DNA of 64,000 nucleotides from Lepidodermella squamata (Eukaryota > Animalia > Gastrotricha), in the NCBI GenBank assembly GCA_047495785.1, contig JBLDXI010000014.1:124001-188000 (forward strand), read 5' to 3'. Position 1 is the first letter of the stretch, and every line of letters starts with the position of its first letter. The translations under genes were made by a program, and so were the position numbers. A model generated the notes under the pieces. The model saw only the letters and a program-made list of their open reading frames with translations. It had not been told where the DNA came from and ran no database searches. Positions 1 to 64,000 of this stretch are shown here, one piece after another.

Positions 1-3000
1 AGAGAAAGGCAGCAGGCGGCAGGCTTGCGCGATTGAGTAGTAGCTGTGAAAAATGCAAACAACAATCGTAAAAACGGTCGAAGAGGGTACACACGGATTG
101 GGTAATCACTATTAAAATAAAGCCCAGCCCTGCTCATAGTTTCGATAACAATATTGCTATTATTATTAATATTATTACTACTAGTAATGTCGCCGACCGG
201 GTGTTTGCTCTCTACAAAAGTGAAGCGGCGACTCCCGGTTCGGGCGACGGGTGCCCGTGCTTGGGAGCAGGTAAACAAACGCACCTAATGGCGGCGAGTC
301 GATTGCGCAGGCGGACGTAATAGATATTGGAGCAGGCAGCGCGCAGAAATCACACACAAAGTGCTACTAGTAGGTTGTTTTTAGGGCGCTCAGCGTTTGG
401 ACCAGTGTGCTCGAGCCAGGTGAGTTCGTTCGAACGAAGTAGGCGGCTACAGCGGCAACAACTACAACGACGGTGATCGCTGACGGGTCGGCACAGGCGG
501 CGCAGTAAACAATAACCAGGCAAAGCTGCTATTTATAAAGCAAACCCACAACCTAAGTTTAAGAGCCTAGATCGAGAATAAAAAAAAAGCATGAATCATC
601 AATTCGAAAAATAGTTCAGGTGGATTGGTACATGTTCGTACATACATAGAAGTAAACAATGGCTTTTGGTGTTTATACAGAAAACCCCAATTTTAAGAGC
701 CTATAAATATCAGAGTGAAAGAGAGGGTACGACGAAGAGAGAGAAATAAGGCAAAAAATGCAAATTTATGTATCGTTGAGCTGCCTGCCACTCGACGGCG
801 CGTGGCAAAAAACACGGCATTATGCTAATGCGGCTGGGTGATAATGCACGCACGAGTAGACAAAAGGTGGCGGCCGAAATCGAAGGTTTCATCTTCGTTA
901 TCATGGCATTTCCAAGGTGGGAGGTAGAGAATGGGTTGTAGAAGAGATAAGAAGACTATAGAGTAAGGGTGCGACATATAGCGAGCGAGCGAGAGAGAGA
1001 GAGAATAACGACTGATGATAGGTATATGCCCCTATACTTATGCATCAGGTATTGCGGCATATACAAGTAGTAGAAAATGAAGAACAGACGGACATGGATG
1101 GGTAAATAGTTTGCTCTTTGGCGGCTAGAACCTGGTTTGCTGCAGCTTCTGCGCTTCGACTGCCATTATCTGCGATGAGCTTGGCGGAGATCTTTACGAC
1201 AAAATGGTAGTGTAACTGCTCATTCGTTTTCTTACAGCGGCGACGGTGATGGTATGGACCACCGATGAATGTCTTTCTACTATGCGGCGGCATGTGTACA
1301 CTCAGCGTTTTGGCTTGTACATGGGCGTGTGATGAATAAACGACGAGCAGCACGGCGACATTAATAATGATTGAAGACGGTGCTGTTGTAGCCACCAGCA
1401 TGACAGTCAGCACTGTGTAAATGCCAAGCGAGAGATGCGCGCTGGCTCCGCAGTGCTGCTGCTGCTGCTGCTGTGTGCCTACGCCGGTGGTGATGGTGGT
1501 GGTGGTGGTAGTGGCGCTGGTTGTGGTAGTGGTGGCGCTGATATTTGTACAGCCTGCCCGAGCATATATTATTATACATATTGCCGTAGTAATAATAAAT
1601 CGCGCGAGGCAGCGAATAATTTTTCGATTGTCAGTCGTCATCGCGTATACACATGCACAGCCGCGCGCCCGCATTCCTGCGCATCATCATCATCTTCGTT
1701 CAGGTAAAAAGTCGGCGATGGCGGCACAAGACGCCCTGCCGCCGCCGCCACACATAAACACGCCCAAAAAACATAACACAGGCGTTGCACAGATAAATAT
1801 TTTTTAACGACGGCGACAGGTGGTATATGTTGTAATGTAGGTTGGGCGGAGGTTGGGTGGTAGTGAAAAAAATTATCGCCATTAAGGTGGCTGGGCGCAC
1901 GAGAATTACGAGCCAGACGCGCTCGAGCTCACTCTCTTGTCGTCGCGCAGTTGTTCTGCTGCTAGAGGCCAGTCTGCCTGCAGCAGATAATGCGCTTAAT
2001 AGCTGCAGTAGTTGTTCGTCGCAGTCCTGCGGACGAGCGAGCATGTAATAAATAAAAACAACAACATATATACATACAAGGTATGCAACACAGTAGCAGT
2101 CGTACAGCAATAATAATAATAATAATGATCGAGTCGTGTGGACGGCGTGCGGGGCAAAAACCCCCGTCTCACCTGCGCGTGTGTGACCTACCGATCTAAA
2201 ACTGTTGTCGCAGCGCAGCCGCAACGGCCTGTCTTCTTGTCTTCTTCTTTGTTGCGGAGAAGAAGACGACAGCGCGGCTGAATATCTTAATTCTGCCATC
2301 TATATATGCAGGCAACGTGCAAGCGTGCGATGCGCATTCAGGCCTAATTTAGTGGTGTGGTAAACAAGGCTCCCGATGTTTGTTTATTGTTCGAACGACG
2401 CAGCGGGCGACGGCGACACAGCCGCCGAAGAGGCCAACCACCAATTTACGCGATGATCAGCACGCGCGGCGTCGACGGGCATGCGGCAGCGCCTGTTGCT
2501 CGAACAAAACTAAACAGCGACGAAACGTGCGCCGCCGCATCAAGAAAAAATGAAAAAATGCGCGCGTTTCAGTTTTGCTGAGCGCATGAACTACTTATTT
2601 GCATCATAACTACAAAAGTAGAAACAAACAGCAAAGGCCAAAATACGACGAGTGACTAGCTCGTGGGCAATGTATTACACACCTACTCTCGTGTGGCCGG
2701 CGACGACGACGACGCGCCTTATCTCAGTAGAGTGAAAGGAGCAAGTGCAGCTCGGCGCATTGATAAGGCGCTGGGCGTTTCAAAGGACTGCTGCGTGCCC
2801 ACCCTTCACCATCATCATCATCTACATCGGGCCATTTATCGCAGGCATTCGGAATATATTAATAGCTGCGTGAAATGTCGACGAGTAATTTGATAATAAA
2901 CATGGGACTGATAACGCTACGTATACAACACAACGCAGGAGAGCGAGAGCGAGAGAGAGAGAGAGAGAGGTGGGGGCGTCGCGCTCGCTCGCTCGCATTC

Positions 3001-6000
3001 CGAGCCGCCATGTGCCAAGTGTCGCCAGCGTAAAATTAGTTGCGGCCAGGCAAACACGTGCGAGAGCCGCCAAAAAACAGCAACGCATGTGCAATTTTAG
3101 CGCCAGCAAAACAAAAACGATATAACAGCGCTGCTCTCTCGACGAGCCGCTGCCAGATCGACCCTCACGGCACGTCGTCGTCGTCGTCGAACAAGGCGCC
3201 AAACAATGAGAAAAGCACCTAAACAGCCGGTAATAACATCAGTCGCTGCTGGATGATGACGAATCCGACAGTTATGCTAGAGCGTTAATCATAAATAAAC
3301 ATCACTCATCATCGGCAAAAAAATTATAGTTTAATTATTTTGGTAATAACGCTCGAGCGGATTAAACGCAACGGTTTCAGCCTACTACTACTACTACTAC
3401 TATTATAGTGCACTCGTCAATTTTTTTAGCGAGATAGCTCAGCGAGATAACACGGTGTAGCTTACACGTCCATTACGAAATAGCAGCTAAATCTGACATG
3501 AAGATTAAGACCATGCTAAATTTACTCGTGAGCTATATGGTATATCTAAGCACACGGGTCATGATAACATCGTGAGCTAACGGACCGTTATGCTTTTCGC
3601 GGGAATGAAATTAAGTGAGCGAGAAAAAACTACACGACATTTAAATAATTATTCTTACAATAATGTAATAATATGAAAGAATTTGCTTAACACGTTCAAT
3701 ATACTCGATTCCAGGCCGGCTCCAGGTAACACTAATAGAACAAGGGGTCACAGTTGAAAAAACCGCTGGTGAAGCAGAATAAGAGTTGCCGATACTATCG
3801 GGCTTGTCCAAGCGAAATGCTTGAAATATTACGTAAAGAAACCTATACAGAAAAACATAAGAAATAATAATTTCAGCTATAGTTGATAATTATGACTTTA
3901 AACAGTAATGCATCGGTGGTGAATGGGAAATGATGGTGAATTGGAAGTCGATCAAGCTAATTGCTATGGCCGGATATTGGAAGTCGCGAGCGGTTGTATC
4001 CGGCGAACGACAACTCCAAATAACACGATGAGAATAATTTACTCGGCAGTTTGTATACAAATAATAGCAATAATAGTAATAAACTCGCAAAGCGATCGAG
4101 ATAAATACTTGACTATAGCGTAGAGCAGGTTTTCTATCGAGGTCTTGCTGCGTTGTTATTATTATTGCCTATTACATGAGCGAATAATTTGTTATTGCCT
4201 CGATTGCAGGTCGCGGCAATTCGGCGCCGGGGACGGCAGACGTTGTCGCTGGTTAGATGGGAATACTGGGTAGAAGCGAAATTCTTTTTCTCACGTAAAC
4301 ATTGTTATTATTTGCTGGGCAAGTCTATAAAAATTGCACATGCGGCTGCTGCTGCTGCTGCGGCGACGACGACGAGTTGCGAGACGATCGAGCTGATCAT
4401 TCATGTTATAGCTAATGCTCGAGTAATTATTATTATTATTTGTCGCCAGGTGTGCCTGCCATCATCATTTGCTCGGTGCTCGGCTGCGCCAGCCACGCGG
4501 GAAAAGCAAACGCGGGTAGGTAGGTAGGCAGGTATGGGTAAGTATAGACAGATAGTAATAGGTAATAATAAATTAAGCAATTGCACACGATTTTGGTCGA
4601 ATCGATATGCCGTGACAAGACGCGCGCGCGTGTTGGTGGCAATAAACTAAACGCATACGAGGGCAGCAGCAATGAAACACAATAAAACTTTTCAACAACA
4701 CAACCGCTCGACGTCACAGCAATAAAAACGAAACAAGCGACTTGAGACTGAGAGAGAGCAGGCTGTGGTGCGAGTGGCCTGCTTTTGGGATTAATTTATT
4801 GCTCCTACTACCAATGAAGAATAAATTCTCGATAGTCCAATAATATTGAGCAACAACATGTTGTGTGCAGCAGCAATTATTATTACTGCACTGCTTGCAG
4901 GTCTTGCGAGTGCGCCAGTGAAATGTGGGTCAAATGAACGGTGAACGTGGAGTGAAAAATCGGCGACCGAGTTTTTTCTCATCTTTCAGCTCTCAGGAGG
5001 TGGTGGCCTCGATGCGCGCAGCCAAGGCCAGTGCGTCGAGGTCATCGCTGGCCTCAACGGCGTTTGCCTTGCAAACAGCCGAGGATAATGGATAACCTCA
5101 AACCATCGCTATTAAACTGCAATGCCGTGTCACGTAGAATTTTGTTGTTAATATTAACGCCGGTGATGTATATTTGTCAAACAGCGAGCGCTGTTGCCAC
5201 CAGCCGACAACGTTGAGATGCTGGCACTGCGGCGACGACGACGGCGACAACGACTGCGCGAGCGTGTTATAGAAAATATTTCTTGTAGTAAGTTTTAAAT
5301 AAATACAATAATACGGCGGTGTGTTGGAGCGCCTGAGCATACACGAGCATGAGAGTGGCGGCGTTTCACCTTATATGCATGATCCGGCGTCGAGGGCTCA
5401 TTACATCGTGCTACAACTCAACTACCAACACTAGTAATGTGCTGAAGTTCGTTCGTGCTCGAGCCCGAAGAAAAAGCGCAAACAATCACCAAGGAGGTGA
5501 CGCTTTACATGTTATTTGAACAGTCATCATCGCTTCGCCAAGGATGATGACCGCGCGTGAAGTAAAAAATAAGTAATCGCGAACCGCAAAATACCTAGCA
5601 AGCGGTGCGAGGCCGCGGTTCGATCGATGCGAATCGGAATATCTTCATAGATAGAAGATAGAAAGATATTCTTGAGAGCAATACAGAGACAGCGCTGCGA
5701 TTTGGCGCAAAGTGCGTCGCAACGCTAGATCGCACACACACATACAAGCGCTGTTTGTCGGCGCGCGCGCTTTCCCAGCCAGCCTGCGACGACGACGCCC
5801 GCTTAGGCGCCGCCGACTGGCTGGTTATTTGCCGAGCCGGCCGCGGCGCTGTCGATGTTTGCGGGTCATGTTTGACTTGCGGCGTCACACCCCCGGCTGG
5901 CTGGCTGGCCGCAAATACGACAGCACCCGCTATAATGCGCCGATCCGCGGCGCCGAAATGCTGGGCGAATGTTGCTATTATCATCGCGAAGTGTTTCGGA

Positions 6001-8850
6001 TTTCTTATACACTCGCTTTCGCCTCGTCCGACCCACTTCGTACGTCACTCCTCTCGTATTGTCGACGCATTTCACTGCGCGTTGGAACCATCACAGTAGC
6101 CGCAGTAAATATTAATTCTATTAAGACGCCAATCAATGTTTTGCGAAATCTTACCGAAAACTCTAATATGCAAATTTAGATAAATAACGTCCTTATTTAC
6201 CGATATCGCATGATGATGATCATCATCATCCACTGCGCCAAATTAGACTCTGGCGCAGATAACAAGTGGGTAGACCGGGCCAAAGGTGAGCGAGGCGCCC
6301 GCACAAACACATTGGTAATTTCATTAGTGGAACTAGTAGAATACGCGGTCAGAGCAGTCAGACCCGCTGATACACCTGTTCCCAATTGGCGGCTGCGCGC
6401 GCGGCCACCTCGCGCTGCGTTTTATTATCGCGCAGCGGCATGCTTCTGATTTCGGCAATAAACGCGGGGCCGAGGCGATAGTTATTAATGTATAGCCTAT
6501 ATCGCCGAGATGACCGGCTCAATTTACGATTTATGGACACGCGGAATTATTGTTGTTCAACGCGAGACCGCGGCGCGCACGATCATCGGGCGCAACTTGC
6601 TTCCCATCGCCGACAAGATAGCATTGATAACTGCAGGGATAAACACCAACCTGACTAATAAGCAGCCGATGAAAGAAGATTAAGAAGATGAAGAAGAAAC
6701 CAAGCAGAAATACAACCAGTAGGTATAACTCGAATTCCTCGAAAAAAGTAACAAAAACCTTGAGCCGGGTGGCGTGGAGATTGAGCTCAAAAACCCAATG
6801 GGCTCGGTTTAAATAAAGCCTTGATTTCTTTTTAATGACAACAACAAAATTCGTTGACCAACGCAGCGAGATGCCGGTTTCATCAACAAAAAATGGTGCG
6901 ATAAAACATTGTGGAAGATGAGTATTGTCATCACGAGTAGAAGTTTAACGGAGCGTGAGCGGTGGTGCTAAATTACAAAACGTGAGTTATAAGTGCCTAA
7001 AACGTTATACAGTCACGTGAAAAAGGGATTGAGACGATAATGGAATAAAACTTGGTAAATAAAATGAAGGAGATTCTTTTCAAGTAACGCGTGCAATTTT
7101 TAAACCTTTTTTAAGCCGAGGTGACATGTCGGCCCAGTCTAACAATTATTAGCGGCTTCAGAAGCTTGGAAACCTGCACTGAAGCGAGTGCCGAAAAGGA
7201 ACTAGGAATCAGTTTGCGGAGTTCGGGAACCTCGTAACTCCCACCGATAGCCAGCTTTAGCTCAATGAACTAAATGCGAGTTTAGAGTTGGCAAACTCTA
7301 ACTCGTCAAAATGTTGATATTTGGAGAATAAGCGAAGCTAAGAGGTTCGAGCAAAGCGATGAGTCAGACAAAATGACCAAGTCATCGGTGTCAATGTCAA
7401 ACTGCCATTTTCACTTGAGCAGGTCACGATAGAAAAATGCAGCATGGTTCACGCCGAGATGATTAGTGAAGATGATGATGAGCTAGCAGTGATAGGCCTA
7501 GGTATGAAGACATATTAATGGCCGAAAGAGGCGTCACGCTCAACGGCAATAAAAAACACGAGATAATGATGCGTACGAGCGGCTTATTGCCGGCCAGTTA
7601 AAGCGAACATCATCGCGTGACGCGTGCGATTCCTCACTCTTACTATATTATAATACCTGACACTGGTTGCTGGTAGTAGAAGAGATATCTGTTTTTTTCA
7701 CACTGCCGATCATTAATTTAACATTTACCGCGACACGCGTCGTTCGCTCGCACTTGTTTTTTACGAGCCCAACGGCCGGCAAGCTATAAGGTTTTACGAT
7801 GAGGGCGATATTATACGAGAGGAAATAATACCAGAGCCGTTTTTATTTCGACTGGGGGTGATGGCTGTAGCAGCAGCGGCTTGTTGAAAGGCTGGTGGTG
7901 TTAGGGGGCCTAATTACGGCTAATAATAAGACTCGGAGCTATTTTCCAAGTGCTCTTTGTTATTAGCCAGCGGAAAGTAATTAGTGTCACGTCGCCGGCG
8001 AAAATAACACTCACTCTCTCTCTGAGGGTTACATGAAACCTGTCGATGCCGCGGATGCACTGCCTGCCGATGGTTCGGCAGGGTTGGGCAGGGTTTCGAG
8101 TGAGCCGGGCGCGCGCGCGCGTTTATGGAATCCTACTCCATTTCTCGGATGGCGGGGCGTGACGGCGATTTTTAATGAATTCGGGCCTAATAATATTGCG
8201 ATTACAAGTGGATGTCTAACAATGTAATATTCGGCCTCGTGCGGCCCGAGGCGCGGCCATTTGGCGTTATTAGCCCGCTATTAGACGCGCCGCGGCAACG
8301 CCCGAAGACGAGTTGTCGCAGCGCCAAAAATAATACAACATATTAATAATGCCAGAACAGCGCGTATAATATCGAGGGATGTCTAACAATAATAGAACGC
8401 GAGAGGCGCGACTTGTGACACGACGGTGTCAGAGTTACCACAGAAATATATCAACGACTCCCTGGCGAAATGACCAGCGCGCATGTTATTAGACAGCTAT
8501 TATTAGCGCGGCTCATCTCTCGTATACGATCGCGTATGCAAATGAGCCCAGTCGGTGCCGCAGCGCGCGCGCGAAACAGATGCGCGCGGCCGGCGCGGCG
8601 CCATTGGCCGGCCTGCTCGCCCCAATATGCTAGAAACGCTGCGAATTCGTCGCCACAGCACGCTGACAAAACAAATTACCCGGTGCCTCTGCTTGCAGCT
8701 TGTATCGTCTTACAAGTCGATAAAACACGCATACCAATCAGCCCTCATCTATGTTTTTATTCGCCAAAGCTGCTTTTTATCGTAACTCGCTATTACTTCA
8801 AGCCAGCGTTAGCGAAGAGAACTAATTTGATACGATGATAAAGATATGAA
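1..8850. other. Long non-coding, microsatellite-rich region (probable cis-regulatory block or large intron)
   Basis: No credible protein: ORFs are poly-T/V/C/H/Q read-outs of (GCT)n, (GTG)n, (CAT)n, (GA)n, (CTA)n, (TAA)n and (CG)n tracts. Contrasts with the dense genes downstream. Confidence 0.6.
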
Positions 8851-9018
8851 ACCAAGGGAGTAAACAAAAGCGACAGTCGAGGTATATTCACAGGTGAAAA
8901 GGCTGGGGCCATTCATTCAAATTGCCGTTCCTTTTGATACCTGTAAAAGCTTGTATTCATTCATAATCTCAGTCTGATGATGAGTCGCTTTCTTTCTTGC
9001 TGACTCGATTTTATTTGT

Positions 9019-10836
9019 ATGGCAAGCCAACATCCACAGTCGAACACCGTATTCGACCCAAATACCGCTGCTCTTCTACCCATCTCGCCGATCGGGCGCC
9101 TGAGGTCCGCCCCTCCGAAGTCGGATTTTCCGGCGAATTCTGTTCTCGACCGAATCCTCTCGGTTGTGGTTCGAACAGCTGAAGAGCGTCGAGCCGCAAA
9201 TCAGAAACCAACAACAGACCGTGAACTTCTGCAAGACGCCGCTGTCACCCCAGCGCGGCATCTGTCTTCTTCCTCAGCAAAATCTACGCGTACTTTTAAT
9301 TTCGATGACTACCTTCGTCCCGATTTTGGTGCCAATAACTTATCTACCGACGATAAGGTGAATAAGAAGACTACGACAAGCGAGACAAAACAATTCTTCA
9401 GAGATCACGCTGAATTAGTGAGGACGGATGAAGACAGCAATGTCCCGTTCAAGTACGGCGACACGTATGGTTTCAATCAGAAGCAATGGGACGGCGAGAT
9501 CAACCGCATTTACGGCCGGGGCAACGCTGGTAAAAGCGTCCGATTTCGGATGACTGGAAGCTTCCTAGAAAACCCATTCGCTGAACCCTTCAAGCAACTG
9601 GTAGTAGCTGACATATCTGAAACGAGAACTGGCGAACACTTGGCGCGGCAAGCTCTTCGGCGCCGCCACATGACGTAAATTTTCCCTTTCTTATTCATTA
9701 AGCTGACTGCCGAACGGTTATCCCAAAAGTAAACCTGTTTTTTATATTTTCCAGCAATCGCTTGGAACGTGACAAAGATGCAATTATCGAACGAGGAAAG
9801 GAGTTGCGCAAGGAAATGAAAGATTTGAAGTCGGAAATCGCAGCCGACAAAGAAAAGCGTCGGAAACAGGCCGAGGAAGCGAAGAAGAAGGATACCAGTG
9901 GCTATTACGGCAAACCTCGTGTCACTTTGACTGAGGACGCTCCTGAAGCTGGCGATGCAGCCGAAGACGGAGAAGATGAGCTGGATGCTGATGGCTATCC
10001 AACCGGCATTGGAGCCGCTGGTAGAAATGCCCTTATGCACGACCTAATCAGGCACCTTCCGGAGGAGCAAGCAAATTTCAACAAGCGAAAGTCAGCATAC
10101 GAGAAGAAGCTTTACGCCCATGCTGTGCCTTACAAAAATGAATTTGGACCCGGCACGTACGAACCGTGGCAACAAGAAACGGCGAACATGATTCGTGGAT
10201 TGGTTTACGAGATAATCGACTTGATCATGGATGCTTACGAGGGCAGGCAGAAGAACGAAGGCCCGAAAGGAGGCATGCAAGGCAGGGCTAAACAGGACAG
10301 CTCTTACTCGGGCTCAGCGGAGGCTGGTCTGACTGGCAAGCAGGAAGAAGCCGGCAGCAACTCGAAAGAAGCTTTCCAAGCTAGGTCGCAACGAATCCAA
10401 GAAACAGCTGCAGCGCTGAAGAAGAAGCGGCAGATGCATTTGGATAACGCTTTATTGGAGAAAATTACCCAGCTGGAGAGCGAAATGACCGTTCTGGAGG
10501 TTTGCCGTCTTTTAGTGCGTTTAAGTTTACTAAGTTGTTATTAATAGGTGACGAGGCTGATGATAAGTGAAGTGACTGATGAGGAAGTTGAGCTCATGCG
10601 AATTTGTCAAGACTTTACTCGAGCTGCTGCTGTGAAAATTGCCTGGGTTTGTTTCAGTCTATTTTTGTGCGATTTTTTAGCATATTCGCTGTGATTGTCA
10701 GGCTCTGGCTAATCCGGCTGCTGCTGCAAGAGGTGCTATGCCTGATGAAACAACGTATACTCATCTTCATTCTGTCTACAATGGTGTTATCCGTAAGCAG
10801 GCGAAAGAATCGGAGCGAAAATTACTAGGAAAATAA
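9019..10836 (+). CDS. Uncharacterised charged/coiled-coil protein, 4 exons
   Basis: ORFs 9019-9678 and 9762-10544 join through a GT-AG intron (ATGAC|GTAAAT...CCAG|CAATCG). Two more short GT-AG introns lead to ...ERKLLGK* at 10834-10836. No family recognised. Confidence 0.7.
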
Positions 10837-11167
10837 TAAAAATGTATTTCTCGGTCACTTTTGTTTTATCTATTTGCTCATCTCAACTAGGTACACTATT
10901 TGACGTCTCAAAATTATTACATATTCGCTTCCGAGGAGTAACCTGCCGGGGAGGAAACGTAAAACGCCACGTTTTGGAAGGAAAAGTCTCCCATATGAGT
11001 CATAGCATGCGTTTTTTATTGATTCAGCACATCAGGATTGCATCATGCTTACGAATGATTCATCGCTCTTTTGCTGATAAAGAGTATAGTATAAACACAC
11101 TGCTGCGCTTTTCATAATATATATATATATATTATAACTATTCCCATCCGAGTTAAACTACATCAAA

Positions 11168-12418
11168 ATGGCTGGAATCAATTTCGAAGTACAGCTGGTC
11201 CTTACCTGCGAATCGCCTGCATCAACTTCAGTAACAGAACCATCTGAAACAAAGCACACCAAGCTGTTTTCTGGTAACGAACTCACCTTGTCAAGAGAAC
11301 TAAATTTCAGCAATCCAACACCTTCTGATTTCCAAATGTATTTGGCCAAATGTTTCGAATCGCTATCTCGGCTGAAAGAAATCTCACCATGCTTGCCGAT
11401 CAAACGGGAACGAATTGCAATCAAGTTCTCAAACTTCAACGAAGATTCGCTGCGCTTGCTATTCCCTTCTGTTGAAGAGCAGCGAAGTATCTTGTACTTT
11501 GAGTCGCTAGATGGAGGAATTTCTGCGGAGCGCCACATTTTCATGGAAAATATCCTTGGTACCAACGTCCGCGCTGTTGTTTTTGATACCGCTCCCCGTA
11601 GCTCCTTTCCGTTGGAAGATGTGGGACCTAAATGCCCCCTGCATCCAGTTTTTCACGAGTGTTTCACACTGACTCGGATTTCGAGACTTATTAGATTCAG
11701 ATACCCGCGAGGTCGGTTACCCGGCGAATTCAATTTAGATCTCGACATTCCTTTCGATGAATGGATTGGAAGTGAGCAAGAAAATCGCTTCATGACAGGC
11801 AAACGAATGTTTGAGAGCTACATTGGCAAGAGAATCGTATGGAGGGAGTGGCATTTAAGATCTAAGCGAAATCGGAGGCATGTAATTCTACGTCACGGTA
11901 TCGAGGATTTAACGCCAATGCAAAGTCTTTTCTGGGAAAACCTGATGGGCTCAGATTCGAAGCGACTGCCTGGTGGGTACCAACTTGCCTACCACGATGT
12001 AGAATGCCCCGGCCTGCTGACGATTCCGAAACCGTTTCTTACCAAAGGCGGTTCACTTGTAGTCTCGCCATGCGGTCACACCTGCCCCGTTGAATCGTTT
12101 AACGAGGAATCTTGCCGGGACTGCGGTTTCCTGTTTAATTTTCACTCGTGCTGGATTCATCAAGACAGTTTGATTACACAGGAAATCGATCCGAAAATGT
12201 TGGGGAAACCTCAGGTATTTCTTGCGATTTTTTGGCTATGATGTCAAAATCAGGGCCGAGTATTTTTTGTGTTTTTATAGGTTGAGCTGATTAGCTGTTC
12301 AGAAAACGGCCTCGTATCCGACCAGAATGGTCATGTGACAGAAGCCGGATTGCCGGCAGTAATAGAACTATGTTCAAACCGTGATCAGTTGTTTATTCCA
12401 ATGAATAACTGGTATTAA
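11168..12418 (+). CDS. Uncharacterised protein with C-terminal Cys/His cluster, 2 exons
   Basis: 357-aa ORF. CAG|GTATTT donor near 12213 and TATAG acceptor at 12280 extend it to ...PMNNWY* at 12416-12418. Motif CGHTC-x9-CRDC-x6-HSC. Confidence 0.65.
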
Positions 12419-12701
12419 AAAAATGATAAGCAATCAATAAATATTCTATGTGTTTTCGTTATTTTACTTCCGGATTTTTCAGCTTGAAGATTATTAGGTT
12501 GCCGGACATTCGTGACATCGACTTTCGCAAGTTGAAAATGGGATTGATAGATAAAAACACTGCTGTTATAAGTGATTTTCCCATCAGACATAAAGCCGCC
12601 CTAAAACTTCGATTTGGCTATACATGCTTTTTATTCGCAAGACTGATATATTAATAAATGTAATTATTAGCTGGCATTAATGCCACATTTTTCTCATCAA
12701 A

Positions 12702-15266
12702 TCAAGAAACAGATGAAGTGACAATCTTTTCGGAATCAGCCGCAGAAATAGCACTTCGTAGCCGGACAGTGCGACGAGGCCTGCGCTTGCGAGGTTTGCT
12801 TTGACGAGCAGCCATCTCCTGTAGGCCTAATATCGCGGCTGAAGTCTCCACTGCGTCTTCCCTCATGCTTTTGCGGCGAAGCATCGCCTCGCTAACTCTG
12901 GTTTCGAGCTCCTTTCTACTTAGCGGCTTACTCTCCGCTAAATCGAGGATTCCGAGATCGTCTCTGAATTACACGGTAGGAAATTAGAAATAATAAAATA
13001 AATATTCAACAGCAGTCAGTTCCAGTGGAAATACCCGATATCTGGTGCACGTACACCGCCTGGTTGCTGAGGTTCAATATCGGCCTTTTCTCCGAGCCAA
13101 TTGGCGAGTGATCGTCTGATCATAGTGCTTCGCCGAAAAGCTAACGCCTGCATCGGGAGATGGAATGCTCTGACCGGCCGCTTCTGCATCGCATCATCCT
13201 CTTTCTGTAATCGAAAATTTAGGTAATTAATCAATCAAGCTGATCGATTTTTAGCCTCACCCGGCCATCAACTATCGACTTCATCAAAATCATCTCGTGA
13301 ACTCGTTCCTCCATTACGCCCATGTATATTCCAACATTGTGAACTCGCACATCGTCGGATGAATTAAGAAGAGAATCGATAGCACTTCGATCACATCCGA
13401 TTAAACGGAACAGTTTGTTAACGCCTGGGTTGAATTCATCATCTTCTACAATACTTTCTTTCAGCGAGCCTAAATCATACCTGCGCATAGCTGATCCAGA
13501 ACTTTCGCGGTCCTCTTTTCCTTTTCCTTCACGAATTCCATGTCTTTTACGATTACTTTGAGCTTCGATTCTAGTTCGCCCATGATCGTGTGCCGCTCTT
13601 CTTCACGACGTCCGGAATCTTTTTCGAATGATATAATTTTCAGGCGAATCACGTTGCAATCTTCTCGCAGGTGCTCCTGTCTCAATGAAAATACACGATT
13701 TTTGTTGCAACGATTAAAACTACACAGGATGACTGACCTCTTGGTTATTCAATTCGTTCACGAGCTGGAACAAGGCGAAATTTTGGTCTTCTCCCTCCAC
13801 GAACCTATGACCAATTAATACAGTCAAGAAAAAACCTTGAAAATTTAAATTGAAACCTTGTAACTACGTTGTCAACATTGGTTTCTTCCATAATTTGCTT
13901 CATGTGCTCGAACGCCTCGTCCATTTCCAATTTTCGTTCTTTCGCTGGGTCGCCATGTTTGGCCAGCTTGAACTTGGCTACAAGCATATTACTGGCCTAT
14001 GAAAATTAATTCAACTCCAAAACATACCACTCTTCTTCTTCCACAATATCTGCTGCTCTTCAGGCTGCCTTTCCTTCTCCTTAATTCCCATGAAGGTCTG
14101 AAACGCGCCAACTTTTTAGCTTTTGGATAATATTGATATAAATAATGATGCTCACCCGAACTTTTTTGTCGTGATCGAGAATTCGCCTAATAAACATTGG
14201 AAAATTGAATGGTATTTACAATTGGCGAACCGAAGGTAACCTTAGTTCCTTTCGCTCCGAATCTACCGCCTTCGATTCTTTCTGGTCCTTATCTCGCAAA
14301 AATACCATCTTTTGCTGATATTCCTCCCTTTACAGTGAGCAGAAAATAGATAGGTATGACAAAAATTAGAGAATTGCAAAACGTTTTTACCTGGCTTGAA
14401 TAGCTTGCGTTGCCCCATCCATGAGATGCTTCTGCTCCTTTTTCAATCGCTCCAATTTACGGTCCAAACGTGAGTAAATGTCATCATTCCTGTAACATTG
14501 CGAAAGCAAAGAAATAAACTTTAATTGAGAACGAAATAATACTCACAGCCGTCTATCGGTGCGTAAAACGTCGAGAGTATGTCGAAGGCGACGATTCTCT
14601 GTTAGCTGAGTATTCAGCTTTTTTGTGGCTTGGTCGAGCTTGTTTTCCAAAACCTTGCCGCGATGCGTAGTTTTTCTACTGTGCTGTCTAGAATTAGAAT
14701 AAAAACCTAATATATTACCTTGGAAATGTGAGCAGCATTTTACTTGAGCGCCAGTTCTCCGCCCATTTCCTTATTCTTGTCCGCAATTGTTTTTTCCCAT
14801 CTTCTGATTTCGTCGTCGAGATCATTTATCAGTTGTAGCTCCTCCTCAATTTGTGCTTGCTTCTCGTCTGATTTGCAAAGTAAAAATCATTCGAAACCAT
14901 TTATGTAATAATCACCTTGAACTTCTAGAAGAACTTCCAATGACTCCGTTGCTTTTTCTTGCCGTCGGTGGTTGGCGTCAGATTCAGCGTTCCGTAAATT
15001 GTTCATTATCTCCTCGCGTTCTCTTTGCAGGAGGTCCAGCTCGTACCTTGAAAGTTAGAAGTATAACACGTATAATGCAATAACACGGTAGATTACTCCT
15101 GCTTTCGAAGTTTTTCCTGCGCCTCCATCGTGTAAGCATGGTGATCCTTTTGGCCCTTTAAGAGTAGAATTTGAAGGTTTCGATAATCTTCAGCTTGCTG
15201 CGCGTGTTCCTGCTCTTCCTTCGACATGAAATCTTCATCATCAGGCGCCTTCAAAGCTGATCTCAT
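12702..15266 (-). CDS. CCDC114: Outer dynein arm docking complex subunit (ODAD1/CCDC114-CCDC63 family), paralogue B, 14 exons
   Basis: Spliced product MRSALKAPDDEDF...KVLENKLDQATKKLNTQL...ILDHDKKVRTFMGIK...EDQNFALFQLVNELN...NVGIYMGVMEERVHEM. It is collinear with the neighbouring paralogue and carries DC2-family motifs. Confidence 0.8.
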
Positions 15267-15360
15267 GATTGTTGTATTGGTGAGAAAGTTGGCAAGTAAG
15301 AGATATGTCTTCAGCTGGCTACTGCTCCTCCTAATTTCATTCTGAATAGCTATTCTTGAC

Positions 15361-15389
15361 GTTGCTCTTCACGGTAAACAAGTGGCAAC
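15361..15389. promoter_or_regulatory. Candidate RFX half-sites and Forkhead (FoxJ1-type) site upstream of ciliary gene B
   Basis: GTTGCT...GTAAACA.GTGGCAAC about 100 bp upstream of the ATG at 15266. Confidence 0.4.
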
Positions 15390-15965
15390 AACAAAAATAT
15401 TTATGCCGTTTTTTAATGAAGTGTCCAGCTTTTAATCTTTTCACATTTTCAGCTACTTCACTTTGAAAATTTCCAAACGGGCGCGTCTATTGATGACCTC
15501 GGTTTTCAGCATACATTCACCTGTAATTACATTCTACATGAAGACCGGCGCGGTTTAAGAATCCCAGGTCAATTGCAGCCCTGCCCCCGTGATCCCTTGA
15601 TAATTAGCGCAACTAATGAGTATTATTTGACTTCTCACCATTTATTTCCAAAACAAAAATAAAAATTAATATGACAAAGCAATTAGTAGCTCTCTAGCCA
15701 GAGAAGTTTCACCAGATCGAGCATGATGATACTTCCGCATAATTGTTAGAGACGTTTCTTGAATCTACTTTGTAAGAGACTATTTGTTGACCAAGCGGTG
15801 TTTTCGTGATGAAATCAGGATGAAATGGAGAGATCGACAGCCGAATTCAAAATCCGAATATTAGCATCATTCAGCGAAGTTTAAACAGAAATAAAAACGC
15901 CACATTGGTTTCATTCGAACACTGAGACTTGACAAACTAGCAACACGATAAATGATGAGTTTCAT

Positions 15966-18413
15966 TTATTTTCTCTTCGGTTTTCCGCCGGCGAGAAGTG
16001 CGGGTTCAGCGGTCGTCTTTTGAGCAGCATCACGGCGCACTTGGTCGCGCTTTTGAAGAGCTTTCGCCACCTTCATCTCGAGTTCATTTCGCGTAAAAGG
16101 TCTCGATTCATCATCTTCTCCTACACCGAGTAACACATCGTCCCTAAAATCAAACGAATTTGAACAAACGATTGCTTTGTTAAAATCGTTGCTTACCCGA
16201 TGTTTGGAGGAGTAATGGCACCGCTGCCAGTGAATTCACTGCGCAGTCCTGTAGGTTTTTGTTCAAGACCAGCTACTACGGCCAAAGGACGAGGTTTTTC
16301 GGTGAATTCACTGTCACGATAGCCAACATAGGCTTGCATTGCAAGTAGTTCGTTCGTGCGCTGTTCGACCACGCCCAGATATAAAATTAGATTATGCAAG
16401 GTAACGCCATCAGCGCTATCGAGTAGTTCGTCGATGGAAGATCGATCGCAATTGATTTTTTGAAAAACAGACTGGATGCCTGAGATAAATGACATCGATG
16501 AAAACAAGCTTGAATAATAGCTTGCAACAATTACCAGCTCTGAGCTGATCCAGAATTTTCTCAACGAGTTTATTTTTCTCGGCAACGTATTCTGACTCCT
16601 TTTTGATGCCTTGGAGCTTGGTTTCGAGCTCTCGCATGATGGCATGCCGTTCCTCCTCACGACGGATGCCCTCGGCCTCAAAGCCTTCAATTTTGTGGCG
16701 GATTTCTTGGATTTGCTCGTGAAGAATTTCCTGCAGATAATTCAACAAAAATTATGGTTCAGTAAAATACAACGCTGCTGGATTCACTTACAGTTTGATT
16801 GTTTTGGTCATTCACGAAATTGAACAGAGCAAAGTTGGTGTCCTCATTTTCGATGAACTTCTTCACGACGATGTCCAGATCCTCTTCTTGCATAATGTTT
16901 TTAATCTTGGTGAAAGCATCGTCGTATGCCATAATCCTCTCAGATTGTACATCACCCTTGCGTTCGATTTCAGTTCGCTCTGCAAATAAAGATCGTAAGG
17001 TAATTCAAAAGGTGTGCGAGTTTTAGTTTTGAAATTCTAATTAGCAGTGACCGCATTCTGCCTCGATCTTTCGGCAATTGAAACCGCAGAAAAATACTTC
17101 ACTATCGAAGCAAATAAAAAATTGGCAAACGATTGAACAAAACGGGGCAACAGCAGATATAAAGCGATTCCTTAGGTATAGCATAAATGCAGGCGCCAGA
17201 AACATAATAGCCCCCTCGACACGAAGTTAACTTTTAGCACACTGCTTACCAGAATCTTGAGCTCCTTGTTTTTCTGTTCAGATTTAGCACACAATGCAAT
17301 TGTTAGAATAATAACTTTTCGATTACACTGAGACGTGAGAGGATTTTGAAGACAAATTTCAAATTCATGCGTTTAAACTTCAAACATTTGTAACGTTTTT
17401 GCAGCATTACCTTTCTTCTGTTTCCACCACAGCTGCTGTGAGTCTTCTTTGCGCTCCTGAGTCTTTATGCCCATGAACTCCTTAAGCTTGCGGTCATGAT
17501 CCAGAACTCGCTGCAGTTCTTTGATTTCAGCTTCATACTGCTGGCGATCCTTCTCAGCCTTCTCGCGCAGCACAACCATCTTTTGCTGAGCTTCATCGCG
17601 AGCTTCGTAAGCTTGAGTTGAGCCTTCAATAATGTTTTGCTTTTCTCGCTTCAAATCTTCCAAAGCTTTTTCCAAGCGTTCACACAGAGCGTCGTAGCTG
17701 TTAATTAAACGCGAAAAATGCAATACCAGCAGGATTAACTTCAATTTACCGAGTACGCTCAACACGATGCGAATCGATTATCTCTCGTAATGCTTTATTT
17801 CGCACAAGTTGGGTATTGAATTTCTTCAGCGCCTGGTCGAGTCGATTCTCCAGGATGCGGTTTTGATGCTGCGCTTTTTTGACATGCTGTCGTGACATTA
17901 AAGCGCCGCCCATTTCTTTGTTCTTATCTTTGCATAAGCGCTCCCATTCTTGAAGTTTGACATCGAGCTCCTCGATCATACGCTTCTCCTCATCTATCTC
18001 GGCTTGCTTCTCGTCTACCAACAAAACAAGATAAAGTATGCCAAAAATTAATTCATGCGTCTAACCGTTAGAACTAGCAAGCTCTTGGAGCTTTTGACAT
18101 CTCATTTTGTCGCGGTTTTCATTAGTTTTGCTTTCGACGAGCCGCAGGTTCTTAAAAAGTTCCTCCCTTTCCCGCTCCAATTGGCCGATTTCATTACTGA
18201 TGCGAAAAACATTAAAACATAAAGAATAAGGGCATTAAAGATAACGCACCTTTGCCGCCTGATGACATCTTGAGATTCAAGAAAATAAGATTGTCGTTCT
18301 TTCTCGGCTTTACGATACTCGATTTGCAAACGGCGAAGCTCTGCCTCTTGCATTGAGGCTTCAAGCTCAGCATCCTCTTCAGCCCCCCTGTCATCGGCAA
18401 ATTGGCGAGGCAT
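15966..18413 (-). CDS. CCDC114: Outer dynein arm docking complex subunit (ODAD1/CCDC114-CCDC63 family), paralogue A
   Basis: RILENRLDQALKKFNTQLVRNKALRE, LDHDRKLKEFMGIK, FIENEDTNFALFNFVNDQN and YLGVVEQRTNELL are DC2/ODA1-family motifs. GT-AG introns; stop TAA at 15966-15968. Confidence 0.88.
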
Positions 18414-18485
18414 CTCAAACTTGCTCTTGATTAATGATGAAATCGAAATACAAGCTAACCCAACTTGTGTTACAGCTAACTCTGC

Positions 18486-18532
18486 GTTGTGGTTAGCAAC
18501 AGATTTCGCACATACACGTTACTATGGCTAAC
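18486..18532. promoter_or_regulatory. Candidate RFX X-boxes upstream of ciliary gene A
   Basis: GTTGTGGTTAGCAAC (18486-18500) and GTTACTATGGCTAAC (18518-18532), both near the GTNRCC-AT-RGYAAC consensus, 70-120 bp upstream of the ATG. Confidence 0.5.
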
Positions 18533-18665
18533 AGAAACAACAAAATAAAAAATTTTGTTATGAATACTTGCAATATTAATTATTAATGAGGCTATTGATT
18601 TATCCGTGAAAAAGTTGCGCTATTTAATTCAAAGGACACGGCGCGCTCGTTTTGCGCCGCTTCCT

Positions 18666-20802
18666 CCCCAAAATCAACCGCAGATGCACGAATGGGTCGA
18701 ATTTTTCGGGGAGCTCTACCGAAATCGGAATGTTGTCTCACCCCCACTCGAACTCACAACATCAGACCCAATACTGGATGCTCCTTTGACTATTGACGAA
18801 GTCAAAATGGCTATAGAACTTCAAAAAGCAGGTAAGGCGCCCGGCCCGGATGGTATTACAGCTGAATTCATGCAACACAGTGACCTGAATGTTTCTTTTT
18901 TCAGCAAGACGCTCTTTAAAATTTTTGAACCGTGTTTCCTTAGCTACACCCTGCCATCGGGACTAAATTTGTCTCTGTTTTGCACCTTGTTCAAAAAAGG
19001 TGACTCCTCTAAGCCGGACAACTACCGGCCATTATCTCTTTTATCCGTAATATACAAAACTTATTCTACTATACTGAAATTGAGACTGGAAAAGTGGTGT
19101 AGAATTCACTCGATCATACCTGAAGAGCAGTTTGGTTTCGAAAAAGGATTATCGCGCTTACACGCGGCTTTCGTCCTTCAGTCGTTGGCGACGTACCAAA
19201 TCCACGTTCGCGTTAGAATGCTCTTTATATGTTTAATCGACTTTACTAAAGCTTTCGACTGCGTTCCTCACAACCGTCTTATATGGAAATGCCAGCGATT
19301 AGGTATCTCATCTTCCTTTGCCAAGAGATTGAACTCTCTCTATTCCGACGCTAAAGCCAAAGTGCGAGTTGGCAGCAAACTGTCTATTGCAGACATCGCC
19401 ATTGAACGCGGTGTTAGACAGGGTGACGTCTTAGGTCCCCTAATGTACAATCTGTATACCGCCGATTTGCCTCTTCATCTGGCTGAGAATGCCAAAAATC
19501 TATCAGACATTCCTAAGTTACTTTCTACCAAGGTACTTTGCGTATTATATGCGGACGACTCCACACCCACTGCAACTAACGCGGTGGATTTGCAAATACA
19601 GATTGATGCTATGTCGACGTATTCTACTAGAGAAGGGCTCAGCCCTAACCCCGGTAAAACGAAAGTTATCATTTTTTCCCAAGCTCCTGTTTCACCTGAC
19701 CGTTACTCCTTTAATATGAACGGCGTACCTCTCAAAGTTGTAAAATCTGATTTCTACCTAGGCGTACCGATATCCAGCGACTTGAGCTGGTTTGAAGCTA
19801 TTGAAAATGCGCTTACACGTGGCAATAGCTGTTACAACGCTCTTTCCTCTCATAGGATCAAATTGAGTATGATAGAACGCAATAACTTGGATACACTATT
19901 TTGTAGCAAAATTGAAGCGGCGATGCTTGCAGGCTCCGAACTCTGGGGCCTCTTCGCCCCTAGCCGTGTTGCTAAATTGGACAGCGTCTGTTATAAGTAT
20001 TATAAAAGAGCGCGCGACATTCCGTACAATGCGTCTAGTTTATCAACTGGTTTTGTTATGGGACTTATTCCCCCTAGCCTAAAGGCGAAACTCAATGCAG
20101 TCAAGTTTACATGTGAGCTGACGAAATGTGCCAACCCCTTAGTGAATGATGCTTTTTCTTTTTACTTCCATTCTCGTCCGAAGATGGGTGTCTTAAATCC
20201 CATCCACGCAACTCGTAAATTTCTATTATCCTACAATCTGCCTCCCGACTTCTGGTTTATGCGTGACCCGGCAGTCATGGAGCAATTTTTCAACCTAGTC
20301 AAAGACTGCTATGTTTCTGAACTATCTGTCAAATTTCATAATAAATATAATGCCAGCTACCTATTAGCCAGGGACGGTTACTTTGGCATTAGTAAGATAT
20401 TCGAAAATTATCCACCTGACCTTAGAAGTACTGCTCTGCGAGTCGTCACGAACACCGTCTTTCGCCGTATCGAACATTTTATTTTCAGAATTGATGATGT
20501 TACATGTATGTTCTGTGGTAACGTTACTCCTCTGAGCCAGTTAGCCTACCATATTTCTTACGACTGTTTATCTGTTGCTGGCCACGACCCTGCAAGGCTG
20601 CTTAGTGCTGACAATAGAATTGTAAAAAATACCTTAATTTTCTTCAAACGTCTGGAGAAAATAGTTAGCACAGCCATTCAAACTACTGTCTGAGGATTGG
20701 CAAATTACCTTTGACAATAGGGCTTTCCTCTGCCCAATGATCTAATTTGCTTTCTAGGGATCCTGAGGTTCCCTAGTTATGAGGGCAGGCAGGCAGGCAG
20801 GC
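18666..20802 (+). mobile_element. 5'-truncated non-LTR retrotransposon (RTE/RTE-X-like LINE) with 14-bp TSD and (GGCA)n tail
   Basis: TTGCGCCGCTTCCT is repeated at 18652-18665 and 20803-20816. (GGCA)4GGC tail at 20784-20802. Intact RT ORF with no endonuclease domain. Confidence 0.93.
18684..20693 (+). CDS. LINE reverse transcriptase (ORF2 remnant: RT plus C-terminal CCHC-like motif)
   Basis: KAPGPDGI, NYRPLSLL, EQFGF, IDFTKAFD, GVRQGDVLGP, YADD, YLG; C-terminal CMFC...H...C. Intronless. Confidence 0.95.
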   Translation: MHEWVEFFGELYRNRNVVSPPLELTTSDPILDAPLTIDEVKMAIELQKAGKAPGPDGITAEFMQHSDLNVSFFSKTLFKIFEPCFLSYTLPSGLNLSLFCTLFKKGDSSKPDNYRPLSLLSVIYKTYSTILKLRLEKWCRIHSIIPEEQFGFEKGLSRLHAAFVLQSLATYQIHVRVRMLFICLIDFTKAFDCVPHNRLIWKCQRLGISSSFAKRLNSLYSDAKAKVRVGSKLSIADIAIERGVRQGDVLGPLMYNLYTADLPLHLAENAKNLSDIPKLLSTKVLCVLYADDSTPTATNAVDLQIQIDAMSTYSTREGLSPNPGKTKVIIFSQAPVSPDRYSFNMNGVPLKVVKSDFYLGVPISSDLSWFEAIENALTRGNSCYNALSSHRIKLSMIERNNLDTLFCSKIEAAMLAGSELWGLFAPSRVAKLDSVCYKYYKRARDIPYNASSLSTGFVMGLIPPSLKAKLNAVKFTCELTKCANPLVNDAFSFYFHSRPKMGVLNPIHATRKFLLSYNLPPDFWFMRDPAVMEQFFNLVKDCYVSELSVKFHNKYNASYLLARDGYFGISKIFENYPPDLRSTALRVVTNTVFRRIEHFIFRIDDVTCMFCGNVTPLSQLAYHISYDCLSVAGHDPARLLSADNRIVKNTLIFFKRLEKIVSTAIQTTV

Positions 20803-21227
20803 TTGCGCCGCTTCCTGCATGAACACCCGTTGAACGTGCTTCTTGGCGCCGATTGTGTGTTCGAAGTGCATGTTCCAGTTTCTAGCTATGCCGCGAGAAA
20901 GAAAACCTCTTCATGCGTTTTCTGGCTTGTAGCTAAATTTGATATTGGAAATCACGCATATAAATTCGCTACAATCGTTACAATCTTATAATCGAGACCA
21001 TCCGCAACAAAAGCTTGATTGTTGATTGTTATCCATCATTATTAACGATTGTGAATTCTAAGCAGAGAAATCTTGTCAAATAATATTGTATATTTGTATT
21101 GAATCACCCCTGAGATTTCATCAATATTCTATAATCGCACAGTGAATTCTGCTAAAGAATAAGTGGAAGAGGGTTATTAAGCCCCCTGTTTTATCGTCTC
21201 GTTGGTAGATTTTAACTTGCCTTTACC

Positions 21228-22110
21228 ATGTTCTTCGTCGGATTGGTTCGCAAGCTGTTGTATCTAGCTGTTGTTGTTGGTCTCATTCAGTATTGGCTAT
21301 CTCAGAAATCATACATCTTCGATCAAGTAAACATCGGAGCTGTCGTGAAGCGTCATTCGCTGCCACTGACGGCTGGTGGAACGGCAACAGTCAATGAAAT
21401 CCGCGACGCGTTCAAAGGAATTGTTCGAGAACTGCGTCAGTTTTACGGGCCGCTCATTCTACCTGATGCAGATTTGAAGTGGACAAAAATTACACACGGT
21501 GGCGGCGGAGTTCTAACAATTTGTCCCCTGCATTTTTCATTGACCGAGTACATTATTCTCATTGGCGCGGCCGTCCCTTCCACCGCCCATTCTGGTCGCT
21601 ATTGGGTTAACTCAACCGTTTGGCCGGTCGCTGGTAAGTTTATGTCTTTATTTCGTAATCGATGAAACGTGCGATATTGAAATTGTTTACGACTGACGTC
21701 TACAGTCTACATTATAGCAGTTTGCTAATTGCACGTTTTGTCTACTTTATCTGCTCTGCTGAGCAGAACATTTATGTGAAGTGCATTGTATTTTTTTACA
21801 TCTGAAACGTTTTTGCGTAGGATCTGTTGATGTATGGGCCGATCGATATTCAGCAACCAAGTACACTCCGGGTCAGATGATCACTCTTTCAGCTGGAGAA
21901 GCATCTGTATCGCACTATCACGCTGGTTTCTGGGCATTCGAGTACGGTCGCGGTTTCGTACCGACGATGATGCCGCACATGATAGCTGGTGTTTTGTTCC
22001 AGAACCAAGACCCATACATCCTCTACTATCTGTTCGATGCGTTTTTCAAATCCTCTATTCAACAATTCGAATTCGCGATTGCTAACTGGCGCAGTGTTCT
22101 CAAAATATAA
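21228..22110 (+). CDS. SIGMAR1: Sigma-1 receptor / ERG2 family protein, 2 exons (21228-21633, 21821-22110)
   Basis: N-terminal TM. LHFSLTEYIILIG...HSGRYW and WAFEYGRGFVPT match human LHASLSEYVLLFG...HSGRYW and WMVEYGRGVIPS. Confidence 0.92.
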
Positions 22111-22338
22111 CTCTTGATAGTGACTTGATTATATTATGACAAACTCTATTCTTCCACGCCTGGTGATTAGTACGAAAAATCAACGAGAAAATTTGAATCG
22201 ATTTCAGAAGTTCTAACCTTGCAATAATACTTCTTTTTATGAAAATTAAACTGCGATTTTGACTCGAAAGTTATATCAGCCTCAATTTGCAATGATTCTG
22301 TATAGGTTGAACTTGCTTTATTCATATTATTTTCAAAC

Positions 22339-23504
22339 ATGGGGAATGCGCTGCAGAAGGCGTCACCTATCGCGAGCAACAAGCACACTGTGCTGAACAA
22401 CTCGCAGACGAGCGAGGCGACGGCTGGAGAGCGTTCGCTGCTCAACACAACGGACGACAACGGCGGAACGACGATGCTGATCAACGACCCTCGTTCGCCC
22501 ACCGACGGCATCAACCGCACGCCGATACAGATCTCGCGCACCAAGTCGCTGTTCCGTGGCATGTTCTCCGGCCGCAAGCCGTCTCAGCCCGAACTAGCCG
22601 AGTACGCCGCATCGGTCAACAGCGGTGCAACACCCACCGCCGATGAACAGCAGCCAGCTAAGGCTTCGGCGGAAAACGATTCTGCCGTCTCGGTCACGTC
22701 GAATGACCAATCGAAGCAACCGGTTGCTAGCACTCCCCTCAGCGAAGCGAGCGTTCCGAAGCCGGAGGAGAAGAGCAAAGACAGCGACGCGTTGTTGATC
22801 GATGCCGACATTCCAGTCACAGCTGAGCCGCCGAAGCCGGTAGTGGCTGAGGAGCCGAAAATCGCCGTTGAATCGGAATCTGAAAACGAGCACGACGTGA
22901 CGACGGAGAATGACGAGGCGTTCATTGTTGTCGACAACAAGAAAAAGCAGAAGAAGCATGCCAAGCAAGCGAAGGCGAAGGCGGCCGAAGCCGAGCGACG
23001 GGTTTCGGAGGCTGGCGAAGAAGAAGGTGACGAAAATGACAACCACCTCGACACTGCCAAGCTGGAGAAGAAGCCATCTCTCAGCAAGGTCCATTCAGGT
23101 AAATGCAATGTGTTTCGAGTCTTCGGCAGCTCAGAAATTAGACTCATCGTGATCTCATTTTTTAAATTAAACAATTTTCGTTTGCCTTAGATTCGAATTT
23201 GAATGCCGACAAGCAGCAGCAAAAGACTGATGGCGATTCGAAGCAGCGCCAGGCTGGCAACAACGAGAACGAGGCGCCATCGTCGCTGCGTGTCAAGGTC
23301 GAAAAGGCGGCGCGAAGCCTGACGAACCTGTCGTCCAAGTCGCTGAAGACCATGGGCGTGGTCAACGGCGGTGGTGATGCGACGGCTACCGGCTCCTCGG
23401 CACCCACCTCGCCCAGCTCACCCCTGGCGGACATCTGCGCCGAGAACGTGACTGAAAATGGCAATGCCAACGGCAAATACACCATGCTCGTCAACGACGA
23501 GTGA
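22339..23504 (+). CDS. Predicted N-myristoylated, acidic low-complexity protein with a basic cluster, 2 exons (22339-23098, 23191-23504)
   Basis: Starts MGNALQKAS; E/A/S/K-rich; NKKKQKKHAKQAKAKAA; phase-1 GT-AG intron; ends KYTMLVNDE*. Confidence 0.75.
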
Positions 23505-23914
23505 AACCGATGAACTGACAGACTGACGGAGGGTGGACATCTCAGACATGTTGCAATCATTGCATGCCAAATTTGGAAAGATTATACACTTGATGCTTAT
23601 TTGAATGCAAATTTTTTAAATGCTGTGTTTATTGCGACGTGCTTCCGGTGTTGAACGACTGCAGCTGCTCAATCTATAATAATAACGACGAGTTCTTTCT
23701 TCAAGTTTTCTTTATTTGAGTCTCTTAGCTTTGGGTGAAAAAATAAAAGCGAGGTAGCATTCCTGTCTTTTCAACTATTTCGGAAGATGGCGTATCTTAC
23801 TTCTTGAGAAAAGTGGAATTATCCAAGAAATAATGGATTCTCATATTTTTGTATAAAATGAAGGAAATTGTTTATATTTTTCACCTGTGACCTGAGCTCC
23901 TAACAAGCTCAAAG

Positions 23915-24303
23915 CCGTGAACTGGAGTGCGCAGTGCGGTCACTTAGACATACCAAAATGCGACTACTTCAGCATATCGAAAATCGAAAATCGAAAATGT
24001 TATGGTAAAGACCCCATGAACAGGGTACCGTTGGATAGCTTGTTTAAATAAGGGCAATCATTTTGAGTAGGCGGCTTTGTTTAAGCCGGCCCGAAATTTT
24101 AATGAAAATAAAAAAATTCAAAATGTTCCCATAATGTTAGCTGTTATTTTATGTCCCGAAATAGGTTGTATTGATGTGCTATGTACAGGCCTTTACCCCA
24201 TCCATGGGGTCTTCACCATACCATTTTCGACTTATGTTATGTAACAGTCCCTATTTTGGCATATCAAAGTGACTTCACTACGCAAAGTCACCCCAGTTGA
24301 CGG
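23915..24303. mobile_element. Non-autonomous DNA transposon (MITE, Tc1/mariner-pogo-like) with ~110-bp imperfect TIRs
   Basis: Left end CCGTGAACTGGAGTG...TCGAAAATGTTATGGTAAAGACCCCATG is the reverse complement of right end CATGGGGTCTTCACCATACCATTTTCGA...CACCCCAGTTGACGG|TA. TA is present only on the right flank. Confidence 0.7.
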
Positions 24304-24479
24304 TAGCTCTGACGATAATTTCATGTTTCTGCTGAGTACTAAAACGGTAGTAGCCTTATAACCGAAACCCGCCAAATCTTACGCGAGCCTTACAGATTGC
24401 GCGATTGGCAATTGGCGGCGATGAGCTCTGATGTCGGAAGTCATTTGCGAGATGAGTTTGCGAGTGTCTGAGTACATAT

Positions 24480-25307
24480 CGATTCTGCCGTCTCGGTCAC
24501 GTCGAATGACCAATCGAAGCAACCGGTTGCTAGCACTCCCCTCAGCGAAGCGAGCGTTCCGAAGCCGGAGGAGAAGAGCAAAGACAGCGACGCGTTGTTG
24601 ATCGATGCCGACATTCCAGTCACAGCTGAGCCGCCGAAGCCGGTAGTGGCTGAGGAGCCGAAAATCGCCGTTGAATCGGAATCTGAAAACGAGCACGACG
24701 TGACGACGGAGAATGACGAGGCGTTCATTGTTGTCGACAACAAGAAAAAGCAGAAGAAGCATGCCAAGCAAGCGAAGGCGAAGGCGGCCGAAGCCGAGCG
24801 ACGGGTTTCGGAGGCTGGCGAAGAAGAAGGTGACGAAAATGACAACCACCTCGACACTGCCAAGCTGGAGAAGAAGCCATCTCTCAGCAAGGTCCATTCA
24901 GGTAAATGCAATGTGTTTCGAGTCTTCGGCAGCTCAGAAATTAGACTCATCGTGATCTCATTTTTTAAATTAAACAATTTTCGTTTGCCTTAGATTCGAA
25001 TTTGAATGCCGACAAGCAGCAGCAAAAGACTGATGGCGATTCGAAGCAGCGCCAGGCTGGCAACAACGAGAACGAGGCGCCATCGTCGCTGCGTGTCAAG
25101 GTCGAAAAGGCGGCGCGAAGCCTGACGAACCTGTCGTCCAAGTCGCTGAAGACCATGGGCGTGGTCAACGGCGGTGGTGATGCGACGGCTACCGGCTCCT
25201 CGGCACCCACCTCGCCCAGCTCACCCCTGGCGGACATCTGCGCCGAGAACGTGACTGAAAATGGCAATGCCAACGGCAAATACACCATGCTCGTCAACGA
25301 CGAGTGA
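24480..25307 (+). pseudogene. Promoterless 3' partial copy of the 22339-23504 gene
   Basis: Starts mid-exon 1 at the repeat junction; lacks the ATG and myristoylation motif. Confidence 0.8.
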
Positions 25308-25717
25308 AACCGATGAACTGACAGACTGACGGAGGGTGGACATCTCAGACATGTTGCAATCATTGCATGCCAAATTTGGAAAGATTATACACTTGATGCT
25401 TATTTGAATGCAAATTTTTTAAATGCTGTGTTTATTGCGACGTGCTTCCGGTGTTGAACGACTGCAGCTGCTCAATCTATAATAATAACGACGAGTTCTT
25501 TCTTCAAGTTTTCTTTATTTGAGTCTCTTAGCTTTGGGTGAAAAAATAAAAGCGAGGTAGCATTCCTGTCTTTTCAACTATTTCGGAAGATGGCGTATCT
25601 TACTTCTTGAGAAAAGTGGAATTATCCAAGAAATAATGGATTCTCATATTTTTGTATAAAATGAAGGAAATTGTTTATATTTTTCACCTGTGACCTGAGC
25701 TCCTAACAAGCTCAAAG

Positions 25718-26106
25718 CCGTGAACTGGAGTGCGCAGTGCGGTCACTTAGACATACCAAAATGCGACTACTTCAGCATATCGAAAATCGAAAATCGAAAA
25801 TGTTATGGTAAAGACCCCATGAACAGGGTACCGTTGGATAGCTTGTTTAAATAAGGGCAATCATTTTGAGTAGGCGGCTTTGTTTAAGCCGGCCCGAAAT
25901 TTTAATGAAAATAAAAAAATTCAAAATGTTCCCATAATGTTAGCTGTTATTTTATGTCCCGAAATAGGTTGTATTGATGTGCTATGTACAGGCCTTTACC
26001 CCATCCATGGGGTCTTCACCATACCATTTTCGACTTATGTTATGTAACAGTCCCTATTTTGGCATATCAAAGTGACTTCACTACGCAAAGTCACCCCAGT
26101 TGACGG
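25718..26106. mobile_element. MITE copy 2 (carried in the tandem unit)
   Basis: Same sequence as 23915-24303, offset +1803. Confidence 0.7.
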
Positions 26107-26282
26107 TAGCTCTGACGATAATTTCATGTTTCTGCTGAGTACTAAAACGGTAGTAGCCTTATAACCGAAACCCGCCAAATCTTACGCGAGCCTTACAGAT
26201 TGCGCGATTGGCAATTGGCGGCGATGAGCTCTGATGTCGGAAGTCATTTGCGAGATGAGTTTGCGAGTGTCTGAGTACATAT

Positions 26283-27110
26283 CGATTCTGCCGTCTCGGT
26301 CACGTCGAATGACCAATCGAAGCAACCGGTTGCTAGCACTCCCCTCAGCGAAGCGAGCGTTCCGAAGCCGGAGGAGAAGAGCAAAGACAGCGACGCGTTG
26401 TTGATCGATGCCGACATTCCAGTCACAGCTGAGCCGCCGAAGCCGGTAGTGGCTGAGGAGCCGAAAATCGCCGTTGAATCGGAATCTGAAAACGAGCACG
26501 ACGTGACGACGGAGAATGACGAGGCGTTCATTGTTGTCGACAACAAGAAAAAGCAGAAGAAGCATGCCAAGCAAGCGAAGGCGAAGGCGGCCGAAGCCGA
26601 GCGACGGGTTTCGGAGGCTGGCGAAGAAGAAGGTGACGAAAATGACAACCACCTCGACACTGCCAAGCTGGAGAAGAAGCCATCTCTCAGCAAGGTCCAT
26701 TCAGGTAAATGCAATGTGTTTCGAGTCTTCGGCAGCTCAGAAATTAGACTCATCGTGATCTCATTTTTTAAATTAAACAATTTTCGTTTGCCTTAGATTC
26801 GAATTTGAATGCCGACAAGCAGCAGCAAAAGACTGATGGCGATTCGAAGCAGCGCCAGGCTGGCAACAACGAGAACGAGGCGCCATCGTCGCTGCGTGTC
26901 AAGGTCGAAAAGGCGGCGCGAAGCCTGACGAACCTGTCGTCCAAGTCGCTGAAGACCATGGGCGTGGTCAACGGCGGTGGTGATGCGACGGCTACCGGCT
27001 CCTCGGCACCCACCTCGCCCAGCTCACCCCTGGCGGACATCTGCGCCGAGAACGTGACTGAAAATGGCAATGCCAACGGCAAATACACCATGCTCGTCAA
27101 CGACGAGTGA
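26283..27110 (+). pseudogene. Promoterless 3' partial copy of the 22339-23504 gene
   Basis: Third repeat unit, same truncation. Confidence 0.8.
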
Positions 27111-27532
27111 AACCGATGAACTGACAGACTGACGGAGGGTGGACATCTCAGACATGTTGCAATCATTGCATGCCAAATTTGGAAAGATTATACACTTGAT
27201 GCTTATTTGAATGCAAATTTTTTAAATGCTGTGTTTATTGCGACGTGCTTCCGGTGTTGAACGACTGCAGCTGCTCAATCTATAATAATAACGACGAGTT
27301 CTTTCTTCATTTCTTTATTTGAGTTTTCTTTATTTGAGTCTCTTAGCTTTGGGTGAAAAAATAAAAGCGAGGTAGCATTCCTGTCTTTTCAACTATTTCG
27401 GAAGATGGCGTATCTTACTTCTTGAGAAAAGTGGAATTATCCAAGAAATAATGGATTCTCATATTTTTGTATAAAATGAAGGAAATTGTTTATATTTTTC
27501 ACCTGTGACCTGAGCTCCTAACAAGCTCAAAG

Positions 27533-27921
27533 CCGTGAACTGGAGTGCGCAGTGCGGTCACTTAGACATACCAAAATGCGACTACTTCAGCATATCGAAA
27601 ATCGAAAATCGAAAATGTTATGGTAAAGACCCCATGAACAGGGTACCGTTGGATAGCTTGTTTAAATAAGGGCAATCATTTTGAGTAGGCGGCTTTGTTT
27701 AAGCCGGCCCGAAATTTTAATGAAAATAAAAAAATTCAAAATGTTCCCATAATGTTAGCTGTTATTTTATGTCCCGAAATAGGTTGTATTGATGTGCTAT
27801 GTACAGGCCTTTACCCCATCCATGGGGTCTTCACCATACCATTTTCGACTTATGTTATGTAACAGTCCCTATTTTGGCATATCAAAGTGACTTCACTACG
27901 CAAAGTCACCCCAGTTGACGG
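27533..27921. mobile_element. MITE copy 3 (carried in the tandem unit)
   Basis: Same sequence as 23915-24303, offset +3618. Confidence 0.7.
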
Positions 27922-28430
27922 TAGCTCTGACGATAATTTCATGTTTCTGCTGAGTACTAAAACGGTAGTAGCCTTATAACCGAAACCCGCCAAATCTTAC
28001 GCGAGCCTTACAGATTGCGCGATTGGCAATTGGCGGCGATGAGCTCTGATGTCGGAAGTCATTTGCGAGATGAGTTTGCGAGTGTCTGAGTACATATCGC
28101 ATCCTAAGTCCGATTAACGAGTCACTTACAGAAGGTATCAAGTGATGTGCCTTTAAACGATGCTCAAGTGTATTACGCTTGTGATGCAATAAAATCGGCG
28201 GATGCGGGCTCTGCTGTCTTGTGGGTGACCTACGGCCGTAGACACACGCGGGAATTATAGTAAACTGATGAGGGCAGGGCGCGCAGCTGGCCGCAGGTGC
28301 GCGCGCATTCATTAGCCGGCCGCCGACGCGTGGCTGTCCGGCGGTGAACCCGGAAGCACAGCTGAAAGCGACACTGTCATTCGCCGCTAATAAGTTATCA
28401 TCACCGCCGCTTTAGCCGCTCAACTCGACG

Positions 28431-28461
28431 TATAAAAAGCCATGCCACTCACGGTCAGATC
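28431..28461 (+). promoter_or_regulatory. TATA box and Inr-like element
   Basis: TATAAAAAG at 28431 and TCAGAT about 25 bp downstream, just before the ATG at 28469. Confidence 0.5.
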
Positions 28462-28468
28462 AACAGAC

Positions 28469-29833
28469 ATGTCCTCAGCAGCAGCCGGAACGGTGGGTGT
28501 GAACTGAAACAAAAATTCAACTCCATTCATATTTTTGTCCCTTGAATTTGTTTAGATTGCTTTCGGAACAACTTTCCTAGCCCTCGCAGCAGGCTTGGCA
28601 GTTTTCGCCTCTGTCAGGAGTCGTGAGGAGAATGCCAAATTCGGCATTGTCACCACTCCTTTGCCCGACTTTGCCGAACATCCCGCGATTTCACAGTTTT
28701 TAGCAAGGCTCGCAACGACATCGACAACAACGACGACAACGACTACAACAACAACTAGAACTACACCTCGAACTAAACCTCGCACGACTACATCGACAGT
28801 AAGGCCTCGAGTTACAAGAACGCGCCGTTTGACAACGACCTCCACACTGCCGCCTCGAGTCGAGGTGCATCAAAATTATTTCGACGAAGACCACGTGTCT
28901 TTCATCGACAGATCAGAAGCAGACGCGCAACAGCAGGTTCGAACTTGGAGCAGCCAGAAAAGAGCCCATGCGGCGTCAACACCGGCACCGCAGTGGGTTG
29001 TTCGGCCGAGTTACGCGAGACGTCGACCGACAACAACGCCGTTATCACCAGTTTCTGGCGTGTTTTTCGACAACTTCCCGAGTAATCACTTCACGAGCGT
29101 GTTGTCCGACCCTATCGCTGCACGCCCGATGAATACGGTGCGCCGGCGGGAAACAACTCCGCCTCGAACGCCGACAACTCTCAGCGCCTACAGCCAACAA
29201 TATGCCTCCATGCCGCAATTTTTCGCAGAGGAAGCTCCGCCATCAGCTCCGACACCATCGACTCCTTTCGTTCTGACGTTATTCCCAGAGCCAGCCCCAG
29301 GCAATACTACTACAACACCGTCTCTTCGCCAGAATCGGCGATCAGTACTGCCAGTTCTTACGCCAAGTACGCAAGAGAAACCGAGCATCAGTGCGTCGTT
29401 GGGGGGTGTTGCCGCGCCCGCCGCGTCTCTTCTCGCAGTTATCGCCATCCTGTTATTTGTCGCAGTTCTGCTTGTCGTCGCTCTGTTCGTACAACGTAGA
29501 CATTTCGCTGCGAAGTTGCGCAAGAAAAATGCTGTGGGACATTGCAGCGTTCTGCCGATCTCTGTCCCGCAACCGCAACAACCAGCTATTATCGACCTTT
29601 CGGCATCGAGCAACGCGTCGTCGCCGAGCTGCCTGCCGCGCAACAGTGGTGCCGAGTTCTACTTTGGCTCCGTGCCAGGTTCGCCGAAGCGAGCAGGGTC
29701 ATGTGAAGAGGCGGGCGATATCGTCCGGGCAATGGCGGCGATTTCCGCCGAGCTGGTTGATGCGCAGACCGGCGCTGGAGCCGTCAACTTTACGTCAGCT
29801 ACATCATATGCGATGCCGCTTCATCACTACTAA
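28469..29833 (+). CDS. Type I membrane mucin-like protein, 2 exons (28469-28492, 28556-29833)
   Basis: Spliced signal peptide MSSAAAGT|IAFGTTFLALAAGLAVFASV, Thr/Pro/Arg-rich ectodomain, TM SLLAVIAILLFVAVLLVVALFV followed by QRRH. Confidence 0.8.
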
Positions 29834-30818
29834 AGCATAAAGACAGCTAAAAATGCTCATCTTTAAAAAATTTGAGTGGATTTCATAGATTGAAGATTAT
29901 GATATTGTTATGAATAGATGTTCATCTCTGACTCGGGTGGTCTTGCCATTATTTACTTGTTGTAAAGCTTTGCTGGACATGATTTCAGATTTTAAAATAA
30001 AATACACCGTAAAATAAACCTATACATGTTGCATTATGGTTTTCCTGAAGCCCGACTGTATACAGGGTGTTCAAGAAATTTCCAGCTATTTTTAGCACTG
30101 AACTAAGAAAGGATGACATCCGTTCCATGAGGTACGGTGCTCGTCTTACTGATCTTACTAAACTTTAATTTTTCAGGGTCAACTGTTCAACGGTTCAAAT
30201 ACTTTTTCCCGACAATTGACAAAATATGTGCACGAAATATTGAACTACATGTTTATGAACCAGAGGGTTGCCACAAAGGAGGGGGCGAAGCTCATCGATG
30301 CGCATCAATTTAAGGAGGATTTTCATGAAATTGAAGGGTTTGATCGCAAAATAATGCTTGAAATTCTTAAATTTCTCAAAGCTCCTCATTTAATTAATGC
30401 GCACTCCAACGGCCAACGGGAAACATTATTAAGTAGCAGCAAGCCTCAATGAAATAATCAGGTCTCTTCATTGGTCTCATCACCACTTCTTATTCTTGTT
30501 TGCAAAATTGAATCGATGCAATAACTAACGAGCCTCAATAAACAAAAATTGAATTTATTCGAAAAAAGAATAAAATAGTAACTGATTGTATAAGATCTAT
30601 TGTTCAACTATATCCAAAATAAACTGAATATATGATGAAAAATTTATGGATGTTATGGACCAAACCTCGGGTTCAAAGAAAAGTCGAATAGCTTGCTATA
30701 TTTGAAAAAATATGAGTAAATAAGTGGGGAAAAAATATACTCAAAACAAAAGCAACACGAAATAATCGATTCGCCAAACCCCTTCAAGCACAATTTGATA
30801 GCTTGCGCGGAAAAGTTG

Positions 30819-33800
30819 TTATATCGTGTCGCTTACAAACATGTAGACATTTGCAGCAAGAAGCGTGTCCAGGTAAAGGATAGCAATCGCAACGTCGACA
30901 GCTCGCGCGTAAGTCATTCGCGGTAAAAAACCGATTCGCCGCGCCATAGTTACCATCAGCTTTGGCTTCGCCGTGATCAGCATGTACATTGCCAGTTCAT
31001 AGAGCGTGACTGCCGCCGTCATGGATGCGAGAATCAGGAGGTAGTTAGCGAAGAGAATCGGCTGCGAAGTCTTCGGCAAATGTTGAAGTGTGTCACTTTG
31101 TTGAATTATAATCGCAAGCATCATGGTACCACAAAAAGCTGGCCGGTCGGGTACGTCAGGTTCCATCATGACCGAACCTAGAGATAGCGCGACTAACAAA
31201 TAGCAAGGAACCATCATGTTTATCAGATAGTAATTAGTATCGCGAGCAAACGACAGCGTGATTTTTGCGTAGCTTGTGGTTGAGTTGAAGCGGGTCGTCG
31301 ACTCGACAACGCCGTAACTCTTCAGCTTGCCTGAGAAATGCCACGTCTCACTAGCCATATCATCAGCAGCAAGAACGAAGAGCCCGCCGAACGTTAAGTA
31401 AGTTGAAGATTCGTCGATTAAAAACGTAAAATCGCAGGTTTGACTATCGAAAGGGAAGTTGGTCAAATGGAGGTCGCATCTAGCATCAAATTGGCCGAGT
31501 CTGTTCCAGTGGTAGAAAAGGGTGCGATTTGGTCTAGTAGGATAGTAGACGATCTGCAATTTTTCGCCATAATTCGAATTTGACATGTAGAAGTCATTCG
31601 TGCTGTTGGCGAAAATTATGGCCGGTCGCCAAACATCGGTTCGTGTCGTGGTAACTAAACGCTCCTTGCCATTGACGAGAGGAGCAGTATAGTTTTGTTC
31701 GCAAGAGCTCACAATCCATTGTAGCAGAAGAGTTCCCCATAACGAAACGCGGCCCTCCATCTCGTCGATTGACACGATGCGTTCGACTCCGAAAGTCATA
31801 TAGATTTTTGTTCCCATTGAAGGCGAGCGCGATTCGCTATCAATGTACGGACATGGCTTCAAGTCTTCATAGGCAAGAATAGGAATTTGATTTCCGTCAA
31901 TGAGCCGCGGTATAGGGAACTCTGTGACTGGGTCAACAGAGTTTACTGAAGGTTCCAAGGTGGAGGCTGCCGTAGAAATCAAGAATTTTATTTTGACATG
32001 AGGTTTTATAACCTAACCTGCTTCTCTTCGAACTATCAACGTTGAAGACGAACTACTCGAAGAAGGCCGGATTGATGTGGCCTTAGCGCCTGCCGACGAG
32101 CTGAAACGTGGACCTAAGAGAGCAAAATCGATTGGTCTTAGTTTCATTCTGTTATGGCTGGTCATCATTACTAGTTGGTACAGCTGATGCAGGCGATTGC
32201 GGACCCAATGAAGTGCTATACGTAGATGTTGTCGGTGAAATACTTGATGACGATGAAGCAGCGCTATCTGCAGATGTCGAAAATCTTCAGTTTTTGTGAG
32301 AAATTCAAAGCCTCAGCGCTTACCGGTCGAGGAAAGAGAGATAGAAGGAGCAGATGATGATGAAGAGGAATCAGGGGATGAACTTGTTCCTGTGGAAGTC
32401 ATAGTTCCAGCTGAGAAAACTTAACAATTATTTTATAAATATAAAGCTTATTTACTCGAAGTAGTCGATGTAGGCACGTTAGCAGATGTTGTCGGTGGAG
32501 ATGTTGAGTCTGATACAGTAGAGTTCCCTTCAGTCGGAGTCGTTGCCCAGGTGGTCGTTGTAACAATCGTACTGCTGGTTGTTGGCTCGGCAGTCGACGA
32601 TGTTGTCTCTGGGGACGATGACGTAGATTGCCAAGTGGTTAGTTCTACCGAAGTCGATGCCGAGATAGATGACTTTGAGGTGCTGCTGGTTGCCTCGCTA
32701 TTTGTAGCCGTTGTTGTAGATTGAGAAGTGCTGGTAGAACTCGTAGTAGATAATGCTGTGGTACTGCTGGTTTGCTCTGCAGTTGTAGTGGTAGCCTCAA
32801 CGGTTGTTGAAGACGCCGTTGTCGGCGCTTCAGTTGTTGTAGAGCTGGTTGATTCCGTCGTGGTTGTAGTCGTAGTAGTGCTTGTAGTTGTCGTGAGTAG
32901 GCACGACCCAGGAGAAGTATTGGTGTAGTTAACCGGCTCGCACGATGCGGCTATTCCAGCGTTCAAGGACCAATGATGGCTGTATGTAAGGAGTAATGCT
33001 TGGTATCAGAATTACATAAAAAGACAGCAGAAAATACTATTTCCTGACCACAACAGTGGCGTTTCCATAGGCCTGGATCCGAAAATCGACACCAGCGACT
33101 GAGGAGAAAGAGGTCGAGTTGAAGTTATTCGTCTTGAATGCAGGTCCAACAGAACCATCTGCATTAATCGGAGCCAAAGCGATCTATTATAGGAAAAACG
33201 TCGAACATATGTATAATTGGACCGATTCCAGTAAAATACCGTCAGAAGGGGCCGGATGAGCTGCACAATCAACCGATAGCGCAATGAACCGTTGGAATGA
33301 AAGAAATTTCCGTCGACGTTGACAGTCCCTGCACATCGGAGGGGCAACTTTACAGTGTTAGGGTTGGTGCCGCTGGCAATCCACGTGAAAAATAGGCGCC
33401 CGTCGCCTAAGGCTAGCCTCTGCCAAAGTTGTAGCCCCCCGAACTGTCGAAGTGTATCATTGGTCGTATCTGAAAAACAGAAACGTTGACATTCGCTATG
33501 AAATGATGATTTCCTTATCGAACCCAGAACTTCGGTAACAGGAGCAACGAAGCTAATTCCAAGCCATCCTACAGAGCCATCTGTCAGAACTTGAACATCG
33601 AACTCTACCTCAACACGCCATTGAGAGGTTATTTGTCCTTTGGCTGTTTTCGCGCCAATGATGCCTCCCCAAGTCTGCGAGGCTTGAGTTGTTAGCAGGT
33701 ATCCATCAGCCATTTCGGTTGCTGTGCCAATCAGTGTCACACCTCTGGATCCAATGATAGAGCTGTTCGTCTTGTCAAATGAGTAGGCATCTTGGTATTC

Positions 33801-34821
33801 GCTGCCGACGTATTCACACGGTAAAAGCAAGGCGCTGCTACTTGGAGCCGGATCCACATAACCGGATGATCGAGTTAGATACCATGCATAACTAAAAATA
33901 ATTCGGATCTCATAGGCAATCAAGACAAAACTGCAAGAAACTGTACGATTTTCGAACTACAGCATTCCCGTAGTTTCCGAACAGGCCCACAAATGAAAAA
34001 TATTGACCATATGAAAAATGACCGATTTCTTGAACCAAAGCATTGGAAAAGCAAGTTGCAGGGGATCCAGGGATACCAGCTTCCGGAGCTATAGCAACCT
34101 ATATGTCAAGAAAACTGCTTACTGAACTCTCTCAGTTGAAATTGGAACAAACGGTAATGTAATTTCCGCGATTTTGCAAAATTAAGCGGAAACCCACGGA
34201 ACCAGCCGTTGAATTGAAAAGCCATGAGCTGCCGCATGCAGGTTGCGACACGATGTAGTTGTTCGCGTAAGAAGCAGTGCCGAGAACCAGTGGAACTTGA
34301 GTCGTGGTGGAAACTAGGGGAAAACTGTACCTCAAGTACATTGATCCTCTCGATTTCAGCTCGAGCCAAAGCCATAGTCCAGTAAAGCTCTGAATTGAGT
34401 CATAGTCAGCGGCCCCTGCCGATGCAACTGGAGCACCTGAAAACCCCAGGTTGAAGCCGAACCATCCAGGTGTTGCTACGTCTTGGTATGTAGCTAGAAT
34501 CTCGAATTCTATTCGCCACAACGAATATAAGCTGGTACTAGCAGTTGATGGCAATATGCTGAACCCGCCATATGTCACTGTCGCGTTGTTCAATTCGTAA
34601 CCCTGAGGAGTATCGCCGGGCATATAGCCGAAAGCATACGCCATAATAGTTGAGTTGGACTCGAGGCTACTATTTACGCGATCGAAGGACGCCTGGGGTA
34701 TGAAAACCGGCTCACCCGAGTAGTCGACGGGCAGATCCAACGCTTGCCGGTCAACAACTGGTTGAAATGCTTGGGATTCAATTATCAACAGGCAACAAGA
34801 GACAGCAAAGGTTGCGATCAT
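30819..34821 (-). CDS. Multidomain Cys-loop receptor: signal peptide + 2 L-type-lectin-like domains + Ser/Thr mucin stalk + pentameric ligand-gated ion channel (10 exons, 1171 aa)
   Basis: Exons 34821-34153, 34098-33947, 33891-33524, 33469-33240, 33183-33038, 32979-32456, 32410-32324, 32267-32172, 32113-32018, 31966-30819. All nine introns are GT-AG, 45-58 bp, with matching phases; 3516 nt open. Channel motifs: WRPAI, CDLHLTNFPFDSQTC, four TMs. Confidence 0.82.
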
Positions 34822-35419
34822 TTCGCTTTTTTTGTTTTTTTTTACGAATGTCTGCACTTCGGCGCAATACTTATAGCGGCTATTTCAGAAATCTACTACC
34901 TAGATAAAAACCTACGTCCTAACCACGCTTATTCAACGGCCTACCCAACGCTAAGAAATCCCGCCAGATGCGTGCTTTTTGTTCCATAATTTATTTTTGC
35001 GAGTCACCGATTCGATCAAATAGCCATCAATATTTCATGAATGTGTCTGAGCAGACCTCCGCGTCTGAAATGATTGTCGTACTCACTTGATGCACTGTCT
35101 ACCCTGAAATGTCGTGCTCATCCAGATTTCGACACGCCACATTTTTCGACAGAAGACAATGGCTTGAAAATCAAAAGTCACCTGTGCACCTGTGCACCTA
35201 GAAAGGGATTCTAGTTTGAGAAGTCTCAACCTTGTGATGACTTCAAAGAAGCAGGACGTTCCGAATAATCTCAATTATCCGCTATTTATTAGCAGATATA
35301 TACCGGCTATGAATCAATGTGCTATTTCGCAGATGTACACAAACGCCATTAAAAGATGTCAATTTACAAATCGAATTTTCGAATATAACTTATACGTTAC
35401 CTTGCTGAAGCTAACGGCA

Positions 35420-35471
35420 CCCTTGAGCCTGTGACGTAGATATCTACGTATCTACGTCAAATGCCCTTGAG
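35420..35471. mobile_element. 36-bp palindromic mini-element flanked by an 8-bp direct repeat (hAT-like remnant)
   Basis: CCCTTGAG at 35420-35427 and 35464-35471. Inner ends CCTGTGACGTAGATA / TATCTACGTCAAATG are inverted at 13 of 15 positions. Confidence 0.5.
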
Positions 35472-35859
35472 GTTTGCGCTTAAAGCATGCCTCGTTTTAT
35501 TCATTTCAACTATAATTTACGCGCTTGCGCACCTGTCCTACATAATTTCCGAAATTTATCGAAGGGGCATTGCACATGATTTACCATTAGTAACAACAGC
35601 TCCCATCAAAAATACTGCATTCGGATGACAGCATTGCAGCAGCTAGTGCTCATCAAGTCAACTCGAGATTTATTACTCGATAAGAATTTTAGGGAAATCC
35701 ATGCTTTTGAATCAGTCGGAGAGGCAATTATCTCATAATCGATAAGCAGGTGAACGAAATTTTGTTGCAATCAAGATTTTTCAATTGTCAGATTCAGTTC
35801 GCAGTTTTGATGCAGAAAAACGGTGGCAAAGTACGCGATTGAACCTGTAAATTGCTGCC

Positions 35860-37853
35860 ATGCATTCAACGGTGATGGCTTGCAATTTCGTAATGGCGTT
35901 GTTTGCGATCCTTCTCCCAGCTGGCTGCCAAGACTTTGCCACTACAACCAATCTGGCCGGTGATTTACCCCCGATTTGCCATGAAATCAAGTGTAAGCTT
36001 ATCAAAAAAATGCGGCCCAGCTTTCATTCTTTTGCGATATAAATCACAGATTCAGATTTGGACGTGGAGCAGTTTGCATTTGCAAACTACTCGAAAATGA
36101 GCAGGCCGGTTCAAAACGCAAGCCAACCTATCACCGTCCTGTTTTCAATTGTTTTTGCCCGTGTCGTTGACATAGTAAGAATGAACTCGTTCACTTCATT
36201 TGAATTCACGCCCCAAATTTGCAGTTTGAGAAAGATCGTAAGATTCTCATCGATGCTTATATTCAGCTGCAATGGGTTAACGAGTTGATCAATCAGTGGA
36301 CCTCGGTCGAGCCATTCAACTGTACGACAAAGTTGATCGCTCCCACGACTAAAATTTGGATTCCGGACGTCTCTATCGTTAATACACCTCGTGAGTTTAT
36401 CTGAATTGTTTAGGAAACAATATTTAATGTCGGAATTCGTTAAAATTAGAGGACAAATATTCCTTGCTGATGATTCGAGGCCACAAGGTTGAGTTGACAT
36501 CAGACGGGACGTGCATCTACTACCCGAGTGGATACTTCAATGCTTCATGCTCCATGGATCTTCGATATTTTCCATTTGACGAGCAGGTGTGTGTCCCTGT
36601 CGTTTTTCTCTGTGAAGTCATTAGGAATTACATGTTTTAAGGTTTGCATGATCCGTTTCGCATCGTGGGCGTATCCTGCCGAAATGCAGAATCTAGTCGC
36701 TTCCAGCTTACCTATCGACTTTGACTTGGCCAACTTCATAGTACGATTTTATTTTGTTTAGCTATAGTTAATTTTGTAAATTTTCCGTTTAAGGAGCATG
36801 GCCAGTGGCACATTGAAAGCACGGAGGCGGTCAGCAGTCATATATTCAACCCGACAACTGAAAAATCTTACGATGAGGTGGGGAAATTGTTCTTTCCTAT
36901 ATACACTTCCTAATGACCCTTCAATTTAACTAGGTGCAGATTTACATCTACCTCAAACGGAAGGCGAGACATCTTTTATTTAACCCGGGCTTCAATTATT
37001 ACTAATAGTTTCCCATCCTTTAGCCAGCTTACTACCTTATCAACGTGATAGTCCCTGTCCTCATCATCGTCATCAGCGAAATTTCGCTGTTTTCCCTGCC
37101 GGTAATTTGGTACATTTTGGAACCTTCAAATTTTTTTACTTTGAATTTCCTATTAGCTAACGCGGGCTTTGAAGCTACGAGTTTCCTTCAAGACTTTGCT
37201 AGCTTTTGGCATGTTTCAGTAAGCTTTGCTGATCTTTATGACTTCCTTTTATGCCATTACTTGACAGAACAATCATGCTACACGATTTACCAAGAGACAG
37301 CAGCTCATCTCTTCCCTTATTGACCATTTTTCTCGACATCACGATGGCTTACATTGGCTTGGTCCTGGTAGGGGAAGGCTGTATATTCTTAATGTTAAAC
37401 GTCGGTGGTGAAGAGCATGTAAGTTACTAGAGAAGTAATGAATATGGTTGCATTGTTCAGCTCCGCTTATAGAATCCTCCACCCAACTGGTTGGTTCGCG
37501 TTTGCATTTTTTGTGGCCCACTGTTTGGTGTTCATGATGGACAAGTTCATCATCATTTGAAAAAAACCAAGCGACAGCGGCATCTCGAAAAAGAGATCGC
37601 ATCAATATCAGCGATAATTCTTGCTCACAGCGTGCATTCTCAACAGGAAAATGCCGAGCATCACGGAGGTGACGGTGGCGAAGAACTGGACGACGAAAAG
37701 CGAATGCATCGCAAATACGGCCATCATTCTTTCCACAGGTCGTGGCTGCTCATCGCTCGGCTAACCGAACGCGTCCTGTTTTTTACCTACGTCATCGCCA
37801 TCATTTTAACTCCGATCGTTATTTATGAGGTGTTACCGCCACTGAAGCAGTAG
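35860..37853 (+). CDS. Divergent nicotinic-acetylcholine-receptor-like Cys-loop subunit (non-alpha), multi-exon
   Basis: Signal peptide, YSKMSRPV, WIPDV, Cys-loop CSMDLRYFPFDEQ|VC, FASWAY, no vicinal CC in loop C, M1-M4. Includes a GC-AG intron at 36964-37023. Confidence 0.9.
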
Positions 37854-38243
37854 TGAATCGTCAGAAAATCATTATCATCCACTTTTTGACTAATAAATGT
37901 CACGAAGCAATCATTTGCAACTGAATGGTTTTTTGGAAACCGGGAAACCCAAACCAGGCATAAGAGGCTGGTATAAGGAATGCTATTTAGCAGTACGAAA
38001 AATTCCACAAAAAAGCAACTTTGTCAGCATGTCAAACAGTTTTATTATTGTTTGTAAACACATCTCGTGAGAGTATGCCTGGTTTGGGTTTCCCGGTTTC
38101 CAAAAAACCATTCAGTTGCAAATGATTGCTTCGTGACATTTATTAGTCAAAAAGTGGATGATAATGATTTTCTGACGATTCACTACTGCTTCAGTGGCGG
38201 TAACACCTCATAAATAACGATCGGAGTTAAAATGATGGCGATG
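37793..38243. repeat. 170-bp inverted repeat (37793-37962 / 38074-38243), 111-bp spacer, copy 1 only
   Basis: 38074-38243 is the reverse complement of the channel's last codons and 3' UTR. It is absent from copy 2 (55024-55202 differs). Confidence 0.95.
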
Positions 38244-38773
38244 GCCGCCAGGGCCAACGTCAGAGTTTGCAAGAACTCGACTGAGGAAGCCGAAGCTTCG
38301 CTGGGTTCCGTTTTCGGCGGAATTGGGAGCCCGATGTTAGCGCAGTCCTCACTGCTGTTGTTACCATTTTGCTCCATTGGCGCTGCAACGCCAGGCGGGC
38401 CATTGCTGCTCGCCGAAGAAGATCTTCGTCTCGATTTTGCGCGTCTGTTTTGAAACCATATCTGTATCCTTGTCTCAGAGACACCTATCGCTTTCGATAG
38501 CTGTTGCCTTAGCTCGCCGTTAGGGTACTGCGTTTGAGAGAACGTGTTTTCTAACAGCGAAAGTTGTTGCAGCGAAAATGTCGTGCGATGCCGCCGTCCG
38601 TTTTGTGCGACGCGCTGCGCCGATGATAGGAAAATGGCAGGCAATGAACACCGGCGATGGCACTCGACGTGGGTCTTGGCATGTAAGATCACTGGGACGC
38701 TGCTCATACCTTTAAGGCGCATCGAAACCGTCGATCCATCACTAAGCCGACTCGCGTCGTCATCGCAATCCAT
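38183..38773 (-). CDS. PRD-class (Q50) homeodomain protein, chimeric allele ending in the channel M4 tail (196 aa)
   Basis: RRHRTTFS...QYP...RIQIWFQNRRAK. First ATG at 38773 (the ORF track starts at an upstream GTG). C-terminus IAIILTPIVIYEVLPPLKQ is identical to the end of the channel. Confidence 0.85.
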   Translation of the reverse strand: MDCDDDASRLSDGSTVSMRLKGMSSVPVILHAKTHVECHRRCSLPAIFLSSAQRVAQNGRRHRTTFSLQQLSLLENTFSQTQYPNGELRQQLSKAIGVSETRIQIWFQNRRAKSRRRSSSASSNGPPGVAAPMEQNGNNSSEDCANIGLPIPPKTEPSEASASSVEFLQTLTLALAAIAIILTPIVIYEVLPPLKQ

Positions 38774-39690
38774 CGTCCGCGCCGTATAATGTAGGTTATT
38801 TTTTGCTAATGAAAATTCCAAAATAATTGCCAAACTAATTGCTCCTATTATGTTGTTTCCGAAGGCCAGCTTTGTCACGCATTTATTTTATCGATACTTA
38901 TTTATATTAAAATCTACGCAATATATTATGAGAACACGAAGTGAATTGCCATGCATTGCCCAATTTCCGTCTCCCTGGTTTTATCTATAATTATGTTCGC
39001 TGGTTGTTTCCACAGAAGCCGCGTGTTTTTATGAACATTCCGCGATATATTTTCGGCTAACAGCAATTTTCGCCGATAAAAACGCGACGTAAAGGCGCAG
39101 CTGTGCTGAGCAAACAGCCGCACATTCACCTTAAATTGTAAGATAATTAAATCATTATTATAATATTATCATTAATTACGGCGTCTAATTACTGGGCTTG
39201 GAGATATGAGCCAGGGACATGTAAAAGCGGTAGAAGACCGTGCTCGATAAATTGGTAATAGTCCAGTAGATTAAGCAGGATGAAGCCGGAATTGCAGTCC
39301 AACTTGCGTAATTGTGATATAAGTGGGAGGGGCAATAAAATGATAATTAATGGAGACCTAATAATGCACTATGAATGCCAAATTCAACAACGTTTTTTGG
39401 CGTATGTTTACAATATCGCACCCTATATATGTGTAATTACCGATAACTTTTTATTGCTGTCGAGAGTACGGAAATAACTGTGACCTGATAGGCACAACCT
39501 CATTTTTTGCTGTAACAAGTTTCACCGGGTGCATCTCCATAAAAAAACCAAGCCTCGGACTATAGGAAATAACTAAATAACTAAAAGATTGGGGAACCTT
39601 CCACGCGATAGAATTTTTTTTTATTGGAAATCATAAATGTTCACAGTAATGAAAATAATGTGCAGTCAGCCCTGTGTTTCAAGTCCTTAT

Positions 39691-41616
39691 TCAAAATTGT
39701 AAACATTCCAGTGATTTTGAAATGCGAACCTGACCTGCAGGCTTTTGGATATTGTCAGTCGAGAAAACCTCGCTGTTCGGCGATGCGTGGTCGTTGTCGA
39801 AGAAAGCTGTGCTAGTCTCGTTGGACTTTTCATCATCGGTCCGATTACTGCTCACAGATGCCGATTTACCTTTGCTTCCTTGGATTAAATGAAACAGCTT
39901 CGAAAACGTCTTCAGCCAAGGTGAACTGCTCGCCGAGCCCTTACGTTGCCCACAGCAAAGCATGTCCCTAAATTAAAAAAATTGCCTTGAAAGATTATGC
40001 TCTCCCCATTCGACGATTACCTTATCAAGCCGAGAAAAGCTCGATTGAACAAACAGAAAATCGGGAAAGGAATAGCGTTGGATGAATATTGCAGCAGGTT
40101 GAAAACTGGATTCAGCGAGAATAGGACATCGGGGCGCAGAGATAGAGCCTCCATCAACTGGGATCTCGTGGTTTCGTGAAGGTTCATCATACTCATGTAG
40201 AGCGTCAAAGGCAAAGACAATGCTAGGAATAGCATGTTTTGTGCAACCAGCATTCTGCTATGCAAATGATGAAAGGGAAAAGCGATTAATGAGTACTCAG
40301 CATTCATCATTCAGCCCACGAAAATTAGTTAATTTTTGAGAAACTATCTACTAACCTGGTTATAGTTTTGGCGAGCATATTCTGATGACTTGTACGAGGC
40401 GTTGAATTTATCCGAGCTGTAGCTGCTTTTTTGGCGGCGTAGCGGCTTTTCATCGGAAGATAGACGGGCTCGGGCTGGTTGAGACCAATGCAAGATGCTG
40501 ACATGGCATGGAAACTGCTAGGTGCTGCTAATAAAGCTGGAAAGGTTAGATAGCTTCGATGCTCCGGAGTTTCGCAGCATCTTGTCCTATAAGGCAATCG
40601 GGTGATGAAGCAAGGGACCAAAATTATGAAAATACTCACTCGATCCTCAAAGACCGCTTTAGAAACAATGCCGAACAATGTTGCTGGCTACTGCGGCGAT
40701 TGATTGCCTCTGAAAATCGTTTCTTCTGCCTTGAACTTACGAGAACAAGTGCGGCCGAAAACGCTGTGACTAGAATGAATGGTAGAAGCGTTGCGACCCA
40801 CGCGTCCACGATATGATAGTGCATCAAAAATGTGATCCAACTCTCATCGGTTGTACATTGCATGCCTTGAGACGATGATTCATCAGTGCCATCAGGAAGT
40901 TCAAACCTGGCTGCCAGTTGGTAAGGAATGGCCAGGGCAGCGCTTATAACGTGGCACGAGATAGATGCGATAATTGCGAACTTCGCGTCGATTCTGCTGC
41001 GGTAGAAGAAGGGAGCAGCGACCGAAGCCATTCGATCGAAAGCAATGAGGACAAAATGCAATGATGAGGCATAGGCTGACATCGAAAAACAGGTTTTCAA
41101 TTGTAATGTGTCAGAAAGAAAGAATCATACTCAGCCAATAGGTCATCAGCACGTGACCATAGCAGCCAATTTCTGAGAGTCCTCGCACTGACAGTTGGGG
41201 GAAAACGGCATCTAGGTAGTAGTTGATGCCGAAGCCTGCGATCGCGGAGAATCGATTAATTATTAATTGAGAAGTTATAGGTCGATGGAAACTTACCGGA
41301 TGTCAAGCTGAGCAAATTAGTGATCGCCTGGGATAGAATCAACACGATCGTTGCGCAATATTTGGTCTTCTTCTTCGTAAAAGCTTGAAAATTTGAAGAT
41401 ATTCAAGGATTCAAGAAAAAAAATAGAATATAAGTACCCACCGAGGATAATGAGGAGATTCCCGAAAATTCCTAAAATCACAAGCGGAGTGCCACAGGCA
41501 ATGTAAATTTTCCGACTTTCCGACCATGGATCCGACGCCTGTTCTTCGACGCAACTTCCTAGTTGCAAAATCGAGGCAGCTATCAGAAATCGATGCATTC
41601 GCAAAACTGCTGGCAA
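39691..41616 (-). CDS. Class A (rhodopsin-like) GPCR, neuropeptide-receptor-like, 7 exons
   Basis: Signal-peptide-like N-terminus, TM1 GIFGN, TM3 AFDRMASV, TM5 TLLPFILV, long ICL3, TM6 FLALSLP, TM7 SNAIPFPIFCLFN, CC palmitoylation site. Exons join in frame through GT-AG introns. Confidence 0.85.
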
Positions 41617-42484
41617 CGTCCCATATCCCTGAATATTTGTACGATGATAGCGATCTGTTGTTTTGCTTGTTTAGCAGCTAGGTTAGCACTAGGAGCTAGG
41701 TCTCGGTTCCTAGCCAGGCGTGGTGGTCCAATTATAATTAGGACCCGCCGGCGGGCGACTAATGAGTTGCGATAACAGCCAACGCACGCCTGGTTTCGAA
41801 TTTCGGCCTGGCTAACCAGCCAAGCGTGCGGAGATCGCATCTTCAAGTCAAATTAGCGAGTTATTCGATAAAAAAGAGACGCAATTTACGCGCCTCAAGT
41901 CCTATGATATATTTGCGTCAGTTTATACTTTTTACTATTCTGAATTTTATGAATGACGATATTATATAGATCCAAGTATAGATAAGACTTTGATGAACTG
42001 TCGATCATTGCGCCTTTTATTTATTTTCCGTAATTGTCTGAACGTTCCAAAGTAATAATAATTATCAACAGGCCAAAAAGCAGCTATAATATATTTGCGC
42101 TGACTCGTCATATCAGGTTCGCCGGCTCAATGTATGACGATGAGTCTTCAACGACACAGCGAGTAACAACAGCATACGGTTCATGCGTAAAAAACACATA
42201 AAGCTACACAAATTCTTGATCCAATTCGAACACAACATCGAAACAAAAAAGCGCGCGCGCGATTTTTTTTTTACAAGAGAGCAAGCGTCATACACGTAAG
42301 CAGATCAGTTTCAGTTTTCCAGCGATTTTTTTTTAACAATCTTCAACTCGAAAAATTTGCGTAGCAACGGAGAATTCATGTATAACGATTCATGGAAATA
42401 GTATTTTGAGTATGAACCAACAAAACGATGTCGAATAACTTATGGCGAGTTTCTAGCTTCATCGAAAATTTAAATCGTATAATA

Positions 42485-45400
42485 TCAAACTCGGACGTTT
42501 TGCGCGTTGACGTAGATAGATTCTTCAGCTGGCGCCTCGTCCAGCTGGTTCAGCAGTCTTTCCGTCGATGATGATATCGAAGATACATCAAGGTTTTGCA
42601 TATCGTGATAAGCCTGGGGCGCTACATCGGCCCGCCCAGCAGCAGGGGTTCCATTCATTTCTATCAACCAAAAGTTATATAATTATTTTTATTTATGTCA
42701 TCAGTTTTTACCGTCGATGTGCCGTTCGCAATGAGGTCCTAGGAAACCACGTTGGCACCGGCACCGGCCCGAGCGCCGATCACAGCCCTTGCTATTCGGC
42801 GGTGGCATGCAGTTGCACGTCAAACTGCATTCCGGGCCGAAATGATACGGCTGGCAGCGCCGATGATGTTCTGTCAAACTCCGAGCCGTGCTCGCGAAGT
42901 GCCGCGCTGTCCTTCGTGCCTCTGCACTTCGCGTCTCCGCCGGTCCGATAAGAACGGCGTCAGTGCTGTTACCCGCGACGGAATCTGTCGCGTTGTCGAA
43001 ATCTTCGACTCGATTGCGGTTTAAAAAGCCGCCGTCACGCCTCAATTGAGGCAAGTGGTGCCGCGTGATATTGCCGACTCCCATGCATCGGCCTGAAGCA
43101 CGATCGCATTGGTTACTCCTACATAACGGCGAGCAGGATCTGTTGCAATTGATGCCCCAGTAACCGGAATCACATTCTATAAATGAAAACATTCAAAAAC
43201 ATTTGATTTTTCACTAAAAGAGCACTCACCATGTTCGCAAAGGGTTCCGACGTAACCAGGCCGCTGACAGGTGCAGCACCCAGTCACGTGGTGACAAACG
43301 CCACCATTTTGGCACAAGCATTTATGGGCGCACCGAGGCCCGTAAGTTCCGACAGGGCAGTGGTCAGCGCATTTCGGTCCAGTGAAGCCGGAGTTGCAAA
43401 TGCACTGACCCGTGACGCGGTCGCAACCGGCCGAGCCCTCTGGGTGGCAGTTGGCGTTTTCGCACGACTCGGCGCAGTTGCGACCAAAGACGCCGGCTGG
43501 ACATGTTTTCGAACAGTGCCTGCCAGTGAAGCCGGGCGCGCAGTCGCAGACACCGCTAACTGGGTCACACCGAGATCCATTATGCATACAACGGCATCGC
43601 CGCATACAGTCGTGGCCGTAGTAGTGATTCGGACACTGATGATCGCAAAGTGGGCCGATGTAGCCTGGTCTACATCGACATTGTCCCTTGTCATCGCAGG
43701 TACCATTCGCGTGGCAAGGGCACACGTCCTGGCATGCGGGTCCGAAGAACCCAGGAGGGCAACCTGACAGTGGTTGATCTATAAAATCAAATTAGTTCGC
43801 ATTCAATTGAAATATTTATAGGTCACCTTGATCAGCTGGGACCATCAACATATCCTCGCCCTCGACCATTTCCTTAAAACTGCGAACTTCGACCTCACGA
43901 CTAGAGGCAAATGCAACAGTTTTCTTCGGCTGGTTGCCATTTCGCTTCCGATCGAAACGCCCATCTTTGCTAGATATCGATGAAACGCCATCTTTATTTG
44001 GCTTTAGCCTCGTTCTCTGGGGGTGGCGATGTGTTGCATTCGGGTGCTGGTGATGGCGGTGTCGGGTTGGCGACCGGGATCCGTCAGTTGCGTGGCTGGA
44101 TCGGGGCGAGTTAAGATCGCTCAAAATCATCGTCTCCAACATTCTCTCCCGACTTCGGCCATCTTCGTCCCGCCGCCGCGTTGTCTCTATCCTGGCTGTA
44201 CTCGTGCTTGGCTGATCGTTGAACTGAGCATAACCAGACCCATTCATATCGCCCTGTTGATGCATGTAAATCGCAAATTCCTCGGCAACAGAGTCACGAA
44301 CAGGCGTCTCTTGCAGCTGTTTTACGTCGACTTCCTCCATCGACGGCGACTCGAGGCAGATTCCGGTCACGTGATGGCAATTGTTGTAGCCGCACTGGCA
44401 TTTCTGCTGGCAATCGGCGCCGTAGAAGCCGGGCGCGCACTTCTCGTCGCACGCGTCGCCGATGTAACCAGGCGGGCAAATGCAGGTGCCGAGGAACCGG
44501 TCGCAAGTTGCATTTTCATTGCGGCAATCGCACGTTGAGCTGCAGTTGGCGCCGTAGAGACCAGGCTGGCACGCGACATCGCACCGCTCGCCTGTCCACC
44601 CGCTGGTACAGATGCATCGGCCATCGATGGGTGAACAGTCGTCACTGTTTGCGCCGCAAGTACACTTCTGCCGGCAGTTTTGCCCAAAAGATCCAGCGGC
44701 ACATTCTAAATTGATTGAAATTCAGATAAAGCTAAATGAAGGCAAACTTAGAAACTTACGCTGATCACATTTTTGCCCACGGTAACCGGGCTCGCAAATG
44801 CAGGCGCCGCTCACTACGTCGCAGCCTTTCGTGAAATGGGACGAGTTGTCGTTGTTGTTTCGATAGTTGTTCATTGAGATCGATGATGCATTATTGTTGA
44901 AAGCTGAAGCGGGAAGCGACGGAACGTACTCACGAGGCGGCGGTACCGGGCATTCGCAACGCTGCTCGCAATTTACACCGTAGAAACCATCTTGACACGG
45001 CTCACAGCGCTGCAATTCGGGCGAGTAATAAGTTCCAACCGGGCAGTAACAAGATCCTACAGAAAAATTCCTGATTCAGAGTGAACAAAGAAAAGGAAGA
45101 ATTTCACCTGTAGCAGGTTCACAACCAACAGCTTCGAGGTAGCCGCCTGAAACTGTATCCATCGAAAGCGAGTCCAGCTCGGAAGCGTATTTAGCAGATG
45201 AAAATTGGAAGCCGCCACCTGCCAGCGGTGCCATCATAACGGAGCAGTTGCACGCCTGTGAGCATTCAGGGCCGAAATAGCCGAACGGGCAGTCTTCGGC
45301 ACACTGCACGCCGATTTTGCCGGGCGGGCACACGCACTTGCCCGAGACTGGGTCGCAGCCGTAGGGTGCGCAGTCGAGGCAAGCGTCCAGACACATGGGT

Positions 45401-48400
45401 CCATATCGACCGGGTGGACAAGCTGTCATTTCATCGAAAATTAACTCACGTTCAATGTAATGATATTTTGTACTGACGGTCTGTAGCGTCATATCGCAAT
45501 TACTTTTAAATATCTAATACTCAGCTATATTAGTTATACGGGGGTGAGTATTGGGATCAAAAAAGCTGACGTTCGCTGACTTACGAAGTGAGCAGGTATC
45601 TCCATAGTAGCCGTTCGCGCAGTCGGTTCGCGGGCACTGGCCGGATGCTGAAAAAACATCAACGCAGGGCAATTAAAATGCGGTGCGAAATTCGATAATA
45701 TCAATCGGCGGCGCGTCAACGCCGACGAAATGTCACGTACCGGGATCGCACAGTAGAGAGCAGTCATCGGGGCACGTTGCCGAACAGTTCGAGCCATAGT
45801 AACCCGCGACGCACGGCTCGTCGCACTTGTCGCCGCGAAAGCCACTCTGGCAGATGCACGCACCAGTCTGCGAAAAAATTATGCGAAAATTTAATTTTAA
45901 TTTTTAAGGAGGGTTAATTCTTACAGTAGCATTGCAGGCTTGGGTGTGTTGCATGTTGCAGTCGCACTCGGCCTCGCAGAATTTTCCGAAGCGACCAGTC
46001 GGACACGGTGCACAGCTGGGTCCGAAGTAACCAGGCTGGCACTGGCAGAAGCCGAGGTCAGGATCGCACTCGCCCGACACGCACTTACTAGAGCAGCGGT
46101 TGGCGCATTCGGGCGGGCCGTACAAGCCTGATGCCACCAGCAAAGACAACAAGCATCATCATCATCATCATTTGAATACGTATACAATGAGAATGAAACA
46201 AAAACAAAAGAGGCCAGCACGGTGAGTAAACACTCGGGCGAGATTTCGCTCGCCTCTCTTTATCAAATTCGGTGTGTATGCGAAGGGCCCGTCGAGAATT
46301 CTTACTGCTGAGATAAACAATAACAAAGCCATTAGACAAGAGGCGGGGACACGCTGCTAAAAAAAATCGGCGTAGCACGCACGCGCGTTCAATAATTGAA
46401 TTTCGCGCAGGCATGTCATTTTTTTCTCGCATCTAAGAAATTATTGCGCCGGCATCATCGCATATGACGAACCAGTACTGTAGCGTATGAATAGCCGCTA
46501 TTATAAGTTTATTGAATCGCGGGCATTTTGCGACCGCGACGCCGGCTCACTGCAGAACAATAATCTCGGCTGTGAAATAAGCCTCATCGATACGCGCGCG
46601 CGCGCGCGAGCCCATTACAAAGCCGCGCCCTCTTGCGCTGGCCATTTTTTGGCGATCAGGCACTTGCTAAATCGCTTTTGTCGTCGCAATATTTTTCATG
46701 GCGCGCGCGTGCGCGGTGAACCTAATAGCTGGCGATTACGGGCGAACGACCGCACCTCTAGCTAAAAAACTGAATGCCACACAGTGCGGCGGCTGTAAGC
46801 TTACAACAATATGCGAAGACATGATGTGAAATGCATTAAAAATGTCAATGGCGCGTGTGTGCTGTGTTTGTTTTACGAAAATCGAACGTGCGATATAAGT
46901 TCGAACGACAAGAAATTAAAGCATCCGGTCATAACAAAGGCGCCGCACGCCCTCGTCGTCGAGTGGCTAGCATTTACTCGCCGTTTTTTTCCACTCCAAC
47001 GGAAAAACGCACCTTTCGGACAGCCGATTTGACAACGCTCGCCCGAAGTGCCGGCTGGGCAGAGGCAGCGCCCGGTGGCGCGGTCACACGGCGCCTTGTG
47101 TTGGCAAGGACCACATTCGAGGGAACAGTCAGGCCCGTAGCGTCCCTGGATTCATCGATTATTTATCCATAAATTATAGGAAATGATGGTTATATACCTG
47201 TTTGCAAACACTGGGCTGTTGATCAGCTATCGGCGGCGTCGGGGTACTCGGTGGCTCGGGCTCGTTGACCTCGGCAGATTTTAATAATCTCGGAACGAAT
47301 GCGATTGATTCTATACGGATCTTCGCCGATGGGGCTGCCCCAGTGCCTCGTTGATCGGCGACAGGTGTCATTGAGGCATTGTCAGGCGCCAACAAATTAT
47401 TTAGATCCTTGAAACCTAAAAATCAGAATATTACTAGGAGGTGCCTAAATAAATGAAGTAAACAAACAAGTCGCTTTATCGACGGGCGACAATTGGTAAC
47501 CAGGGCGACATGCGCAACGATAAGAGCCATCAGTATTTATACAAATGTGATCACAGATTGGGAACGAGTTCGAAACTGCCGCCTCAATTATTCGAACGGT
47601 CCGATTCTCGGCGCATTCGTCAATGTCTAGAAATAAATAGCAGAAGAAATAGGAATAGTGAGGTGATTCGCAACACAAACTCACCGATACAACCGCATTT
47701 GTTTGCTGCTAAGCGGAATCCAAGCTTGCATTGGCATTTGAAAGAACCTATAAATTTTTCAAAGTTAACGAGTTTAATCTTAATTGTAACTTATACCTGG
47801 GGTGTTTATGCATGTCTCGGCGCAGCAGTGAGTTCCAAGGGAGCATTCGTCAACGTCTAAAAATCTCAAGCTCGTTTAATTCATTGATCTCTTATTTCTT
47901 GGATAGCCTCACCTAAGCAGCCAGTCCTGTTCGAATCAAGTTTATAACCGGAACCACATGAGCATACAACACCTACGAAAAATGTGAGCAATATTAGAAT
48001 GATCTAGAATTCAGTTAGTTGAGATATTTAAGGCTGGTATCGGCGAGGAATCGATATTATAACAAACCTGCGGGTGTGTCCTGGCACAGTTGCTCACAGC
48101 CTCCGTTTTTGTGGCGGCACGACGCCGTGACCTCGGCCACTTCGCGGTTGTAATCAATGCGCACAACTGTCGGCGCGCGCTGATTTTGCCGCTGTTGCTG
48201 GCTGGCTACTTTCGGTGCTCGATCAGCTGCTGCAAAAGCACAACAAAAACAACACATTGCGATCATTCCGCTATATTATGTTCATCAATTATTCATCGGT
48301 AAACATCAATAAAACGACAAAAAATCATCAGCTCACATGCGGCCGTGCGGCTGGACAACAGCGCCGCAGCCGGCGGGGCAGCGGCTTGGGGAGCAGTCGG

Positions 48401-49841
48401 TGATTTCGTGACGTTGCTAGCCACAGTCGAGTTTCCATCACTCTGAAGACAGGTCCTGTCGTCGTCTTGCAACGTGTAACCGGCGTAACACTGGCACGAG
48501 AACGAACCGACGGTGTTTCGGCAAATCTGGGAGCAAGTGCTCGCCCGCTCATCGTCCTCAGGCTCACTTTCCTCCATGCTATAGATTCGGATAGGTTTGA
48601 ATTCCGGCTGCCCGTCCATTTGCTTTTTCTCAACACACTCGTCCACGTCTATATAAAAATTATATTAAGTGAGCAAATTTGGTTCAAAATTGAGATCTCC
48701 CTTAATTTTCTGTTGCATTTAATTTGTATGATTATTTAATCGCTAACCCTCGCAAGACCGTTTGTCAGCAGCCAGTCTGAATCCGGGATAGCAGTCGCAG
48801 ATGACTGACTTGCGTTCCGACGAGGTGAAGTACTGCCGGCGGCGGCATATGTGAGCGCAGCCGCCGTTGTGAACCGAACAGCTGTAGAAGGGCGCAGCTG
48901 ACGACGACGCCGCCTCGTCGACAAAGGCCAGCGTCGTCGTCTGCGTCGCGGCGACTGATGGCGCCGGAGTCGACACGCTGCGATTCCCGACGAGAGTGTG
49001 AGTGACAAGGTCGACAATTTCAACCGGTTCACCTGAATCAGTAAATTAAAAAAAAAGCTGTAAAAAATTCTGCAGAAATACCAATGCAGGAGAGGCCATC
49101 GGGAGCGAGGCGTCGGGGCAGTTTACATGAGCAAAGGTAACTGCCGAACGTATTCTGGCATTGCTCTTGGCAGCCGCCGTTGTTTTGGGCGCACTCGTCC
49201 ACGTCTATGCTGCATGTTTTGCCCTGAAGGCCAGGTCGGCAGCGGCACCGGTGACTGAAAATTCCGGGCCGGCAAAGTGAGGCGAATCCGCACTCGGTGT
49301 TGTCGCACGACCGGTAAGGGCAGCCAAAGTCCTGCGAGCCGACGCGAAACCAGCCGCGGCAGCATGACGGCTCGGCGATGACCTCGGGTATAATAATCGG
49401 CTCGAGAGTGTCGTAATAAATTAATCTACAAATAATTAGGTAAAATAGAAATATGAGATAATGCTCAACAAACTTTTGTTCCCGCTTCAGACACCCTACG
49501 CCGTCGGTTTCCTCCTCGCTGCCGGTACAATTTTGAGACCGATAGGTTAAATAAGGACCCGGTTTCGATTTACGGCAAAGCTTCCAATCACGCCTCAGTT
49601 GAATCGATTTGCGCTCGCAAACGTTTGGCCTGTAAAAAAGTTGGGTAAAATCAGAAAACAATTCGATTGTACGATTCTCTTACATTCCATTGCTTAGCCT
49701 GCGAGGCGAAGGTGTTCTTTGGTATGAACGACGGGTGGCATATCCATAAGGTAGTTCTTCATCTTCGGAAACAGGTGAATCCCAGAGAGGATGCTGCGGG
49801 TCGTCGTACGAGATAACTTCCTCGCCGCCGCTATCAACTAA
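42485..49841 (-). CDS. MEGF6: MEGF6-like protein (EMI + Ca-binding EGF + laminin-type EGF repeats), copy 1, 5'-truncated by the duplication junction
   Basis: EMI domain (PNVC...CCRGW), DVDEC/DIDEC EGF-Ca repeats, then many CPxGxYGxxC repeats. No TM found. Start and signal peptide are missing at 49841. Confidence 0.75.
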
Positions 49842-51787
49842 TAGTGCTTGTAGTTGTCGTGAGTAGGCACGACCCAGGAGAAGTATTGGTGTAGTTAACC
49901 GGCTCGCACGATGCGGCTATTCCAGCGTTCAAGGACCAATGATGGCTGTATGTAAGGAGTAATGCTTGGTATCAGAATTACATAAAAAGACAGCAGAAAA
50001 TACTATTTCCTGACCACAACAGTGGCGTTTCCATAGGCCTGGATCCGAAAATCGACACCAGCGACTGAGGAGAAAGAGGTCGAGTTGAAGTTATTCGTCT
50101 TGAATGCAGGTCCAACAGAACCATCTGCATTAATCGGAGCCAAAGCGATCTATTATAGGAAAAACGTCGAACATATGTATAATTGGACCGATTCCAGTAA
50201 AATACCGTCAGAAGGGGCCGGATGAGCTGCACAATCAACCGATAGCGCAATGAACCGTTGGAATGAAAGAAATTTCCGTCGACGTTGACAGTCCCTGCAC
50301 ATCGGAGGGGCAACTTTACAGTGTTAGGGTTGGTGCCGCTGGCAATCCACGTGAAAAATAGGCGCCCGTCGCCTAAGGCTAGCCTCTGCCAAAGTTGTAG
50401 CCCCCCGAACTGTCGAAGTGTATCATTGGTCGTATCTGAAAAACAGAAACGTTGACATTCGCTATGAAATGATGATTTCCTTATCGAACCCAGAACTTCG
50501 GTAACAGGAGCAACGAAGCTAATTCCAAGCCATCCTACAGAGCCATCTGTCAGAACTTGAACATCGAACTCTACCTCAACACGCCATTGAGAGGTTATTT
50601 GTCCTTTGGCTGTTTTCGCGCCAATGATGCCTCCCCAAGTCTGCGAGGCTTGAGTTGTTAGCAGGTATCCATCAGCCATTTCGGTTGCTGTGCCAATCAG
50701 TGTCACACCTCTGGATCCAATGATAGAGCTGTTCGTCTTGTCAAATGAGTAGGCATCTTGGTATTCGCTGCCGACGTATTCACACGGTAAAAGCAAGGCG
50801 CTGCTACTTGGAGCCGGATCCACATAACCGGATGATCGAGTTAGATACCATGCATAACTAAAAATAATTCGGATCTCATAGGCAATCAAGACAAAACTGC
50901 AAGAAACTGTACGATTTTCGAACTACAGCATTCCCGTAGTTTCCGAACAGGCCCACAAATGAAAAATATTGACCATATGAAAAATGACCGATTTCTTGAA
51001 CCAAAGCATTGGAAAAGCAAGTTGCAGGGGATCCAGGGATACCAGCTTCCGGAGCTATAGCAACCTATATGTCAAGAAAACTGCTTACTGAACTCTCTCA
51101 GTTGAAATTGGAACAAACGGTAATGTAATTTCCGCGATTTTGCAAAATTAAGCGGAAACCCACGGAACCAGCCGTTGAATTGAAAAGCCATGAGCTGCCG
51201 CATGCAGGTTGCGACACGATGTAGTTGTTCGCGTAAGAAGCAGTGCCGAGAACCAGTGGAACTTGAGTCGTGGTGGAAACTAGGGGAAAACTGTACCTCA
51301 AGTACATTGATCCTCTCGATTTCAGCTCGAGCCAAAGCCATAGTCCAGTAAAGCTCTGAATTGAGTCATAGTCAGCGGCCCCTGCCGATGCAACTGGAGC
51401 ACCTGAAAACCCCAGGTTGAAGCCGAACCATCCAGGTGTTGCTACGTCTTGGTATGTAGCTAGAATCTCGAATTCTATTCGCCACAACGAATATAAGCTG
51501 GTACTAGCAGTTGATGGCAATATGCTGAACCCGCCATATGTCACTGTCGCGTTGTTCAATTCGTAACCCTGAGGAGTATCGCCGGGCATATAGCCGAAAG
51601 CATACGCCATAATAGTTGAGTTGGACTCGAGGCTACTATTTACGCGATCGAAGGACGCCTGGGGTATGAAAACCGGCTCACCCGAGTAGTCGACGGGCAG
51701 ATCCAACGCTTGCCGGTCAACAACTGGTTGAAATGCTTGGGATTCAATTATCAACAGGCAACAAGAGACAGCAAAGGTTGCGATCAT
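49834..51787 (-). CDS. Junction-derived truncated gene: signal peptide + 2 lectin-like domains only (558 aa, ends TTTTSTIS*)
   Basis: Exact copy of exons 1-5 and the start of exon 6 of the 30819-34821 gene. Reads ACT|ATT AGT TGA across the junction (stop 49836-49834). Confidence 0.7.
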
Positions 51788-52385
51788 TTCGCTTTTTTTG
51801 TTTTTTTTTACGAATGTCTGCACTTCGGCGCAATACTTATAGCGGCTATTTCAGAAATCTACTACCTAGATAAAAACCTACGTCCTAACCACGCTTATTC
51901 AACGGCCTACCCAACGCTAAGAAATCCCGCCAGATGCGTGCTTTTTGTTCCATAATTTATTTTTGCGAGTCACCGATTCGATCAAATAGCCATCAATATT
52001 TCATGAATGTGTCTGAGCAGACCTCCGCGTCTGAAATGATTGTCGTACTCACTTGATGCACTGTCTACCCTGAAATGTCGTGCTCATCCAGATTTCGACA
52101 CGCCACATTTTTCGACAGAAGACAATGGCTTGAAAATCAAAAGTCACCTGTGCACCTGTGCACCTAGAAAGGGATTCTAGTTTGAGAAGTCTCAACCTTG
52201 TGATGACTTCAAAGAAGCAGGACGTTCCGAATAATCTCAATTATCCGCTATTTATTAGCAGATATATACCGGCTATGAATCAATGTGCTATTTCGCAGAT
52301 GTACACAAACGCCATTAAAAGATGTCAATTTACAAATCGAATTTTCGAATATAACTTATACGTTACCTTGCTGAAGCTAACGGCA

Positions 52386-52437
52386 CCCTTGAGCCTGTGA
52401 CGTAGATATCTACGTATCTACGTCAAATGCCCTTGAG
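52386..52437. mobile_element. Mini-element with 8-bp direct repeat, copy 2
   Basis: Same as 35420-35471. Confidence 0.5.
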
Positions 52438-52825
52438 GTTTGCGCTTAAAGCATGCCTCGTTTTATTCATTTCAACTATAATTTACGCGCTTGCGCACCT
52501 GTCCTACATAATTTCCGAAATTTATCGAAGGGGCATTGCACATGATTTACCATTAGTAACAACAGCTCCCATCAAAAATACTGCATTCGGATGACAGCAT
52601 TGCAGCAGCTAGTGCTCATCAAGTCAACTCGAGATTTATTACTCGATAAGAATTTTAGGGAAATCCATGCTTTTGAATCAGTCGGAGAGGCAATTATCTC
52701 ATAATCGATAAGCAGGTGAACGAAATTTTGTTGCAATCAAGATTTTTCAATTGTCAGATTCAGTTCGCAGTTTTGATGCAGAAAAACGGTGGCAAAGTAC
52801 GCGATTGAACCTGTAAATTGCTGCC

Positions 52826-54819
52826 ATGCATTCAACGGTGATGGCTTGCAATTTCGTAATGGCGTTGTTTGCGATCCTTCTCCCAGCTGGCTGCCAAGAC
52901 TTTGCCACTACAACCAATCTGGCCGGTGATTTACCCCCGATTTGCCATGAAATCAAGTGTAAGCTTATCAAAAAAATGCGGCCCAGCTTTCATTCTTTTG
53001 CGATATAAATCACAGATTCAGATTTGGACGTGGAGCAGTTTGCATTTGCAAACTACTCGAAAATGAGCAGGCCGGTTCAAAACGCAAGCCAACCTATCAC
53101 CGTCCTGTTTTCAATTGTTTTTGCCCGTGTCGTTGACATAGTAAGAATGAACTCGTTCACTTCATTTGAATTCACGCCCCAAATTTGCAGTTTGAGAAAG
53201 ATCGTAAGATTCTCATCGATGCTTATATTCAGCTGCAATGGGTTAACGAGTTGATCAATCAGTGGACCTCGGTCGAGCCATTCAACTGTACGACAAAGTT
53301 GATCGCTCCCACGACTAAAATTTGGATTCCGGACGTCTCTATCGTTAATACACCTCGTGAGTTTATCTGAATTGTTTAGGAAACAATATTTAATGTCGGA
53401 ATTCGTTAAAATTAGAGGACAAATATTCCTTGCTGATGATTCGAGGCCACAAGGTTGAGTTGACATCAGACGGGACGTGCATCTACTACCCGAGTGGATA
53501 CTTCAATGCTTCATGCTCCATGGATCTTCGATATTTTCCATTTGACGAGCAGGTGTGTGTCCCTGTCGTTTTTCTCTGTGAAGTCATTAGGAATTACATG
53601 TTTTAAGGTTTGCATGATCCGTTTCGCATCGTGGGCGTATCCTGCCGAAATGCAGAATCTAGTCGCTTCCAGCTTACCTATCGACTTTGACTTGGCCAAC
53701 TTCATAGTACGATTTTATTTTGTTTAGCTATAGTTAATTTTGTAAATTTTCCGTTTAAGGAGCATGGCCAGTGGCACATTGAAAGCACGGAGGCGGTCAG
53801 CAGTCATATATTCAACCCGACAACTGAAAAATCTTACGATGAGGTGGGGAAATTGTTCTTTCCTATATACACTTCCTAATGACCCTTCAATTTAACTAGG
53901 TGCAGATTTACATCTACCTCAAACGGAAGGCGAGACATCTTTTATTTAACCCGGGCTTCAATTATTACTAATAGTTTCCCATCCTTTAGCCAGCTTACTA
54001 CCTTATCAACGTGATAGTCCCTGTCCTCATCATCGTCATCAGCGAAATTTCGCTGTTTTCCCTGCCGGTAATTTGGTACATTTTGGAACCTTCAAATTTT
54101 TTTACTTTGAATTTCCTATTAGCTAACGCGGGCTTTGAAGCTACGAGTTTCCTTCAAGACTTTGCTAGCTTTTGGCATGTTTCAGTAAGCTTTGCTGATC
54201 TTTATGACTTCCTTTTATGCCATTACTTGACAGAACAATCATGCTACACGATTTACCAAGAGACAGCAGCTCATCTCTTCCCTTATTGACCATTTTTCTC
54301 GACATCACGATGGCTTACATTGGCTTGGTCCTGGTAGGGGAAGGCTGTATATTCTTAATGTTAAACGTCGGTGGTGAAGAGCATGTAAGTTACTAGAGAA
54401 GTAATGAATATGGTTGCATTGTTCAGCTCCGCTTATAGAATCCTCCACCCAACTGGTTGGTTCGCGTTTGCATTTTTTGTGGCCCACTGTTTGGTGTTCA
54501 TGATGGACAAGTTCATCATCATTTGAAAAAAACCAAGCGACAGCGGCATCTCGAAAAAGAGATCGCATCAATATCAGCGATAATTCTTGCTCACAGCGTG
54601 CATTCTCAACAGGAAAATGCCGAGCATCACGGAGGTGACGGTGGCGAAGAACTGGACGACGAAAAGCGAATGCATCGCAAATACGGCCATCATTCTTTCC
54701 ACAGGTCGTGGCTGCTCATCGCTCGGCTAACCGAACGCGTCCTGTTTTTTACCTACGTCATCGCCATCATTTTAACTCCGATCGTTATTTATGAGGTGTT
54801 ACCGCCACTGAAGCAGTAG
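52826..54819 (+). CDS. nAChR-like Cys-loop subunit, copy 2
   Basis: Identical to 35860-37853. Confidence 0.9.
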
Positions 54820-55089
54820 TGAATCGTCAGAAAATCATTATCATCCACTTTTTGACTAATAAATGTCACGAAGCAATCATTTGCAACTGAATGGTTTTTT
54901 GGAAACCGGGAAACCCAAACCAGGCATAAGAGGCTGGTATAAGGAATGCTATTTAGCAGTACGAAAAATTCCACAAAAAAGCAACTTTGTCAGCATGTCA
55001 AACAGTTTTATTATTGTTTGTAATAAAAACAGGTGTGGTCTTCAAATAATATGAGGCAAGCCATCTTTTAGAAAATAGAAAAAGCAATA

Positions 55090-55740
55090 TTAACGGATGC
55101 ATGGATTTGCCGGATTCTCCCAGGGTCGCCAGAATGCTGTTAGAAGCAACTTGTCTTTATCACTATCTGTCTTACTCACATAAGAATCTGTGCTATGCTG
55201 ATTGGCGATGGCCGCCAGGGCCAACGTCAGAGTTTGCAAGAACTCGACTGAGGAAGCCGAAGCTTCGCTGGGTTCCGTTTTCGGCGGAATTGGGAGCCCG
55301 ATGTTAGCGCAGTCCTCACTGCTGTTGTTACCATTTTGCTCCATTGGCGCTGCAACGCCAGGCGGGCCATTGCTGCTCGCCGAAGAAGATCTTCGTCTCG
55401 ATTTTGCGCGTCTGTTTTGAAACCATATCTGTATCCTTGTCTCAGAGACACCTATCGCTTTCGATAGCTGTTGCCTTAGCTCGCCGTTAGGGTACTGCGT
55501 TTGAGAGAACGTGTTTTCTAACAGCGAAAGTTGTTGCAGCGAAAATGTCGTGCGATGCCGCCGTCCGTTTTGTGCGACGCGCTGCGCCGATGATAGGAAA
55601 ATGGCAGGCAATGAACACCGGCGATGGCACTCGACGTGGGTCTTGGCATGTAAGATCACTGGGACGCTGCTCATACCTTTAAGGCGCATCGAAACCGTCG
55701 ATCCATCACTAAGCCGACTCGCGTCGTCATCGCAATCCAT
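55090..55740 (-). CDS. PRD-class (Q50) homeodomain protein, intact allele with internal FWRPW motif (216 aa), intronless
   Basis: Same homeodomain; native tail ...LLLTAFWRPWENPANPCIR*. Confidence 0.9.
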   Translation of the reverse strand: MDCDDDASRLSDGSTVSMRLKGMSSVPVILHAKTHVECHRRCSLPAIFLSSAQRVAQNGRRHRTTFSLQQLSLLENTFSQTQYPNGELRQQLSKAIGVSETRIQIWFQNRRAKSRRRSSSASSNGPPGVAAPMEQNGNNSSEDCANIGLPIPPKTEPSEASASSVEFLQTLTLALAAIANQHSTDSYVSKTDSDKDKLLLTAFWRPWENPANPCIR

Positions 55741-56657
55741 CGTCCGCGCCGTATAATGTAGGTTATTTTTTGCTAATGAAAATTCCAAAATAATTGCCAA
55801 ACTAATTGCTCCTATTATGTTGTTTCCGAAGGCCAGCTTTGTCACGCATTTATTTTATCGATACTTATTTATATTAAAATCTACGCAATATATTATGAGA
55901 ACACGAAGTGAATTGCCATGCATTGCCCAATTTCCGTCTCCCTGGTTTTATCTATAATTATGTTCGCTGGTTGTTTCCACAGAAGCCGCGTGTTTTTATG
56001 AACATTCCGCGATATATTTTCGGCTAACAGCAATTTTCGCCGATAAAAACGCGACGTAAAGGCGCAGCTGTGCTGAGCAAACAGCCGCACATTCACCTTA
56101 AATTGTAAGATAATTAAATCATTATTATAATATTATCATTAATTACGGCGTCTAATTACTGGGCTTGGAGATATGAGCCAGGGACATGTAAAAGCGGTAG
56201 AAGACCGTGCTCGATAAATTGGTAATAGTCCAGTAGATTAAGCAGGATGAAGCCGGAATTGCAGTCCAACTTGCGTAATTGTGATATAAGTGGGAGGGGC
56301 AATAAAATGATAATTAATGGAGACCTAATAATGCACTATGAATGCCAAATTCAACAACGTTTTTTGGCGTATGTTTACAATATCGCACCCTATATATGTG
56401 TAATTACCGATAACTTTTTATTGCTGTCGAGAGTACGGAAATAACTGTGACCTGATAGGCACAACCTCATTTTTTGCTGTAACAAGTTTCACCGGGTGCA
56501 TCTCCATAAAAAAACCAAGCCTCGGACTATAGGAAATAACTAAATAACTAAAAGATTGGGGAACCTTCCACGCGATAGAATTTTTTTTTATTGGAAATCA
56601 TAAATGTTCACAGTAATGAAAATAATGTGCAGTCAGCCCTGTGTTTCAAGTCCTTAT

Positions 56658-58583
56658 TCAAAATTGTAAACATTCCAGTGATTTTGAAATGCGAACCTGA
56701 CCTGCAGGCTTTTGGATATTGTCAGTCGAGAAAACCTCGCTGTTCGGCGATGCGTGGTCGTTGTCGAAGAAAGCTGTGCTAGTCTCGTTGGACTTTTCAT
56801 CATCGGTCCGATTACTGCTCACAGATGCCGATTTACCTTTGCTTCCTTGGATTAAATGAAACAGCTTCGAAAACGTCTTCAGCCAAGGTGAACTGCTCGC
56901 CGAGCCCTTACGTTGCCCACAGCAAAGCATGTCCCTAAATTAAAAAAATTGCCTTGAAAGATTATGCTCTCCCCATTCGACGATTACCTTATCAAGCCGA
57001 GAAAAGCTCGATTGAACAAACAGAAAATCGGGAAAGGAATAGCGTTGGATGAATATTGCAGCAGGTTGAAAACTGGATTCAGCGAGAATAGGACATCGGG
57101 GCGCAGAGATAGAGCCTCCATCAACTGGGATCTCGTGGTTTCGTGAAGGTTCATCATACTCATGTAGAGCGTCAAAGGCAAAGACAATGCTAGGAATAGC
57201 ATGTTTTGTGCAACCAGCATTCTGCTATGCAAATGATGAAAGGGAAAAGCGATTAATGAGTACTCAGCATTCATCATTCAGCCCACGAAAATTAGTTAAT
57301 TTTTGAGAAACTATCTACTAACCTGGTTATAGTTTTGGCGAGCATATTCTGATGACTTGTACGAGGCGTTGAATTTATCCGAGCTGTAGCTGCTTTTTTG
57401 GCGGCGTAGCGGCTTTTCATCGGAAGATAGACGGGCTCGGGCTGGTTGAGACCAATGCAAGATGCTGACATGGCATGGAAACTGCTAGGTGCTGCTAATA
57501 AAGCTGGAAAGGTTAGATAGCTTCGATGCTCCGGAGTTTCGCAGCATCTTGTCCTATAAGGCAATCGGGTGATGAAGCAAGGGACCAAAATTATGAAAAT
57601 ACTCACTCGATCCTCAAAGACCGCTTTAGAAACAATGCCGAACAATGTTGCTGGCTACTGCGGCGATTGATTGCCTCTGAAAATCGTTTCTTCTGCCTTG
57701 AACTTACGAGAACAAGTGCGGCCGAAAACGCTGTGACTAGAATGAATGGTAGAAGCGTTGCGACCCACGCGTCCACGATATGATAGTGCATCAAAAATGT
57801 GATCCAACTCTCATCGGTTGTACATTGCATGCCTTGAGACGATGATTCATCAGTGCCATCAGGAAGTTCAAACCTGGCTGCCAGTTGGTAAGGAATGGCC
57901 AGGGCAGCGCTTATAACGTGGCACGAGATAGATGCGATAATTGCGAACTTCGCGTCGATTCTGCTGCGGTAGAAGAAGGGAGCAGCGACCGAAGCCATTC
58001 GATCGAAAGCAATGAGGACAAAATGCAATGATGAGGCATAGGCTGACATCGAAAAACAGGTTTTCAATTGTAATGTGTCAGAAAGAAAGAATCATACTCA
58101 GCCAATAGGTCATCAGCACGTGACCATAGCAGCCAATTTCTGAGAGTCCTCGCACTGACAGTTGGGGGAAAACGGCATCTAGGTAGTAGTTGATGCCGAA
58201 GCCTGCGATCGCGGAGAATCGATTAATTATTAATTGAGAAGTTATAGGTCGATGGAAACTTACCGGATGTCAAGCTGAGCAAATTAGTGATCGCCTGGGA
58301 TAGAATCAACACGATCGTTGCGCAATATTTGGTCTTCTTCTTCGTAAAAGCTTGAAAATTTGAAGATATTCAAGGATTCAAGAAAAAAAATAGAATATAA
58401 GTACCCACCGAGGATAATGAGGAGATTCCCGAAAATTCCTAAAATCACAAGCGGAGTGCCACAGGCAATGTAAATTTTCCGACTTTCCGACCATGGATCC
58501 GACGCCTGTTCTTCGACGCAACTTCCTAGTTGCAAAATCGAGGCAGCTATCAGAAATCGATGCATTCGCAAAACTGCTGGCAA
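56658..58583 (-). CDS. Class A GPCR, copy 2
   Basis: Identical to 39691-41616. Confidence 0.85.
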
Positions 58584-59451
58584 CGTCCCATATCCCTGAA
58601 TATTTGTACGATGATAGCGATCTGTTGTTTTGCTTGTTTAGCAGCTAGGTTAGCACTAGGAGCTAGGTCTCGGTTCCTAGCCAGGCGTGGTGGTCCAATT
58701 ATAATTAGGACCCGCCGGCGGGCGACTAATGAGTTGCGATAACAGCCAACGCACGCCTGGTTTCGAATTTCGGCCTGGCTAACCAGCCAAGCGTGCGGAG
58801 ATCGCATCTTCAAGTCAAATTAGCGAGTTATTCGATAAAAAAGAGACGCAATTTACGCGCCTCAAGTCCTATGATATATTTGCGTCAGTTTATACTTTTT
58901 ACTATTCTGAATTTTATGAATGACGATATTATATAGATCCAAGTATAGATAAGACTTTGATGAACTGTCGATCATTGCGCCTTTTATTTATTTTCCGTAA
59001 TTGTCTGAACGTTCCAAAGTAATAATAATTATCAACAGGCCAAAAAGCAGCTATAATATATTTGCGCTGACTCGTCATATCAGGTTCGCCGGCTCAATGT
59101 ATGACGATGAGTCTTCAACGACACAGCGAGTAACAACAGCATACGGTTCATGCGTAAAAAACACATAAAGCTACACAAATTCTTGATCCAATTCGAACAC
59201 AACATCGAAACAAAAAAGCGCGCGCGCGATTTTTTTTTTACAAGAGAGCAAGCGTCATACACGTAAGCAGATCAGTTTCAGTTTTCCAGCGATTTTTTTT
59301 TAACAATCTTCAACTCGAAAAATTTGCGTAGCAACGGAGAATTCATGTATAACGATTCATGGAAATAGTATTTTGAGTATGAACCAACAAAACGATGTCG
59401 AATAACTTATGGCGAGTTTCTAGCTTCATCGAAAATTTAAATCGTATAATA

Positions 59452-62400
59452 TCAAACTCGGACGTTTTGCGCGTTGACGTAGATAGATTCTTCAGCTGGC
59501 GCCTCGTCCAGCTGGTTCAGCAGTCTTTCCGTCGATGATGATATCGAAGATACATCAAGGTTTTGCATATCGTGATAAGCCTGGGGCGCTACATCGGCCC
59601 GCCCAGCAGCAGGGGTTCCATTCATTTCTATCAACCAAAAGTTATATAATTATTTTTATTTATGTCATCAGTTTTTACCGTCGATGTGCCGTTCGCAATG
59701 AGGTCCTAGGAAACCACGTTGGCACCGGCACCGGCCCGAGCGCCGATCACAGCCCTTGCTATTCGGCGGTGGCATGCAGTTGCACGTCAAACTGCATTCC
59801 GGGCCGAAATGATACGGCTGGCAGCGCCGATGATGTTCTGTCAAACTCCGAGCCGTGCTCGCGAAGTGCCGCGCTGTCCTTCGTGCCTCTGCACTTCGCG
59901 TCTCCGCCGGTCCGATAAGAACGGCGTCAGTGCTGTTACCCGCGACGGAATCTGTCGCGTTGTCGAAATCTTCGACTCGATTGCGGTTTAAAAAGCCGCC
60001 GTCACGCCTCAATTGAGGCAAGTGGTGCCGCGTGATATTGCCGACTCCCATGCATCGGCCTGAAGCACGATCGCATTGGTTACTCCTACATAACGGCGAG
60101 CAGGATCTGTTGCAATTGATGCCCCAGTAACCGGAATCACATTCTATAAATGAAAACATTCAAAAACATTTGATTTTTCACTAAAAGAGCACTCACCATG
60201 TTCGCAAAGGGTTCCGACGTAACCAGGCCGCTGACAGGTGCAGCACCCAGTCACGTGGTGACAAACGCCACCATTTTGGCACAAGCATTTATGGGCGCAC
60301 CGAGGCCCGTAAGTTCCGACAGGGCAGTGGTCAGCGCATTTCGGTCCAGTGAAGCCGGAGTTGCAAATGCACTGACCCGTGACGCGGTCGCAACCGGCCG
60401 AGCCCTCTGGGTGGCAGTTGGCGTTTTCGCACGACTCGGCGCAGTTGCGACCAAAGACGCCGGCTGGACATGTTTTCGAACAGTGCCTGCCAGTGAAGCC
60501 GGGCGCGCAGTCGCAGACACCGCTAACTGGGTCACACCGAGATCCATTATGCATACAACGGCATCGCCGCATACAGTCGTGGCCGTAGTAGTGATTCGGA
60601 CACTGATGATCGCAAAGTGGGCCGATGTAGCCTGGTCTACATCGACATTGTCCCTTGTCATCGCAGGTACCATTCGCGTGGCAAGGGCACACGTCCTGGC
60701 ATGCGGGTCCGAAGAACCCAGGAGGGCAACCTGACAGTGGTTGATCTATAAAATCAAATTAGTTCGCATTCAATTGAAATATTTATAGGTCACCTTGATC
60801 AGCTGGGACCATCAACATATCCTCGCCCTCGACCATTTCCTTAAAACTGCGAACTTCGACCTCACGACTAGAGGCAAATGCAACAGTTTTCTTCGGCTGG
60901 TTGCCATTTCGCTTCCGATCGAAACGCCCATCTTTGCTAGATATCGATGAAACGCCATCTTTATTTGGCTTTAGCCTCGTTCTCTGGGGGTGGCGATGTG
61001 TTGCATTCGGGTGCTGGTGATGGCGGTGTCGGGTTGGCGACCGGGATCCGTCAGTTGCGTGGCTGGATCGGGGCGAGTTAAGATCGCTCAAAATCATCGT
61101 CTCCAACATTCTCTCCCGACTTCGGCCATCTTCGTCCCGCCGCCGCGTTGTCTCTATCCTGGCTGTACTCGTGCTTGGCTGATCGTTGAACTGAGCATAA
61201 CCAGACCCATTCATATCGCCCTGTTGATGCATGTAAATCGCAAATTCCTCGGCAACAGAGTCACGAACAGGCGTCTCTTGCAGCTGTTTTACGTCGACTT
61301 CCTCCATCGACGGCGACTCGAGGCAGATTCCGGTCACGTGATGGCAATTGTTGTAGCCGCACTGGCATTTCTGCTGGCAATCGGCGCCGTAGAAGCCGGG
61401 CGCGCACTTCTCGTCGCACGCGTCGCCGATGTAACCAGGCGGGCAAATGCAGGTGCCGAGGAACCGGTCGCAAGTTGCATTTTCATTGCGGCAATCGCAC
61501 GTTGAGCTGCAGTTGGCGCCGTAGAGACCAGGCTGGCACGCGACATCGCACCGCTCGCCTGTCCACCCGCTGGTACAGATGCATCGGCCATCGATGGGTG
61601 AACAGTCGTCACTGTTTGCGCCGCAAGTACACTTCTGCCGGCAGTTTTGCCCAAAAGATCCAGCGGCACATTCTAAATTGATTGAAATTCAGATAAAGCT
61701 AAATGAAGGCAAACTTAGAAACTTACGCTGATCACATTTTTGCCCACGGTAACCGGGCTCGCAAATGCAGGCGCCGCTCACTACGTCGCAGCCTTTCGTG
61801 AAATGGGACGAGTTGTCGTTGTTGTTTCGATAGTTGTTCATTGAGATCGATGATGCATTATTGTTGAAAGCTGAAGCGGGAAGCGACGGAACGTACTCAC
61901 GAGGCGGCGGTACCGGGCATTCGCAACGCTGCTCGCAATTTACACCGTAGAAACCATCTTGACACGGCTCACAGCGCTGCAATTCGGGCGAGTAATAAGT
62001 TCCAACCGGGCAGTAACAAGATCCTACAGAAAAATTCCTGATTCAGAGTGAACAAAGAAAAGGAAGAATTTCACCTGTAGCAGGTTCACAACCAACAGCT
62101 TCGAGGTAGCCGCCTGAAACTGTATCCATCGAAAGCGAGTCCAGCTCGGAAGCGTATTTAGCAGATGAAAATTGGAAGCCGCCACCTGCCAGCGGTGCCA
62201 TCATAACGGAGCAGTTGCACGCCTGTGAGCATTCAGGGCCGAAATAGCCGAACGGGCAGTCTTCGGCACACTGCACGCCGATTTTGCCGGGCGGGCACAC
62301 GCACTTGCCCGAGACTGGGTCGCAGCCGTAGGGTGCGCAGTCGAGGCAAGCGTCCAGACACATGGGTCCATATCGACCGGGTGGACAAGCTGTCATTTCA

Positions 62401-64000
62401 TCGAAAATTAACTCACGTTCAATGTAATGATATTTTGTACTGACGGTCTGTAGCGTCATATCGCAATTACTTTTAAATATCTAATACTCAGCTATATTAG
62501 TTATACGGGGGTGAGTATTGGGATCAAAAAAGCTGACGTTCGCTGACTTACGAAGTGAGCAGGTATCTCCATAGTAGCCGTTCGCGCAGTCGGTTCGCGG
62601 GCACTGGCCGGATGCTGAAAAAACATCAACGCAGGGCAATTAAAATGCGGTGCGAAATTCGATAATATCAATCGGCGGCGCGTCAACGCCGACGAAATGT
62701 CACGTACCGGGATCGCACAGTAGAGAGCAGTCATCGGGGCACGTTGCCGAACAGTTCGAGCCATAGTAACCCGCGACGCACGGCTCGTCGCACTTGTCGC
62801 CGCGAAAGCCACTCTGGCAGATGCACGCACCAGTCTGCGAAAAAATTATGCGAAAATTTAATTTTAATTTTTAAGGAGGGTTAATTCTTACAGTAGCATT
62901 GCAGGCTTGGGTGTGTTGCATGTTGCAGTCGCACTCGGCCTCGCAGAATTTTCCGAAGCGACCAGTCGGACACGGTGCACAGCTGGGTCCGAAGTAACCA
63001 GGCTGGCACTGGCAGAAGCCGAGGTCAGGATCGCACTCGCCCGACACGCACTTACTAGAGCAGCGGTTGGCGCATTCGGGCGGGCCGTACAAGCCTGATG
63101 CCACCAGCAAAGACAACAAGCATCATCATCATCATCATTTGAATACGTATACAATGAGAATGAAACAAAAACAAAAGAGGCCAGCACGGTGAGTAAACAC
63201 TCGGGCGAGATTTCGCTCGCCTCTCTTTATCAAATTCGGTGTGTATGCGAAGGGCCCGTCGAGAATTCTTACTGCTGAGATAAACAATAACAAAGCCATT
63301 AGACAAGAGGCGGGGACACGCTGCTAAAAAAAATCGGCGTAGCACGCACGCGCGTTCAATAATTGAATTTCGCGCAGGCATGTCATTTTTTTCTCGCATC
63401 TAAGAAATTATTGCGCCGGCATCATCGCATATGACGAACCAGTACTGTAGCGTATGAATAGCCGCTATTATAAGTTTATTGAATCGCGGGCATTTTGCGA
63501 CCGCGACGCCGGCTCACTGCAGAACAATAATCTCGGCTGTGAAATAAGCCTCATCGATACGCGCGCGCGCGCGCGAGCCCATTACAAAGCCGCGCCCTCT
63601 TGCGCTGGCCATTTTTTGGCGATCAGGCACTTGCTAAATCGCTTTTGTCGTCGCAATATTTTTCATGGCGCGCGCGTGCGCGGTGAACCTAATAGCTGGC
63701 GATTACGGGCGAACGACCGCACCTCTAGCTAAAAAACTGAATGCCACACAGTGCGGCGGCTGTAAGCTTACAACAATATGCGAAGACATGATGTGAAATG
63801 CATTAAAAATGTCAATGGCGCGTGTGTGCTGTGTTTGTTTTACGAAAATCGAACGTGCGATATAAGTTCGAACGACAAGAAATTAAAGCATCCGGTCATA
63901 ACAAAGGCGCCGCACGCCCTCGTCGTCGAGTGGCTAGCATTTACTCGCCGTTTTTTTCCACTCCAACGGAAAAACGCACCTTTCGGACAGCCGATTTGAC
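59452..64000 (-). CDS. MEGF6: MEGF6-like protein, copy 2 (3' part; continues beyond the window)
   Basis: Identical to 42485-47033. Confidence 0.75.

Follow-up and report, generated by a model that had tools for sequence, protein, structure and literature searches.

A fold-back replacement in one assembled copy of a tandemly duplicated homeobox gene of Lepidodermella squamata, absent from independent sequencing contigs

The window analyzed here is the whole stretch of 64,000 nucleotides taken from the gastrotrich Lepidodermella squamata (assembly GCA_047495785.1, contig JBLDXI010000014.1, positions 124,001 to 188,000), to which all coordinates refer. It contains a Cys-loop channel gene on the plus strand that is convergent with a homeobox gene on the minus strand, and both belong to a unit that is present twice, head to tail. 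Three sequencing runs, designated X1, X2 and X3, were placed on 32800-38799 in the form of Logan contigs, not raw reads. The contigs of X1 have a word depth of 90-130, and 18 of the 20 are at least 99% like the window. Since they run through introns that X2 skips, X1 is genomic DNA; it comes from the same or a nearly identical organism, perhaps from another individual or strain than the assembled one. X2 consists of RNA, with contigs that skip the channel introns and leave 32800-35799 empty. X3 gave no contigs on 32800-38799.

The channel gene was recognized from its upstream exons, which match Pfam Neur_chan_LBD and encode the loop FPFDEQVC, and from an exon that begins with the M1-like stretch PAYYLINVIVP. 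Its last coding stretch (37476-37853, plus strand) encodes a His-rich hydrophilic loop followed by a terminal hydrophobic helix and closes with the stop codon at 37851-37853. This helix reaches 2.16 in its best 19-residue Kyte-Doolittle window, and its position in the gene suggests that it is M4; Pfam Neur_chan_memb found no match in the last exon even at E = 10. Spliced RNA contigs of X2 cover the last coding stretch and skip GT..AG introns of 50-55 nt (36175-36224, 36585-36639 and 36741-36793), indicating low-level expression of the gene and very short introns in the organism. X1 contains a second form of the last channel codons at 37802-37855 with about 40% of the depth (43 vs 66). This form differs by two synonymous changes, 37802 C>A and 37832 G>T, by 37853 G>A, which turns TAG into TAA, and by the loss of 2 bp directly after the stop codon. 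It occurs in neither assembled copy and is either an allele or specific to one copy of the duplication.

The homeobox gene is intact in the second copy of the unit, where its open reading frame (55090-55740, minus strand) encodes 216 residues plus stop with a C-terminal FWRPWE (Pfam Homeodomain E = 5.7e-21). The protein ends in ...FWRPWENPANPCIR, or, given at greater length, in ...LLLTAFWRPWENPANPCIR. Its homeodomain has 60 residues, Gln at position 50 and the recognition helix WFQNRRAK, as in the paired-like class, and the best named relatives are Prop1, Mixl1, Sebox, Alx1 and aristaless. The sole closer relative, P0001 from an ENA metagenome contig, is 54% identical around the homeodomain with 40% of the query aligned. 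P0001 ends in ...RPWRPWEDKVRNL, in a further form ...QQRPWRPWEDKVRNL, and the two proteins have in common an L-x-x-LTL motif before the C-terminus. In both of them, WRPW is followed by Glu and lies a few residues from the C-terminus; a W-R/K-P-W/Y motif was found in 0 of the other 142 proteins retrieved. Because so distant a relative keeps WRPWE, the WRPW tail is conserved in a small family, and the second copy represents the ancestral state.

Homeodomain proteins usually recruit Groucho via eh1; the WRPW motif belongs to Hairy and Runt (PMC4901127). The tails of the native protein and P0001, with WRPW-Glu near the C-terminus, resemble the Groucho-binding WRPW/WRPY tails of Hairy/Hes, Runt and Ripply reviewed there, although the carrier here is a paired-like (Q50) homeodomain protein. 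Judged by these motifs, the protein would combine a paired-like homeodomain with a putative Groucho-binding tail, which is an unusual combination. The homeobox mRNA is about ten times deeper than the channel mRNA in X2 and unspliced across the open reading frame. A candidate intron within this frame (GT at 38711 to AG at about 38610) was discarded, as it is unused in the corresponding X2 contig, which is collinear with the DNA. At the locus of P0001 (L001:8001-8525), a multi-EGF gene lies 1.4 kb downstream of the homeobox gene; in the window, a homeobox gene and a multi-EGF gene adjoin each other only across the tandem junction.

The minus strand also bears, upstream of the homeobox gene, a fragment of a rhodopsin-type 7TM receptor (40639-41124, 7tm_1 E = 2e-9) and a large multi-EGF gene resembling draper/MEGF/PEAR1 (42704-49679), both of which were duplicated along with the unit. 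Farther to the left, a 709-residue open frame on the plus strand (18564-20690) matches RVT_1 with E = 6e-27. Its best matches are metagenomic proteins at about 30% identity, and relatives also carry endonuclease/exonuclease domains, so the element is LINE-like. A unit of about 1.8 kb occurs three times in tandem at 22677-28099, with 99.3-99.7% identity between the copies and long open frames on both strands.

Self-BLAST of the window revealed the head-to-tail duplication, with a period of 16,966 bp and near-identical copies. Copy 1 occupies 32873-49838 (16,966 bp, 99.98-99.99% against 49839-64000). Copy 2, which by self-BLAST and base-by-base comparison bears the native homeobox gene, begins at 49839 and extends past the window end at 64000. 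The left block pairs 32873-38057 with 49839-55023 at 99.98%, and the right block pairs 38233-47033 with 55199-64000 at 99.99%. Compared base by base, the copies differ outside the replaced segment described below at a single position, G/A at 32875, right at the duplication boundary; the 8,798 bp that follow that segment contain 0 differences.

The duplication is also present in X1. In the contig of the tandem junction, 30 loose letters at 32876 equal window positions 49812-49841 and are joined to 49842 onward. The contig of the left flank (32800-32905) has a depth of 71 vs 133 for the first contig within the unit, and the tandem-junction contig has a depth of about 64, as calculated from the first-bin depth of 129.6 and the 30 letters placed. 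The left-flank depth of 71 and the junction depth of about 64 add up to approximately the body depth of 133, as a truly tandem arrangement demands, with single-depth junctions and a double-depth body. An assembly artefact is ruled out, as X1 contains both junction contexts, each at about half of the body depth. The 16,966-bp tandem duplication is thus real, and it is extremely recent. Its left breakpoint lies inside a Thr-rich exon of a minus-strand gene, the far end of which encodes a Cys-loop ligand-binding domain (30822-32012), and its right breakpoint lies at the 5' end of the multi-EGF gene. A minus-strand open reading frame (49683-49916) spans the tandem junction at 49838/49839. Two positions in the Thr-rich repeat immediately before the duplication boundary, 32859 and 32870, have other bases in X1 than in the window at full X1 depth, which is either a strain difference or an assembly error.

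The one substantial difference between the copies lies at the 3' end of the homeobox gene, where copy 1 lacks 179 bp that are present in copy 2 (55024-55202) and has 178 bp (38058-38235) in their place. The missing segment encodes the C-terminal 37 residues with FWRPW and the stop codon, and it continues into the 3' UTR. The insert is composed of a 16-bp filler (38058-38073), located at the first switch point, and the reverse complement of 37801-37962. Together with the sequence that follows, it creates an inverted repeat with two arms of 170 nt (37793-37962 and 38074-38243), 100% complementary and 111 nt apart, which is the sole inverted repeat of at least 40 nt within 3 kb in the whole 64-kb window and is absent from copy 2. 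The left arm, the template of the inverted copy on the plus strand, begins with 58 coding nt, namely the last 19 channel codons and the final base of the codon before them, and continues through the stop codon into 109 nt of 3' UTR that contain AATAAA. Ordinary intergenic sequence common to both copies (37963-38057, corresponding to 54929-55023) separates it from the filler. The right arm, on the minus strand, is the exact reverse complement of the left arm, and its last 8 nt (38236-38243) are a microhomology, TGGCGATG, common to the inverted arm and the native rejoin site. In both the homeobox and the channel gene, TGGCGATG encodes Ile-Ala in the same frame. The flanks of the replacement are collinear with and identical to copy 2. 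As single-stranded DNA, the region would form a perfect hairpin of -233 kcal/mol (z = -41). An exact inverted copy of 170 nt together with a junction match of 8 nt (about 1.5e-5 per site) is far beyond chance. The replacement has no detectable age: the arms are 100% identical and the copies are otherwise identical.

Several other origins of this structure were considered and rejected. An older quasi-palindrome corrected to a perfect one is ruled out because the native 179 bp aligns with its replacement like shuffled sequence (score -18, compared with -19 +/- 6 for shuffled sequence). The filler has its best match in the window over 10 nt at 13291, and nearby only 6-7-mers were found, both at chance level. 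The first 8 nt of the filler equal the reverse complement of the first letters of the Tn5 mosaic end, and short stretches resemble a SMRTbell stem. The adjoining letters continue neither the Tn5 nor the SMRTbell adapter, and we regard these likenesses as chance and not as an adapter remnant. A simple fold-back read with a missed adapter is ruled out by the geometry, for the filler is off the symmetry center and is set apart from the left arm by 95 nt of ordinary sequence.

On paper, the replacement creates a chimeric open reading frame (38183-38773, minus strand) of 196 residues plus stop with Pfam Homeodomain E = 4.9e-21, of which the last 17 residues are channel-derived. The chimera and the native protein have the 179 N-terminal residues in common; after residue 179 the chimera reads IILTPIVIYEVLPPLKQ and stops, and its last 19 residues are identical to the last 19 of the channel. 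The 19-residue Kyte-Doolittle window at 173-191 of 196 scores 2.43 as opposed to a maximum of 1.31 in the native protein, and the tail is predicted in silico to form one hydrophobic helix no more than about 30 residues from the C-terminus, as in tail-anchored membrane proteins. About half of this hydrophobic run, LTLALAAIA, already belongs to the homeobox protein.

The initial annotation had described this structure from the sequence of the window, and its statements on the sequence all held. The coordinates, the exchange of 179 for 178 bp and the composition of filler and inverted channel 3' end proved exact on sequence comparison, and the 8-bp microhomology that encodes Ile-Ala in both genes and keeps the frame was found as claimed. 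Translation confirmed the loss of FWRPW from the copy-1 frame, the stop codon and AATAAA indeed came with the copied channel segment, and the proposed hydrophobic C-terminal run agrees with the Kyte-Doolittle values. The supposed gain of the channel's M4 helix stood only in part. Channel C-terminal residues were acquired, but only 17 of them are new after Ile-Ala, the first half of the run, LTLALAAIA, is native, and there is no Pfam membrane match. A one-in-three chance suffices for a kept frame; the open frame of the chimera is probably an accident.

We next turn to the independent data. Contig 7 of X1 (1,069 bp, depth 90.2) covers 37856-38057 and 38236-38799 with the native 179 letters between them, unbroken. 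The X1 depth in the bin 38000-38199 is 26.1, exactly 90.2 x 58/200, and that in the bin 38200-38399 is 73.9, exactly 90.2 x 164/200. As these depths equal the share of contig 7, the filler, the right arm and both junctions are free of any other contig. Among the X1 contigs, at their depth of 90-130, nothing was found on 38058-38235. Two controls lie in the same data: the contigs break at the true tandem junction (32876) and at the variant of 37802-37855, where the two forms are 66 and 43 deep. Since X1 splits at genuine branch points, contig 7 should likewise have been broken by a fold-back present in one copy out of two. Logan contigs drop minor variants, and an allele in about a quarter of the copies or fewer could be missed. 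In the RNA, X2 contig 15 (828 bp, depth 55.4) is the native homeobox mRNA, collinear across the open reading frame and with 149 native letters past 38236; the X2 contigs contain nothing of a chimeric transcript on 38058-38235. In the JGI metagenome contigs, the junction had 0 matches and so had a native control stretch; the organism is thus outside that collection and this null result says nothing.

These data bear on the biological claims of the initial annotation, which had proposed a newborn variant of the gene sheltered by an intact duplicate. The intact duplicate exists, as the tandem junction and the twofold depth in X1 demonstrate. The junction itself found no backing in independent reads, being absent from the X1 contigs while the native form runs on an unbroken contig. 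A chimeric mRNA did not appear either, as X2, the sole RNA data set, contains the native mRNA alone at depth 55. The notion of a newborn gene of this organism accordingly finds no support in X1 and X2, which contain only the native form. Both X1 copies appear native and WRPW-tailed, and the native form is the transcribed one. The replacement probably does not reflect the gene as it exists in the sampled animals.

The proposal of template switching fared better, as the anatomy fits a strand switch with two jumps, in that an inverted copy of nearby sequence, a filler and a microhomology of 8 bp are all present. In such an event, a 3' end of plus polarity would stop at 38057 and gain the 16 nt of the filler. 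The strand would then fold back onto the plus strand 95 nt behind and copy 37962 down to 37793, using either its own strand (snap-back) or another template at a fork as a partner. Finally, it would re-anneal to its proper template through the 8 nt of TGGCGATG, 179 nt ahead. We infer the order of the jumps and the setting of the event from this anatomy.

Three known processes would leave similar products. Short template switches in vivo make such inverted replacements, as described by the four-point model (Loytynoja and Goldman, 2017; PMC5453318), and the present case is alike in that a stretch is replaced by a nearby reverse complement between collinear flanks and that the ancestral state can be recovered from a second copy. 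Here the ancestral state is known from copy 2, X1 contig 7, X2 contig 15 and P0001. Unlike the published switches, however, the copy of 170 nt is long, a 16-nt filler marks the first jump, and independent reads do not back it. Polymerase theta end joining with snap-back synthesis gives the same pattern of a deletion with an inverted flank copy and unplaced letters, sealed by microhomology (PMC4912351; PMC5068794; PMC5728401). At our locus, a 179-bp deletion, an inverted copy of the flank and 8 bp of microhomology are all present; the insert is far longer than typical, and the likeness is one of sequence only. The third process is amplification by phi29, in which inverted sequences with intervening deletions account for more than 85% of chimeras, and priming on 2-21 nt of complementarity gave rise to more than 70% of the junctions (Lasken and Stockwell, 2007; PMC1855051). 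The replacement resembles these chimeras in its nearby inverted sequence, intervening deletion, short complementarity and absence from other read sets, but differs in that two jumps restore the original strand and a filler was added. The letters by themselves cannot separate replication switching, polymerase theta repair and amplification.

What favors an event in one or few molecules is the combination of no detectable age and no read support. We therefore estimate a probability of about 0.6 that the replacement is a strand switch in one or a few molecules, in vitro, somatic or very rare, which the assembler wrote into copy 1. The switch would have taken place during library preparation or amplification, or alternatively as a somatic or very rare change. 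Against this stands the fact that a change normally needs several reads to enter a consensus assembly, and the very presence of the replacement in the assembly argues for an allele that is really carried by copy 1 in the germline or by clonal inheritance. Such an allele would be private, of low frequency or heterozygous, very young and with no demonstrated function, and would be the cellular product of template switching during replication or of end joining by polymerase theta with snap-back synthesis. The 16-nt filler and the return to the original strand are equally typical of cellular repair, and the 179-bp deletion, flank-templated insert, filler and 8-bp microhomology form a classic cellular signature (PMC5453318; PMC5068794; PMC4912351). 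Moreover, X1 deviates from the window at two bases (32859 and 32870) and has a variant foreign to it, so that it is not strictly identical and maybe represents another isolate, and a heterozygous change in one of two copies would have about 25% of the depth, which contig building could remove. However, no contig of X1 or X2 bears the replacement and the native contig is unbroken, and a nearly length-neutral exchange (179 to 178) would be coincidental for break repair. Inserts made by polymerase theta are usually far shorter than 170 nt, which also counts against an inherited allele. We consider such an allele possible but doubtful.

A fixed paralogue of the species, encoding a homeodomain protein that is tethered to a membrane (tail-anchored) or lacks its corepressor, with the old function left to the intact copy, would be suggested by the kept frame, the stop codon and AATAAA that were brought along, the score of 2.43 at 173-191, above the customary threshold of 1.6 for membrane helices, and the existence of the intact duplicate. 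Yet the junction is missing from X1, although the duplication is there at full twofold depth, and from X2, in which the native gene is well expressed. An event without age gives no sign of selection, and the one-in-three chance explains the open frame. Such a paralogue is very improbable. We thus return to a strand switch in one or a few molecules as the preferred origin of the replacement.

For now, the main value of the locus is one of caution, as the assembly holds a length-neutral, microhomology-sealed fold-back without backing in the available reads. Two by-products are more solid than the chimera, namely the recent 17-kb tandem duplication and a paired-like homeobox family with a conserved WRPW tail. 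It is unlikely, on the present evidence, that a heritable and very young allele exists in which one template switch put the neighbor's stop codon, poly(A) signal and half of a membrane helix onto a transcription factor, with a predicted membrane-tethered product. If it did, a homeodomain protein that recruits a corepressor through WRPW would have been made membrane-tethered while a fresh duplicate kept the old function. A single slip of replication or repair would then have yielded an in-frame chimera of two convergent neighbors, sheltered by a brand-new duplicate, and the birth of a gene by strand switching between convergent genes would have been caught in the act.
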